A stretch of 61,916 nucleotides of DNA, counting the filler. It is 3 parts of 3 records of this genome, joined end to end, with 100 filler letters (N's around TTAATTAATTAA, not from the genome) between each part and the next. Parts side by side here need not be neighbours in the genome. Positions count along the whole stretch, not along the records: positions 1 to 23,271 come from SRR20825006_1526; 2 more parts are not named here. The stretch is one strand, 5' to 3'. A program made the translations under genes and the position numbers. The notes beneath the pieces were generated by a model, which was given only the letters and a program-made list of their open reading frames with translations, did no database searches and was not told the origin of the DNA. Numbering within the stretch: position 1 is the first letter of the stretch; every line of letters starts with the position of its first letter. Below are positions 1 to 61,916 of the stretch, piece after piece.

Positions 1-145
1 CAGCCCTCTTCATTTTAGGGCTATTCTCGTAGCCCTTGAGTAGCTCAGACACCAATCTCTATGCCACACAAATTCTATGGCATAAAAGACAGCTTGAATG
101 GGTGAGGCACGATGCCCCCAAGTCGACGATAGGTAGAAGCGAGCG

Positions 146-340
146 ATGACGAAGAAGTCGACTTTTGACTTATCATTCGAAGAACTAGCCGAGATTGGCG
201 AGCAAGCGTTCGCTCAAGCCAAAAGGGAGGCTATAGCCACAGGTCTCCCCAATCCCTATATCGACGTTGAACGCCAAGATCGTTATTTCCAAAAGATCGC
301 ACAAGGAGGTGGGCGGAGTGATGCCTCCAAAGTTGGCTAG
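146..340 (+). CDS. Small hypothetical protein (64 aa)
   Basis: ATG-initiated ORF with a helical acidic N-half; no recognisable motif. Confidence 0.4.
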   Translation: MTKKSTFDLSFEELAEIGEQAFAQAKREAIATGLPNPYIDVERQDRYFQKIAQGGGRSDASKVG

Positions 341-426
341 ACCGGGTAAAACCCACAAATAAGTGAAATTGGTCAAGAGAAGATAGATTCGTCGAATAGC
401 AGTTTCTTCAGAACGATGGCTTCAGA

Positions 427-450
427 GTCAGCTTTCGGCCAGTAGCGGAC
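427..450 (+). repeat. 24-bp imperfect palindrome, copy A (GTCAGCT-N10-AGCGGAC)
   Basis: Aligns ungapped with copies at 1442-1465 and 8773-8796; lies 40 bp beyond the stop of the 491-1324 gene. Confidence 0.6.
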
Positions 451-490
451 GTAAACTTGTTTCCTTAATAAGAACCTGTTGGAACGTTTT

Positions 491-1324
491 TTATTCCATA
501 TCCCATTCTAATGAACTTTGGCTTGTGAATGAATCAGGAGCTGTGAATTTCTCCAAATATGGAGAAGCTCTGACGTGATTCATCAAACGCCAAAACCATT
601 GTTTAGATAGTTCGTTTTCTAAGCCTTCTGGATACTCATATTTATATGAAAATCCATCATTTGCTCTTTTATGACATGAAATATAGATCGGCGTTAGATA
701 CGCTTGAATCCCCCACCGAACATCATTTAATAATTGCGCCATCCAAGTGCCGTAGTATATGAAATAGTTCTCATCAAGATGTTCTTGGAAGTCTTCTAGT
801 GCGAGAGGTATCAGCTCAAGTGGTACAACATAATCGTGCTCTGTGAGGATTTTGTGTATCTCTTTCGATACACCAGTTAATCTGGATATATTGTGCTTCG
901 AATGATTGCCTGAAATTTTCAAGAAGTCCATTCTTGAAACTTCGATCTTTGCTTCTATATCGAGCGTTGGAAGACATAATTTTAGCGGAGCCTTAAACTC
1001 AAGCCAGTTGACTAACTCATTTAGTGCCTTTTGAAGATCAGTTACCTCTTTATTGAAACTCTTGCTTTGACAAGTCTCGCTAAGTACGTTTATGCACGAT
1101 CCTGACACGCCTGTTAATTTACTATCTCCAGCTTCCTTTGCAAAATCCAAGAAACGAATTACAAATAGTGAACGATGGATAAAGTCCTTAAAATAGACCT
1201 CGGCCTCACCTATCGTTCTTGAACTTTTCCTCACGTCAAGCAAAGCATGGTTCACCATATTGTTGAGAGATTCAACGCAAATGCACAGGCCTATAGTTTC
1301 CTTTTCTATTGAGTTAATTTCCAT
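491..1324 (-). CDS. Low-GC hypothetical protein (277 aa), possibly HEPN-like
   Basis: Long ORF; ATG at 1324 preceded by GAGGA RBS; GNHSKH resembles a degenerate RxxxxH motif; visibly AT-richer than the czc cluster. Confidence 0.75.
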   Translation of the reverse strand: MEINSIEKETIGLCICVESLNNMVNHALLDVRKSSRTIGEAEVYFKDFIHRSLFVIRFLDFAKEAGDSKLTGVSGSCINVLSETCQSKSFNKEVTDLQKALNELVNWLEFKAPLKLCLPTLDIEAKIEVSRMDFLKISGNHSKHNISRLTGVSKEIHKILTEHDYVVPLELIPLALEDFQEHLDENYFIYYGTWMAQLLNDVRWGIQAYLTPIYISCHKRANDGFSYKYEYPEGLENELSKQWFWRLMNHVRASPYLEKFTAPDSFTSQSSLEWDME

Positions 1325-1441
1325 TTTTCCTCGATTATAATAGTAGAGCCCCAATAGAGATTAGTTTCATTTTTATTTTAGTCATGCATTTCCTCTAAGA
1401 ATATAATTCCACTACCTAGCTTGTTCAAACTTTTGGTAAGT

Positions 1442-1465
1442 GGCCGCTTTGGGTCGGTTTTGGCC
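1442..1465 (+). repeat. 24-bp imperfect palindrome, copy B (GGCCGCTTTGGGTCGGTTTTGGCC)
   Basis: Shares the exact 13-mer CCGCTTTGGGTCG with copy C; sits at the low-GC/high-GC junction. Confidence 0.6.
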
Positions 1466-1515
1466 AAAGCACCACCAAGCCACAAAAATATAATACGACA
1501 CCACGAGAAGCCGAC

Positions 1516-1544
1516 TTGATTAGTGGACCCATGCGGCCTACTAT
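1516..1544 (+). promoter_or_regulatory. Putative sigma70 promoter of the czc cluster
   Basis: TTGATT-17 bp-TACTAT, about 30 bp upstream of the first gene. Confidence 0.5.
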
Positions 1545-1573
1545 CAGGGCACAAGCTCGAACTCAGGTAGAAG

Positions 1574-1933
1574 ATGACGATACAACCGATCAAAAACATG
1601 ATGGTTCTGATGACCATGGGTGCGCTAATGTTCCTGCGCTTCATGGACCTTGCCGTTTTCGACGCTGAACACGCTCATCTTGAGCGGCCACACGTGCAGG
1701 CGCATGCCAGCGAAATGATCCATGATCATGAGCCAGACGAAGTCACGGAGCATGACACCCTTGAAGCGCAGGCTGCGCATGTTGGCTTCCACACACTTCT
1801 CGGGGTTTTCATTGAAACGGTCGATGCGGCTATTGCAATGCCAAACCATTTCTCCCCAAGCTTCGGTTTCCATGCAAAGGATGATGCGCTTGCATTCGCG
1901 CAGCGCCCGCCCATACCCCCTCCCTTGGTCTGA
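1574..1933 (+). CDS. His-rich small exported protein leading the czc operon (CzcI-like)
   Basis: Hydrophobic N-terminus, His/Glu-rich middle, C-terminal RPPIPPP; position directly upstream of czcC. Confidence 0.6.
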   Translation: MTIQPIKNMMVLMTMGALMFLRFMDLAVFDAEHAHLERPHVQAHASEMIHDHEPDEVTEHDTLEAQAAHVGFHTLLGVFIETVDAAIAMPNHFSPSFGFHAKDDALAFAQRPPIPPPLV

Positions 1934-2009
1934 TCTCTTCAAATCTTGACATTCTCGCGTGCGGCAGTCGCTGCGCGCTCTCTGTTGTTTTTTGATGAGA
2001 GTAGACATC

Positions 2010-3320
2010 ATGACTATCTTTAAAGTGGCGGCTCATGCTGCCCTCGGCGTCTATGCCGGCGCGGTATTATGGTCCGGGCCCGCAGAGGCGGAACTCACGT
2101 TAACCCGGGATGAGGTCATCAGGCGAGTGCTTGAGGCTTCCCCCACCCTTGAGGCGGCGCGCGCACGTGTTGCCGAGTATGAAGCGGCCATCCTGCAGGC
2201 GGATATACGCCCAAACCCGACGGTAGGTGCTGAGCTCGAAAACTTTACCGGTACTGGCCCGTTCACCGGGCTTGACCGCACGGAGCTGACGGTCACTTAC
2301 GCGCAGCAGTTCGAGCGCGGCAACAAGCGCAGCCTACGGACAAAGCTTGCGCGGGAGGAAGCCCGTATCGGTGAAGGTGAATGGCATATCCAGCGACTGG
2401 ATCTGATCCATACGGCGGAAAAGGCTTATGTGGACGTGGTTGCTGCCCGGACGCGGCTGGACCAGCTTACGACCCAGGCGGCTATCCTCAAGGATATTGA
2501 AGGCGCGATCCGCGCGCGTATGGAAGCCGGCAAGGATTCCGAACTTGCCGTGCAAAATGCCCATATCCGCTACCTGAATGCCTCCAACCTTGTGGCAAAC
2601 GCGGAGCAGGAGCTGATGGCCGCCAAAGTCTCCCTCGCGGGCCTATGGGGTGCGGACGCGACTGCCGTCAGTGTCGATGCCGGACAAGGCTTCAAACTTC
2701 CGGCCGCACTGGTGCCAATGACCGAAGCCTCGGTCGCTGGTAGCCCCGATCTCGCGATCTGGGACTTGCGGGAAGCGGCGCTTGAGGCCTCCCTGTCGCT
2801 TGAGAAAGCGAAATCGGTGCAGGACCCGACAGTGCGGGTAGGTGTGCGCTATCATCAGGATACGTCGGACGTTGCCGCGGTTGCCGGGGTGTCCATCCCA
2901 CTGGCGCTATATGATACCAATCAGGGCAACATCAGGCGTGCGCGCGCGGCAGTCAGCCGCAATATGTATGAGCGTGCCGACCGGGAGCGTACCCTGATCC
3001 GGCAACTGGGACTGGCGCATGCCCGGCAGCGCGCAGCCTTCACCGCCGCCCGCCAGCTCAGCGGAAGCCTGCAGGCGGCCGAGGATGCCAAGGCGCTCGT
3101 GCTGGAGCGTATGGATAAAGGGGCGGCCTCCTACCTCGATGTCTTTGCGGCGCAGTCACTGCTCGCTGACATCGAAACCCAGCGTATCGCCGCCCTTACC
3201 CAATTTCATCTCGCGCAGGCTGACATCAACCGCCTGACAGCAATCCATTCGACAGACGCGACCATGCCCGCCACTACCATGAGCGGCGCAGAGGTACAGG
3301 TCGGCCCTGAAGGAAACTGA
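2010..3320 (+). CDS. czcC: TolC-family outer membrane factor of a heavy-metal RND pump
   Basis: Signal peptide, PNPTV and VSIPL..YDTNQG motifs; precedes the MFP and RND genes; start at 2010 inferred. Confidence 0.85.
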   Translation: MTIFKVAAHAALGVYAGAVLWSGPAEAELTLTRDEVIRRVLEASPTLEAARARVAEYEAAILQADIRPNPTVGAELENFTGTGPFTGLDRTELTVTYAQQFERGNKRSLRTKLAREEARIGEGEWHIQRLDLIHTAEKAYVDVVAARTRLDQLTTQAAILKDIEGAIRARMEAGKDSELAVQNAHIRYLNASNLVANAEQELMAAKVSLAGLWGADATAVSVDAGQGFKLPAALVPMTEASVAGSPDLAIWDLREAALEASLSLEKAKSVQDPTVRVGVRYHQDTSDVAAVAGVSIPLALYDTNQGNIRRARAAVSRNMYERADRERTLIRQLGLAHARQRAAFTAARQLSGSLQAAEDAKALVLERMDKGAASYLDVFAAQSLLADIETQRIAALTQFHLAQADINRLTAIHSTDATMPATTMSGAEVQVGPEGN

Positions 3321-3321
3321 C

Positions 3322-4584
3322 ATGACACAGTCACTATTCAAGAAACTCACGATACTTTCCGCAGCGGCCCTGATGCTGGCTGCATGCGGGCAACAGGCCG
3401 ACAATCACGCCCGCGACGGTGAGGGGCATGGCCACGAAGAGGCAGCCCATGACGAAGTGGCCAAGGGGCCAAACGGCGGGCGCCTGCTGGAGGATGGTGC
3501 CTTCGCGATCGAGGTCACGATTTTCGAGCAAGGTACACCGCCACAGTTCCGGCTTTTTGCTTATGAAAACGGCAAGGCCATTGCGCCTTCAGCCGTCGAC
3601 GCCAGTATCACGCTTTCAAGGCTTGACGGGGAGGAGAACTATTTCCGGTTTGAGGCCGAAGGAGGCTACCTCTCCGGTGACGGTGTGGTGACGGAACCGC
3701 ACTCGTTTGATGTGGCTGTGAAAGCGACCTACAAGGGCAAGACCCATACCTGGTCATATGACAGCTATGAGGGGCGCACGACCATCAGCGTCGCCATGGC
3801 AAACCAGATGGGGATCGAAGTTGAAGCCGTGGGGCCACAAACCATTGAAAGTACACTCGACCTTCTTGGGCGGGTGGAGTTCGCCCCAGATGCCCAATCA
3901 ACCCTGCGCGCCCGTTTTCCGGGTAAAATCCTTGAGGTACGCAAGACCGAAGGCCAAACGGTGAAAGAAGGTGAGGTGCTTGCACGGATCGAGAGCAACG
4001 AAAGCCTGCGCCCCTACAATATCACAGCGCCAATGGACGGTGTGATCGTCAGCCGCACCGCACAGAAAGGTGATGTCGTCAGCGACAGCCCACTGTTCGT
4101 GATTGGTGACCTGACGCGCCTCAGAGTGGATTTCCACGTCTATCCTGGTGATACCGACATCGTGCGGCCCGGCCAGATGGTTGCCGTCTCATCCGTTGAT
4201 GGCCGTCACACAGCAAAGGCAGAGCTGGAGTTCTACCTCCCGACCGCTGAAAGCGCGACCCAGACCCTGATTATGCATGCCCCACTTGCCAACCCCACCA
4301 AGGAATGGATTCCGGGCATGACGGTGAAAGGCAAGGCCATAGTGGCCAAGCGTGAAGTGCCTCTCGCGGTACGCCCCGAGGCGTTGCAGCGTTTCCGTGA
4401 CTTCACCGTCGTGTTTGCACAGGTCGGTGAAACATATGAGGTGCGCATGCTTGAACTGGGTGAACGCACGCCTGAGTGGGTCGAGGTTCTTGGCGGCATA
4501 AAGCCCGGCCAGCGCTATGTCACCAACAACAGTTTCATCATCAAGGCGGACATCGAAAAAGATGGCGCGTCCCACGACCATTAG
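3322..4584 (+). CDS. czcB: Membrane fusion (periplasmic adaptor) lipoprotein
   Basis: Lipobox LAAC, His-rich linker, ITAPMDG lipoyl-like motif, C-terminal SHDH. Confidence 0.9.
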   Translation: MTQSLFKKLTILSAAALMLAACGQQADNHARDGEGHGHEEAAHDEVAKGPNGGRLLEDGAFAIEVTIFEQGTPPQFRLFAYENGKAIAPSAVDASITLSRLDGEENYFRFEAEGGYLSGDGVVTEPHSFDVAVKATYKGKTHTWSYDSYEGRTTISVAMANQMGIEVEAVGPQTIESTLDLLGRVEFAPDAQSTLRARFPGKILEVRKTEGQTVKEGEVLARIESNESLRPYNITAPMDGVIVSRTAQKGDVVSDSPLFVIGDLTRLRVDFHVYPGDTDIVRPGQMVAVSSVDGRHTAKAELEFYLPTAESATQTLIMHAPLANPTKEWIPGMTVKGKAIVAKREVPLAVRPEALQRFRDFTVVFAQVGETYEVRMLELGERTPEWVEVLGGIKPGQRYVTNNSFIIKADIEKDGASHDH

Positions 4585-7761
<3,177 letters not shown>

Positions 7762-7777
7762 CACCCCAAACCTGTCA

Positions 7778-7803
7778 TGAGGTGGCCCTTCGGGGCCACC
7801 TCA
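7778..7803 (+). other. Perfect 11-bp hairpin with a cUUCGg tetraloop between czcA and dmeF
   Basis: TGAGGTGGCCC-TTCG-GGGCCACCTCA; no strong U-tract follows. Confidence 0.75.
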
Positions 7804-7831
7804 GAGATTTCTCCAAAGTAAGGAACATGAA

Positions 7832-8761
7832 ATGCACGCGGATAATATGAGCAAGTGGACACATGATCATGACTTCCATGGTGCGAGTGACCATGCCGAG
7901 AAGCGCACACGCTGGGTGGTGTGGCTGACCGTCATCATGATGGTGGCTGAAATTGCGGCGGGCGTTACCTTTGGCTCCATGGCGCTATTGGCCGACGGGT
8001 GGCATACGGGCACCCACGCCGCAGCGCTCGGCATCACGCTGTTTGCCTATGCATACGCGCGCAAGCATGCAGACAACGATGCGTTCAGCTTCGGCACCGG
8101 CAAGGTGAGCGTGCTGGGAGGCTATTCAAGCGCTATTGTGCTCGGGGTTGTCGCACTTTTGATGGCGGTTGAATCGGTGGAACGGTTGATCACGCCACAG
8201 TCGATCCAGTTCAACCAAGCCATTGGTGTTGCGGTGCTGGGGCTCGTGGTAAATATCGCCAGTGCCTTCATGCTTGGTGGCCATCATCATCATGGCGAGC
8301 ACAACCACGAGGGCCATGGTCACAGCCACCACCATCATCACGACCATAACCTGCGCGCAGCCTATCTGCATGTGATGGCGGACGCGCTCACGTCTGTCCT
8401 TGCCATCGTTGCCCTGCTGGCCGGCAAATCGTTCGGCTGGGTGTGGCTCGATCCTGTGATGGGCATCGTCGGTGCCGTGATTATCACCAAATGGGCAATC
8501 GGGCTTGGCAAGGATACCGCCGCGATCCTTCTGGACCGGCACGATGACGATGCCGCGCGCGAGAAGATCATCACCGTGATCGAAGACAGTGGGGATGACA
8601 AGGTAGCCGACCTGCACGTGTGGCGGCTCAACTCAAACCAGCTCGCCGCTATTGTGTCTGTGGTGGCACACGCACCGCAACACCCCGATCACTACAAATC
8701 CCGTATTGAACGCGAAATCGGCATTTGCCACCTCACTGTCGAGGTGCATGAGTGCAGGTAA
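7832..8761 (+). CDS. dmeF: CDF-family Co/Ni/Zn efflux transporter
   Basis: SMALLADGWH, FSFGTGKV, His-rich loop, HDHNLRAAYLHVMADALTS, DLHVW. Confidence 0.9.
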   Translation: MHADNMSKWTHDHDFHGASDHAEKRTRWVVWLTVIMMVAEIAAGVTFGSMALLADGWHTGTHAAALGITLFAYAYARKHADNDAFSFGTGKVSVLGGYSSAIVLGVVALLMAVESVERLITPQSIQFNQAIGVAVLGLVVNIASAFMLGGHHHHGEHNHEGHGHSHHHHHDHNLRAAYLHVMADALTSVLAIVALLAGKSFGWVWLDPVMGIVGAVIITKWAIGLGKDTAAILLDRHDDDAAREKIITVIEDSGDDKVADLHVWRLNSNQLAAIVSVVAHAPQHPDHYKSRIEREIGICHLTVEVHECR

Positions 8762-8772
8762 GGTTGCGGAAT

Positions 8773-8796
8773 GTCCGCTTTGGGTCGAGAGCGGCT
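8773..8796 (+). repeat. 24-bp imperfect palindrome, copy C (GTCCGCT-N10-AGCGGCT)
   Basis: Begins 12 bp after the dmeF stop; GC content drops immediately downstream. Confidence 0.6.
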
Positions 8797-9322
8797 GAAA
8801 CCAAAAGAATCAATAGCAGGTTTTGAGGATGATCGGCCTGTCGTTAACCAGCAACGGCGCACAAATAGCCTAGGTGAATGCGACGGGTAGGTGATTGTGG
8901 ACACCGCGTTATGGTCCAACAATTTCTTTCGTTTCTATCGAAGTATAATCATGTATATCGCAAACGGCTTATACACGGTTATATTTGAGTATATTTCCCT
9001 GAGGGTGCATGTGATGACTTGGTCGCCCAATGTTAGGCAGAGGTTTGCGGTTTCCCGGTTCGTACACTAATGCTGAGGCATAATTGAATGACATTTTCCA
9101 GTTGTGGATATTACCGCCATCTGGCCGCTGTGATGACTTTTTACGAGATCCATACCGATTGTAGAGCTTGGCAAGTTAAGTTCGCTCGGTCCATCTCATG
9201 TTGCTTTAAACAACGAAGATTAGGAGATCAAAGTTGCGATTCCCCCAAATTTGAGGGGCACTATTTTCGTGGACAAGACGCCGCTCAAATGATGCTCCGG
9301 TAAGCCGCGTGTGAATTTTTGT

Positions 9323-9412
9323 GGGGGTGTAGCTCAGTTGGTAGAGCAGCAGTCTTATATCCCGTAGCGCCAGATAAGCGGCAGGTCGTCGGTTCGATGC
9401 CGACCACCCCTA
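9323..9412 (+). tRNA. tRNA-like gene (Ile-like) with a 24-nt anticodon loop; atypical or pseudo-tRNA
   Basis: Acceptor GGGGGTG/CACCCCT, D-arm GCTC-AGTTGGTA-GAGC, variable loop AGGTC, T-arm GTCGG-TTCGATG-CCGAC, discriminator A; anticodon stem has one A-G mismatch. Confidence 0.75.
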
Positions 9413-9492
9413 TCATCATTTTGATATCCGTTGATTGCAGATACTGGCCGTTGGCGTAGGTGCGTGTATGGCCTCTGAGAGAGGGGGATGTG

Positions 9493-9696
9493 ATGCAGGC
9501 AGATGATGAATATGAATATCGAGTGATCAGGTGGCGGCATTTTGAGAACGAGAAAGTTCAGGAACAAATCGATGAGCTTATTGCAGACGGCTGGGAGGTT
9601 CACGGTGAGGGCTATGTCAAGGCTGGCATGCTTATAGACCTGAGCAATCAGCGATTGCGCCGGAAAAGGCTTCCCGAAGATGAACGGGGAACGTAA
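9493..9696 (+). CDS. Small protein, DUF4177/DUF1737-like
   Basis: GAGGGGG RBS; YEYRVI...IDELIADGWEV pattern. Confidence 0.55.
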   Translation: MQADDEYEYRVIRWRHFENEKVQEQIDELIADGWEVHGEGYVKAGMLIDLSNQRLRRKRLPEDERGT

Positions 9697-9823
9697 TTTG
9701 CGTGCCGGGTTGCGGGCCTTATGGCCTTTTATCCTTCGGTGCGCATCAGATCGAAACTTCCTGCGGTTCTGGTCAAGAACTGTCAGTAACAATGGCGCTC
9801 TCGCCATAGGCTTGGGCGTTCTG

Positions 9824-10081
9824 TTATTGCCGGTCGTTCGCACCGCGGATTGTTGACGGTGTGAGGTCGCCGGTCATGTCAAGGAAAACATGCTGTGCAA
9901 GCGCCATCCGCGTCTGAGGTGACATGGAGGAGTTTTTGGCCAGCGACACGCAGGCCCTGAATGCTGCGCTGATGCCAAATCCCGCCTTGCTGTCATCGTC
10001 GTTCACATAGTCAAAGACAGCATTCACAATCGACAGTTCGAGTTCATGCGCTGCTGCAAGCTTATCTGTTTGTTCGGCCAT
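9824..10081 (-). CDS. Hypothetical protein (85 aa), divergent from the Xre regulator
   Basis: ATG at 10081 with GAGGA RBS. Confidence 0.55.
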   Translation of the reverse strand: MAEQTDKLAAAHELELSIVNAVFDYVNDDDSKAGFGISAAFRACVSLAKNSSMSPQTRMALAQHVFLDMTGDLTPSTIRGANDRQ

Positions 10082-10199
10082 GGTTCCGTTTCCTCGAATA
10101 GAAACCTGAATGTGCAACCAGTATATAGTCGCTGATTTATGGCGTCAAATAGTAGGTATGTATATTCAGTGCCATCCAAACCCGTTGCATTTTACTAGG

Positions 10200-10550
10200 A
10201 TGGATAAACTAGCAAATATCATTGGCGCGCGCATCGGCGCCTACCGGAAGGCCAGAGGCCTGACGCAGGAAGACCTTGCTGGCCTGTCAGCCCGCTCGGT
10301 GTTTACGATATCTCAAGTTGAGCGCGGTGTGAATGCGCCAAATCTTGCCACGCTGATTGATTTGGCTCAGGCACTTGAGTGTGGTCTGGATGAACTCGTG
10401 TTTGGCCGCAGTACCACCGACCAGACCAAAAAAACGAAAGAACACGTGAATCTTGAAGCGCGTCTCGTTGCGGATATTGTCGCGATGGATCTCAAGACGC
10501 TGAAGGCCACGCGCAGCGCGATTAATGCCATTTTTGAAGCTCAAAGCTGA
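10200..10550 (+). CDS. Xre/Cro-CI family HTH transcriptional regulator
   Basis: RKARGLTQEDLA...ISQVERGVNAPNLATLIDLAQALEC. Confidence 0.9.
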   Translation: MDKLANIIGARIGAYRKARGLTQEDLAGLSARSVFTISQVERGVNAPNLATLIDLAQALECGLDELVFGRSTTDQTKKTKEHVNLEARLVADIVAMDLKTLKATRSAINAIFEAQS

Positions 10551-11083
10551 TTTTCCAACATCTCATTCTTTTCACGCAACCTCTCCAGAAGCTTTGCGGG
10601 CATGTTTCGGGGGACAATCTTTATGCTTTTAAAGTAATTGTTAGTTATATATATAATAAAAATAATCACTCTATAAAATAGTGGTTTTATTATACTTATG
10701 TATGGCAATAAATTTGTAGATTAGATTTTCTAAAATGTTGGCGAGTCGCCTCCTTTATTTCGGAAAACATTTTCTAATGCCGTGTTTTTGTCATGAAAAC
10801 TCCCTGCAATTCATAGCCTTAGCGAATATTTATTGACTTGCATTCGACCTCGCGCACCCTAGAGGAGGTGTCAACAGGAGGCCGATATGTCCTGGTGTTT
10901 CATTTTTTGCAACACGCGTAACCTGGTGGCGACGTTGGTGCATTCGGGGATCTTCTATGGGCGCCAAGCCATTGGAGGGTGCTGGATCAACAGCTGTGCC
11001 CTCGCATCTGGCATACAAATCCAAGAGTTAGCTCGTCATCGCCCCACTTTGTTGTCTGCGTGCGGTATTGAGAGGAGGGATTG

Positions 11084-11674
11084 ATGGGTATCGATGTTAC
11101 TCCGCAGACCCGCCTTTTTCTCGAAGGCTATATTGCCAGCAGGAAATCGGACGGTATTCTCAAGTGGCGTGGTGTGGCACAGCAGGCCCTGTTTGAGTAT
11201 CTGGATGTAGACCCCCATGTGCGCCATATTCGTGCGCAAGTGATGTCCCCGGATATCAACGGCATGGCCCGACAAAAGTTTCCGGCGTTGGTGTACACCT
11301 TTTCAGGCACCTATTTTGCCGATTTGCGCCCGGCGGGCGCCCTTCCGAAAGCTCTATCAGAAACCTGCCGGGCCATGCAGCGTGCAGGCCTGCAGCTTCG
11401 GCTTTTTGATCGTGATTTCTTGCTCGATGCTTCCGTCAGGGCAACGGTCACACGCCTGCGACGAAGCCGACGGCAAGTACCGTCTCGTCAACTATTGGAA
11501 AGGCTCGACGCCTACCCGGGTGAATGGCCAGCCACACTGGCTCAGTTGGTGAGCTACCTGGGCACAGAAGGTCACGTGGATCAGCTAATTATCTCCTGCC
11601 AGCTGCAAGCCGACCTGTCAGCAGGCCTTGGACCCGACTGCCTATTATCCCGAAACCCGAAGATGGGAGGATGA
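11084..11674 (+). CDS. tnsA: TnsA-like protein with a degenerate nuclease active site (196 aa)
   Basis: GAGGAGG RBS; S.K...LDVDPHV..I.AQ TnsA N-domain pattern and C-terminal L.ADLS..L; position directly upstream of tnsB. Confidence 0.75.
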   Translation: MGIDVTPQTRLFLEGYIASRKSDGILKWRGVAQQALFEYLDVDPHVRHIRAQVMSPDINGMARQKFPALVYTFSGTYFADLRPAGALPKALSETCRAMQRAGLQLRLFDRDFLLDASVRATVTRLRRSRRQVPSRQLLERLDAYPGEWPATLAQLVSYLGTEGHVDQLIISCQLQADLSAGLGPDCLLSRNPKMGG

Positions 11675-11675
11675 A

Positions 11676-13610
11676 GTGAGTGAACGGATCAAATTGCACG
11701 TCGGTCTTATTTTGTTTGATGGTGATACTGACCTGAAAATCGACGAGTTAGAAACTCGGCATGGGGTGGTGCTCAAGATTGTGGCGAACGGTCGCCATCG
11801 CACAATGAGCAGGGAGGATCTGGAAGCGAAAATTCTCTCAGGTGAATTGACTTTGTTTCAGCCTGAAGAACAAAAGGAAAAGCTCGGCTACAGGGTAGAC
11901 CTAACCGGAAAAGCCAAGGAGGTCTACAGCAGGCGACTTTGGTACGTTACGTCGCTGCACCGTGCGTGTCGCCCCGACCAATCCGTCCGTTCGATTATAG
12001 AGGCTGTGATCCGTGATGTCGCGGTAATCATTGCGGATAAACGTCCGCCAAAGCGAAGTACAGTGGCGAGCTGGTATCGGGAATGGCTCAGGCATGGTAA
12101 AAACAACGACGTTCTGGTGCCTAAATTCCGTGGCCGCGGCCGCAAAAGGCATGCCTTCACGGATGAAGAAATGACGTTCTGCGAACAGGTCATCAAGCGA
12201 GAATTTTTGAAAGTCAATCCACCTTCGAAGCGCGTCATAATCGAAGAAGAAATTATTCCCGGAATTGAAAATATCCGCGCCGCTGCCGGGTACACGGGAA
12301 GAGCAAAGACGGTCAGTAAAGCGACGTGCTATCGTGTCTTCGGGAGCCTTGATTGCTACACTGTTGCGGTCGCCCACCATGGACGCCGCCATGCTGACCT
12401 TCAGTTTCGGGCGACAGGTAAAGGCTATGAGGCCACTGCGCCGCTTCAATATCTCTATGAAGACCATCAGATGCTGCCCATTTACATCCCCTTGCCTGGT
12501 GGGGGTGTCATTCGTCCCTGGCTATATGTCGCGATCGATTTGTTTTCGCGCGTGCCGTGGGCCATTTCCCTTGGGTTTCGAGCGGATTTTGCAAGTGTTG
12601 GCGCTGGGATCCGGCGTGGTATTCTCGGGTATAGTGACCTCCTTTCGAGCCTGCCTTCGGTGGAGAAGGCATACCCGGTTCATGGTCTGGCACACAAATT
12701 GGTGGCCGATCGTGGGGCACCGTTTGTCGGGGAAGCGCACGAGCGGATGTGTGTCGAAATGGGTATTGATACGGTCATTTGCCCGCCCGGTTCACCCAAC
12801 TGGAAAGGCACGATAGAGTCCTTCTTTGGAACGCTTAAGGTCAGTTTTCTGAAAGGTTTGCCTGGCTTCATTCCCGATGTCGAGAATACAACTGAAGTAA
12901 CGCTTGCAGCTCAGAGAGCTTGTATACCTTATCAAGAGCTCTACGAGAGTCTGCATAAGTGGATAGTCGATGTGTATGTTCACCGTTTTCATAGGACACT
13001 CTGCGACATTCCGATGAATAAGTGGGTCGAAGGCGTGAAGCAGTTCCCCGTGGACCTGCCAGCCAGCCCTGAATCGGTGCGCATGAGCTGTTCCATTCAT
13101 GAGACGCGCACACTGCAGAAGCGTGGTATCGAAATTCACGGGACATTTTACCAGAGTGACGAGTTAAAGAGACTTTGGCAGAAGCTCGGGGCTAAGCCTT
13201 TCATAATCGATCTCAGAGTAGACCCTGTAGATATCGGGGCTATTTACGTCAAAGTTCCGAATGAGCAGCGGTTTATCAAGGTGCCGACCGACAAGACGGA
13301 ATACCGAGGGCGCGACCTGTGGCTCCATGAGGCCATAAGGGCTGAGGAAGTGGAGCGCGAGAAGGCACTTATCGCGGGCTCAGACGCGGCGGTGCAAGCA
13401 CGAAAAATCAGGAAGCATCTTACCGCATACGGCCGGAAAGTGGTGCGCGGCAATGATCGAGCTCACGCAGTTGCAGCTCTGAAGACACCGCGGCGACCCA
13501 AGGCAAAGGCGCCTAAAAACACCCTTAATCCGGATGCCTCAACGCACCAAGAGATTGCGACCCTTCGCAAAAGTTTGCAGGATAAAGAGCGAGGTACGTC
13601 CAAATGTTGA
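11676..13610 (+). CDS. tnsB: TnsB-like DDE transposase (644 aa)
   Basis: GTG start with GGAGG RBS; RRLWYV, YEDH, IDLFSR, ADRG, WKGTIESFF (DDE intact); Mu-type C-terminal domain. Confidence 0.92.
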   Translation: MSERIKLHVGLILFDGDTDLKIDELETRHGVVLKIVANGRHRTMSREDLEAKILSGELTLFQPEEQKEKLGYRVDLTGKAKEVYSRRLWYVTSLHRACRPDQSVRSIIEAVIRDVAVIIADKRPPKRSTVASWYREWLRHGKNNDVLVPKFRGRGRKRHAFTDEEMTFCEQVIKREFLKVNPPSKRVIIEEEIIPGIENIRAAAGYTGRAKTVSKATCYRVFGSLDCYTVAVAHHGRRHADLQFRATGKGYEATAPLQYLYEDHQMLPIYIPLPGGGVIRPWLYVAIDLFSRVPWAISLGFRADFASVGAGIRRGILGYSDLLSSLPSVEKAYPVHGLAHKLVADRGAPFVGEAHERMCVEMGIDTVICPPGSPNWKGTIESFFGTLKVSFLKGLPGFIPDVENTTEVTLAAQRACIPYQELYESLHKWIVDVYVHRFHRTLCDIPMNKWVEGVKQFPVDLPASPESVRMSCSIHETRTLQKRGIEIHGTFYQSDELKRLWQKLGAKPFIIDLRVDPVDIGAIYVKVPNEQRFIKVPTDKTEYRGRDLWLHEAIRAEEVEREKALIAGSDAAVQARKIRKHLTAYGRKVVRGNDRAHAVAALKTPRRPKAKAPKNTLNPDASTHQEIATLRKSLQDKERGTSKC

Positions 13611-14503
13611 CCGAGGATGAAGTTGAAAAGCGTGTGACAATTCTGGGAGCGCTCGATCACCAATACCAAGTGTACGACCAAATCGATCGGTTAGCCCGTG
13701 AACTCCGGCTCTTTCACTGCAGCATGAAAAGAGCGAAATCGGGCAAGATGATGCTTGTTCAGGGACCGACGGGTCTGGGTAAAACAAGCTTGATGGAGTT
13801 TTTTGTCCGCCGGAACGGAGGAAGTGTCCTTGGTGGTGGCACCATCTTGGTTGTCTACGTTCCTCCGAATAGCACGGTCAAAAATTTAGCCACAGCCGTC
13901 TTGGAGGCACTTGGCGATCCTCGGGCTGAAAAAGGCCGGACTTCAGAGCTCACCACTCGCGCTGTCGGTCTTATAAAGGACCTGAAAGTCTCTGCCGTGG
14001 TGTTTGACGAGTTGAATCACTTTATCGATCGCGAAACAGAGAAAGTTCTTGAAAAATGTGTCGACTGGTTCAAAGCCCTTATTGATAAAATCCACCTTTC
14101 GATCTTCGTGTTCGGCCTTCCTAAGATGACACAAGTCATTTCGTCCAGCGAGCAGTTGCATCGCCGGACCCAACGGATTGTTACCGTTCAGCCATTTGGC
14201 TTTACATCCCAGGACGAGATTGAGGCCTTTCAATGTTTATTGCTCTTTCTAAGCGATGCGATGCCTTTCGCTAACGCCTCTATGTTGGCGACAAAAGCCA
14301 TGGCAGCACAAGTTCACCGGGCAACCCTGGGGCGGGTAGGGTTTGTTTCGCGGCTTCTGATCGCGGCTGGGCTAGAGGCCTTGTCACAGCGTCGGGAGGA
14401 GATTGTGGCCAAAGATCTCTGGTGCGCTTTTAACCAGTTGTGCAGCCAAGAAAAAGATCTGGAAGGCGTCGGAAACCCTTTCTCGGATCAATGGTGTGAT
14501 TGA
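13604..14503 (+). CDS. tnsC: TnsC/TniB AAA+ ATPase
   Basis: Walker A GPTGLGKT, Walker B VVFDELNH, QLHRR arginine finger; overlaps the tnsB stop. Confidence 0.92.
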   Translation: MLTEDEVEKRVTILGALDHQYQVYDQIDRLARELRLFHCSMKRAKSGKMMLVQGPTGLGKTSLMEFFVRRNGGSVLGGGTILVVYVPPNSTVKNLATAVLEALGDPRAEKGRTSELTTRAVGLIKDLKVSAVVFDELNHFIDRETEKVLEKCVDWFKALIDKIHLSIFVFGLPKMTQVISSSEQLHRRTQRIVTVQPFGFTSQDEIEAFQCLLLFLSDAMPFANASMLATKAMAAQVHRATLGRVGFVSRLLIAAGLEALSQRREEIVAKDLWCAFNQLCSQEKDLEGVGNPFSDQWCD

Positions 14504-15707
14504 GCGTAAAATCCCGTCCCGGCCGCTTCGTGATAGGCCACTCGCTTTCCCTATCTTTGTGGTACCGCACGCCCGCGAAAGTTTTGTTGGCTATCTGATG
14601 CGGTTGACTGCGGCCAACTATTATCCGTCGATCAAAGCCATCGCCGAGACCTACGGGTGTCATATCGAGCCGCGGAAGGAATATCTGGCAACCCTCCGGC
14701 TCTTGGCCGAGAAGATGGACGCCGACGCTGGCTACTTCGCCGGTCGCTTTACCAGAATGACATTTAAGCCGGAGCGGAAGCCGGCAAACTTCGTGTTTGT
14801 GCCGGGCGGTGAAGTGGCTCGGGCAAAAAATGTGGATGTCCAGGCACGTCGCTTCTGCGCAGAATGCCTGGCGGAAGACGGGTTTTTCTACCGTTGCTGG
14901 GAGCTGCGCGTATTCACCGCATGTCCTCGTCACAACACGATGTTGTGCGACCGCTGTCCTTCTTGTGGTGCCCGGCTTACCTGCTTCCGCCCCGATCCAT
15001 TGAGCTGTGGTGAATGCGGTGCTGCTCTGTATGAGGCGAAATCGCGCCCGGCCACGGAACCAGCTCTCAAATTGTCCCGTCTGGTTGCCCATAAGGCGGG
15101 GAAGTGGGGACTAGGTCTCGGAATTAACGACTGTCATAGAATAGCAGATGTGATGTCGCTCGGCGAACTGCTCACGACCTTGGAGCTTCTTTATCGCTAT
15201 CATCCTGAGCGGAAAAACGAGGTGAACGATTTCGACCGGCCGGAATTCGCGAAATTGGTGGTGCCAGCCATCGAGCACTGGCCAACGAGTTTCCACAACT
15301 ATCTCCGCCAATGCCACGAAGCCCGCTTATTGGACGAAGCCGTCAGTGAAAGCGGCCTTTGGAACTCTCTGGGGCGGCTCTATCCGACTTTGTACGGGGT
15401 CAAGCAGGTCGTCACAGTAGATAGCTGTCTCAACGAAACACATAATTTTATTATTCAGGAAGAAATCAGGTTGGGCGTCACCGGGTGCGGCGGCGCACGA
15501 GGCTTCGATCCGCTACAGGCTAATTTTCTGACAAAAAGGGATGCTTGCGCGCGCCTGTCGATCGGGAAACGGGAGTTCGACCGGTTGGTGGCTAGCGGCC
15601 ATTTGAGAGATCAACCTTTGTGGCACGGCAAGCGGATTACGCACCGGGTGCCCGTGTCAGACGTGCGCGCCTATGAAGCGAGGCAACGGGCGCAAAGGGA
15701 ACTATGA
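14496..15707 (+). CDS. tniQ: TniQ/TnsD-family target selector with C-terminal HTH (403 aa)
   Basis: P...ESFVGYLMRL, FCAECL, CPRH, CPSC, CGEC zinc ligands; GTG start overlapping the end of tnsC. Confidence 0.9.
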   Translation: MIERKIPSRPLRDRPLAFPIFVVPHARESFVGYLMRLTAANYYPSIKAIAETYGCHIEPRKEYLATLRLLAEKMDADAGYFAGRFTRMTFKPERKPANFVFVPGGEVARAKNVDVQARRFCAECLAEDGFFYRCWELRVFTACPRHNTMLCDRCPSCGARLTCFRPDPLSCGECGAALYEAKSRPATEPALKLSRLVAHKAGKWGLGLGINDCHRIADVMSLGELLTTLELLYRYHPERKNEVNDFDRPEFAKLVVPAIEHWPTSFHNYLRQCHEARLLDEAVSESGLWNSLGRLYPTLYGVKQVVTVDSCLNETHNFIIQEEIRLGVTGCGGARGFDPLQANFLTKRDACARLSIGKREFDRLVASGHLRDQPLWHGKRITHRVPVSDVRAYEARQRAQREL

Positions 15708-15713
15708 GCTCCC

Positions 15714-16862
15714 TCAAGGGGGTGAGGGCTCCTGACTGTCCACCTCGATCGGCTGAAACAGCGTCCGCGTCACGCTCTGCCTTCGCCGCTCCGCATCCCT
15801 GATATAGGTCATGGCCTGTTTGGCGGTGCGCAGCCGGGTTTGGGTCATGATGGCCTTGAGGTCGCAGCCGGCGTCAGCGGCGGAGGTGGCCAGCCCGGCG
15901 CGCAGGCTATGTCCGCTATAGACGGTGCGGTCGAAGCCGAGGGCTTCGACCGCATCCTTGACGATACGCGCGACGGTTTGCTCGCTGATCCCTTTGTCCC
16001 GGAAACTGCCGTTCCTGTTCGCACACAGGAAGAGCCGGCTGCCGCTTTCGGGCCGGATCTTGAGCCAGGCTGTGAGGGCTTTGATTGGGCACAAGCGCGC
16101 GTCAGGATGGGGAGAGATGAAGATCTTCTCGCCAAGACCAAAACGGTCCGCCTTGGAGCGGGGTAGGAAGAGCGTGAGACCGTCTCTGGCGAGGGTGACA
16201 TGCTCCAGCGCCATTTGGGAGATCTCGGTGCGCCTGAGCGCGCCAGCGAAGCCGAGGAGCACCATGGCTTTGTTGCGAATATCGAGCGGGCAATCATCAA
16301 ACACATCCATAAGCGCGGGCAGCGCCCGATAGTGCAGCGCGCGAGCTTGGCGGCGCGGCGCGAGGCCTTTCTCGCGCGCCGCTCCTTGCCACACCAGCCG
16401 GATCGCTTCGTGGCGGGTGTCGAGCTTGATGCCGGCGAGGCGGTGCGCGACCGAGATCACCGCGAGCCGGGCCTTGAGGGTCGAGGGCAGCACCTTTTTC
16501 GAGAGCATGGCCAGATAGAGTGCGACGATGCCAGGGTCGCCGGAGAGCGGTTTGACCCCAATGCCGCGGCACCAGTCCTCATACTGGCGCCAGCCGGCCC
16601 GGTAGGCCCGTTTGGTATTCTCCGAACGCGCCATCGAGGAGAGTTCGCGTACCCGGGCATACACTTCATCCAGGTCGTGTTGTAGCGCTTCCTGGACCGG
16701 AAGCCACCCCATAAGAAGGGCAGCGTCCGCGTCGGCGGTTGTAAACAGATTGGTGGCAGGTGCGTCAGGCGTGAGGCCTTGGTCCGCCTCGAGGGGAGGT
16801 GACAACGGTGGCCGATCGGCCGTTTCATCGGCTTTTTCGGGGTCGGACATGGTGGCGAGCAT
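15714..16862 (-). CDS. Cre-like tyrosine site-specific recombinase
   Basis: RSENTKRAY..W, GALRRTE, RSKAD, YSGHSLRAG, MTYIR. Confidence 0.93.
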   Translation of the reverse strand: MLATMSDPEKADETADRPPLSPPLEADQGLTPDAPATNLFTTADADAALLMGWLPVQEALQHDLDEVYARVRELSSMARSENTKRAYRAGWRQYEDWCRGIGVKPLSGDPGIVALYLAMLSKKVLPSTLKARLAVISVAHRLAGIKLDTRHEAIRLVWQGAAREKGLAPRRQARALHYRALPALMDVFDDCPLDIRNKAMVLLGFAGALRRTEISQMALEHVTLARDGLTLFLPRSKADRFGLGEKIFISPHPDARLCPIKALTAWLKIRPESGSRLFLCANRNGSFRDKGISEQTVARIVKDAVEALGFDRTVYSGHSLRAGLATSAADAGCDLKAIMTQTRLRTAKQAMTYIRDAERRRQSVTRTLFQPIEVDSQEPSPP

Positions 16863-16869
16863 AGCACAA

Positions 16870-16902
16870 TTATCATCGATAACCGAAAGTTATCGATGAT
16901 AA
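16870..16902. promoter_or_regulatory. Putative recombinase crossover/operator site (13-bp arms, 7-bp asymmetric spacer)
   Basis: TTATCATCGATAA-CCGAAAG-TTATCGATGATAA, a perfect inverted repeat just upstream of the recombinase start. Confidence 0.8.
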
Positions 16903-17127
16903 ATATATTGAACGGAAAATGAAGGCCGACGAGAGAAATGCGGATGCAAACTTCATGCGTCCAGCGTTAACCATATTTGAGTGTGGGCCGAATGCGTGCT
17001 TCACTGTCTCTGGTTGTGAGGGCTTGCTGGGGAGCGCTTTTGCTCGTGACAGGTGTGAAAATATTTGGCTAAGTTGCGGCCATGCATTCAGGTTCAGCCG
17101 ACGTCTGATGCCAAATGGGAGCACGCA

Positions 17128-18162
17128 ATGCCAGAAACACCGCCAACCGTCCTGTTGCACGGCGTATGGATGAAAGAATATCAGGGATATGAGGCCCCGC
17201 CTTCCTTTTATGCTGGCGGTTTTAAATGGCCCGCCGAATTGGACTGGAGCCATGAAATGTTCAATTTTCTGAACATCGATGGATACTGTTACGGCCATGT
17301 CCAATATGCCTTGTCATCCGGTCAGCCGAAACAGCTCAATCTTCAAAACCTGGGGGCGGCGCCCAAAGATCAAGCCATCGAGGGTGTGAGAGTAGTCTGG
17401 ACGGCACCTGCCCGCCAAGGCAAAGGAAAAGCGATCGTGGGGTGGTATGACAACGCCACTCTCTACCGTTACCCGCAAGAACATGATGATGAAAACGCGA
17501 AGAAAATGCGGACCTATAAAGGCGAACAGTTCACCTTCAGAGTGAAAGCGAAAGCGCGAGACTGTCATCTGCTCCCGCTCAGTAAACGCACAACCATCAT
17601 CCCGACAGCCCAAGGCAGAGGGAGTGGATGGCCCGGTCAGGCGCCGGTTTTTTATCTCAATAAAGCGACAGACCAATGTGCGCATATCCAGGCGGCGATC
17701 AACGATATTGTCGCCGGACGTGTGCCTCGACCGCTGACAAAAAAGGCGAAGCGCCGTGTCGATGTGGAAAATAATAAGCGTGTGGAAAAGAGTGCAATCA
17801 AGCACGTCAAACGGCATTTCGTTGGCTTGGGCTATAGCGTCGAGTCTTTTGAAGACCAAAATTTGGGGTATGACCTGAAGGCCCAGCGGGCAGACACCAC
17901 GCTATGCATTGAGGTTAAAGGACGATCAGTGCCTGATGTGCAGGCAGAGTTTAGTCCGAATGAGACAAAGAAGATGAGGGCATTTGAAAAAGGTCATTTT
18001 GCAGATGGCATATACCGAATATGCATTGTGACCGACGCGCTCACGGATCCCAAGCTGCACGACTTTGAATATGTGCCAGAGGGGCGGTACTGGTACGATT
18101 TCAGTCGCGAAATTCGCCTGAAAGCCAAGGAAATAATTGCGTTGAGATTGGAGGGAGTTTGA
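17128..18162 (+). CDS. Two-domain nuclease with C-terminal DUF3883 (PD-(D/E)xK) domain (344 aa)
   Basis: VEKSAI...LGYDLK...IEVKGR; N-terminal WMKEYQG...IVGWYDNATLYR domain; GGGAG RBS. Confidence 0.8.
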   Translation: MPETPPTVLLHGVWMKEYQGYEAPPSFYAGGFKWPAELDWSHEMFNFLNIDGYCYGHVQYALSSGQPKQLNLQNLGAAPKDQAIEGVRVVWTAPARQGKGKAIVGWYDNATLYRYPQEHDDENAKKMRTYKGEQFTFRVKAKARDCHLLPLSKRTTIIPTAQGRGSGWPGQAPVFYLNKATDQCAHIQAAINDIVAGRVPRPLTKKAKRRVDVENNKRVEKSAIKHVKRHFVGLGYSVESFEDQNLGYDLKAQRADTTLCIEVKGRSVPDVQAEFSPNETKKMRAFEKGHFADGIYRICIVTDALTDPKLHDFEYVPEGRYWYDFSREIRLKAKEIIALRLEGV

Positions 18163-18206
18163 CAGGGTTTCCCGTTGCCATGCCGCCCTTCCAAGCGCAT
18201 TCGGGT

Positions 18207-18419
18207 TTAGAATTTGCGGATGAATTTCTGGATATGGTAGCGCGCTCGCAAATAAATTGCTTGCCGGTCCTTCAGTGACGAAAACATCGGCCTCAGGTCG
18301 TTAATTTCACGGGGGTGGAAAGAATCCACGCCTTCGAAATCATACTCGGTGCCGACGCGCTTCAACGCACTACTGAGCAACTTGCTCAAGGCTAGTTTCA
18401 GGGCGCTATCAACCATCAT
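18207..18419 (-). CDS. Small hypothetical protein (70 aa), possible fifth gene of the motor-like operon
   Basis: ATG lies within the last codons of the upstream 359-aa gene. Confidence 0.4.
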   Translation of the reverse strand: MMVDSALKLALSKLLSSALKRVGTEYDFEGVDSFHPREINDLRPMFSSLKDRQAIYLRARYHIQKFIRKF

Positions 18420-19488
18420 AGGCTTTTGATCCCCGCTCGCTTTTATAGAAGATATTTTCAACACTGTGGCGCAAGGTTTCGGCTGAATTTACATCGGTCA
18501 GGTCAGGCGTGCGAAAGAGCCGAACATAAAATCGACAGTCCAGCGTGCTGTTACCAAACGGCCTGCCATCCCGCCCTTGTTCGGCATTGTTTGTGATGGC
18601 AGCTCTGTCGTAGAAGGGCTTGAACGCGCGGCGAAACTCTTCGGCGGAAAGGGGTCTCTCTAGTGGTAGCGTGCCCAACGTCGCATACCAATCCGTATAC
18701 CAGCCATACTCTGGCCGAGGGGGGACACCATCGCCCTGGATGACCATGATACCTTCAGGCGAAAGGTAAATGTCGAAGCTGTAGAGAATGCTCCCTTCGG
18801 ACAGAATCCCATCTAACGACATATTCGACTTTAAACATGACGCCGGCTCCAAATTCGCGAGGGTTGCCGCAAACTTTTGGATGAGACCTTCCTTTTCCAT
18901 GTCGCACGATTTGAGCTTGCCGGCACATGTAATGGCGTCATCAATGTTCCCGCCTTGTTGCTGCAAGGCCAGTCGCTCACCCATGACCTGTTCGATAACC
19001 GCGCCTGGGTTTTCCTGCGGTTTAAGCTGTTCGGCCTGGGCGACCAAAACATCCTTATTGGGTAACTTTTCTTCTATTTTTTTTAGTTCGGCCTCTGCTT
19101 TGGCGACTTCTTTGATACGCTCAACCACTTCATCCATCTTTGATGGGTCGTCGGAAATTTTTGAAAGTGTACTTCTCAGTTGATCAATTTCTTCACGGGC
19201 CGTGGCATATTCGTTGGCAATAAGCTGCAACTCATCGAGAGGGCGATCCAGGTCTTGCGGATCGATTTTTCCCGGCAACTTCTCTGGCTGTTGGACTTCG
19301 AAAATACTCTCGATCCCCTCTCGCCAACGCTTGATCTCAGCCGTCAGGTTATCCTGCTCCTTGTCCTTTTGGTCGATGACATCTGTAAAAAGGAGAAGAA
19401 ACAGGAAAAGCAGAATGAGCAGTGTTTCCGCTAGAGTGAGGCCGAGAAGTGTTCCACGGCGATACTCTGTATCCGATTGCCGCATCAC
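18409..19488 (-). CDS. MotB/ZorB-like single-TM coiled-coil protein with a non-OmpA C-terminal domain
   Basis: N-terminal LTLAETLLILLFLFLLLF helix; 4-bp overlap with the MotA-like gene. Confidence 0.7.
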   Translation of the reverse strand: MMRQSDTEYRRGTLLGLTLAETLLILLFLFLLLFTDVIDQKDKEQDNLTAEIKRWREGIESIFEVQQPEKLPGKIDPQDLDRPLDELQLIANEYATAREEIDQLRSTLSKISDDPSKMDEVVERIKEVAKAEAELKKIEEKLPNKDVLVAQAEQLKPQENPGAVIEQVMGERLALQQQGGNIDDAITCAGKLKSCDMEKEGLIQKFAATLANLEPASCLKSNMSLDGILSEGSILYSFDIYLSPEGIMVIQGDGVPPRPEYGWYTDWYATLGTLPLERPLSAEEFRRAFKPFYDRAAITNNAEQGRDGRPFGNSTLDCRFYVRLFRTPDLTDVNSAETLRHSVENIFYKSERGSKAYDG

Positions 19489-20969
19489 CGTTTGCCTCGG
19501 CCAATTTCATCAGCGAGAAAATTTGCTGTTTCAGCAAGTGTGTTCACATAGGCACTGCTGTTCTTTTTGAATTCGTCGACGCCTGCGTTGAGCGATGTAC
19601 TGGTGGCAGAGATCTGCGTACCGGAGCGTTTTACCTCATCGGCCAACGCTGCCAAGCTATGTGTCACATCTGAAACTGAAGAGTGTTCGTCCTTGATAGA
19701 CTTCGCGAGTTCCTGAATATCTGCTGTGATATCCTCAAGACGCCTGTTCAGGTTGACACTTTTGTCATTGAGATTTGTATATAGCAAATCGGTGTCGCTG
19801 ATGATGCGACGGGTATGGTCGCGTTGTTCCTCAAGGCTGCGGATGAACTCGGTGATGATGTCTGTTGGGACCTGAACTTTTTCCAATTGGGTGGAGAATG
19901 TACTGATCGCTTGCAAAAAGCGGCCAAATTCTTCCCGTTCACTCTTCGCACCATCACGAATTATCTGACTGGTTTCAGCCATATGTGTCACCGCTTCTGC
20001 CATAGAGTCCCGAGCGCTTTTGAGGATTTCTTTGGTTTCTTCCGCAAGCGCCCTTTGTGATTCAATATGGGCAGTGCTCATTTCTTTCACGTTCTCATGA
20101 GATGTTGTCTCGATCTCCTTGAAGCTCGCCGCGAACGTGTCCTTCACGGCCAAGGAGTGATCTTCCAACACACGAGAAAACGCAGTTGCCCGCTCAACGG
20201 AACTGATGAGTGCGTGCTCAAGGTCTTGCACGGTGTTTTTGAGGACAACCATTGCACTTCGCTCCAGGTCTTCTACCCCCTCACGGAACTGGATCAGGAT
20301 TATTCGCGATATGATACCGGCGATTGTGGATCCGAGCGCGACACCAAACCCCGACAAAATCTGTTCAGCCGCACCAGCGCCGAAATCTCCGCGGATCAGT
20401 ACAACAGACATGCTGGTAAGTGTATACACCAAGCCAAGGTAGTAGGCGTTGTCACCGGCGCGGTCGACCCGAATTCCCTCGTTTCGCATCATATAGGCGA
20501 GATATGCGTATCCGCCGACGAGTACCATTGAAGTGCCGGTAATGATCCATGTGGGTAGCAAGCCGAAAAGTTTGGTAAAAAAGACGAAGGCCACGCCGAC
20601 CACCAATACGGCAATGAATGCTTGTTTTTCCTTTTGGTCCGACACTTTGTACCGGGGTACATCTCGCGTAACACTGGACACATTATCGTCATGGGGGCCG
20701 TTGAAAAAACGCCCCCCAAGCCAGTTCGACGGATTAGTCGGCTTCCCCAAGGACGCCGTATCGACATCGCTTTCGCCTTCGCCTTCCTTCTGTGCCTCAG
20801 GGTCAACTGCACTAATGTCTTCTTCCTGAGGGGATGATACATCTTTTTGATCAAGTGGCGTGTCGTCCACTTGTTGACTTTCCGCCACTTCAGGTGTGTC
20901 GGCATCACCTGCGTCTGTGGCGAGATCCTGCTCGGTGTCTTCGCTCGCAGGTTTTGATTTTTTCCTCAT
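19485..20969 (-). CDS. MotA/TolQ/ExbB (ZorA-like) membrane protein with a long helical tail
   Basis: YYLGLVYTL and GFGVALGSTIAG match the LGLLGT / GIxxALxTTxxG channel helices; long C-terminal heptad region. Confidence 0.75.
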   Translation of the reverse strand: MRKKSKPASEDTEQDLATDAGDADTPEVAESQQVDDTPLDQKDVSSPQEEDISAVDPEAQKEGEGESDVDTASLGKPTNPSNWLGGRFFNGPHDDNVSSVTRDVPRYKVSDQKEKQAFIAVLVVGVAFVFFTKLFGLLPTWIITGTSMVLVGGYAYLAYMMRNEGIRVDRAGDNAYYLGLVYTLTSMSVVLIRGDFGAGAAEQILSGFGVALGSTIAGIISRIILIQFREGVEDLERSAMVVLKNTVQDLEHALISSVERATAFSRVLEDHSLAVKDTFAASFKEIETTSHENVKEMSTAHIESQRALAEETKEILKSARDSMAEAVTHMAETSQIIRDGAKSEREEFGRFLQAISTFSTQLEKVQVPTDIITEFIRSLEEQRDHTRRIISDTDLLYTNLNDKSVNLNRRLEDITADIQELAKSIKDEHSSVSDVTHSLAALADEVKRSGTQISATSTSLNAGVDEFKKNSSAYVNTLAETANFLADEIGRGKR

Positions 20970-21001
20970 GACGGGCCCCCAATATCCCAGTTAGTACTCG
21001 C

Positions 21002-21883
21002 TTAAAGCCTGAACTGCGTCTCGCATTCCACAACGTATTCGCCGAGATTGTCAGCGACATATTCGGCCCAGAAATTCAATAGTCTCGGAGTTTGGCGTGC
21101 GCGCTCTAGCGCATCAGACCGACTTATTCGGATCATGCAGACTTTGGCTCCTCCAAGGTCGGTCCGAAGCTTTACATACTCGGGTCTTTTTTTGAGTGCG
21201 CTGAAATCAGGGCTTTCGCGATAGACAGAGAATGCAGGGCTGTTCTGGAGCAAGTCGGAGACGATGATCATATATTTAGATGACATGGCGTCAGCCGACC
21301 GGAAGGCCACATCGCCGATGGAAGCAATACTTTCTGCAATGGGTGACTGATTTACCGCTTCTGCTTTTAGCCCACCGGAAATAACCTGAGTAACTTCTTG
21401 CCAAAATCGATTGTGATAGCTCCGAACCAACTGAGCATTATCATTGGCTGATGTCGGCTCCTGCCCAGGAAAGCAGATTGATAATAGCGGCGCGATAGCC
21501 TCATCAGCTGCCGCCTGAAGGTTGTAAATATCTATACGATCGCCTTTGCTCAGGCCTGTGCCTGTTGAGGAATATTCGGATCCGGGCACAGTCGAAATTG
21601 CCCTGCGTATGCTGCTCATGAGAGCAGCTTGCTGGCGGGCGTCAAACCCCCCGCTCGCATCAACCCCGATCGCGACAATGTTCTTCGGAGGGCATTCCTT
21701 TGAACAGAAATTTGTGCTGGCATAATCACATTTGTCGTCATTGATCACCAGATAGGCAACCGTACCGAAGAGGCCGGCCATCAACAAAAGTCCGGCGCTC
21801 CGTCTCAATAACTCAAACGAAAAAAATGACTGACCCCGTCGGGCCCGTTGGGGCCGTGAACGGTGATTTCGGGGGCGCCTCAT
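21002..21883 (-). CDS. Membrane-anchored vWA-like protein
   Basis: N-terminal TM; IGVDASGG (DxSxS-like), QSPIAESI, IIVSDLLQNS. Confidence 0.65.
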   Translation of the reverse strand: MRRPRNHRSRPQRARRGQSFFSFELLRRSAGLLLMAGLFGTVAYLVINDDKCDYASTNFCSKECPPKNIVAIGVDASGGFDARQQAALMSSIRRAISTVPGSEYSSTGTGLSKGDRIDIYNLQAAADEAIAPLLSICFPGQEPTSANDNAQLVRSYHNRFWQEVTQVISGGLKAEAVNQSPIAESIASIGDVAFRSADAMSSKYMIIVSDLLQNSPAFSVYRESPDFSALKKRPEYVKLRTDLGGAKVCMIRISRSDALERARQTPRLLNFWAEYVADNLGEYVVECETQFRL

Positions 21884-23268
21884 GCGTCTACTCCCTCAAG
21901 CAGCTTATCGACTTTTTCTTGAAGCTGATCGACCTTGTTGAATGCTTCGTTCTGATAGGCTTCGGCTCTTGGCCTTTCGGTCTCGGCAAGTTTGTGGGCT
22001 TGCTCCGCCAAATCTCTGGCTTCTTTGAGATTGATAGTAAAGTGATCGGGCAGTTCTATCGTACTAACCGCTTGCTCCTCGATGGCAGAAAACCACGGGG
22101 GAATATCCCCTTCCAGTACATCCGATTTATACCGCTTGAGGAAAACATCCGTCGCTGATCGGCAACTGTCGCAGAACCGGACTATTTCTTTCTCGAAACC
22201 ATCAATTTTAGCCACGTGCATATCGATGTTTTGGAGACGGGGCTGCAGCATTCTGAGGTAGTCACTAATTTCGTCGAGCACTTCGTTCCTCAAGTCGACG
22301 ATTGACTCTCGGAGAGTCTCGCTTGGAACTAAAAAGTTATCGTGCCGCTCCTGCAGTTTCTTTTCCCGTGCTGCATATTCAGTGATAGGGTCTCCGTAGT
22401 TATGGCCTTTGTACCAAGCATATATTCCCATGATTATCCCGATGACGAACATCAGGACGGCCGTGAGGTCCAGAAAACCAATTCCATGCTTCGAAAAATA
22501 GGTGACAACAGCCTCGAAGAGCGCCCCTTCAGAGGGCAGTGCCATGATGTCGCCATTCTCCAGACTTTTCGACGCCAGAGCGGCTTGTGAGCGATACATG
22601 CTCACAATCCAGTGAAAGAATGGCATGACGGTGATTGCAAAGATTACCGCTAAAAAGGCGCAGACCTTGCGCCAAAGGAAGCGAGTGTAAAATCCTTTGG
22701 TGCCAAAATAGCCGACAAGAAACATCACGCTCAAGTTTGCAAAGCCAATCAACATCGACAGAATAATCGCCACCACGAGATTGGGTGACACCGGCGCAAT
22801 CATCGATATGTTGCCAAGGGCTTCAATGGCGAGAATGCCAATGAGATCATAAAAGTATTTGTGGTCCGGTTTTTCAATGGCTGGTCGGGTAAGGCCGTTC
22901 AGCGCACGGTAATTATCAAAATCGGCTTTTTCTTCCTGATATTTTGTTTTCGCTTCTCGCAACTTGGGCAATTGGCGCCTAACCTCTTGCTTCATGTCTT
23001 CGAGCGCTTCTTTGATTTTGATCACCCGAGTTTCGAAATCTATTTCGCTCCGAATTTCCAGCATCAGAGTGCGAAAAGACGCATACCTCTTATCGGTGTC
23101 CGATTGTTCCCGTGCAAAGATCGTTCGCACACGCTGTACAAAAGATGTAGCCTGGTTGTTGTCGAATTCACGTTTTTCGATTTCAGTGGCTTTTTGCTTG
23201 CGCTGCATCTTAAGCGATGGCCAGCTAATTTCAGCCATCAGCTTATTAATATCTATGACGTCAGCCAT
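21880..23268 (-). CDS. Multi-TM membrane protein flanked by coiled coils (may be N-truncated by the contig end)
   Basis: About 4 hydrophobic helices between long helical regions; ATGA overlap with the vWA gene; ATG is 3 bp from the gap. Confidence 0.75.
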   Translation of the reverse strand: MADVIDINKLMAEISWPSLKMQRKQKATEIEKREFDNNQATSFVQRVRTIFAREQSDTDKRYASFRTLMLEIRSEIDFETRVIKIKEALEDMKQEVRRQLPKLREAKTKYQEEKADFDNYRALNGLTRPAIEKPDHKYFYDLIGILAIEALGNISMIAPVSPNLVVAIILSMLIGFANLSVMFLVGYFGTKGFYTRFLWRKVCAFLAVIFAITVMPFFHWIVSMYRSQAALASKSLENGDIMALPSEGALFEAVVTYFSKHGIGFLDLTAVLMFVIGIIMGIYAWYKGHNYGDPITEYAAREKKLQERHDNFLVPSETLRESIVDLRNEVLDEISDYLRMLQPRLQNIDMHVAKIDGFEKEIVRFCDSCRSATDVFLKRYKSDVLEGDIPPWFSAIEEQAVSTIELPDHFTINLKEARDLAEQAHKLAETERPRAEAYQNEAFNKVDQLQEKVDKLLEGVDA

Positions 23269-23271
23269 ATC

Positions 23272-23371
23272 NNNNNNNNNNNNNNNNNNNNNNNNNNNNN
23301 NNNNNNNNNNNNNNNTTAATTAATTAANNNNNNNNNNNNNNNNNNNNNNNNNNNNNNNNNNNNNNNNNNNN
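23272..23371. other. Artificial contig linker
   Basis: 44 N + TTAATTAATTAA (stops in all six frames) + 44 N. Confidence 0.98.
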
Positions 23372-23878
23372 GCCCATTTCCCAGAAATTATCTTTTTTAT
23401 TTCCGTTTAAAATGCGGTCTTCAGCTACGTGTTTTTTCCACATATCATAAGCTTCAGCATCACGCTCAAGCCCTTCAGCATCGTCGCCTTCAAAAATGGT
23501 CACATAAAGTTTACTCTTATCAATCTTATAAACTTCGGTAAGTAATTCCCAAGCCCAATCGATCGCATCTTGTTTAAAATAATCTCCAAAACTCCAGTTC
23601 CCCAGCATCTCAAACATCGTGTGATGGTAGGTATCTTTACCCACTTCTTCTAGGTCATTATGCTTTCCGCTCACGCGTAAACATTTCTGAGTGTCAGTGA
23701 CACGCGTATCTTTTGGAGTTCCGTTACCCAGAAAAAATTCCTTAAATTGGTTCATTCCGGCATTGGTGAACATCAACGTAGGATCGTTTTTGATCACCAT
23801 AGGCGCAGAGGCCACGATGGAATGGTTTTTGGACTTAAAAAAAGATAGAAATTGATCGCGTATTTCTTGGGATTTCAT
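23372..23878 (-). CDS. alaS: Alanine--tRNA ligase (5' part, truncated by the gap)
   Basis: [41 protein letters not shown]. Confidence 0.97.
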
Positions 23879-24009
23879 GAGTGAATTTTAGAGTAGATCT
23901 TGCCAAAATATGATTACCGGCAAACTATTTTTTATATTTGTTCGTTACCCCTTAATTAAATGCGGGATACAAGCATATATTTTAACGCAAAAATAGAATA
24001 AATTAACTA

Positions 24010-24987
24010 ATGTCTAAGGTTAAATATTATTACGACAAAGAGACGCTTTCTTATAAAAAAATAGAAAAGCGCAAGGGTCGTAAATTAGGTTATGCCCTGT
24101 TATCTATAGGCGCTTCTTTTCTTGCGGGATTTATTTTACTCGTTATATATCTCAACATACCAGACCTTGAAACGCCTAGAGAAAAGGCTTTGCAGCGTGA
24201 GTTGCAAAATATGAAAATGCAATACGGCGTACTCAATAAAAAACTAGATCAGGTTCAGACGGTTTTAAACGAAGTAGAAGAGCGCGATAACACCATTTAC
24301 AGACTGTATTTTGAGGCAAACCCTATTCCTGATGAGCAGCGCAAAGCCGGTTTTGGTGGGGTTAACCGTTACAAAGATCTGGAGGGATATGACAACTCAA
24401 AACTTATAATTGAATCAAACAAGCGCCTTGATGTGCTTACTAAACAATTGGTCGTACAAAGCAAATCGCTTGATGAGATCGCTGTTTTAGCTGAAGAAAA
24501 AGAAAAATTCTTAAATGCAATTCCTGCTATTCAGCCGGTGGCTAATAAAGATCTAACCCGTATTGCTTCGGGTTATGGCATGCGCTCAGACCCGTTTACT
24601 AAAGAGCGTAAAATGCACTGGGGGATGGACTTTACCTCTCCGCGAGGCACGCCGGTTTATGCTACCGGAAACGGCACCGTAGAACGCGCAGACAACAATG
24701 CAACCGGTTACGGAAATCACATACGCATCGATCACGGTTACGGTTATGTAAGTCTCTATGCGCATTTATACAAATACAATGTGCGCCGCGGCCAAAAAGT
24801 ACAGCGCGGTGATTTAATAGGTTTTGTGGGAAGTACCGGCCGTTCTGAAGCGCCGCATTTGCACTATGAGATTTTTAAAGACGGGCAACGTATTAACCCT
24901 ATTAATTTTTACTACGGAAACCTTTCGCCTGAAGAGTTTGATGTAATTTTACAGAAAGCACAACTCGAAAACCAATCTCTGGATTAA
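24010..24987 (+). CDS. M23 family metallopeptidase
   Basis: HWGMDF, YAHL, GRSEAPHLHYE. Confidence 0.92.
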   Translation: MSKVKYYYDKETLSYKKIEKRKGRKLGYALLSIGASFLAGFILLVIYLNIPDLETPREKALQRELQNMKMQYGVLNKKLDQVQTVLNEVEERDNTIYRLYFEANPIPDEQRKAGFGGVNRYKDLEGYDNSKLIIESNKRLDVLTKQLVVQSKSLDEIAVLAEEKEKFLNAIPAIQPVANKDLTRIASGYGMRSDPFTKERKMHWGMDFTSPRGTPVYATGNGTVERADNNATGYGNHIRIDHGYGYVSLYAHLYKYNVRRGQKVQRGDLIGFVGSTGRSEAPHLHYEIFKDGQRINPINFYYGNLSPEEFDVILQKAQLENQSLD

Positions 24988-25316
24988 TGCACGTTGATTT
25001 ACCCGAAAAATTATATTACAGCATTGGCGAAGTCGCCGATGCGTTTGGCGTAAACTCATCGCTCATCAGATTTTGGGAGAAAGAATTTGATGTGATTCAA
25101 CCTAAAAAAAATGCTAAGGGTAATCGCAAATTCACTCCAGAAGACATCAAGAATCTTGAGCTTATTTATCACCTCGTTAAAGAGCGCGGTTTCACGCTAG
25201 AGGGTGCTAAAACGCATTTAAAAGAAAACAAACAAGAAACACTCAACAAATTTGATCTGATCAGAAAGCTGGAAAACATTAAAGCCCAGCTTCAGCAATT
25301 AAAAGATCAACTCTAA
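24987..25316 (+). CDS. MerR-family HTH regulator
   Basis: YYSIGEVA...LIRFWEKEF...GNRKF. Confidence 0.9.
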   Translation: MHVDLPEKLYYSIGEVADAFGVNSSLIRFWEKEFDVIQPKKNAKGNRKFTPEDIKNLELIYHLVKERGFTLEGAKTHLKENKQETLNKFDLIRKLENIKAQLQQLKDQL

Positions 25317-25335
25317 CCTACAAACATCAATCATC

Positions 25336-25950
25336 ATGAAAAAAGGAATTATCGCACTTATTGTAGTCGTTATACTTCTAATCATTGGCTATTCATTCTT
25401 TAAAGGATTTTACAACACCGGGATAGAATTGCAAGAAGACGCTACCGCACAATGGGGTAATGTAGAAAGTGCTTATCAGCGTCGTTCAGACCTTATCCCC
25501 AACATTGTAAATACAGCTAAAGGCTACGCAGAATTTGAACAAAAAACTCTTACCGATGTAATCGAGGCACGCTCCAAAGCAACTTCGGTAAATATAGATC
25601 CAACGAATATTACACCAGATCAGTTGGAGCAATTTCAGCAAGCACAAAGCGGCTTAAGTTCTGCCTTGAGCAGACTGCTTGTAACCGTAGAGCGTTATCC
25701 CGACCTTAAGGCTAATGAGAATTTTAAGGAATTGATTAACGAACTAGAGCGTACCGAAAATCGTATCAATGTCGAGCGTAACCGCTACAACGAGGCGATC
25801 AAACCCTACAACAAGCACATTAAAACCTTTCCTAATAATATCGTGAATAACTTCATTGGCAACTTTGAAGAGATGGATTATTTTGAGGCGGAAGAAGGTG
25901 CTGAGACTGCTCCTGAAGTCAATTTTGATTTCAATAACGACGCAGCATAA
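25336..25950 (+). CDS. lemA: LemA family protein
   Basis: YQRRSDLIPN, ERYPDLKAN, ENRINVERNRYN. Confidence 0.95.
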   Translation: MKKGIIALIVVVILLIIGYSFFKGFYNTGIELQEDATAQWGNVESAYQRRSDLIPNIVNTAKGYAEFEQKTLTDVIEARSKATSVNIDPTNITPDQLEQFQQAQSGLSSALSRLLVTVERYPDLKANENFKELINELERTENRINVERNRYNEAIKPYNKHIKTFPNNIVNNFIGNFEEMDYFEAEEGAETAPEVNFDFNNDAA

Positions 25951-26390
25951 TGGCATCTGTAGTTGAAGATTTTCTTTCTGCTGATGAAGAACAAGAGGTT
26001 GTAGAAGCCATTAGACAGGCCGAACTTAAAACTTCTGGCGAGATTCGTGTGCATCTGGAACGCACTTGTAAAAAAGGGGCCCTCGAACGTGCAAAAGAAC
26101 TTTTTCATCAGCTGAAAATGGATAATACCAAAGAAGAGAACGGAGTGCTTATCTATGTTGCTGTAGATGCTAAAAAGTTTGCCATCTGTGGCGATCGCGG
26201 CATCAACGCAGTAGTTCCTGATGATTTCTGGCAAAGCACCAAAGATCTTATGCAAACCGAATTTAAAAACCGAAAGTTCAAAACCGGATTAGTAAAAGGC
26301 ATCACCTCTGCCGGTGAACAATTGGCGCATTTCTTCCCTTGGAATGATGATGACGTCAATGAACTTTCAGATGAAATATCGACCTCTTGA
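25950..26390 (+). CDS. TPM domain protein
   Basis: AELKTSGEIRVH, NGVLIY, GDRGIN, NELSDEIS. Confidence 0.9.
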   Translation: MASVVEDFLSADEEQEVVEAIRQAELKTSGEIRVHLERTCKKGALERAKELFHQLKMDNTKEENGVLIYVAVDAKKFAICGDRGINAVVPDDFWQSTKDLMQTEFKNRKFKTGLVKGITSAGEQLAHFFPWNDDDVNELSDEISTS

Positions 26391-27205
26391 TCTATTTACC
26401 ACAAATACGTACTATTAGAACTACGCTCTTGCTGGCTTTTCTATTCTGCCTTTCGGCGAAAGGATTAGCGCAGTTTGACATTCCTGATGTTCCTAGTGAG
26501 CAAACCAGTGTTTACGATTATGCCGGCCTTTTAAATACCGGTCAAAAAGCAACGCTTGAAAACAAGCTTGTACGCTATAGTGACACTACCTCAACGCAAA
26601 TTGTGGTAGTGATCATCCCTAGTACAAAAGGGGAAGACATCAGTTTTTTGGGAGCCAAATGGGGTCAAAAATGGGGCATTGGTCAAAAAGATAAAGACAA
26701 CGGAATCCTGATCACGCTGGCCACCGAAGATCGTAAAGTGGACATCAACACCGGTTACGGGATCGAGACGATCATCACAGACCGTATGGCAGAACAAGTC
26801 ATCAATCGGGTGATGATTCCGCAGTTTAAAAGAGGTGATTATTATGCAGGTCTTGATCAAGGTGCTGATGCACTTTTTCAAATGCTTCAGGGAGAATACC
26901 AAGGATCCAGACAACGCAACGAGGGACCGGGCATTCGTAATTTTCTACCCATTATCATCATCTTTTTCGTCATCATTTTTATCCTAAGTCGTTCTCGCGG
27001 TGGCGGAAACGGCAGAAATGGCGGCAGACGCAGCGGAGCAGGAAGCTTACTTGACGTCATCATTTTAAGCAGTTTAGGTCGCGGCGGTATGGGCGGTGGC
27101 GGCTTTGGCGGAGGATCTTCAGGTGGTGGCTTTGGTGGCGGCGGTTTTGGAGGTGGCTTCGGAGGCGGCGGCTTTGGTGGCGGTGGTGCTTCGGGAGGCT
27201 GGTAA
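26387..27205 (+). CDS. TPM domain protein with Gly-rich tail (YgcG-like)
   Basis: WGIGQKDKDNGIL, TGYGIE, GGGFGGGGASGGW. Confidence 0.92.
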   Translation: MIYLPQIRTIRTTLLLAFLFCLSAKGLAQFDIPDVPSEQTSVYDYAGLLNTGQKATLENKLVRYSDTTSTQIVVVIIPSTKGEDISFLGAKWGQKWGIGQKDKDNGILITLATEDRKVDINTGYGIETIITDRMAEQVINRVMIPQFKRGDYYAGLDQGADALFQMLQGEYQGSRQRNEGPGIRNFLPIIIIFFVIIFILSRSRGGGNGRNGGRRSGAGSLLDVIILSSLGRGGMGGGGFGGGSSGGGFGGGGFGGGFGGGGFGGGGASGGW

Positions 27206-27275
27206 ATACTACCTGCTATCCTTCTAAATTGCATCGGCCCAACCTGGTCTCTTTAATTCTAAAAAGAAATTTCAA

Positions 27276-27728
27276 TTGGAATCTTTTCTTCAACTCATAC
27301 ATCAAATCACAAAATACGGAAGCGAACAAGTCGCCGACGCTAATAAATTAGTAAGTCTCAAAAAATCTCTGGGAGACCTGTATGCTTTGTATTTGAATTT
27401 AAACTCTAACTTTGACGAGCAACTTTATGAAGAAGTACAACGTCTAGACTATGCTGAAGTTTACGCGTATGTAAAAGTAAATTTCCCCGAGTTTGGTTGG
27501 TATCGCTCGAGTACTATTTCTTTTGAAATCGATCAAAATCCAGAACTATTGGTAGAAGATGCGATTGACGATCTTACAGATCTTATCATTGATCTAAGCG
27601 AAGTTGCCTGGCGTCTAAAAAACACAAGTCTAAATGACGGGTTATGGTATTTCAACACGCTAATGAAGATTCATTCTGAGAAACACTTGCTCAACATTTT
27701 AATTTATCTAAAAGCCTTAGAGGCCTAG
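27276..27728 (+). CDS. Hypothetical protein (DUF5063-like)
   Basis: DAIDDLTDLIIDL..V.W pattern; TTG start uncertain. Confidence 0.55.
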   Translation: MESFLQLIHQITKYGSEQVADANKLVSLKKSLGDLYALYLNLNSNFDEQLYEEVQRLDYAEVYAYVKVNFPEFGWYRSSTISFEIDQNPELLVEDAIDDLTDLIIDLSEVAWRLKNTSLNDGLWYFNTLMKIHSEKHLLNILIYLKALEA

Positions 27729-28562
27729 TTTAAGATCTATATAACTATCCCAGCCCATTTGTTCTATTTCTTTAGTTCCGTGGGCAGTTTCTTCATCGTA
27801 TCTGCGTTGCGCTTCATTATATTGCTTCTCAAATTCTGAAAATAGACTGTCTAGTTTATTCTGCGAATTTGCATAAAATTTATGTTTAGCAAATTCCGCC
27901 CTTAGGTTTCGCGTGTAAATTTCACATAAATCAAAATGATGTTGCTCGTGATTTAGAATCGCATCAGTCTTTTTTTCTGCTCTCACCCAGCTTCTAGTAC
28001 AGTCAAATGTATTTGTAACTATTATTTCAGCTTTGCTAAATAGAGTCACTAAACCGGTCTGATAAAGTATTGAGCAATAACTCTCAGCATCATAGGGTGA
28101 CTTCTTTCGGACCTTACCTTTAAAATCCTCCCAACTTAATTTTCTGTTTGCTGACCAATTAATTTCTAATTGATACTTCTGCGGATTATTAACTCGGTAT
28201 GCAACTGCACTAATTCTAGAACAGGTGCTCCACATATCAGGCTCCTTATTTTTAATTAATTTGATAAGATTAGCCCCATTATTTCGAGCAGTTTCTTGGA
28301 GTAAAGCTATCATTTCCGGATAAGTACAATCTTTAGAAAGTCCATTATCAGAAGCTCGCAACACACCTACTTCAATTCCGTTTAATTCCTGATTGTCGTC
28401 TAAAGGAAGTACAATAACTTCAGCCTCATCGCCCAATGAAGGTTGAGGATTTTGTATAGAGGAACGTAGTTTAGGACTGCATTGCACAAAGCAAAGCGCA
28501 ATGATTAACAGACCACAAGCTTTTATAAAACTAATCCCACCATCCATTCTCTCTAACCTCAC
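27717..28562 (-). CDS. Lipoprotein with a DUF922-like HExxH domain
   Basis: LSWEDFKG, SWV, ILNHEQHHFDLCEIY, YDEETAHG; start uncertain. Confidence 0.75.
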   Translation of the reverse strand: MRLERMDGGISFIKACGLLIIALCFVQCSPKLRSSIQNPQPSLGDEAEVIVLPLDDNQELNGIEVGVLRASDNGLSKDCTYPEMIALLQETARNNGANLIKLIKNKEPDMWSTCSRISAVAYRVNNPQKYQLEINWSANRKLSWEDFKGKVRKKSPYDAESYCSILYQTGLVTLFSKAEIIVTNTFDCTRSWVRAEKKTDAILNHEQHHFDLCEIYTRNLRAEFAKHKFYANSQNKLDSLFSEFEKQYNEAQRRYDEETAHGTKEIEQMGWDSYIDLKLGL

Positions 28563-31332
28563 CTTTTTTACCCAGCGTATTGAATTTATAGCTGAAGCTC
28601 AACATAAAGTATTGTTGCAATACGGTACTCTGTACGTCTTCAATATACGATTGTGTGGCTGTACGTCTTGAGTTAGTATTTTGATTAAGTAAATCGTAAA
28701 CTTTAAAAGTTGCCAGAGCTTTGTCATTTAAGAATGAATACGCTAAAGAAGTATTCCAGAATACCGCATCCCGTTGAAAGCCTGTTCCCACGTTTGGATT
28801 GTAAGTATATCTTATATCATTTTCCCAGGTTAACCATTTTGGAAAATATGTTGTGGTCCGCAGGCGGGCATTGTGCTGTGTAAAATCTTGCCCGTCAAAG
28901 AAATCACGATTAAACGTGGTTTCATTAAAGCTTATTCTATATTCCGGGCGTATTTCGAACCAATCTGTCCAAGTGAATCGTAACCCTAAACTAGGGCCGA
29001 GAGATTTTGTAATACTAGCATATTGATCTGCATTAAAGAAGTTTACAAAGCGGTTGATGCTACCACTCATACCTACTTCAACTTTCAAAGTTCTTAGACT
29101 ATCCAGTTTAAAATCCTTGTTATAGCCCAGATTTCCGTAACCGTTATATACGCCGTCAACATTTGTAAATGTTGTTGCTCTTACAAAGTTATCATCTACC
29201 GTAGTAAGATTTACAACTTGATCGTTAGTAAACGTAAAACCAAAATAAGAATACAATCCACTTCTGGTTTCCCAGTCATAATTATTGATCCCCATATTTA
29301 AACCATGGCTATTCGTCGGGCTTAAGTTAGGATTACCCTGAATGGTATTGATAGGGTCAGAAACATCCAAATACGGAGAAAGCTGCCTAATATCAGGTGC
29401 ATTATTGCTTAGTCTATAGGCAGACCATAAACTCAATTTTTGAGTAAAATTATAATTCAAACGTGCCATGGCTTCCAGCGCATCAAAATTATTCTCAAAA
29501 TCAATATCGCGCACACGATTACCGGTTTCATCTGTCAGTAGATCCTCACCCGTTAATTTACGTGCAACATAAGCAGCATTAACGCTTGCACGTAATTTTT
29601 TAGAGTTATAGGTTACTCCTAATTGCGGTTTATGGCTTCGGTTTGTACTTTCAAAATCTGTACTCTGTGGCGTGATAAGTTGATTGTAAGTTTGGGTAGT
29701 CGCGTCAAAATCATAAACGAGCTGGGTGTTCGTTCGGTTTTCATTCTTGAACTCATACTCAGTCTCTAAAAAGAGTTTTTTCGAAATAAGCGGAATGCGC
29801 CACTTTACATTTGTAGTGATTCCATCTGTATTATTATCTCCATTGGTACGCTGATTCCGTAGAATCTGACTGGCATCAGTACCGTAAACATTGGTTTCTG
29901 AATTGGTAAAATCAGTACTTCCTGTCTCGTCTAACTGTAGATCACCATTGATTCTTATAAAGCCTCCCTTGTCTCCATATCGTTTAGTAGCGGTAAGACT
30001 GTTAGAAAAATTACGCGTAGTACGGTCATTAAAGTTGTCGTACTCGCTGTCGTTCACCAGGTCTCCGGCCTCATTTGTGGTTACTGAACTTCCCGAACTA
30101 CTGTTGGTTCCTACGGTATAATTAAGTGAAGGTCGATATTCTACCATAAAGGTCGAATCAATCTCGGCTTGAAACCTGAGATTAGCAGTATGATTATCGG
30201 TATTTGAATCAGTACGCGAATTGCTTACTGAAGTAAAACGGTTATCAGGCAAAATGTTTTCACGTACCCTGTCAGTCTCATTAAAGGTATTGGCTCCCGA
30301 GTAAAAGTAATCTGCAGAGGTTTCTATTGCTTCGCCAAAATCATTTGCAAAATTCATCCCGGCATTACGCGAATTGACAATACCTTCTCCCATTCCGAAG
30401 CTTCTACCTCCTACATTAAAACCGCCGTTACTACTCACAGAAATGTAACTCGCATTACCAAACATTTTCTCGATCTCTCCAAAACTAAACCCAGGCGAGT
30501 TGATGTTGTTACCACTTCCCAGCACACTTAAACGCAGATCATTATCAAAATAATTACCTATACCGGCAAACTCAAAACGGTCATCTGTACCGCCACCTGC
30601 TGCAACACGACCAAAAAGACCTTTATTCTTATCTTCGTCGATAGTGATATTTATGGTTTTATTTTCACTATCGCCTTCCTCTCCTGCAAATTCTTCAGAC
30701 TCGGTTTTGGTGTCGACTACTTGAATTTTATTGATCAATTCTTTGGTAAGATTACGCGTCGCGATCGTAGGATCATCGCTAAAAAAGGGTTTTCCGTTTA
30801 CCAGAATATTACTTACCGGTTTTCCATTAATGCGTATTTGACCGTCTTCATCAACCTCAGCTCCGGGCAGTTCTTTTAATAGATCTTCAAGGGTGGCATC
30901 AGGTTTGGTTTTAAAGGACGCTGCATTAAATTCAAGTGTATCCTGTTTGATTACTACCGGCGCCGCTCTACCCTTAACCACAACATCCCCTAATGATTCT
31001 ACCTGAAACTCTAAAGGAATGTCTTCTAAATTTATTTCACGCGTTTTAGAAAAATCTATTTGTTGCTCATACGATTGATAGCCCACAAACGTCACAAATA
31101 AATTTGCCTTTTGCAGATTAGACTTTCCGCTAAGTTCAAATTCACCATTGCGATCTGAAATGGTATAACTGATTACAGTACTGTCTTGAAGCGTTTCTAA
31201 AACTACAGTCGCTGCCTCTAAAGGAACCTGTTGTTCCTTATCAATGAGTTTTCCGGTTATTTTAAAATCCTGAGAGAATGTGCATAACGAAAACATACCC
31301 AGCACAAGGGCAACTAAATAGCGATTGATCAT
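28531..31332 (-). CDS. TonB-dependent-like outer membrane beta-barrel protein (933 aa)
   Basis: Signal peptide, DTLEFNA..F...PDA.LEDLLKELPG, VNGKPFF, C-terminal YFMLSFSYKF. Confidence 0.88.
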   Translation of the reverse strand: MINRYLVALVLGMFSLCTFSQDFKITGKLIDKEQQVPLEAATVVLETLQDSTVISYTISDRNGEFELSGKSNLQKANLFVTFVGYQSYEQQIDFSKTREINLEDIPLEFQVESLGDVVVKGRAAPVVIKQDTLEFNAASFKTKPDATLEDLLKELPGAEVDEDGQIRINGKPVSNILVNGKPFFSDDPTIATRNLTKELINKIQVVDTKTESEEFAGEEGDSENKTINITIDEDKNKGLFGRVAAGGGTDDRFEFAGIGNYFDNDLRLSVLGSGNNINSPGFSFGEIEKMFGNASYISVSSNGGFNVGGRSFGMGEGIVNSRNAGMNFANDFGEAIETSADYFYSGANTFNETDRVRENILPDNRFTSVSNSRTDSNTDNHTANLRFQAEIDSTFMVEYRPSLNYTVGTNSSSGSSVTTNEAGDLVNDSEYDNFNDRTTRNFSNSLTATKRYGDKGGFIRINGDLQLDETGSTDFTNSETNVYGTDASQILRNQRTNGDNNTDGITTNVKWRIPLISKKLFLETEYEFKNENRTNTQLVYDFDATTQTYNQLITPQSTDFESTNRSHKPQLGVTYNSKKLRASVNAAYVARKLTGEDLLTDETGNRVRDIDFENNFDALEAMARLNYNFTQKLSLWSAYRLSNNAPDIRQLSPYLDVSDPINTIQGNPNLSPTNSHGLNMGINNYDWETRSGLYSYFGFTFTNDQVVNLTTVDDNFVRATTFTNVDGVYNGYGNLGYNKDFKLDSLRTLKVEVGMSGSINRFVNFFNADQYASITKSLGPSLGLRFTWTDWFEIRPEYRISFNETTFNRDFFDGQDFTQHNARLRTTTYFPKWLTWENDIRYTYNPNVGTGFQRDAVFWNTSLAYSFLNDKALATFKVYDLLNQNTNSRRTATQSYIEDVQSTVLQQYFMLSFSYKFNTLGKKGEVRENGWWD

Positions 31333-31448
31333 GATTATTTTTTGATTGATACACGAATAAATAGAATTCTTAAATAACTAAAAAATTAGTTAGGTTGTTT
31401 AAGATAACTTTAACGTAAAACGTATTACTAACAATCATTTAAACCCGA

Positions 31449-34184
31449 TTATCTTCTTCTCGGAGGCCCGCCCGGTCTTCCTGACTGTCCACCAAAATTG
31501 CTGAGTTTGTACGTGAAACTCAACATTGCATATTGCGTAAGGATCAAACTATTAGTGTCTTGAATGTAGTCATCACCAATGATCCTGCGCGTATCAACAA
31601 CTTGATCTAACACATCATAAACTTTAACTTTCAAAGTGGCTTTCTCGTCTAAAAACTGATAGCCTAAACTCGTGTTCCATAAGATGGAAGAGTTCTGAAA
31701 TCCCGGAGAAATATTCCCGTTATAATTGTAACTAATATCATTACCAAAAATGACATTTTTAGGCCAAAAAGTAGTCGCTTCAAAACCTACACGGTGATTG
31801 ATAAAATCTTCGTTGCGGTCTTCGTTTATTGAATATTTTGTGTCATTGTATGTAAGACTGTAACTAGGATTCACCTCAAAAACTTCTTGTATTGCATAGG
31901 TTAATCTAATTCCCGGAGACACGCTTATACGCTTTGAATTGAATAAGGTTCCGTTGGTAAATCCTACATTTTTATTGTAGTTCCCGGTTAGACTCATTCG
32001 GTATCTAAACTCGTGCTCTTCTTTTCTGGTACTTTTTGTATAAAAAACACGTGCCCCGGCAGACATTGCGCCGTCAACGTTAGCGTAGGTAGTAGTCCGG
32101 CGTAAATCATCACCAATAGTGCTTACAGCAACCACTTGGTTTTCGGTAAAACTTAGATCAAACGAACTAAAAATACCGCTTCCGCCACCGGCGCCGAAAT
32201 TGAAACTTCTAAAGCCACCTCCTATATTATGACTGTAAGCCGGGCGTAATGCCGGGTTACCCACGACAATATTCAACGGATTAGTCCTGTCTGCAACCGG
32301 CTGTAATTGTCGTATAGAAGGCGTGTTTGCATTGGTACGATAATCTATAGATATACTCTTACTGCGCTCTAACTCGTACCGCACGCGAGCGCTTAAATAT
32401 AAGTTGTTGTAAGTATTATCGAAACTAGCAGGGTTGAGTAAATTTTCATTTTGAAGTATGGTGTTTAATAATCCCAGATTGGTATTGATGCGCCAAGCTT
32501 CGTGATCATAATTAAACCCAATATTCGGAGTATGGCGGTACGTGTTTACCTCAAAATTACTACTCAAAGTATCATTTAAAGCAGTATAAGCGCCACCAGA
32601 ATCAGCATCATATACATAGCGTGAATTAGTAGATTTTGACGACGAAAAATCATAAGCCAGATCCATAAAAAAATCGGTTGCTAATACCAAGCGCTGCTCT
32701 ACCTCAAGACCATATTGATATTCCTTTTCATCTTCATCTATAAACTGATCCTGAACTTCAGTACGCGCATCATCGCCAAAGAACTCACTTTCTGAGAAAT
32801 AAAAATTGTCGTTCTCTTGATTGTTATAACTCTGCGAAACTTCCATTCTTAAAAAGGCTCCACGGCTCCCAAAACGTTTAATAAAGTCTACCTCGTTGCT
32901 GAAATCAACATTATATACATCATCTTGACTTGAAGTTTCTGTGTTGTTCACCAAATCACGATTTCCGTCTGACGAACTCGCCATAGTGTTTCGCACAGAT
33001 TTTGTTTTGCTGGTAGTAAAGCGCGGTGAGTATGACAAGCGCGTGAGCGTATCAAACTCAACCTCAAAACGCGCATTAGCGCGATGTCTGTCATTTATGG
33101 CATTGCTGGTATTTTCAGAGCTTGAATAATAAGTAGTGTCCGGTAAAATATTCTCTCGCTCGGTTCTAGAGCGTGTGTCTGTATTTGATTGGTCAAAGAA
33201 ATAATCCCCGTTCAATTCGTATTTATCAGACCATTCATTGCTGTAATTTGCGCCGGCTGTCTCAGACTTTGTGATGCCGTTACTGTTATTTCCGGCGGCA
33301 ACAGCACGAGCCCCACTACGCCCCATCATCCCATAAACATCATCAAAATCAAATCCTGAACTGTTGATGTTATTAGATCCTGCCAGAACCGTCGTGCGCA
33401 TATTGTCTTTAAAAATGTTACCTATCGCACTCATTTCGTAGCGTTCATCTGTTCCTCCGCCAATGGTCCCTCGAGCAAAGTAACCTTTATTCTTATCCTT
33501 TTTGATCGTGATATTGATGGTTTTATTTTCAGAATCTCCCGCTTCTCCGGTAAACTCTTGGGCTTTGGTTTTGGTGTCGACCACTTGAAGTTTTTCAATG
33601 ATTTCTTTCGGAAGGTTTTTAGTCGCGATCTTAGGATCATCGCCAAAAAACTCTTTCCCATTGACCAAAATTCTAGACACCGGCTTTCCATTAATGGTTA
33701 TTGCTCCGTCTGAATCTACCTCGGCTCCCGGAAGCTTTTTCAACAACTCTTCTAAGTTGGCATCAGGACGGGTTTCAAACGAATTTGCATTAAATTCTAA
33801 CGTATCTTTTTTTAACGTTACCGGTGCGCGGTCTGCCACCACAATCACCTCATCAAGCAGATTGTCTTGAACTTCGAGTTTTAAATCTCCTAACTCGACC
33901 GTTGGAGTAATTGTGATCACTTTGCGAAGCGGTTTGAATCCTGCATAAGAAACAAACAGATTTAGTTTTTCTTGGTCGGTTCTTCCTTCCATCTCAAAAA
34001 AGCCTTCCCGGTCAGAAATCCCATAAGTTACTAAAGTACTGTCGCTTATCTTCTCAACATAAACCGTCGCAGATTCCAGTGGTACACCGGTATTATCTTT
34101 AATGGTTCCGTTAAGTTGAAAATCTTGTGCGTTACTTTGCTGAAGGGCGATCAGTGCAAGGACTACGAGTAAAATCTGCTTCAT
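31449..34184 (-). CDS. TonB-dependent-like outer membrane beta-barrel protein (911 aa), paralogue of its neighbour
   Basis: Same motifs (DTLEFNANSF, LLKKLPG, VNGKEFFG, YAMLSFTYKL). Confidence 0.88.
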   Translation of the reverse strand: MKQILLVVLALIALQQSNAQDFQLNGTIKDNTGVPLESATVYVEKISDSTLVTYGISDREGFFEMEGRTDQEKLNLFVSYAGFKPLRKVITITPTVELGDLKLEVQDNLLDEVIVVADRAPVTLKKDTLEFNANSFETRPDANLEELLKKLPGAEVDSDGAITINGKPVSRILVNGKEFFGDDPKIATKNLPKEIIEKLQVVDTKTKAQEFTGEAGDSENKTINITIKKDKNKGYFARGTIGGGTDERYEMSAIGNIFKDNMRTTVLAGSNNINSSGFDFDDVYGMMGRSGARAVAAGNNSNGITKSETAGANYSNEWSDKYELNGDYFFDQSNTDTRSRTERENILPDTTYYSSSENTSNAINDRHRANARFEVEFDTLTRLSYSPRFTTSKTKSVRNTMASSSDGNRDLVNNTETSSQDDVYNVDFSNEVDFIKRFGSRGAFLRMEVSQSYNNQENDNFYFSESEFFGDDARTEVQDQFIDEDEKEYQYGLEVEQRLVLATDFFMDLAYDFSSSKSTNSRYVYDADSGGAYTALNDTLSSNFEVNTYRHTPNIGFNYDHEAWRINTNLGLLNTILQNENLLNPASFDNTYNNLYLSARVRYELERSKSISIDYRTNANTPSIRQLQPVADRTNPLNIVVGNPALRPAYSHNIGGGFRSFNFGAGGGSGIFSSFDLSFTENQVVAVSTIGDDLRRTTTYANVDGAMSAGARVFYTKSTRKEEHEFRYRMSLTGNYNKNVGFTNGTLFNSKRISVSPGIRLTYAIQEVFEVNPSYSLTYNDTKYSINEDRNEDFINHRVGFEATTFWPKNVIFGNDISYNYNGNISPGFQNSSILWNTSLGYQFLDEKATLKVKVYDVLDQVVDTRRIIGDDYIQDTNSLILTQYAMLSFTYKLSNFGGQSGRPGGPPRRR

Positions 34185-34248
34185 AAAATAAATATATGTA
34201 CTTTGTACGTTTATTGTATGACTGCAAAAAATGCAAAAGGTTTAAAAG

Positions 34249-34282
34249 AAAAGCCCACATTTTTTAAAAATTGTGGGCTTTT
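34249..34282 (-). terminator. Intrinsic terminator after der
   Basis: AAAAGCCCACA...TGTGGGCTTTT inverted repeat just past the der stop. Confidence 0.75.
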
Positions 34283-34305
34283 ATAACCAATTCTGAAAAA
34301 ACGTA

Positions 34306-35607
34306 TTACTTCTTTCTAAAATATACTGCAATCGGCACTCCCTCAAAATCAAAGGCCTCGCGCAACTTATTTTCTATAAAACGCTTATAAGGATCTTTCA
34401 CATACTGCGGAAGATTACAGAAAAACGCAAACTGCGGGTGCGGCGTAGGCAACTGCATACAGTATTTGATCTTGATGTATTTCCCTTTAGTCGCAGGTGG
34501 CGGAGTTGCTTCAATAAGCGGCAACATATAATCGTTAAGTTCGCTGGTTTTAATTCGCTTGCTTCTGCTCTCATATACTTTTACAGCGGTCTCAATAGCC
34601 TTGTAAACACGTTGCTTGGTCAATGCCGAAATAAACACAATTGGCACATCTGTAAAAGGTTCTATCTGTGTGCGAATGTATTTCTCAAACTCTCGCATGG
34701 TTTTGTTTTCCTTTTCAACCAAATCCCATTTGTTTATAAGAATCACAATCCCTTTTCTGTTGCGTTCTGCTAACCAAAAAATATTTTGAACCTGGCCGTC
34801 AAAACCACGTGTAGCATCTACCACGAGCAAGCACACATCGCAATGCTCAATCGCACGCACTGATCGCATCACAGAATAAAATTCAAGATCTTCTTTAACT
34901 TTAGATTTACGACGAATTCCTGCCGTATCTACAAGATTAAATTCAAACCCAAAACGGTTGTATTTGGTATCGATCGCATCACGCGTGGTTCCGGCAATGT
35001 CGGTCACGATGTATCGGTCTTCACCTATCAAAGCATTGATGAATGAAGATTTCCCGGCATTAGGTCTTCCCACCACAGCAAATCGCGGTAAAATAGACTC
35101 TTCTTCCTCTACTTTCTCCGGAAGTACTTCAACCAAAGCATCTAATAATTCTCCGGTACCGCTACCACTTATACTCGCAATGGTATAATATTCTCCAAGA
35201 CCTAAACTGTAAAACTCCACAGCATCGTCTGCACGCATCGCGTTATCTACTTTATTTACAGCAAGAAACACCGGCTTAGATTGGCGACGTAATAAAGTGG
35301 CTACATCTTCATCCATCCCGGTAACACCCGCTTCTACATCAACCATAAAAATAATGGCGTCTGCCTCGTCGATCGCAAGTTCTACTTGCCTATCTATTTG
35401 TTCTTCAAAAATGTCATCACTTCCGCGTACATAACCTCCGGTATCAATTACCGAAAATTCCTTCCCATTCCAGTCAGTCTTCCCATAGTGACGGTCACGA
35501 GTAACACCGCTCACAGAATCAACAATAGCTTCTCTACGTTGAATCAAACGGTTAAAAAAAGTGGATTTACCCACGTTAGGTCTCCCTACAATAGCTACAA
35601 TACTCAT
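34306..35607 (-). CDS. der: Ribosome biogenesis GTPase Der/EngA
   Basis: Two G-domains: [16 protein letters not shown] and [16 protein letters not shown]. Confidence 0.98.
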
Positions 35608-35917
35608 AAAACTTACTTTATGCTTTTACTCGAACATCGAGATTTAGAAAACGCTAGGCTTTCTATTTAACCACCTGTGCGGCTTTTCCGTAAGGTAGTT
35701 TTTGCGGTGCAAAATTACGATAATAAACGGCACATATTTTAATTCACCGTATTTTAGGTAATTCGCAATAAATCAGATCAATAGTTCTACCTCAACGCTT
35801 TAAAACCCAAATTCTACCTAAAATCTGTTAAGGTTCTTGTTAATATTAAGTTACTCAAATCTACTTGCCGTTATCTTGCGTATGTATATCAAAACAACCC
35901 AGTTTATGTATTTACTT

Positions 35918-36709
35918 ATGAAACGTATTTGCCTGCTTCTTATACTTGCGCTTAGCCTTCACAGCTGTAACTTGCTTTCTGCTGCCGGAATCACCAGCGG
36001 CGGTCAGCCTACCAAAGAAGCGCCGGACAAACTCACCTCGACCACTGCCAATTCAGCAGAAAATGTTGATCACAGTGCTTGGGATGCCTTGCTAAAAAAG
36101 CACGTAGATGCAGACGGTATGGTAGACTACAAAGGCTTTAACAAAGATCGTGGCGCGCTGAATAAGTATTTAACTCAACTTTCTTCGTATTCGCCTAATA
36201 GCGATTGGTCTGTGCAAGAATTGCTTGCGTATTACATCAACCTTTACAACGCATATACGGTAGATCTAATTTTAAATAATTATCCGCTAGAGAGTATTAA
36301 AGATATTGACGGTGCTTGGACTAGAAGTATTGTTTCTATAGGAAATAAAAAGCTTGCCCTAGGTGGGATCGAAAATGGTGTCTTGCGCAAAATGAACGAA
36401 CCTCGTATTCATTTTGCGATCAATTGTGCGTCGATGTCCTGCCCTAAGTTACTGGATGAAGCGTATACCGCCGGAAAGATCAACGAGCAACTAGATCGCG
36501 CGACTAAAGAGTTTATCAATTCTGACAAAAATGAAATTGGAAAGAATAGCGTAAAGCTTTCCTCTGTTTTTGATTGGTATAAAAAGGATTTTATCACTAC
36601 TGAAACACCCACGATTATTGATTATGTGAATCAATTCAGCACTACCAAAATCAATGCAGGAGCAAACGTTTCTTATAAAGATTACGATTGGAGTTTAAAC
36701 GAACAATAA
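35918..36709 (+). CDS. DUF547 domain lipoprotein
   Basis: Lipobox LHSC; AYYINLYNA, RIHFAINCASMSCP, YDWSLN; start at 35918 inferred. Confidence 0.88.
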   Translation: MKRICLLLILALSLHSCNLLSAAGITSGGQPTKEAPDKLTSTTANSAENVDHSAWDALLKKHVDADGMVDYKGFNKDRGALNKYLTQLSSYSPNSDWSVQELLAYYINLYNAYTVDLILNNYPLESIKDIDGAWTRSIVSIGNKKLALGGIENGVLRKMNEPRIHFAINCASMSCPKLLDEAYTAGKINEQLDRATKEFINSDKNEIGKNSVKLSSVFDWYKKDFITTETPTIIDYVNQFSTTKINAGANVSYKDYDWSLNEQ

Positions 36710-36790
36710 TTATAATTTTTACTATAATTCGCTGAATTCCTTTAGATTTGAAAATCTCCTAGCATCTAAAGCGCACCAGAACACTTCTTA

Positions 36791-37504
36791 ATGATAAGTA
36801 TCGTTATCCCGGTTCTAAATGAATCTGAAAACTTACCCTGCCTCTTAGACCATCTTAAAGATCAGATTGGCCGCGTGCTCGCGGTTGAACTTATTATCGT
36901 AGATGGCGGAAGTAGCGATGATACGCTTGCGCTGGCTCAACAGTTTAAAGACACAAACCGGTTAGCGGTTAGCCTTATAACTTCTCAGCGAGGTCGTGCA
37001 AAACAAATGAATGCCGGCGCCCAAGCTGCAAAAGGAGAGATCCTCTATTTCTTACATGCAGATTCATTTCCTCCAAAGCATTTTGATGTATTGATTGAGA
37101 AAGAAGTTGCAAAAGGTAATCCCGCAGGCTGCTTTAAAATGCGCTTTGACAGTAAACATTGGTGGTTGCGTTTGGCCAGCTGGTTAACTAAATTCAGTTG
37201 GAGAGCGTGCAGAGGTGGTGATCAAAGTCAGTTTATCACTCGTGAACTTTTTGATGAAATTGGCGGTTTTGATGAAAGCTATATCATTTATGAAGACAAT
37301 ATCCTGATCAACGAACTCTACGCCCGAAACAGTTTTGTCGTGATTCAGCAGCCGATACAGTCTTCAGCACGTATGTATGAAAAGTATGGCGTATGGTATG
37401 TACAATACCATTTTTGGGCGATCTACGTGAAAAAGTGGTTTGGTGCTTCCGCCGAAGAATTACTCGCTTATTACTGTAAACACCTAAAAAAACCGATGGC
37501 TTAG
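36791..37504 (+). CDS. GT2 glycosyltransferase, TIGR04283-like
   Basis: ISIVIPVLNE, VDGGSSD, GRAKQMNAGA, FLHAD, GDQSQF, SSAR. Confidence 0.85.
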   Translation: MISIVIPVLNESENLPCLLDHLKDQIGRVLAVELIIVDGGSSDDTLALAQQFKDTNRLAVSLITSQRGRAKQMNAGAQAAKGEILYFLHADSFPPKHFDVLIEKEVAKGNPAGCFKMRFDSKHWWLRLASWLTKFSWRACRGGDQSQFITRELFDEIGGFDESYIIYEDNILINELYARNSFVVIQQPIQSSARMYEKYGVWYVQYHFWAIYVKKWFGASAEELLAYYCKHLKKPMA

Positions 37505-37623
37505 ATCTTAGTTACCTAAGTAAAACTGATTTCGACACAGGGTATAAATCCTTTAGCGGCGCCAATAAAAAAAGGGCTTCACACAACAAATGCAAAACCC
37601 TTATTTAAATTATTCCTCAGAAA

Positions 37624-37782
37624 TTATCCTCTGCTATTCACATAGAATGCGTGAATCACACCGGGCAACCACCCCAAAAGCGTTAAGATCACATTGATGA
37701 TAAAATCTTTACCTAAACCTTTGCTTAGCGCAACTCCCAATGGTGGAAGTAGAATAGAAAGTATAATGGTTAAAATGGACAT
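37624..37782 (-). CDS. YqaE/Pmp3 family membrane peptide (52 aa)
   Basis: Hand translation: MSILTIILSILLPPLGVALSKGLGKDFIINVILTLLGWLPGVIHAFYVNSRG. Confidence 0.92.
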   Translation of the reverse strand: MSILTIILSILLPPLGVALSKGLGKDFIINVILTLLGWLPGVIHAFYVNSRG

Positions 37783-37882
37783 AATAGGTTATTTTTTAGT
37801 TAGTACAGCTAAACTAAAAACAACCAAAAAGGTAACCTCTTAAACTCTTACCAATTAGCAAGAGTTTGACATATTTAGAGCA

Positions 37883-38908
37883 TTAGTTAACAGAATTTAA
37901 ATACCACTTTTTTAAAAGCATCTCAGCCTCCTTGCCTTGAGGTGTAAACCTATTATTTCCGGTAGCCGTAGCCCGCTCGTGATCGTGAAACCATTTCCAC
38001 GCATAGCCACCGGCAAACCAAGGTTCGTCCCAAAACGTTTCAAATAAGGCTTGATACAAATTAACTTGCGCTTTAGTATTCATCGCGCCTTCGTGGCGGT
38101 CGCTAGCCCACGGTTCTTTCCCGGCGTAATCTGCGCTTCGGTAACCAAATTCAGTAAAAAGTACAGGGATGTTGTTTTGTTTTGAAAGAGATACTATTAC
38201 TTTTTTATGTGGAATCCAGCCTGCAATGGCCTCTTCTACCGTTGGGGTTTGCGCTTCAGCCACCGGAAAATACGCATCAACACCTATAAAATCGAGATCT
38301 GACCAAAACGGCACGCGATCAACTTTATCCCAGTTTTCGGCATACGTTATTCTACCGGAATAGGTTGCTCTAACGTTCTTGATCAACTGCTGCCAAAACT
38401 CTGGCCGTTGATCAACAAAATTGAACAATTCGGTACCAATGCATAAAATTTCAGTTTGCGTTTCTTCGGCAAGTTGCGCGTACAATAAAATAAATTCTTC
38501 ATAGCTGTTTTCAAAAAGCTTCCAATCGGCTTCAGAATTCATCTGCATATCTCCGGTAAATTCCCCGTGCCAGATCCAGATGTGCGGCTTCAGCATAACA
38601 TCAATTGCATTTTGATGCAGCATTTCAATGTACTGTTTCACCCCTTCATAGCGCTCGCCATACCATTGCCGCTCTGAGTTGAACTGCAACTGCGGATGAT
38701 TCTTATCCCGAATAAAACCAAAGGGCATAATTGCCGCAGCATTAGCTCCGATATTTAGAATGGGATCAATATTTTTTTGCTGAAGCGTGTCGCGCGAAGC
38801 CACAAAACTTACTCCGTTGATTTTGTCTTTCACCACTGTAGTAGCCGAGCAGCCTAACAGGCAGATTGCCAGAATACAGAAGGTGATGAGGAAGGTTAGT
38901 TTTTTCAT
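37883..38908 (-). CDS. GH113-like TIM-barrel glycoside hydrolase lipoprotein
   Basis: MLKPHIW, IGTEL, TYAENWD, GVDAYFP, LFTEFGY. Confidence 0.8.
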   Translation of the reverse strand: MKKLTFLITFCILAICLLGCSATTVVKDKINGVSFVASRDTLQQKNIDPILNIGANAAAIMPFGFIRDKNHPQLQFNSERQWYGERYEGVKQYIEMLHQNAIDVMLKPHIWIWHGEFTGDMQMNSEADWKLFENSYEEFILLYAQLAEETQTEILCIGTELFNFVDQRPEFWQQLIKNVRATYSGRITYAENWDKVDRVPFWSDLDFIGVDAYFPVAEAQTPTVEEAIAGWIPHKKVIVSLSKQNNIPVLFTEFGYRSADYAGKEPWASDRHEGAMNTKAQVNLYQALFETFWDEPWFAGGYAWKWFHDHERATATGNNRFTPQGKEAEMLLKKWYLNSVN

Positions 38909-39027
38909 TGCTCTAAAAATACTGGAAATTTAAGATAGCTTCCCGGTTTTCTTTCGTCTAAAATTGCCGTTAAAATGTATTTAAGAGGAAGCTAAGTTCT
39001 TATCTTGTAAAAACAACCTTGACATTT

Positions 39028-40329
39028 ATGGAGCACGTGGTCATTGTGGGTAATGGGATCGCCGGGGTAACCGCGGCGCGACATATTCGCAAAAATTCTG
39101 ATAAAAAAATCACTGTTATTTCTGCGGAAAATGAGCATTTTTTTTCGCGCACGGCCTTGATGTATGTCTATATGGGCCATATGCGCTTTAAAGACCTCAA
39201 ACCTTATGAAGATCATTTTTGGTCCAAAAACCGAATCGACCTCAAACAAGCCTACGTCAAAAAAGTTGACACTGCAAACAAGACGCTCCTACTTGCAGAA
39301 GGCGATACGATGACTTATGACACCTTGATTCTCGCTACCGGATCTGTCCCTGCAACTTACGGTTGGAAGGGTCTTGAGCTGCAAGGCGTTCAAGGTTTAG
39401 TCTCTAAACAAGATCTTGAATTACTCGAGAAAAATGCCCCTAACAACGAAGTCTGCCCAAAGGCGGTGATTGTAGGCGGCGGACTCATAGGCGTTGAACT
39501 CGCCGAAATGCTGCATACGCGTAAGATCGAAGTTACGATGCTGGTACGCGAAAAAGGATTTTGGTCTAGCGTTTTGCCTGAAGCTGAGGCGCAAATGATT
39601 TCTGAGCACATAAAAAGTCATCACATTAATCTACTTCACGAAGAAGAATTAGATGAAATTCTTGGCGATGCGCAGGGTAACGTACGAGCCATACGCACAA
39701 AGAGCGGCAAAGAAATCAGCTGCAATTTGGTAGGAATAACCACGGGTGTTAAACCTAAAATTGATTTTTTAGAAGAGAGTGGCATCGCTACAGATAAAGG
39801 CATTCTGGTCAATCGACTGCTTCAAACCAATCAAGCCCACGTTTATGCCATTGGCGATTGTGCTCAGCAGCACGAAGCCATAGGTTTACGCAAACCGGTT
39901 GAGGCGGTTTGGTACACCGGCAGAATGATGGGAGAAACGGTGGCGCAAACCATCTGCGGGACGCCTTTTGAATACAATCCCGGAAATTGGTTTAACAGCG
40001 CAAAATTCTTTGATATTGAATATCAAACCTATGGTTATGTCTTTAGCGATAAAAACAAAAAACCTTACGAGGCGCATTTTCATTGGAAGCATCCTGACAA
40101 CACCAAATGCATCACTATTGCCTATCACAAGGAAACCCGTGCCTTTTTGGGCATCAACACTTTTGGTATTAGAATGCGACACGACGTTTTAGACCATTGG
40201 CTTAATACTCGAAAATCTGTTGACGAAGTAGTTCAAAATTTAGCGCAAGCCAATTTTGATCCTGAGTTTTTTAAATCCTATTATTCAAACATTAACGCTG
40301 CATTTAGTGGCGCAAATAGTAAAGCATGA
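39028..40329 (+). CDS. FAD/NAD(P)-dependent pyridine nucleotide-disulfide family oxidoreductase
   Basis: GNGIAG, ILATGS, VGGGLIGVELAE, YAIGDCA. Confidence 0.9.
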   Translation: MEHVVIVGNGIAGVTAARHIRKNSDKKITVISAENEHFFSRTALMYVYMGHMRFKDLKPYEDHFWSKNRIDLKQAYVKKVDTANKTLLLAEGDTMTYDTLILATGSVPATYGWKGLELQGVQGLVSKQDLELLEKNAPNNEVCPKAVIVGGGLIGVELAEMLHTRKIEVTMLVREKGFWSSVLPEAEAQMISEHIKSHHINLLHEEELDEILGDAQGNVRAIRTKSGKEISCNLVGITTGVKPKIDFLEESGIATDKGILVNRLLQTNQAHVYAIGDCAQQHEAIGLRKPVEAVWYTGRMMGETVAQTICGTPFEYNPGNWFNSAKFFDIEYQTYGYVFSDKNKKPYEAHFHWKHPDNTKCITIAYHKETRAFLGINTFGIRMRHDVLDHWLNTRKSVDEVVQNLAQANFDPEFFKSYYSNINAAFSGANSKA

Positions 40330-41915
40330 GTTCTGTACAACGCGATATGTCGCTCACCGGGCAACCACCGGCTGCATTAAACACGATTCAAAAATTGGCA
40401 ACGGCATTGGGCGTAGGCGGTTTGTTACTACTTGTACTCGCCATTTTTAATGTGCGGTTAATGAACCAAAGCCTATGGCTCACCACAGCGCTAACTTCGA
40501 TTTTTGTTGGGATCGTTTTGTTTTCTTACGGAGCTTATGCAGATAAGCAAGCCGGAATTAAAAACGACGGCGTCTGGCTTAAATCAATTTCTAATCACGG
40601 GTTTCTAGCTTGGGTTGCCGGTCTGGCATTGACCGGTTTTTACATTATACTCTACTTTAAAGCAGAACTTTTAGGTCTCAATACCGAAGGAGAAAACAGC
40701 GGACTCATCGCTTTATTTGATCCGCTGAGTAAAATTTTGAGCGGAAATCCTGCCAGCCAGTGGTTTGTGTACGGCACACTTTATACCATCGCCATACTTG
40801 GTTTTGGCATTAAGTTTTTATGGAAATACCGCCATAACCGCTACGAGCGCCTACGTACGCTAAGCGTGATGTTTTTTCAAACCGCTTTTGCTTTTCTGAT
40901 TCCGGAGTTTATGGCGCGACTGAATAGTGATGATTTCAATCTGCCGTATTACGATCTAAAGAACATCTGGCCGCTCAATTACTACAATTTTGAGCAATAC
41001 CGCGTGGATGGCTTCATCTCCTCAGGAAGCATCGGTCTGGCGCTGTTGATTTTTGGGATCGCTTCAATCTTTGTGATCACTCCTATTTTGACGTATAAAT
41101 ACGGAAAACGCTGGTATTGCAGTTGGGTGTGTGGTTGCGGCGGACTTGCAGAAACTGCGGGTGACCCTTTTAGGCATTTAAGTGATAAAAGCGAATTTGC
41201 CTGGAAGGTAGAACGCTGGGTGGTGCACAGTGTTTTAGTTTTTGTAGTGGTGATGACCACAGCCGTAGTCGCCACCTATCTGGGCTACGATTCTGAAAAA
41301 TACTGGCTAACCAAAGATGTGTTTCTCATTGGAGTTTCTGTTTTTCTCTCGGCGCTTTTCGGTTTGATCTGGCTTTTTAAAAAGGAAGAATTAAAGCAAG
41401 ATGCACGGTACGGTGCTATTGGTTATTTGGTCATCGTGCTCGCTTTAATAGGAATTCATTTTTCAAGCGGAAGCACACTTTTTTTAATTCCGGCAGAAAC
41501 CCTGCGTACCACTTACGGATTTTTAATTGGTAGTATTTTTAGTGGAGTGATTGGCACCGGCTTCTACCCTATTTTCGGAAACCGGGTGTGGTGTCGTTTT
41601 GGTTGCCCAATGGCGGCGATCCTGGGGCTTCAGCAGCGTTTATTTTCAAAATTCAGAATCACAACAAATGGTGGTCAATGCATTTCTTGCGGAAACTGCT
41701 CTAGCTATTGCGAAATGGGAATTGATGTACGCGCATACGCTCAGAAAGGTGAAAACATTGTTCGCGCCAGCTGTGTTGGTTGCGGAATCTGCTCTGCAGT
41801 TTGCCCGCGTGGGGTTTTAAAATTAGAAAATGCTTCTACCGAAAAACGCATCAACAGCCGCGAAGTGCTTCTAGGAAACGATGTTGATTTAATGGATTAT
41901 CTAAATCAAAATTAG
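40326..41915 (+). CDS. Polytopic membrane 4Fe-4S protein (NapH/MauN-like)
   Basis: YCSWVCGCG, WCRFGCP, CISCGNCSSYC, CVGCGICSAVCP. Confidence 0.9.
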   Translation: MSSVQRDMSLTGQPPAALNTIQKLATALGVGGLLLLVLAIFNVRLMNQSLWLTTALTSIFVGIVLFSYGAYADKQAGIKNDGVWLKSISNHGFLAWVAGLALTGFYIILYFKAELLGLNTEGENSGLIALFDPLSKILSGNPASQWFVYGTLYTIAILGFGIKFLWKYRHNRYERLRTLSVMFFQTAFAFLIPEFMARLNSDDFNLPYYDLKNIWPLNYYNFEQYRVDGFISSGSIGLALLIFGIASIFVITPILTYKYGKRWYCSWVCGCGGLAETAGDPFRHLSDKSEFAWKVERWVVHSVLVFVVVMTTAVVATYLGYDSEKYWLTKDVFLIGVSVFLSALFGLIWLFKKEELKQDARYGAIGYLVIVLALIGIHFSSGSTLFLIPAETLRTTYGFLIGSIFSGVIGTGFYPIFGNRVWCRFGCPMAAILGLQQRLFSKFRITTNGGQCISCGNCSSYCEMGIDVRAYAQKGENIVRASCVGCGICSAVCPRGVLKLENASTEKRINSREVLLGNDVDLMDYLNQN

Positions 41916-41955
41916 ATTTATTACTGTATATTAAACTCCTAAAATCTTTTACATT

Positions 41956-42168
41956 ATGATTCTCGGAATGGTAGGACCCTGGCAAGTACTTTTGATTTTA
42001 ATTTTTGGCGTATTCGGCTTGATCTTGCCTATCATTGCGTTGGTTGATATTGTGCGCCACGAGTTTTCCGGGAGCAACAAAATTATCTGGGTGCTCATTG
42101 TATTATTCTTCAATTTTCTGGGGTCAATACTTTACTTTTTAGTTGGGCGTAAACAACGTATAAATTAA
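41956..42168 (+). CDS. PLDc_N domain small membrane protein
   Basis: KIIWVLIVLFFNFLGSILYFLVGR. Confidence 0.85.
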   Translation: MILGMVGPWQVLLILIFGVFGLILPIIALVDIVRHEFSGSNKIIWVLIVLFFNFLGSILYFLVGRKQRIN

Positions 42169-42244
42169 AAATCGACGCTAAGTTTTTCGATGTACTTCTG
42201 CTGAAAGGCTAAAAGTACCGTAGCAATCGCTTTCCATTTAAAAC

Positions 42245-42274
42245 AAAAAAAAGGCGGAAGTCTCCACTTCCACC
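42245..42274 (-). terminator. Intrinsic terminator on the minus strand
   Basis: Minus strand reads GGTGGAAGT-GGAG-ACTTCCGCC-T8. Confidence 0.75.
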
Positions 42275-42552
42275 TTTAAACAAATCATATAACAAACAAA
42301 CAATCTTCAGTTTTTGGTATTAAGGCTAATCAATACAACATGAGTTCTATTTAAAGATCAATACTGTCAGTATAGTTTTTAACATCAATCACTTACATAT
42401 ACGTTAGGTTTGTGCGTTCGGTTTTCAACATCAGTGTTAAAATATTGAAGCTTACACAAATAACCTCTTTACAAAGAAGTGCTGCCGTAAGCTATTTTTG
42501 AAAAACCGACTATAGCCGTATACGATTTGTATTTTATAAAACCCCTGCGTTC

Positions 42553-43242
42553 ATGACCTTGATTAAGGTAATTATTCCTGCTTTTAACGAAGAAGATTCG
42601 ATAGGTCTGGTGATCAAAGACATCCCGAATCATGTCGACGAGATCATTGTAGTGAATAACAATTCTACTGATCAAACTGAAGCACGGGCGCAAGAAGCAG
42701 GAGCTGTAGTCCTCAGGGAAAACAGACCCGGCTATGGTTTGGCCTGCCTCAAAGGAATGCAATACATTGCTGCGCAAGAGCAAAAGCCCGATATCGTGGT
42801 CTTTCTGGATGGCGATTATAGCGATTACCCAGAGCAATTAGACGAACTCGTAACTCCTATTATTCACGAAGGTATTGACTTTGTGATTGGCGCTCGCGTA
42901 AAACGCTTTCGCGAAAGCGGGAGTATGACGTTTCCGCAGCGTTTTGGCAATTGGCTCGCAACAACGCTAATGCGCTGGATCTTTGATTCGAGATTTACAG
43001 ATCTTGGTCCATTTAGAGCGATCAAATACGATAAGTTGCTCGCTTTAAATATGCAAGATCAAACCTACGGATGGACGGTAGAAATGCAGCTTAAAGCCTT
43101 AAAGCAAAAATTAAGCTATGTAGAAATACCCGTAAAATACCGAAACCGCATAGGAGTTTCTAAAGTTTCAGGAACCGTCAAAGGTGCTATATTTGCCGGT
43201 GTAAAAATTCTAGGCTGGATTTTTAAGTACAGTTTTAAGTAA
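42553..43242 (+). CDS. GT2 glycosyltransferase (DPM1/polyprenol-phosphate sugar synthase-like)
   Basis: IIPAFNEE, VNNNSTD, FLDGDYSD, TDLGPFRAI. Confidence 0.88.
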   Translation: MTLIKVIIPAFNEEDSIGLVIKDIPNHVDEIIVVNNNSTDQTEARAQEAGAVVLRENRPGYGLACLKGMQYIAAQEQKPDIVVFLDGDYSDYPEQLDELVTPIIHEGIDFVIGARVKRFRESGSMTFPQRFGNWLATTLMRWIFDSRFTDLGPFRAIKYDKLLALNMQDQTYGWTVEMQLKALKQKLSYVEIPVKYRNRIGVSKVSGTVKGAIFAGVKILGWIFKYSFK

Positions 43243-44714
43243 TGCAAACCGCGATTGTCATCATTTATACGTTGGCGCTAACAGTGATCTTTCTGTATAG
43301 CCTGGCACAACTGAATCTGCTTTTGAATTATTTAAAAGCGAAAAAAAAGAAAGATGACGCTCCGGTTTTTGACTTTTCTAAAGCTGAAGAAATTCCGTTT
43401 GTAACCATTCAATTGCCACTTTATAATGAATTGTATGTGGTAGAACGGCTGCTTGACAATATTGCACAAATAGATTACCCGCTAGACAAACTCGAGATTC
43501 AGGTTCTCGATGATTCTACCGATGAAAGTCTGCAAACCACGCAATCTAAAATTGAAGATTTACAGGCGGCGGGAATCCCAATAAAACACCTCACGCGCAA
43601 TAACCGCCAAGGTTTTAAAGCAGGTGCATTAAAAGAAGGACTTGCGATCGCAAAAGGCGAATTTATCGCCATTTTTGATTCAGACTTTGTGCCTAATCCT
43701 GATTGGTTGCAAAAGACTGTGCCTTACTTTAAAGATGAAAAAATAGGAGTGGTACAAACGCGCTGGGCGCACCTCAACCGAGATTATTCATTGCTTACCA
43801 AGATTCAGGCGTTTGCACTAGACTTTCACTTTGTGTTGGAACAAGTAGGTCGCAATTTCGGACATCATTTTATCAACTTTAATGGCACAGCGGGTATCTG
43901 GCGCAAGACGTGTATTCTAGATGCAGGTAACTGGCAGGGCGACACCCTAACCGAAGATCTTGATCTTAGCTATCGTGCACAGTTAAAAAAATGGGATTTT
44001 AAGTATCTGGAAGATGTTGAAACCCCGGCAGAATTACCGGTTGCCATTAGCGCAGCCCGCTCGCAACAATTTAGATGGAATAAAGGCGCAGCAGAGAATT
44101 TTCAGAAGCTTTATGGGCGCTTGCTCAAAGATCCTTCGGTAAGTTTTAAGACTAAATTTCATAGTTTTTTTCATCTGCTTAACAGCAGTATGTTCCTTTT
44201 AGTACTACTGGTAGCTATTTTAAGCGTTCCTATTTTGTACATCAAAAACAATAATCCTAACTACAGCTGGTATTTTAATGTGATCGCTGCTTTTGCAGTA
44301 AGTACGGTCATTTTCTTTGGCTGTTATTGGGTGACTTATAAGCGTATTCACGGCGGTGGAATCAAAAATTTCTTTAAGTATATCGGAATGTTTTTTACGT
44401 TCTTTTCGGTGGCGATGGGCTTTAGCGTGCACAACTCACTTGCTGTATTAGAGGGACATTTTGGTAAAAAATCAGAATTTATACGCACGCCAAAATTTAA
44501 TGTCAGCAAATTAGGCGAACAATGGAGCGGTAATATTTATCTCAAAAAGAATCTTTCCTCAGGTATGCTATTAGAAAGTATACTGTTTCTCTATTTTGGT
44601 TTTGCCATCTACAGCGCTTTTAAGGTGAATGACTTCGGGTTGATCCTTTTTCATCTGATGCTTTTTGCGGGATTCGGATTTGTTGCCTTCAAGTCCATCT
44701 TTAGCCGAATCTAA
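43242..44714 (+). CDS. Processive-type GT2, cellulose-synthase-like (CSLA/CSLC-like)
   Basis: QLPLYNE, LDDSTD, FKAGAL, FDSDF, FNGTAG, TEDLD, QQFRW; C-terminal TMs. Confidence 0.9.
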   Translation: MQTAIVIIYTLALTVIFLYSLAQLNLLLNYLKAKKKKDDAPVFDFSKAEEIPFVTIQLPLYNELYVVERLLDNIAQIDYPLDKLEIQVLDDSTDESLQTTQSKIEDLQAAGIPIKHLTRNNRQGFKAGALKEGLAIAKGEFIAIFDSDFVPNPDWLQKTVPYFKDEKIGVVQTRWAHLNRDYSLLTKIQAFALDFHFVLEQVGRNFGHHFINFNGTAGIWRKTCILDAGNWQGDTLTEDLDLSYRAQLKKWDFKYLEDVETPAELPVAISAARSQQFRWNKGAAENFQKLYGRLLKDPSVSFKTKFHSFFHLLNSSMFLLVLLVAILSVPILYIKNNNPNYSWYFNVIAAFAVSTVIFFGCYWVTYKRIHGGGIKNFFKYIGMFFTFFSVAMGFSVHNSLAVLEGHFGKKSEFIRTPKFNVSKLGEQWSGNIYLKKNLSSGMLLESILFLYFGFAIYSAFKVNDFGLILFHLMLFAGFGFVAFKSIFSRI

Positions 44715-44769
44715 TTGAGATTCTCAAGCAAAATAGATTCTGTATTTTTAGGCTCTCAACAACTTCTTA

Positions 44770-46173
44770 ATGCTTGAAACCTTAAAAGTTTATAAAATTC
44801 AGATAGTAATGGCGGTAACGCTTTTAGGCTTCTATGCAGCCTTTGCTTACGATCTGGAGCGTTATGATTTTATACGGTTGATCAGTCTTTATGCCGGAGC
44901 ATTCTTCCTAAGCTATAAGCTTATTCAGTCCTTTAAATTCAACGTTAAGATCTTGCTGATCCTTAGTATTGCTGCACGGCTGGTTTTTCTAATCGCACTG
45001 CCCAATCTTTCTCAAGATTATTTCAGGTTTTTATGGGATGGAAGGTTGCTTGCAGAAGGCCTCAACCCATATTTAAACACACCTGATCAGTGGGTTGCTT
45101 TAGGTGAAATACCCGTTGCACAAGCTCAGGATTTATTAAACGGAATGGGCGCTCTCAGCCGGCAACATTACTCAAATTATCCACCGGTAAATCAATTCTT
45201 CTTTTGGCTTTCGGGAATTTTAAGTGGAAACTCAATTTTAGGAGGTGTGATCGTTTTGCGTATCTGCTGTATTGCTGCAGACTTAGGAATCTTCTGGATA
45301 GGAAGAAAATTATTAAAAAAACTAAAACTGCCCGAAAATCAAATCTTCTGGTATTTTTTAAATCCGTTTATCATCATCGAGCTCACCGGGAATTTGCATT
45401 TTGAAGGGGTGATGTTATTTTTCTTGCTGGCTTCTCTCTATCTTTTATTCAGAGGAAACTGGTTCTGGTCTGCACTCTTGATGGGACTTTCCATTGCTAT
45501 CAAATTACTACCCTTGCTGATGCTTCCGTTATTCTTTCAGTATTTGATCACAGCGCATTCAAAAACCGAAGAAAACTCAAAACCTTTTACAATTTTAGCT
45601 GAAAAACCGCTGCAATTCCTATGGAAGTTATTTCGGTATTATTTTGTGGTAATTGGTGTTTTTATACTCAGCTTCACACCCTTTTTTACCGAAGAATTAA
45701 TTGCTCATTTTTCACAAACCATCGGACTTTGGTTTCAAAAATTTGAATTCAATGCCAGTGTGTATTATATCATACGATGGATTGGTTTTCAAGTGAAAGG
45801 ATACAATATCATCGCCACTGCAGGAACATTGTTGCCAATTGTAGTTATTGTAGGATTAATGCTTCTTGCTTTATTCAGAAAAAATGATCGTAAGCAACAT
45901 TTAATGAGCACCTTACTTTTAGGTACTTCGCTTTATTTTCTCTGTGCCACAACGGTTCATCCTTGGTATATCGCAACCCCTTTATTACTTTCAATCTTTA
46001 CAAGATTTCGCTTTGCGATTGTATGGAGTTTAGTCGTTTTCCTCAGCTATTCTGCGTATAAAATAGATCGCGTAGAAGAAAACTTTTGGTTGGTCGCTGC
46101 AGAATATTTGGTAGTACTAGGATTTTTTATCTGGGAGTTCTACACAAATAATCTGTTGGAGAAAACACGCTAA
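44770..46173 (+). CDS. Polytopic GT-C glycosyltransferase (GT87/mannosyltransferase-like)
   Basis: LSQDYFRFLWDG, NYPP, GNLHFEG, VHPWY; many TMs. Confidence 0.8.
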   Translation: MLETLKVYKIQIVMAVTLLGFYAAFAYDLERYDFIRLISLYAGAFFLSYKLIQSFKFNVKILLILSIAARLVFLIALPNLSQDYFRFLWDGRLLAEGLNPYLNTPDQWVALGEIPVAQAQDLLNGMGALSRQHYSNYPPVNQFFFWLSGILSGNSILGGVIVLRICCIAADLGIFWIGRKLLKKLKLPENQIFWYFLNPFIIIELTGNLHFEGVMLFFLLASLYLLFRGNWFWSALLMGLSIAIKLLPLLMLPLFFQYLITAHSKTEENSKPFTILAEKPLQFLWKLFRYYFVVIGVFILSFTPFFTEELIAHFSQTIGLWFQKFEFNASVYYIIRWIGFQVKGYNIIATAGTLLPIVVIVGLMLLALFRKNDRKQHLMSTLLLGTSLYFLCATTVHPWYIATPLLLSIFTRFRFAIVWSLVVFLSYSAYKIDRVEENFWLVAAEYLVVLGFFIWEFYTNNLLEKTR

Positions 46174-46238
46174 AACAAGCTTCAATTTTTCAAGAATAAG
46201 ATAACTTTACTAGTTCTAGTGCCCTCTAAACCACTTAA

Positions 46239-48827
46239 ATGAAAACTCTTTTTGTAGGTTGCTTATTTGCTTTGTGTTTCTTTTGTGCAAATTCTCAAAC
46301 CACTACAATACCTGATGCTAATTTTGAACAATTCCTTGTTGATCAAGGTATTGATTCTAACGGACTTAATGGCAATATTCTTAATGCAGATGCTCAAGCG
46401 GTAACAGCCCTCAACATTTCAACAAACACTATTACAGATTTTACCGGCCTTGAAGCTTTTGTAAATCTAATTACTCTAGACGCCGGGACTAATCAGTTTG
46501 CTACGTTACCATTAACAACGCTCTCTTTATTGGAGGAACTCGTTTTTAACCAAAATATGGTGTTGGCTAGTTTAGATCTAAGCGGTAATCCCAATCTTAA
46601 ACGATTTCAAGCGAGAGCAAATGGAGGATCAAATTCTGGGCCTATTACCGTTATCGACCTTAGCAATAACCTGCAACTCGAAGATATCAATATCTATAAT
46701 TTTAGAAATCTTCAAAATGTGATTTTCCCAGACACCAATACTGTGGTTTCTATTTACTTGTTAATGCACAATGATATTACGGTCGATTTTTCGGGTTATA
46801 GCAGTCTGGAGTCTTTGTCGCTAAGCACAAATTTCAATAATAATTATCCCATCACCGCCACGCTTCCAAGTGAGCAAAACACACTCAAAACAGTTGCTAT
46901 TCAAGGTGGGAATATTATAGATGTTGATTTGTCAAATTTTTTGGCACTTGAAGCAATTTCACTTCAAAGCACAAATACCGAAACTATCGATATACCCCAA
47001 ACGTCAACCTTGACCGCCATAAGTATTAGCGACCACAATATTGCTTCTGCTTCCTTTGCTGATGCAAGTATGCTGCAAAACTTAACTATTACCAGAAAAC
47101 AAGAAAGTCCCGGCTTACAACTTGACATAACGCAAAATGAGGCATTAACAACCCTAAATGCCAGTCATAACTATATGGATGCCCTTGATCTAAGTCAAAA
47201 TACAAACTTAAGCGACCTACGATTAGCTCATAACTCATTTGCAACCTTAGAAACAAGCCAGAACCTTAACTTGGTTTATCTGGATGCCTCTTATAATTTA
47301 ATCTCGAGTCTTGATCTTTCTACAAACACGATTCTTGAAAGACTTATCTTAAATAACAATGAACTGCCTGGCATAGATCTTCAGGCCAATATTTTTCTCG
47401 AAAATTTGAATTTGGGAACTAATAAAATCCCCACATTAGATGTATCATCTAATAGCGAGTTAAGAATGTTATACATAGATGACAATCTGTTTGCGAATAC
47501 AGGACTTGATCTTACTCAAAACCCTGAACTACACTATCTCGATGCGTCAAACAATCAAATTGAATCCTTAGACATTACTCAGAATATTAAATTGGGTTCT
47601 TTAATCTTGCATCATAATCTATTCTCGGGTACAGATATTATAGATCAATATTATGATATATGGAACGCAAATGGTGCTTTGGGAGCTTCTGATGAACTTG
47701 ATGTAAGCTATAATCTTTTATCTGGCAGAATTCCAGATTTTGCAAATCTTGCTGTAGATAGACGAACTAACTACTTTGAATTAAGGTTTAACGACAATTA
47801 TTTTCATTTTGGCGATTTTGAAGCCGAGCACCTCAGCTATGTTGATCTCTTGAACACCTATTGGTCTTCATCCCCTTCACTTGTTTTGTTTAGAGCATAC
47901 ACTTATGCTCCTCAGGCAAAAGTTAACGAGGTTGAAACTATTGCGCCCAATGCAGGTGAAAACATCACGCTTACTACTACGGTACGCGGTAATCAAAATC
48001 ATTACAAATGGTTTAAGGATGGGATAGAACTAGCCGATGCTCCAGATGCTCCAGAACTTATTCTAACCGATGTGAATGATTGCGATAGCGGTATTTATCA
48101 TAGTGAAATCACTAGTGATTTGGTTCCGTTTGAAAATTCAAACGCTCCGGGATCGGGTGGGAAAAATCTATTACTCCAGCGTAATGACATTACAGTTGAT
48201 GTTACCGTAAATAAAACTTGCGTCAGCTTAACAAACCCAGTAAACACAGCAACTGATGTTGCAATAAATACTGGAATCGCTTGGGAAAATACTAATGGTG
48301 CCTGCGGATATATTTTAAGTGTAGGCACTAGTTCTGGAGGAGTAGATCTAGTGAACAACTTAGATGTTGGTGATCTTGAGCTCTACAATTTTGAAAATGA
48401 CCTACCTGCTAACCAAGATATATATGTTACTATAACCCCTTATTTTTCTGATGGTGAGATTTCGGGCTGTACAGAAGAAATGTTTACTACAAGCACTCTA
48501 GTGATTCCGCCAGATTGCACACAATTGAGCCGCCCTTTAAATGGTGCTCAAGAGGTAGCTTTAACTTCTGACCTGTATTGGGAACCGGCAAATGCTGCTG
48601 ATAATTATATTGTACAGGTAGGCACTTCATCAGGAACTGACAATGTTTTAAATCAAACTGTTGCTTCAACGTATTATGAAGTTCCTGAAGACACCTTTGA
48701 AGCAGGAACTGAATATTTTGTGACTATAATACCTACTAATACGCTTGGAAACGCTACAGGCTGTACGGAAACATCCTTCACAACTGAAACACTCATTACA
48801 CCACCAGCTTGTACCACTTTAACGAGT
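46239..48827 (+). CDS. Large secreted LRR + Ig/FnIII-like surface protein (3' truncated)
   Basis: Signal peptide, IPDANFEQ, LRR repeats (LD.S.N.I.SLD), YKWFKDG Ig motif, repeated C..L..P.N...GY...VGT modules. Confidence 0.8.
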
Positions 48828-48927
48828 NNNNNNNNNNNNNNNNNNNNNNNNNNNNNNNNNNNNNNNNNNNNTTAATTAATTAANNNNNNNNNNNNNNNNN
48901 NNNNNNNNNNNNNNNNNNNNNNNNNNN
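48828..48927. other. Artificial contig linker
   Basis: 44 N + TTAATTAATTAA + 44 N. Confidence 0.98.
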
Positions 48928-50820
48928 ATAATCTGAAGGACTCACCAAGGAATTGATATGCTCGGCGATGAAAAAGATGCGCGTCTGGCGAACTTTCATA
49001 TTGAAAAACAAATCTAACAAAGGAAAACCACCCAACTTCTGATCGTTCTGAACGTAAAATTCGGCAAGTACAGGATCATACGCGTTCATATTATATTCAG
49101 TGAAATAATTGAATCTGAAACCTGTTTGAACGAAAAGCGCCTTTTGAAACCATTCATCTGTATAATACAAGGTGTTTCGCGTGATGATTTCAGGAACATT
49201 AAAATAACTCATCCCTGAACTAACATTTTGATAAGCAACCGTATTATCTAAACCGAATTTGCCCAATCTAAATTCCTTATTGAGCTTAACTTTTAAATAG
49301 GTGACATTGGCATCTGCCTGAAAAGATTGCACCAAGCCGGCGTTATTTCTACCGAAATAAGCATAATCTGCGATACTCACTAAACTAGCAGAAGCATTGA
49401 ACCATTTTTTTGATTCCATCTTAAAATCGAGAGAACTGGTCTTTACGTTCTCATAATTTTCAGCATTGTACCAGTTGTAATTCTGGTAACTGCTTTGATA
49501 CAGCAAGTGATTATAATTTGCAGGAGAAGAATTGATATGAATTCCGCCAGAAAATGCTGCTTTATCTTTTAATTTAAAACTAGCCTCTGCATTAAAATCT
49601 AAGCCCGAAAAGTCACCTACCACATTGGTCTGTGCTTCGCCTTTTAATTGAAATTCTTTATACGCTTTTCTATAAGAAGCTCCGACTGCAATAATATCTC
49701 CCTGAAGTGCATTGGGAATCGTCTCATCTTCTCGAACGAGCACCGAGTTATAGCCATAATTGTAATAGGTATGATTGGCCTGAAAATTTAGCATCCCTAA
49801 AATATTATTAGAATACTCTACAAAAACTCTATTGTTCAATTCTTCATAATCTGTGCGATCTACCAAATTAGAAGTCACAAAAGATTCACCGAAAAGATCA
49901 GTAGCGGGAGTGGTTTGCCTATATTCAAAGAACTTGTCTTCATAATTGAGGATATGCCCTATTTGAATTCTATTCTTATTGACGCTGTCATTCTGCTTAA
50001 TTAAGTCGTAGCGCTGATTAATGTAAAATCTGGCTCCATCGAGAATACTTTCGGCATCTTCAAAGTTAACTGACAGCCTAGCACGATCATTGAACTGGGA
50101 ATCGCCTCCTGCAAAATTAATCAAGGCTTGATCTGTAAGGCCACCGTTTTCTTCGTTTAGTAAATCCTGCGCCACATAATGAGCTTTAACGTTGTAACGG
50201 TTATTTTTTGATTGATAATTCGTCGTGAATCTGAAATTCCCCGTACTGGTAAGTGCGTTTTGATATTTACCCAAACTTCGCAACCCCTTATAAGCGATCG
50301 AAAAATTGAAGCGTTTAGATTTATTCATCGTGAAAAACGCATCAAGATTTTGGCCTTGAGAGAATACACTTTTATAATACAGCTCGGTTAACGGCGTGGG
50401 AACTTGATAATAAAAAATATCATCGACCTCCATATAATTGAAATGCCGCGCGCGGGCTCCAAATTCAGGCATCACTTTTTCACTATCAAAAGTATAGGCC
50501 AGCGTATTATAGGTTTGCCCTTCATTAGCAAATGGAAGCAACTCAAAATTGTCTTTCCTGAGGTAATTATACTTGTAGAGTTTCTCTACCGTAAGTGACG
50601 TATCGACAATGGTGGTATCATTTTCTACTGAAATGATTTTGTATAGATCTAAGGGTGGGCGTTGGCGTGCTGCTCGATTTTTAAGACCTCTATTAGTTAA
50701 ACTGTCTTCATAACTGTTTCTCCCTCCTCCTTCACGTCTAATTGTAGAATTATCTTGAGAAAACATCTTAAAACCAAACATTAATACAATGATGCAAGTA
50801 AGTTTAATCCTAAAACCCAT
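48928..50820 (-). CDS. Putative porin, Bacteroidota type (3' truncated)
   Basis: Signal peptide; TPLTELYY and YKGLRSLGKY; alternating beta-strand pattern. Confidence 0.8.
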
Positions 50821-50941
50821 ACTTCTCTCTTATTTAAATATGCGAAACTAAATATATAACGAAGAATATCATCAAAAATATTTAATACTTCTATCTCGCG
50901 CAATTATACATCAATTTATCTAGACCTAGATATCTTGCAAA

Positions 50942-50976
50942 TAAAAACCGGATAGCAATTGAATTACTATCCGGTT
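50942..50976 (-). terminator. Intrinsic terminator after susD
   Basis: AACCGGATAG...CTATCCGGTT with a T-run on the minus strand. Confidence 0.75.
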
Positions 50977-50999
50977 CTAATATTTATCCAGAATGTCGA

Positions 51000-52514
51000 T
51001 TAATTCTGACCTCCAAGATTTGTATTAAATAAAATCTCGTTTTGAGGAATCTCATAAGTTAACTTCTCGTCATCATGTGAGAATGATTGACCAGCAAAAT
51101 CTAACCAGTTAGAGCCTCTAGTACGAGTTTCACGTCTTCTCTTCATAATGAAATAAGATTGACCTTCTCCCCAAAGCTCTAATCTCGCTTGCAAAGCAGC
51201 TTCTTCGGCTAAATCAGTAGTTGCCATTGCATCAATATAAGATGAATCATCCAACCTTAAGTCTAGGACTGCTTTTAAGCTAGTTCTAGCTGCAGCAAAA
51301 TTTCCGTTTTCAGCAGCAGCTTCGGCATGCAATAAATACATTTCTGCAATTCGCATATAATGAGAATCCGAATCGATATTCACCTGAGGACCTGAAAATA
51401 ATCCAAAACCGTTCAGCTCGGCTCCTTTATAATAAAACTTACCTAATGGTCGTAGATCAGAATTAAACTGATATAATCTAATATCATCTTCTCTAAAGTT
51501 ACTATATAAGCCAGCATCCATTCCTTTTGGATTACCTACAGCAGCATAGCTATAACTATAAGCATCCATAAAGCCCCACCAAGAAAATAATGAAGCAAGA
51601 CCTTGCCCTTGAGGAGTAATATCAATTCCCCATAGAACTCCTGGAATGCTATTGATATCGTTGAATCCACCAACACTACCATCTTCACCCGGTAGTAATG
51701 CCACTTCATCAGCCGTCATAATTGGATATCCAGCATCTATAACCTTTTTAGCGTACTCTTCAGTTTTAGGCCAGTTATTCATAGCTCCATAAAGTCGAGC
51801 CAATAATCCCCTTACAACATCCTGGTTAATTTCAATCTTAGCATCTCTATTAAAACCTTCAAGTAAAGTCTCCGCTTCTAATAAATCATTTAAAGCAACA
51901 TCAAATACTTCTTGAAGTGTACTTTTGGGCATATCAAGATCGTTTGCACTTGTATAAATAGGCAAAACTTCTTTAGATAAATCTGAAATATCATTCACAT
52001 AAATGTGAGCAAGGAAATAATATGCATATCCTCTCAAAGCTTTAGCCTGACCGATAGTGAATCTTCCTGTTTCAGTTTCAGGCACCACATCATTACCACC
52101 AGCTCCATCAATAACCAAGTTTGACAAGTTAATGATTCGATATAAGAACCTCCATCCTCTGTAATTGTAAGCATTATCAGGATCTAGAGTTGCAGTTAAT
52201 TCTGAGATTTGAGTTTGTCTGTTATAACTCTTTCCTAAATGAGCCATATCCGCCGACATCATGTCTAATTGAATATACTGCGTTGTGATTCCGAAATCTT
52301 CTTGACTATCAGTACCACCACTACCTCGACGATATAAGTTCTCATAAATACCCAATAATGTACCAGCTGATACATCAGGGTTAATTTCCGCAGCTTCAGA
52401 AACCTGCTCTGCAGATAAAGTCTCTGTTGGGTAAACTTCTAGATAGTCTTCACTACAAGACGCCAGCAAGAGAAGAGCCCCACCGAAATAAATAATTTTT
52501 CTTAACATTTTCAT
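51000..52514 (-). CDS. RagB/SusD family lipoprotein
   Basis: Lipobox LASC; AKALRGYAY, MRIAEMYL, ELWGEG, IPQNE. Confidence 0.92.
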   Translation of the reverse strand: MKMLRKIIYFGGALLLLASCSEDYLEVYPTETLSAEQVSEAAEINPDVSAGTLLGIYENLYRRGSGGTDSQEDFGITTQYIQLDMMSADMAHLGKSYNRQTQISELTATLDPDNAYNYRGWRFLYRIINLSNLVIDGAGGNDVVPETETGRFTIGQAKALRGYAYYFLAHIYVNDISDLSKEVLPIYTSANDLDMPKSTLQEVFDVALNDLLEAETLLEGFNRDAKIEINQDVVRGLLARLYGAMNNWPKTEEYAKKVIDAGYPIMTADEVALLPGEDGSVGGFNDINSIPGVLWGIDITPQGQGLASLFSWWGFMDAYSYSYAAVGNPKGMDAGLYSNFREDDIRLYQFNSDLRPLGKFYYKGAELNGFGLFSGPQVNIDSDSHYMRIAEMYLLHAEAAAENGNFAAARTSLKAVLDLRLDDSSYIDAMATTDLAEEAALQARLELWGEGQSYFIMKRRRETRTRGSNWLDFAGQSFSHDDEKLTYEIPQNEILFNTNLGGQN

Positions 52515-52520
52515 ATTTTT

Positions 52521-55500
52521 TTATAAAGTTAAATTAACACCAAATACAATAGTAGATAATGGTGCATAGCTATAAAAGTCAGAGTTACCTGTAGCAGACG
52601 TAGAAGGATTGAAACCTTTTCTAGCAGACCAGAAAGCAAGGTTATCACCAGTCACAAAGAAATCAAGGTTAGAAAGGCCCATTTTTTCTACAAAGTTAGC
52701 AGGCATTGTATACCCCAAACGAATATTATTTAAAGCCAAGAAATCAGCTTTAGTCAAAAATCTCGTTGAAGTAGCATTTTGCTGAATTTGAAATCTAGCA
52801 TCTTGACGTGGAATATCAGTAACATCTCCAGGCGACATCCAACGATCTCTGATGTCTACGTGAAAGTTATTGGTACCTGCATAATCATTGTCCATTAAAG
52901 AAGCATAAGCTCCATCATAAGACCACCCTCCTAAAGAATAAGCAAATAAAGCACTTAGAGAGAAAGCACCATACTCAGCATTTAAACGGAAAGAACCGGT
53001 AATATCAGGAATTGCTGTTTTATCTATGAACTTATCTGCTGCTTCAGCATACACTTCTGTAATATCTTGAACAATATTTGCTTCTGGGTTATCATTCATA
53101 TAACCTGTCAAAGAAGTAATGATAACATCATCTCCTCCAAACGTACCATTGTTGTCAACATCGTCAAAATAACGCTCCCATTGCGCAGCACCATTCTCAC
53201 TATTAACACCGGCATAAACAGGCATATACCAATCATATAATGATCTACCAGCCGTACGACCATAACTACCATCTTGATCAAATCGCTGCTCCTCTCCAGT
53301 AGTTGGATCAATAGGAAGCGCCACAAGTTCGTTTGACAACAAGGCTCCATTCACCCCGACATTCAAGCGGAATTTACCGTTGTTAACAACTTTAAAGTCA
53401 AGATCAAATTCAACCCCTGTGTTCAACATTTCACCGTCATTTACACGAATGTTAGCAAAACCATTTGAAGGCCCTACGTTTCTTGTAAAAAACATATCTG
53501 TTGTGGTCTTTCTGTAGTATTCTAACGAACCATCAACAAAGTTTCCTAATTCAAACTCAGCACCTACGTTAAACTGGTTTGAGCTCTCCCAAGTAAGATC
53601 TGGGTTACCTCTTGTAGTAAATGCTAATGAGATATTATCATTAAGGTTGTTGATAGAGTATAAGTTATAACCAGGATATAGACCTATACCTGCAGAGTTA
53701 CCAAGAACACCATAACTCGCTTTTAATTTTAAGAAATCCACAAAGTTAGAGCTATTTAAAAACTGTTCTTGAGTTAATACCCAAGCGGCACCTACAGAGT
53801 AAAAATTACCCCATTTTTCATTTACAAAACGTGAAGACGCATCTCTGTTAAATGTAGCATTCAAGAAATACTTATTAGCAAAATCCACAGTTGCGTTTGC
53901 TATATAACTCTCAGTTCTCTCATCTCTTGTAAACCCGTCACTTGGATTATTAACAACACCATTTGAAATATTTGGTCCAAAAGGAGTTACCAAATTAGAA
54001 CGGCTCGCTAGCAAATAGTTAAACTCATAAGCAGTCGCAACGTGAGATAGGAATGCAGAAACATTAAATTCGCCAAAACGCTTGTTATAACGCAATCCAG
54101 TTCTAAGGGTATAGTTTTGTGTTTCAGATCTTGATCTATCAATTCTACCACCGTCTCCTTGTGAAGGGCTATAGAACGGTTCGTTTAGCGTGGTATTATC
54201 ATTCATGTAATACTGAAACGCAAAGTTATTCTCTAATGTCAAACCATCTAATAATGTCAACTTGAAGTCATTATTAAAGTTAACCGCATTACCTTTATTG
54301 TTGCTGATGTTAATTTGAGAATCAGCCACACCATTGGTAGCAAAACCAAAACCACGACCATCTTCTAAACCATAATCATATAAGAAACCACCGTAAATAG
54401 GATCAGGAATTCTGTTACCATCAGCATCTCTACGGAATAATGGGTAGATAGGTGGTATGTTATCAATCCACCAGAACTGAGAAGATGAAGAAGAACCGGT
54501 ACCATTATTATTTTGCTCACTCTGAGCATAGTTAATAGTAGTAGTTAAATCGATAATATCTAAGATATTATTTGTAGCTGTCACACGACCATTCAATCTC
54601 TGGTAATCTGTATTACTTGCATACCCTATATCATCGATAAAACCAAATGAAGCGTACACTGAAGACTTTTCTCCGCTATTTGAAACAGAAACATTAGCCT
54701 CTGTTCTGTTAGAGCTTTGAAAAGCAAAATCCTCCCAACTCTCTGGAGTATATCTTCTAGTTACACCCGGCCGTACCATACCGGTTGCCGGATCAATTAA
54801 TTGGGCAACAGCCGCTGCATCACTACCTCCAATATTCCACATATTATATACAGGCGAAATATCAGAAACATCTGCATTAGCCCCTTCGAATAAGTTGGCA
54901 TTTGCATAGTCGATTGCGGCAGCTTGATCACCGTCGTTTTCTAACAAACCTCTTTGATAGATTCCTTCCCAAGAAATTCCAATATATTCTTCAGGAGAAC
55001 TAATTGTTTCATATCTGTCAATACCTTGATAGTTTGTACCGGTTTTGATTGACACATTTAAACGACTTGCTTCACCCTTACCTTTCTTAGTTGTAATTAC
55101 AATTACCCCATTTGCACCTCGCGCACCATACAGTGATGTTGCAGATGCATCCTTAAGAATAGTAACCGATTTGATATCATTGGGATTGATATCATTAAGA
55201 CTTCCTCCAAATGGAGCGTCATCAACTACATAAAGAGGATCATTACTACCATTGATAGATCCAAAACCGCGGATTCTAATTTGCGAAGTACTACCAGGCT
55301 GACCAGTTGTGTTAAATACTGCAACTCCAGCTGCCTCTCCCGCTAGTGCCTGAGAAACGTTTGAAAAAGACTTCTTTGAGATTTGTTCACCTCCTACAAC
55401 TTTTGCTGAACCTGCAAATGATGTTTTAGAAACATTACCAAAACCAGTAACCACCACCTCATCTAACTCCTCACCTGCTTGCATAGAAACACTGATAGTT

Positions 55501-55766
55501 GAAGAAGCTCCTACGGCCACTACTTGATCTTGAAAACCAATGTAAGAAAAAACAAGGTTCTGCCCTTGCTCTGCGCTGATAGAATAATTCCCATCAAAGT
55601 CAGTTTGAGTACCAACACTGGTTCCTTGAACCACAATGTTTACCCCTGGTAGCGGCATACTATTGCCGTCAGTTACTGTACCAGTAACAGTTTTTTGCTG
55701 AGCGAATGTCAACTGTGTTAAAAACAGTAAACCTAGCGCAAAGCACCACGTAATTTTTGATTTCAT
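52521..55766 (-). CDS. SusC/RagA family TonB-dependent transporter
   Basis: TQTDFDGNY, PLYVVD, LKDASATSLYGARGANGVIVITTK, NPDLTWE; start at 55766 inferred. Confidence 0.95.
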   Translation of the reverse strand: MKSKITWCFALGLLFLTQLTFAQQKTVTGTVTDGNSMPLPGVNIVVQGTSVGTQTDFDGNYSISAEQGQNLVFSYIGFQDQVVAVGASSTISVSMQAGEELDEVVVTGFGNVSKTSFAGSAKVVGGEQISKKSFSNVSQALAGEAAGVAVFNTTGQPGSTSQIRIRGFGSINGSNDPLYVVDDAPFGGSLNDINPNDIKSVTILKDASATSLYGARGANGVIVITTKKGKGEASRLNVSIKTGTNYQGIDRYETISSPEEYIGISWEGIYQRGLLENDGDQAAAIDYANANLFEGANADVSDISPVYNMWNIGGSDAAAVAQLIDPATGMVRPGVTRRYTPESWEDFAFQSSNRTEANVSVSNSGEKSSVYASFGFIDDIGYASNTDYQRLNGRVTATNNILDIIDLTTTINYAQSEQNNNGTGSSSSSQFWWIDNIPPIYPLFRRDADGNRIPDPIYGGFLYDYGLEDGRGFGFATNGVADSQINISNNKGNAVNFNNDFKLTLLDGLTLENNFAFQYYMNDNTTLNEPFYSPSQGDGGRIDRSRSETQNYTLRTGLRYNKRFGEFNVSAFLSHVATAYEFNYLLASRSNLVTPFGPNISNGVVNNPSDGFTRDERTESYIANATVDFANKYFLNATFNRDASSRFVNEKWGNFYSVGAAWVLTQEQFLNSSNFVDFLKLKASYGVLGNSAGIGLYPGYNLYSINNLNDNISLAFTTRGNPDLTWESSNQFNVGAEFELGNFVDGSLEYYRKTTTDMFFTRNVGPSNGFANIRVNDGEMLNTGVEFDLDFKVVNNGKFRLNVGVNGALLSNELVALPIDPTTGEEQRFDQDGSYGRTAGRSLYDWYMPVYAGVNSENGAAQWERYFDDVDNNGTFGGDDVIITSLTGYMNDNPEANIVQDITEVYAEAADKFIDKTAIPDITGSFRLNAEYGAFSLSALFAYSLGGWSYDGAYASLMDNDYAGTNNFHVDIRDRWMSPGDVTDIPRQDARFQIQQNATSTRFLTKADFLALNNIRLGYTMPANFVEKMGLSNLDFFVTGDNLAFWSARKGFNPSTSATGNSDFYSYAPLSTIVFGVNLTL

Positions 55767-56021
55767 AAATTTATTTATTTGAATTAGCCATCGCAAACAT
55801 CTTAAAAGTTTCTTAGAATTACAACGAATTTTTAGATACATTTAAGATTTAACATAGTAAATAATTAAAATAAACGTTTTAATTAGCTTTTATTTAACAG
55901 ATACTCAGCTAATCAAAGTATTTTCAAAAAATATTTTAATAAGTACATAATTTTTTAAAATTCAACTCTTTAAGAGCATCTTCGCTTAGCAATTTTGAAA
56001 ATAGTTCTATTTTGCACCTCT

Positions 56022-56624
56022 ATGATTTTGAAATTACGTTCACAAAATAAATTAATAGAATGCGGTACCGATGAAGCTGGAAGAGGCTGTTTATCAGGCC
56101 CCGTCACTGCTGCGGCCGTTATTCTACCCGACTCTTTTGTTAATGAAACCTTAACAGATTCCAAATTACTTAATCATAAGTCTCGTGAATTATTGCGGCC
56201 TATAATTGAAAAAGAAGCTCTTGCTTATGGCATTGCTCACGTTTTTCCGGATGAGATTGACACTATTAATATCCTTAATGCATCAATAAAGGCGATGCAC
56301 TTGGCTATAGAACAGCTGCAACAAGAGCCTAAACATATTTTAGTTGATGGTAATCGCTTTAAACCTTATAAAGATTGCTCGCACGAATGTATCATAAAGG
56401 GGGATAGTAAATTTTTATCTATCGCTGCTGCATCAGTTTTAGCAAAAACGGAACGGGATCGATATATGACGGACTTGCATATGCAATTTCCGCAATACAA
56501 CTGGAAGAAAAATAAGGGATACCCCACTAAAGAGCATCGAGAAGCTATCAAAGCATACGGACTTACCCCACATCATCGTAAAAGTTTCAAACAATTACCT
56601 GAGCAGCTTCGGCTTGACATTTAA
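56022..56624 (+). CDS. rnhB: Ribonuclease HII
   Basis: [33 protein letters not shown]. Confidence 0.96.
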
Positions 56625-56688
56625 GGTTGTGTAAACAGATATTCTGACTTAAGAGTACTTACCTTTGCTGTGTTTAAAATGTATTCTA

Positions 56689-59172
56689 ATGAGGAGACTT
56701 GCTTTAGCGTTCGCACTTTTGTTCTTAATCACTAACTGCAAACAAACACCAACTACTAATACCAATTTACTGCATCTCATACCTCAAAAATCTGCAGCTA
56801 TTCTTAGAATACCTGATTGGGACGCTTTCAATGAAACGCTTAAAATCAATGAACCCTCGGCTGTTTTAAATGAAACCGGTTTCTATAATACACTTCTAGA
56901 GTATGCAGACCTGCTCAAAAAATTCGCGCCCAAGGACGATGCATATCTTGCTTTTGTTGCTCTTGGAGATAATGATTTTGATCTAGCGCTCATCACTAAA
57001 AATCATCCGAAGCTCCTACAAACAGATTCTGTTTTCACTAAAAATATCACTTCTTACGAGTATGAGGAAACCACAGTAAACAGCATCACTTCGACAAAAT
57101 CTCCAGTTTACTTTTTGAACAATGAAGATGTTTTTATTGCAAGTACTTCAAAACTGATCCTCGAAAACACAATCCTTCAAAACAATACAGGACGGGATCC
57201 TATTGATCTCTCACTGGAACAGATGATCAAGACCAGTGATAATGGCAGTCCTAATATATATGTGCGTGGTTCTTATTTTAAAAGGTTATTTAAAACCATA
57301 ATTCCTGATTTCAAATTTTTAGACTCAGAAATTCCTTTTCAATGGTTGGCGCTTGATATTGATCTGGACACCAAGACAGCTTTAAGCTTAAGTGGAGTCT
57401 TGACTTCTGAACAAAATGGCAAACAAACTTTTGACCTTTTACAAGACTTGAACCCGGCACCCTCTAAACTTATTCCTAATGCACCGGCGCAATGCCGAGG
57501 TGTAATTAGTTTTCAGTATGAGGAATGGGAAACCTACAAAAACAATCTTGCTAAAAAACGAAATGCTTCAGTCAAGGATTTTTCTGTGCCTTTGGAAGAC
57601 TACATTGCTTCGATCAATGAGCTCGCAGTGGTCTACACTAATGAACAAAACCTACTACTCAATTACAGTAATGATATTACAATTTCCGAAAAGGCACTTG
57701 CGCCCATTTCAACCAAATCTGAAACATTTAGAGCATTAGATATTTATAAAATATCTGATTCTACTTTTATTAAAAGCACCTTTAAAGAGCTTTTGAACCC
57801 TCCCACCGTAAACTATTATTGTACGCTAGGTAATCTTATAGCTTTTGCTCAATCGCAAGACCTTATCAAAGATTATATCGCTAATTATCAAAATGAAGCG
57901 CTTTTAAAGAAAACGCCGGCATACAACACGCTTGCTAAAAAAATGAGTGACGCTTCAACGCTTACTTATTATGGTAACACCAACTTATTAGCTACTTACC
58001 TCTCTGATAAAGTGTCAAAAACCGAAGCAAAAAAACTGAAAGCAATTGATTTTGAACAATTCCCGGCTGCAATGGTACAATTGGTCCAAGCTGATGATTT
58101 TACTTACGTAAATGCGCGTGTAGATAAAATTTCAGCAGCTAATACTGTAGCGCAAGTGGTTCAGACTGCGAGTGTTCAGCTCGATCAGGATCTTTTGAAT
58201 GCTCCGCAAATGCTTAGAAACTATCGTACCAAAGGTCAAAATATTCTTGTTCAGGATATTGGCAATACGCTTTATCATATAGATGCAAATGGTAAAATTG
58301 AATGGAAAAAGGAGTTAGATGGACCCATATTAGGCAAAATTCAACAGGTGGATCTTTATAAAAATGGCAGATTGCAATATGCCTTTACAACACCTTCTCA
58401 CTTCTACATTATTGCCAGTGACGGAACTGTTGTTAAACCTTTCGATCTCAACTACAGCAACATTAGTCAGCCTCTTGCCGTATTTGATTATAGTGGCAGT
58501 AGAGACTATCGTTTTGTGATCACACAAGGCAACACTTTAACGATGCTTGATCGGGAAGCCAATAAGGTCAAAGGTTTTGACTACACCGAAGCGCCCACTA
58601 CTCTTTTTAAAGCGCCTCAACACATCCGCTTAGGATCTAAAGATTATATTTTGGTCCAATTAACCTCTGGGAAACTGGAGATCTTAAACCGTCGCGGCGA
58701 GACGCGAATTCCACTTAAGGAAACATTTGATTTTGCCGAAAGTCGAATTTTTGAGAACGGTTCGGCATTTTTAGTCCGTGAAAAGAATGGCTCCTTAGTC
58801 GCTATTTCGCAAAGCGGAAAAACAAGTCGAAAAGCGCTAGGTAGCAGTTCTGAAATTCAGTACGATCGCCTTAACTCAACCGAAGCACTCCTGCTCCCCG
58901 AGCAACTTACTATTAATCAAAAAGCAATTCCTATAGACTTAGGCCTTTACACCGGTCTTAAGGTTATTAAGGCTAAAAATTCTTACTACGTTGCTATAAC
59001 TGACTTACAGAATAATAAATCTTTTCTCTACACCAGCAAAGGAACCTTGCTTTCCAATTTCCCTGTTTATGGCGCTTCAGAGTTAGATTTTGGCACGTTG
59101 CACAATTCTAAAGACTTAGGTTTAACGGTTAAAGGAGAGTCAGACAGTGTGTTGATCTATCAGATCAACTAA
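56689..59172 (+). CDS. Large hypothetical lipoprotein
   Basis: Lipobox-like ITNC; C-terminal propeller-like repeats (QVDLYKNGRLQ, NFPVYG). Confidence 0.75.
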   Translation: MRRLALAFALLFLITNCKQTPTTNTNLLHLIPQKSAAILRIPDWDAFNETLKINEPSAVLNETGFYNTLLEYADLLKKFAPKDDAYLAFVALGDNDFDLALITKNHPKLLQTDSVFTKNITSYEYEETTVNSITSTKSPVYFLNNEDVFIASTSKLILENTILQNNTGRDPIDLSLEQMIKTSDNGSPNIYVRGSYFKRLFKTIIPDFKFLDSEIPFQWLALDIDLDTKTALSLSGVLTSEQNGKQTFDLLQDLNPAPSKLIPNAPAQCRGVISFQYEEWETYKNNLAKKRNASVKDFSVPLEDYIASINELAVVYTNEQNLLLNYSNDITISEKALAPISTKSETFRALDIYKISDSTFIKSTFKELLNPPTVNYYCTLGNLIAFAQSQDLIKDYIANYQNEALLKKTPAYNTLAKKMSDASTLTYYGNTNLLATYLSDKVSKTEAKKLKAIDFEQFPAAMVQLVQADDFTYVNARVDKISAANTVAQVVQTASVQLDQDLLNAPQMLRNYRTKGQNILVQDIGNTLYHIDANGKIEWKKELDGPILGKIQQVDLYKNGRLQYAFTTPSHFYIIASDGTVVKPFDLNYSNISQPLAVFDYSGSRDYRFVITQGNTLTMLDREANKVKGFDYTEAPTTLFKAPQHIRLGSKDYILVQLTSGKLEILNRRGETRIPLKETFDFAESRIFENGSAFLVREKNGSLVAISQSGKTSRKALGSSSEIQYDRLNSTEALLLPEQLTINQKAIPIDLGLYTGLKVIKAKNSYYVAITDLQNNKSFLYTSKGTLLSNFPVYGASELDFGTLHNSKDLGLTVKGESDSVLIYQIN

Positions 59173-59339
59173 ACCTAAACAAACTGTTTTTCAAAGTGTT
59201 AAAAGGGCTTTTCACCCCTAAATCTGAGCTTTTATCTTAGTACCTTTATAGCTAAATAGCTTCCCTGAATACAGAGCCGCCTCCTAGATGTTTCTGTAAT
59301 GCTGTTTCCATTAAAAATTATGGACTTAAATAACAGCCT

Positions 59340-60023
59340 ATGAAAACTTCAGCCTTTTTTATTGTGAGTTTGCTTTACAGCATTTTTGCCAGTGCTCAAA
59401 ACCTATGCGCTGACAATCAAAAATTAACCGAAAAAACTTCTTTTGAAATCACCGCTTACGGAACTTCTAACACTTTAGTTGCGGTTACAAATTTTAATGT
59501 TTCTTCAACGTTCAATACGCTTTCAGGTCGAAAAGCGATCATTGCACAAATTGACAAAGATACACCAACCCAAGAACCTCAAAATTATTATTCGTTAGAA
59601 TGCGCTGATTCGACCTTATTGATCAACAACCGCAACATCATTCCTGCGTATGTTTTTGAAGAATATAGCAACATGAATTTTGATGCTTCAGCAAGCAGCA
59701 TAGCCATTCCTAAAAAACTTGATGTAGGTCAAAAATTGAGCAATGCGGCTTATGAAATTGAAGTCGAAGTAGCACCCATCACCCATAGACTGCATTATTT
59801 TTTAACCGATAGAATAGTGACTGCAAAAGAAACCATTAACACACCTGCAGGTACTTTTGAATGTTACTTGATCGAAGCCAAAACACATATGAAACCACGC
59901 AACAATAACACCGGAAGCGTTAAACAATGGTTTGCAGAAGATATTGGACTTGTAAAGCAAGTAGATTATAATGTAGAGGGTGCGATAACCGGAATCAATC
60001 TCCTTACTGATCTAAAATTCTGA
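59340..60023 (+). CDS. Secreted hypothetical protein (DUF3108/TapB-like)
   Basis: TPAGTFECY...WFAEDIGLVK. Confidence 0.7.
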   Translation: MKTSAFFIVSLLYSIFASAQNLCADNQKLTEKTSFEITAYGTSNTLVAVTNFNVSSTFNTLSGRKAIIAQIDKDTPTQEPQNYYSLECADSTLLINNRNIIPAYVFEEYSNMNFDASASSIAIPKKLDVGQKLSNAAYEIEVEVAPITHRLHYFLTDRIVTAKETINTPAGTFECYLIEAKTHMKPRNNNTGSVKQWFAEDIGLVKQVDYNVEGAITGINLLTDLKF

Positions 60024-60737
60024 TTACACAGAGGCCTTTTCCACCAACTCTGCTTCAAATAAATCGGCAAAATGTTTAAGTAATTTTGGCTTTACTTCTT
60101 CTAAAGGCACTTCACTACGCCCAAGTTCTACATTAAGCGAGGTCACAGCTTTTTCTTTAATTCCGCAAGGGATTATATTATCAAAATAACCAAGATTAGC
60201 ATTTACATTAAATGCAAAACCATGCATAGTAACCCATCTACTGGCGCGTACACCCATAGCGCAGATCTTTCTCGCAAACGGAGTGCCTACATCAAGCCAC
60301 ACACCGGTTTCCCCATCAGAACGTTGGGCTTTCAAACCGTATTCTGCTAAAGTTAAGATGATGGTTTCCTCCAGAAGCCTTAAGTATTTATGAATATCAG
60401 TAAAGAAATTTTCAAGATCTAAAATGGGATATCCCACAATTTGACCAGGACCGTGATACGTGATATCTCCGCCTCTATTGATCTTATAAAAGGTAGCATT
60501 TTTGGCCTTGAGTTGCTCTTCAGAAACCAACAAATTACTTATATCACCGCTCTTCCCTAAAGTATACACGTGCGGATGTTCTACAAATAAAAAGTGATTA
60601 GGCGTGGCAAAATCAGTTTCTTCGCGCCTGTTCTTAATTTTTAGATCTAAAATATCTTTAAACAGCTGCTCTTGATAATCCCAGACTTCCTTGTAGTCGC
60701 GATTTCCTAAATCCTGTACTTCTACTTGCTTATTCAT
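60024..60737 (-). CDS. lipB: Lipoyl(octanoyl) transferase
   Basis: EHPHVYTLG, RGGDITYHGPGQ, HGFAFNV, IIPCG. Confidence 0.97.
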   Translation of the reverse strand: MNKQVEVQDLGNRDYKEVWDYQEQLFKDILDLKIKNRREETDFATPNHFLFVEHPHVYTLGKSGDISNLLVSEEQLKAKNATFYKINRGGDITYHGPGQIVGYPILDLENFFTDIHKYLRLLEETIILTLAEYGLKAQRSDGETGVWLDVGTPFARKICAMGVRASRWVTMHGFAFNVNANLGYFDNIIPCGIKEKAVTSLNVELGRSEVPLEEVKPKLLKHFADLFEAELVEKASV

Positions 60738-60801
60738 ACTGCAAAGATACAATACATTTTAGCCTGCGCATAACTTCTAAAGCGATCAGCAACTAAGATG
60801 A

Positions 60802-60954
60802 TTAGCGCCGGTTTACAATAATTAATGCTGCAATAACGCCGGGAATCCAACCACAAAACCATAGCAGGGTTACTAATAATACAGAGCCGCACCCTTTATC
60901 AAGAACCGATAAAGGCGGCAAAAAGATGGCGATTAACGCCCTAAAAAAACTCAT
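60802..60954 (-). CDS. YqaE/Pmp3 family membrane peptide (50 aa)
   Basis: Hand translation: MSFFRALIAIFLPPLSVLDKGCGSVLLVTLLWFCGWIPGVIAALIIVNRR. Confidence 0.9.
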   Translation of the reverse strand: MSFFRALIAIFLPPLSVLDKGCGSVLLVTLLWFCGWIPGVIAALIIVNRR

Positions 60955-61042
60955 TTTTGATTTGATTTATGATGATTGATGGTCTATAAGACACAATTAC
61001 TAAGCTTTCGTTACAGTTATTGATTTCTCGGCTGCGAGTTGC

Positions 61043-61050
61043 TATATTTG
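61043..61050 (+). promoter_or_regulatory. Bacteroidota -7 promoter element upstream of lysS
   Basis: TATATTTG matches TAnnTTTG. Confidence 0.6.
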
Positions 61051-61073
61051 CGGGCTTAAATACAGACAGCATT

Positions 61074-61916
61074 ATGCAACTTTCAGAACAGGAAATTATC
61101 AGACGCGAGAAACTGGCAGGTTTACGCAAATTAAACATAAACCCATATCCGGCAGATTTGTATCCGGTAGATCACACTTCAGCGAAGATAAAACAGGATT
61201 TTGAAGACGGTAAGAAGGTGGTTATCGCCGGCAGATTGATGTCTCGTAGAATTCAAGGTAAAGCCTCTTTTGCAGAGTTGCAAGATTCAACCGGTCGTAT
61301 TCAAGTGTATTTTAATCGTGATGAGATCTGCCCGGGAGAGGATAAAACCCAGTACAATGACGTCTACAAAAAGTTACTCGATATTGGTGATTTTATAGGT
61401 ATTGAAGGTGAACTTTTTACCACTCAAGTAGGTGAGAAAACCGTGATGGTTAAACAATTCACGCTGCTTAGTAAAGCGCTTAAACCGCTTCCTTTGCCTA
61501 AAGTGGATAAAGATGGAAACGAATTTGACAAATTCAACGATCCTGAAATGCGCTATCGCCAGCGCTATGCAGATCTTGTAGTCAATCCAAAAGTTAAGGA
61601 CGTATTTGTTAAACGCACCAAGCTTTTTGCTGCAATGCGTAATTTCTTCAACGACAAGGGATATTTTGAGGTAGAAACTCCTATTCTACAATCTATTCCC
61701 GGAGGTGCTGCAGCACGACCTTTTGTTACGCACCACAATGCATTAGACATTCCATTGTATTTGAGAATTGCTAATGAGTTGTATCTAAAAAGATTGATCG
61801 TTGGTGGTTTTGATGGAGTTTATGAGTTCTCTAAAAACTTCAGAAATGAGGGAATGGACCGAACGCATAATCCAGAATTTACGGCAATGGAAATTTATGT
61901 AGCCTATAAAGACTAC
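61074..61916 (+). CDS. lysS: Lysine--tRNA ligase (runs off the window end)
   Basis: [60 protein letters not shown]. Confidence 0.97.

Follow-up and report, generated by a model that had tools for sequence, protein, structure and literature searches.

A four-gene cassette with a ZorAB-like pair and a periplasmic vWA protein, probably a new defensive envelope system driven by the proton motive force

Gene layout of the locus

The window, the whole stretch of 61,916 nucleotides analyzed here, consists of three contigs joined by N44-TTAATTAATTAA-N44 linkers at 23272-23371 and 48828-48927. In the first of them, ORF calling places four co-directional, tightly packed genes, g1 to g4, on the minus strand from 23268 to 18409 (Table 1). 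The g1 and g2 genes overlap by 4 bp, as do g3 and g4, and 32 bp separate g2 from g3. A preliminary description had listed genes of 462, 293, 494, 359 and possibly 70 aa with this spacing, and we recover the first four on the minus strand together with their overlaps and gap. The first ORF is real, but its length is not: the contig ends at 23271, 3 nt beyond the start of the ORF, and cuts the 5′ end of g1, and in a 100% identical Kordiimonas chromosome (locus L001, 5606-7090) the full-length protein has 494 aa, a longer start that is also backed by the alignment of relatives.

The possible fifth gene finds no such support. Only L001 among 55 related loci has g5; relatives are absent from the other 54, and searches of Pfam, PADLOC and NCBIfam gave zero matches, which makes g5 doubtful. 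It is probably outside the system.

Table 1. Features of the locus, in window coordinates
Feature	Position	Strand	Description
g1, polytopic membrane protein, 462 aa in window	21880..23268	-	ORF; 4 predicted TM helices, coiled-coil N- and C-terminal regions
g2, 293 aa	21002..21883	-	TM anchor (residues 29-47), then vWA fold, predicted periplasmic
g2 vWA-fold domain	21005..21697	-	Residues ~63-293
g3, 494 aa	19485..20969	-	Putative divergent MotA/ExbB/ZorA-like subunit; acidic disordered N-terminus, residues 1-110
g3 four-helix membrane core	20286..20621	-	Residues 117-228; predicted helices
g3 helical tail	19491..20276	-	Residues 232-493; predicted helical
g4, 359 aa	18409..19488	-	MotB/ZorB-like; short N-terminus, one TM helix, coiled-coil linker, Cys-containing C-terminal domain
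g4 TM helix	19393..19449	-	Residues 14-32; Glu21 codon 19426-19428
g5, 85 aa (70 aa from first ATG)	18207..18464	-	ORF by translation; conserved nowhere else
NOV_C (restriction-endonuclease-like) protein, 365 aa	17065..18162	+	Convergent neighbor; PF13020 at 3.8e-8
TniA/TniB/TniQ	11628..15707		Neighbors, as is a tyrosine recombinase
Artificial contig joint	23272..23371	.	N44 + TTAATTAATTAA + N44; other contig beyond, ~40% GC

The nuclease and the transposon that had been noted next to the operon are both found, as the NOV_C gene and the TniA/TniB/TniQ genes of Table 1, and the cassette sits between this Tn7/Tn5053-type tniABQ set and IS remnants. The NOV_C gene, which is not among the conserved parts of the cassette, may be an independent defense gene; a NOV_C neighbor also occurs at locus L019, where it matches PDC-S36, and the two NOV_C proteins are otherwise dissimilar. 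The reported absence of flagellar, TonB and Tol-Pal genes holds for ORFs of at least 150 aa within 1-23271, but five canonical PF01618 genes occur in other parts of the source genome. RNA-Seq contigs from one study, of a strain 95-99% identical, span parts of g1-g4, and may originate from DNA in the libraries.

The four proteins

By its sequence, g3 looks like a very divergent MotA/ExbB/ZorA-like subunit, although every line of sequence evidence lies below threshold. It has predicted hydrophobic helices at 117-135, 134-152 and 208-226 and an amphipathic helix at 168-193. The long helical tail reported earlier for this protein is indeed predicted; the acidic N-terminal extension is present as well (26 D+E vs. 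11 K+R), but it is lineage-specific only. The window's g3 matches PF01618 at 13.5 bits (E 0.063) over residues 170-228, and the profile is also matched by 10 of 46 relatives at E<=0.1 (best 7.8e-5) and by g3 from four of five further genomes (12.5-19.2 bits). The region matched, profile positions ~50-110, is the same in the window's g3 and in its relatives. The PF01618 scores of the family that are given in bits all fall within this range, below the curated cut-off of 22.9 bits. The commonest and strongest PADLOC matches of the family are ZorA models: PDLC00635 matches 26 of the 46 relatives, the best E-value of any ZorA model being 2.8e-10, and the commonest other model, LmuB PDLC03859, matches 11 (best 1.3e-6). 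The window's g3 matches ZorA models in its coiled-coil tail only, a tail matched also by SMC, MCP and myosin, and composition alone can produce such matches.

Comparisons of profiles and structures give a mixed picture for g3. In one hhalign run against TolQ/ExbB-type proteins encoded by the same genome (P 28%, E 6e-4), T183 and T215 fell on the pair of motif threonines. The g3 core aligned to 30 TolQ-type proteins with P 0.9%, no better than a reversed control, and to 8 ZorA proteins with P 0.5%. By structure, the Atlas places g3 near a ZorA-like/MotA_ExbB cluster (TM-score 0.60) and a pure PF01618 cluster (TM-score 0.56); by features, it scores 0.94 and 0.91 against clusters with PF01618 in 13% of their members. 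The AF2 model is poor (pLDDT 57.9), and Foldseek on that model found nothing. The invariant residues of the family are D173, Y176, Y177, G179, T183, F208, G209, A211, T215, G218 and R222.

Directly downstream, g4 has a MotB-like architecture, and the acidic residue that had been seen in its single TM helix is Glu21, invariant in 43 of 43 sequences. Its N-terminal motif is YRRGxxLGLTxAE, and four Cys follow the TM helix. An OmpA domain (PF00691) is found in 20 of 43 relatives, and the ZorB1 model PDLC00610 likewise matches 20 of the 43 (best 2.1e-9). A Pfam search found no OmpA domain in the window's g4, which has a different, Cys-containing domain in its place, so wall binding by this protein is only putative; the two C-terminal types of the family are dissimilar by hhalign (P 0.2%).

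That g2 is a vWA protein, as first described, is borne out by its AF2 model (pLDDT 85, pTM 0.79). A Foldseek search of this model against the PDB gives 59 matches at E<=1e-3, and among the matches listed most are vWA-type domains; the best 50 matches by VIA-align (Z 9.4-11.8) are nearly all vWA or integrin-I type domains. Pfam gives no match for g2. The TM helix has basic residues just before it and six Cys after it, and from the model and the predicted topology we infer a membrane-anchored vWA fold on the periplasmic side. Invariant among relatives are C60, D75, S180, S209, D210 and W272, position 77 is always S or T, and C137 is conserved in 38 of 39.

Finally, the 494-aa form of g1 has predicted TM helices at 171-189, 196-214, 236-254 and 294-312, and an alignment of 42 sequences shows E181, N185, N210, R258 and G309 to be invariant. 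A Pfam search of the 42 members found no family common to more than one of them, NCBIfam gave no match to g1, and a comparison to PDB sequences gave nothing convincing; as judged from sequence comparison, g1 belongs to no known family.

Conservation, mobility and neighbors

Among the 55 related loci, g3 is present in 55, g2 in 54, g1 in 52 and g4 in 51, with constant order and strand, and about 50 loci keep the whole cassette in this order. The genes are conserved together in other genomes, and far beyond chance. PADLOC 2.0 matches neither g1 nor g2 to any described system, and in Pfam, NCBIfam and the literature we find no such four-gene system named, in agreement with the earlier view of the system as undescribed.

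The cassette is accessory and horizontally mobile, with a patchy distribution. Using g2 as a marker, we sampled 401 genomes of its class and find it in 25; for comparison, a ZorA model at a stricter cut-off (1e-20) is found in 10 of 301. The g2 tree disagrees with taxonomy. Annotated cassettes also lie on plasmids of Rhizobium johnstonii 3841, Sinorhizobium fredii and Paracoccus yeei, and g2 is present on 24 plasmid records (11 typed conjugative, 4 mobilizable and 9 non-mobilizable), while a search of phage records found none that carries it. Most of the 55 loci are on long chromosomal contigs, with transfer genes absent nearby.

The cassette is also associated with nucleases and defense genes. 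Of 48 eligible loci, 20 have an SNase-like ORF within 3 kb of the cassette, in most cases on its own strand and 100-540 bp downstream; none was found within 3 kb of the window's own cassette. Several of the SNase-like ORFs that we examined have a hydrophobic segment, signal or anchor, at their start, and an Excalibur domain is present in some. As further examples, at locus L006 an S1/P1 nuclease follows g4, and the window's own organism has, upstream of the cassette, an Endonuclease_NS whose N-terminus resembles a signal peptide. These linked nucleases lie outside the cytoplasm, where phage DNA on its way into the cell is usually regarded as shielded, a point against a defensive role. Strong PADLOC matches occur within three genes at 7 of 24 loci, as a raw count (Avs2, IetA/IetS, PDC-S02, PDC-S18, PDC-S36, PDC-S37/Hhe, type I REase, type II MTase and MkoA-like). 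Many cassettes lie amid ordinary metabolic or transport genes (L025, L039, L052, L003).

Interpretation and comparison with known systems

The explanation that we prefer, with a probability of about one half, is that g1-g4 form one accessory, mobile inner-membrane machine, built around a divergent MotAB/ZorAB-type ion-driven stator and acting on incoming DNA. It would probably be a new ZorAB-like envelope system driven by the proton motive force; its neighbors and its patchy distribution are the two observations that point to a probable defensive role. In a putative 5:2 assembly, g3 would be the ring, with four TM helices, the invariant T183 and T215 and, like ZorA, a long helical tail in the cytoplasm, and g4 would be the axle, with an invariant Glu in its TM helix replacing the usual Asp. 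At its periplasmic end g4 would grip the wall; for this, half of the family would use an OmpA-like domain, and the branch of the window a disulfide-type domain. The g2 protein, with its vWA metal site partly kept (D75, S/T77, S180, D210) and a conserved Cys pair, could be the periplasmic ligand-binding or force-receiving part, and g1, which has conserved polar residues in its TM helices and two coiled coils in the cytoplasm, would be likely to pair with the g3 tail, in an output or regulatory role. An envelope disturbance or ligand, from a phage or another DNA-transfer device, might then be caught by g2/g4, proton flow through g3/g4 would turn or strain the complex, and the outcome would be local action against incoming DNA. 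At about 4 in 10 loci this action might be exerted by an extracytoplasmic nuclease, secreted or anchored in the membrane, that is encoded with the cassette, and at loci without such a nuclease by g1. If this is true, the cassette may be a new way to fight foreign DNA at the cell envelope.

Alternatively, the same motor could have nothing to do with immunity, a possibility to be taken seriously although we hold it to be unlikely. Here g2 would be a periplasmic 'force transducer', comparable to TonB or TolA and energized by g3/g4, with tasks such as wall or outer-membrane remodeling, adhesion, or the uptake of extracellular DNA and its breakdown as a nutrient. SNase+Excalibur, S1/P1 and Endonuclease_NS are sugar-non-specific secreted kinds of nuclease that serve nutrition too, and their linkage to the cassette would suit this reading. 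So would the peptidoglycan enzymes that adjoin some cassettes (PBP1A, pRL11; RlpA-like DPBB+SPOR, L004; SLT, L014), the 17 of 24 loci without a PADLOC defense match within three genes, and a 2025 proposal on vWA proteins beside tolQ/tolR-like genes (PMC12204202). On the other hand, g2 is without the features of both published vWA transducer families, a conserved outer-membrane partner is absent from the cassette loci, and 7 of the 24 loci do lie beside strong defense matches. Occurrence in 25 of 401 genomes, often on plasmids or in mobile regions, better fits an accessory conflict than envelope housekeeping, and a purely periplasmic task would leave the long cytoplasmic tail of g3 and the cytoplasmic coiled coils of g1 without a role.

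It is improbable, in our view, that the cassette is instead a weapon or barrier of mobile elements, which plasmids, ICEs and transposons carry to their own advantage and which excludes or destroys DNA from conjugation or transformation rather than phage DNA. The plasmid records with g2, 11 of 24 typed conjugative, speak for it, as do TraG/VirD4-type and VirB11-type genes directly downstream at L045, the integrases that flank L020, and the tniABQ set and recombinase beside the window's copy. Transforming DNA crosses the periplasm unshielded, and periplasmic nucleases can reach it. Most of the 55 loci, however, are on long chromosomal contigs with no transfer genes close by, and this reading is a variant of the preferred one, not a contradiction, which the data do not separate from anti-phage defense. 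The least probable reading is that there is no motor, the likeness of hydrophobic helices plus a coiled coil to a stator being superficial and the complex a static membrane scaffold or a stress-response complex. The sub-threshold PF01618 scores, the failure of hhalign against TolQ and ZorA profiles, the confinement of the window's ZorA matches to the tail and the poor g3 model would all be expected then. Yet independent members repeatedly match the same short region of PF01618, the polar T183, T215, D173 and R222 are invariant in the two motif helices, as is the Glu in the g4 TM helix, and the gene order is MotA-then-MotB with overlapping stop and start. An OmpA/ZorB-type domain in 20 of 43 g4 partners, and the MotA/ExbB/ZorA clusters that are the Atlas structural neighbors of g3, also argue for the ion-driven stator.

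Like the motor proposed for the cassette, the GldLM gliding/T9SS motor, a 5:2-type ion motor, has a key protonatable Glu; the families are unrelated, and the Glu of GldLM, which is Bacteroidota-specific, is on the ring subunit. With MotAB/PomAB and ExbBD/TolQR the cassette shares the A-then-B order, the four TM helices of g3, a MotA-like number (PMC12505986, PMC12204202), the conserved Thr in the two-helix motif of g3, and in g4 a single TM helix with a protonatable acidic residue and, in many members, OmpA-like anchoring. It differs in that g3 scores below the PF01618 cut-off, has a long tail and is without the cytoplasmic torque-generating domain between TM2 and TM3, and in the absence of flagellar, TonB, TolA or Pal partners. 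The TM residue of g4 is Glu, unlike the Asp described as essential in MotB/ExbD/TolR (PMC12204202).

Zorya is an anti-phage system in which the 5:2 motor ZorAB acts with the effectors ZorC/D, ZorE or ZorF/G (PMC11946911). The preliminary description had called the operon Zorya-like, which finds support for the A+B pair but not for Zorya itself, with ZorC-G absent, no room in g3 for the cytoplasmic domain and the ZorA match limited to the tail. The likeness includes the long C-terminal helical cytoplasmic tail that is described for ZorA (PMC11946911), a B subunit encoded immediately downstream, whose TM helix holds an acidic residue and which in half of the g4 family also has an OmpA-type wall-binding domain, and the ZorA and ZorB models as the best PADLOC matches of the g3 and g4 families. 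The cassette is, like Zorya, accessory, patchy, near other defense genes and nuclease-linked. In place of ZorC/D/E/F/G it has g1 and the TM-anchored vWA protein g2, and its linked nucleases are extracytoplasmic, those of Zorya cytosolic. In ZorA, a membrane-proximal cytoplasmic domain contains a beta-hairpin and a Ca2+ site; g3, with four close-packed TM helices and loops of at most 13 residues, has no room for it. The g3 tail has ~190-260 residues, compared with ~500 in E. coli ZorA (223-729), and the TM acidic residue is Glu where ZorB is described to have Asp26 (PMC11946911).

The idea of a vWA protein with a motor is not fully new, since membrane-tethered vWA proteins coupled to 5:2 motors were proposed in 2025 as 'force transducers' of unknown function; the gene clusters described there differ from the cassette (PMC12204202). 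Common to both is an inner-membrane-tethered periplasmic vWA protein encoded beside a MotA/TolQ-like gene. As described, one published family has a TolA/TonB-like TM helix, an SHLS/His motif and a long disordered linker, and the other has an Asp-containing pore helix like that of TolR and lacks a separate tolR (PMC12204202). Across 39 g2 sequences, none of the TM columns holds His, Asp or Glu, and the linker has only ~20 residues, which sets g2 apart from both families by these descriptions. In the cassette, g2 is encoded together with g1, a long-tailed A subunit and a MotB-like g4 of its own.

A conserved and mobile four-gene cassette

The genes g1 to g4 encode a conserved, mobile set of four inner-membrane proteins: a stator-like pair (the MotA/ExbB/ZorA-like g3 and the MotB/ZorB-like g4), a protein with a periplasmic vWA domain (g2) and a 4-TM coiled-coil protein (g1), frequently accompanied by an extracytoplasmic nuclease. 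When one genome per species was scanned for a g3 motif, 63 stretches matched, of which 56 were confirmed, giving 55 loci with a g3 relative. With profiles from a single building round, g3 is found in all 55 loci, g2 in 54, g1 in 52 and g4 in 51, and most of the missing genes fall at contig ends. In every case the order g1-g2-g3-g4 is kept on a single strand, so the expectation that these genes are conserved together is borne out, while the flanks of the cassette vary between loci.

The hosts are mainly Alphaproteobacteria (Hyphomonadaceae, Maricaulaceae, Sphingomonadales, Geminicoccaceae, Caulobacterales), with some Gamma- and Betaproteobacteria and single bins of Acidobacteriota, Gemmatimonadota and Ignavibacteriota. 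A locus binned as Phycisphaerales (L030) and a Sphingobium MAG locus (L031) agree in ORF lengths and have identical profile E-values, which points to a binning error and not to a planctomycete host. Annotated copies of the whole set occur on plasmids of Rhizobium johnstonii 3841 (pRL11, RL_RS31080-31095), Sinorhizobium fredii NXT3 and Paracoccus yeei, and the public records examined label the four genes as 'hypothetical protein' three times and 'OmpA family protein' once. Of 401 genomes sampled from the class, 25 contain a match to the g2 profile; so do 24 plasmid records, but no phage record. The profile also finds 3,581 representative clusters (50% identity) at E<=1e-3, or 1,240 at E<=1e-30, and in the g2 tree classes and phyla are intermingled. 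A word-index homologue search with the g1 profile returned only 2 proteins, which reflects a limit of the word index.

The window joins three contigs, and the cassette occupies the minus strand of the first, close to where that contig ends. GC content is mostly 50-61% in this contig (44% in its first 2 kb) and 36-44% in the other two. A Kordiimonas sp. MAG chromosome (genome G002; stretches L001 and L077) is 100% identical to the window over 11488-23271 and 99.98% identical over 1-11487. Because the first contig matches Kordiimonas and the GC of the others differs, the assembly probably mixes two organisms.

The four ORFs of 462, 293, 494 and 359 aa, joined by a 4-bp overlap, a 32-bp gap and a 4-bp overlap, are confirmed. 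The 462-aa reading of g1 holds only as an ORF: its start is 3 nt from the contig end, the gene has 494 aa in the identical chromosome, and the alignment of relatives backs the longer N-terminus. The possible 70-aa fifth gene (g5, an 85/70-aa ORF) has no relative in other loci and was therefore rejected as a member of the system. NOV_C was also considered as a conserved fifth gene and rejected, as it stands beside only 2 of 24 loci and the proteins there have nothing but that domain in common.

Coordinates of features in the window and in related stretches
Feature	Stretch	Coordinates	Strand	Remark
Cassette, g1-g4	window	23268..18409	minus	
g5	window	18464..18207	minus	85/70-aa ORF
NOV_C gene	window	17065..18162	plus	
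Efflux genes	window	1959-8761		CzcCBA-type RND efflux set and CzcD-type cation efflux gene
Transposition genes	window	10110-16862		XRE-type repressor, Tn7/Tn5053-like tniA-tniB-tniQ, tyrosine recombinase; after the efflux genes
Linkers	window	23272-23371; 48828-48927		N44-TTAATTAATTAA-N44
alaS fragment	window	23372-23878		part of the second contig
251-bp direct repeat	L001 (Kordiimonas)	1208-1457; 5558-5808		90.8% identity; spacing 4.1 kb
Second repeat copy	window	about 23162-23271		continues beyond the contig end
tRNA-Ile (ARAGORN)	L077 (Kordiimonas)	2074-2166	minus	anticodon TAT; 93 nt, an unusual length; flank near the czc region
Second long-tailed MotA-like gene, unrelated	L061 (Kordiimonas)	G002:C1:1139093-1142278		407 aa, 18 bits to PF01618; downstream gene MotB-like, with Asp in the TM helix and a coiled coil
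IetA+IetS and PDC-S36 NOV_C protein	L019	1183-5754		complete-looking
Avs2	L026	11769-16388		1757 bits; complete-looking
PDC-S37/Hhe-like helicase-nuclease	L048	10608-16193		1862 aa; directly 3' of the cassette

The direct repeat in the Kordiimonas chromosome consists of the g1 upstream region and its first ~68 codons, duplicated upstream of g1, and the window's contig breaks within it. The two copies are separated by a PIN-domain ORF, a DDE transposase fragment and an Endonuclease_NS gene whose product has a signal-peptide-like N-terminus. A Tn7/Tn5053-like element may carry the cassette as cargo; a search for the ends of such an element, as inverted repeats to the tniA-proximal region in the 26 kb beyond the cassette, gave one 13-bp match (E 0.58). 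No Rfam families were found in L001 1-11000. Promoter-like sites are fewer than in shuffled sequence (3 vs. a mean of 5.4), and terminator-like sites number 12 vs. a shuffled mean of 6.4 (sd 2.6).

RNA-Seq contigs from three runs of one study (X14-X16), 95-99% identical to the window, cover parts of g1-g4 within window 18175-23268. One of 2024 nt covers 21453-23268, including the g1/g2 junction, and extends beyond the contig end. This is a hint, with DNA carry-over possible, that the cassette is expressed in a related strain. Runs X12 and X14-X16 have no contig on 17000-18044, the region of the NOV_C gene, which may be absent from the sequenced strain.

Four predicted proteins

How much of a MotA/TolQ/ExbB subunit is there in g3, the putative ring subunit? 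The preliminary description assigned it such channel helices, and the assignment stands in part: it is favored by recurrent weak PF01618 matches and by Atlas clusters, and disfavored by sub-cut-off scores, by a profile comparison at control level and by a poor structural model. The window's protein scores 13.5 bits over residues 170-228 (profile positions 51-110). Genome scans give 16.7 bits at the g3 gene of G002 and 12.5-19.2 bits in four of five further genomes, and all of these scores stay below the gathering cut-off of 22.9 bits. Among g3 relatives, 10 of 46 match at E<=0.1 (best 7.8e-5), and all matches with known coordinates fall in one profile region, about positions 50-110. For residues 100-260, the nearest ESM Atlas clusters by features (0.94 and 0.91) have PF01618 in 13% of their members; by structure, a ZorA-like/MotA_ExbB cluster is matched at TM 0.60 and a pure PF01618 cluster at TM 0.56.

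Profile-profile comparison of the g3 core using hhalign depends on the reference set. Against 6 mixed MotA/ExbB/TolQ proteins P is 28%, and T183 and T215 fall on the motif Thr of the TolQ/ExbB type; in motors of this kind, a Thr ring surrounds the partner's acidic residue, according to the accessible text of PMC12204202. Against 30 TolQ-type proteins P is 0.9%, equal to the reversed control, with the two Thr not aligned to the motif, and against 8 ZorA proteins it is 0.5%. An AF2 model of the whole of g3 (17 sequences) is poor (pLDDT 57.9) and has no Foldseek match at E<=1e-3, an outcome that is uninformative rather than negative. A PDB sequence search with g3 alone gave no match, one with the g3 profile is dominated by coiled-coil proteins, and NCBIfam returns coiled-coil noise only.

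The TM helices of g3 are predicted at 109-135, 140-164, 168-193 and 200-227, with connecting loops of at most 13 residues and no strands, and AF2 places tail helices at 232-300, 302-363, 369-428 and 433-493. The conserved core reads RxDQAGDNxYYLGLxYTLxS ... FGxALxSTIxGIxxR, with no variation among 46 sequences at D173, Y176, Y177, G179, T183, F208, G209, A211, T215, G218 and R222. Among PADLOC models, those for ZorA are the commonest and strongest in the g3 family (PDLC00635 in 26 of 46, best ZorA E 2.8e-10), ahead of the LmuB/JetC coiled-coil models. In the window's g3 they match residues 231-487 only, corresponding to the tail (ZorA profile ~332-634; best E 2.5e-5), and PADLOC found no ZorA match over the motor (TM) domain.

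The case for a motor is stronger because of g4, the putative axle subunit. Its gene directly follows g3, with stop and start overlapping, and its single TM helix lies within the motif YRRGxxLGLTxAE, in which Glu21 is present in 43 of 43 sequences. An OmpA-like C-terminal domain (PF00691; best 6.5e-5) is matched in 20 of the 43 relatives, and the ZorB1 model PDLC00610 also in 20 (best 2.1e-9). The window's own g4 matches neither; its branch has a C-terminal domain of ~115 residues without a family, with two conserved Cys (PPCW...CRFYVR), which is not alike the OmpA-like one (hhalign P 0.2%). A PDB sequence search with the g4 profile gave nothing useful. We consider that g3 and g4 probably form a MotAB/ZorAB-type motor.

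For g2, the earlier assignment as a vWA protein is upheld by structure prediction. Pfam, vWA models included, has no match to the window's protein, and a PDB search with the g2 profile gave nothing useful. The AF2 model (pLDDT 85, pTM 0.79) has 59 Foldseek matches in the PDB at E<=1e-3, mostly vWA-type domains among those listed. In an exhaustive VIA-align search the best 50 matches (Z 9.4-11.8 over 153-190 residues) are nearly all of vWA/integrin-I type, among them BatB, pilus-tip adhesins and vWA proteins of bacteria. The Atlas agrees. The domain, as modeled, is a vWA (Rossmann-like alpha/beta) fold. Compared with the MIDAS pattern DxSxS...T...D, residues D75, S180 and D210 are invariant, position 77 is S/T in 39 of 39 sequences, and position 79 is mostly Pro, with Gly in the window (VDASGG vs. 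VDxSDP in most relatives). A partial metal site (D75, S/T77, S180, D210) is predicted to be retained. Basic residues ahead of the TM helix, together with Cys at 60 (invariant) and 137 (38 of 39), place the domain, we infer, in the periplasm. The TM columns 25-43 have no His, Asp or Glu in 39 sequences, and only ~20 residues separate the helix from the first strand.

The remaining protein, g1, has four predicted TM helices with coiled-coil regions at both ends, invariant E181, N185, N210 and R258, and the motif DDPYPGYG. Its family is in none of Pfam, NCBIfam, PADLOC or the PDB.

Neighboring genes and possible functions

Of 48 eligible loci, 20 have an SNase-like ORF no more than 3 kb away; as a rule it is co-directional with g4 and lies 100-540 bp downstream of it. 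Among the examples viewed, several open with a hydrophobic segment of signal or anchor type, and Excalibur domains occur in some. One locus (L006) has an S1/P1 nuclease in this position, and on the rhizobial plasmids a 'thermonuclease family protein' adjoins the cassette. In the window's organism, an Endonuclease_NS with a signal-peptide-like N-terminus is encoded upstream, past an IS fragment, and falls outside the window because the contig ends.

How might such a set work? The g3 subunits would form a ring around a g4 dimer anchored to the wall, with protons flowing via Glu21 and the T183/T215 ring. The vWA domain of g2 may bind a ligand or receive force, the g3 tail may contact the cytoplasmic coiled coils of g1, and the output would be aimed at incoming DNA.

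We give a defensive role a probability of about 0.5. Within three genes of 24 sampled loci, PADLOC matches 11 of 138 proteins, in 7 loci, at E<=1e-10, a raw count for these loci alone; the models matched are Avs2, IetA/IetS, PDC-S02, -S18, -S36, -S37/Hhe, type I REase, type II MTase and MkoA-like. Other loci lie amid metabolic genes, and three adjoin peptidoglycan enzymes (SLT, RlpA-like, PBP1A). A non-immune envelope or 'force transducer' role, to be weighed with these surroundings on one side and the defense genes on the other, is possible and, in our judgment, rather unlikely. An inter-MGE role seems distinctly improbable. Finally, the cassette might not be a motor at all; the sub-cut-off scores of g3 leave room for this and g4 speaks against it, and we hold it to be very unlikely.

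The defense reading can be taken further, to a widespread and so far unnamed form of immunity that is driven by ion motors and distantly akin to Zorya, in which a periplasmic vWA domain would sense attack and a co-encoded periplasmic nuclease would destroy incoming DNA outside the cytoplasm, under a proton-driven ring-and-axle motor that has Glu in place of Asp and signals through a new 4-TM coiled-coil partner. This full version is a tentative proposal, and doubtful as a whole.

To our knowledge, 5:2 ion motors serve few purposes: flagella, Ton, Tol, gliding/T9SS and Zorya. The cassette would add another, in which the axle has an unusual Glu and two partner proteins are new. The family, which is not rare, extends to tractable species, among them Rhizobium johnstonii 3841 and Sphingomonas desiccabilis. 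If defensive, it would be immunity acting in the periplasm, ahead of DNA entry into the cell; if not, a new PMF-driven envelope device. Either reading is directly accessible to ordinary genetics in these hosts.

Relation to Zorya and other 5:2 motors

A full-text literature search, supplements aside, found no description of the cassette, and the accessible part of a MotAB survey (PMC12505986) makes no mention of such a cluster. PMC11406972 was considered as an account of it and rejected, since it concerns Pal. vWA proteins coupled to 5:2 motors have already been proposed in print: the accessible text of PMC12204202 describes two kinds of vWA force transducer, one having a long disordered linker and a TM helix that carries an SHLS/His motif, the other having an Asp in a TolR-like pore helix. 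Compared with these descriptions, g2 shows the TM hallmarks of neither family, and the clusters described there have neither g1 nor a long-tailed A subunit.

The closest known system is ZorAB. As far as the accessible part of PMC11946911 describes it, E. coli ZorA has a tail (residues 223-729) and a membrane-proximal cytoplasmic domain with a beta-hairpin and a Ca2+ site; ZorB has an Asp (D26) in its TM helix and a dimeric domain that binds peptidoglycan; and the operon includes the soluble effectors ZorC/D, ZorE or ZorF/G. The cassette shares with Zorya the long C-terminal helical tail of g3, yet shorter than that of E. coli ZorA, a wall-binding-type B subunit in half of the g4 family, an accessory distribution and a nuclease theme. 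Unlike Zorya, g3 lacks the membrane-proximal cytoplasmic domain, g4 has the invariant Glu21 where ZorB has D26, and the cassette has new partners and nucleases outside the cytoplasm. PADLOC finds no ZorC-G in g1, g2 or g5, nor among the 138 neighbors of 24 loci. The original description as Zorya-like is partly supported, by the long tail and by a single-TM partner with an acidic residue. The differences from Zorya place the cassette outside Zorya as it is defined, although by analogy it may work like Zorya. The gene cluster is real, widespread and unnamed, and it is probably a new variation on the 5:2 motor theme.
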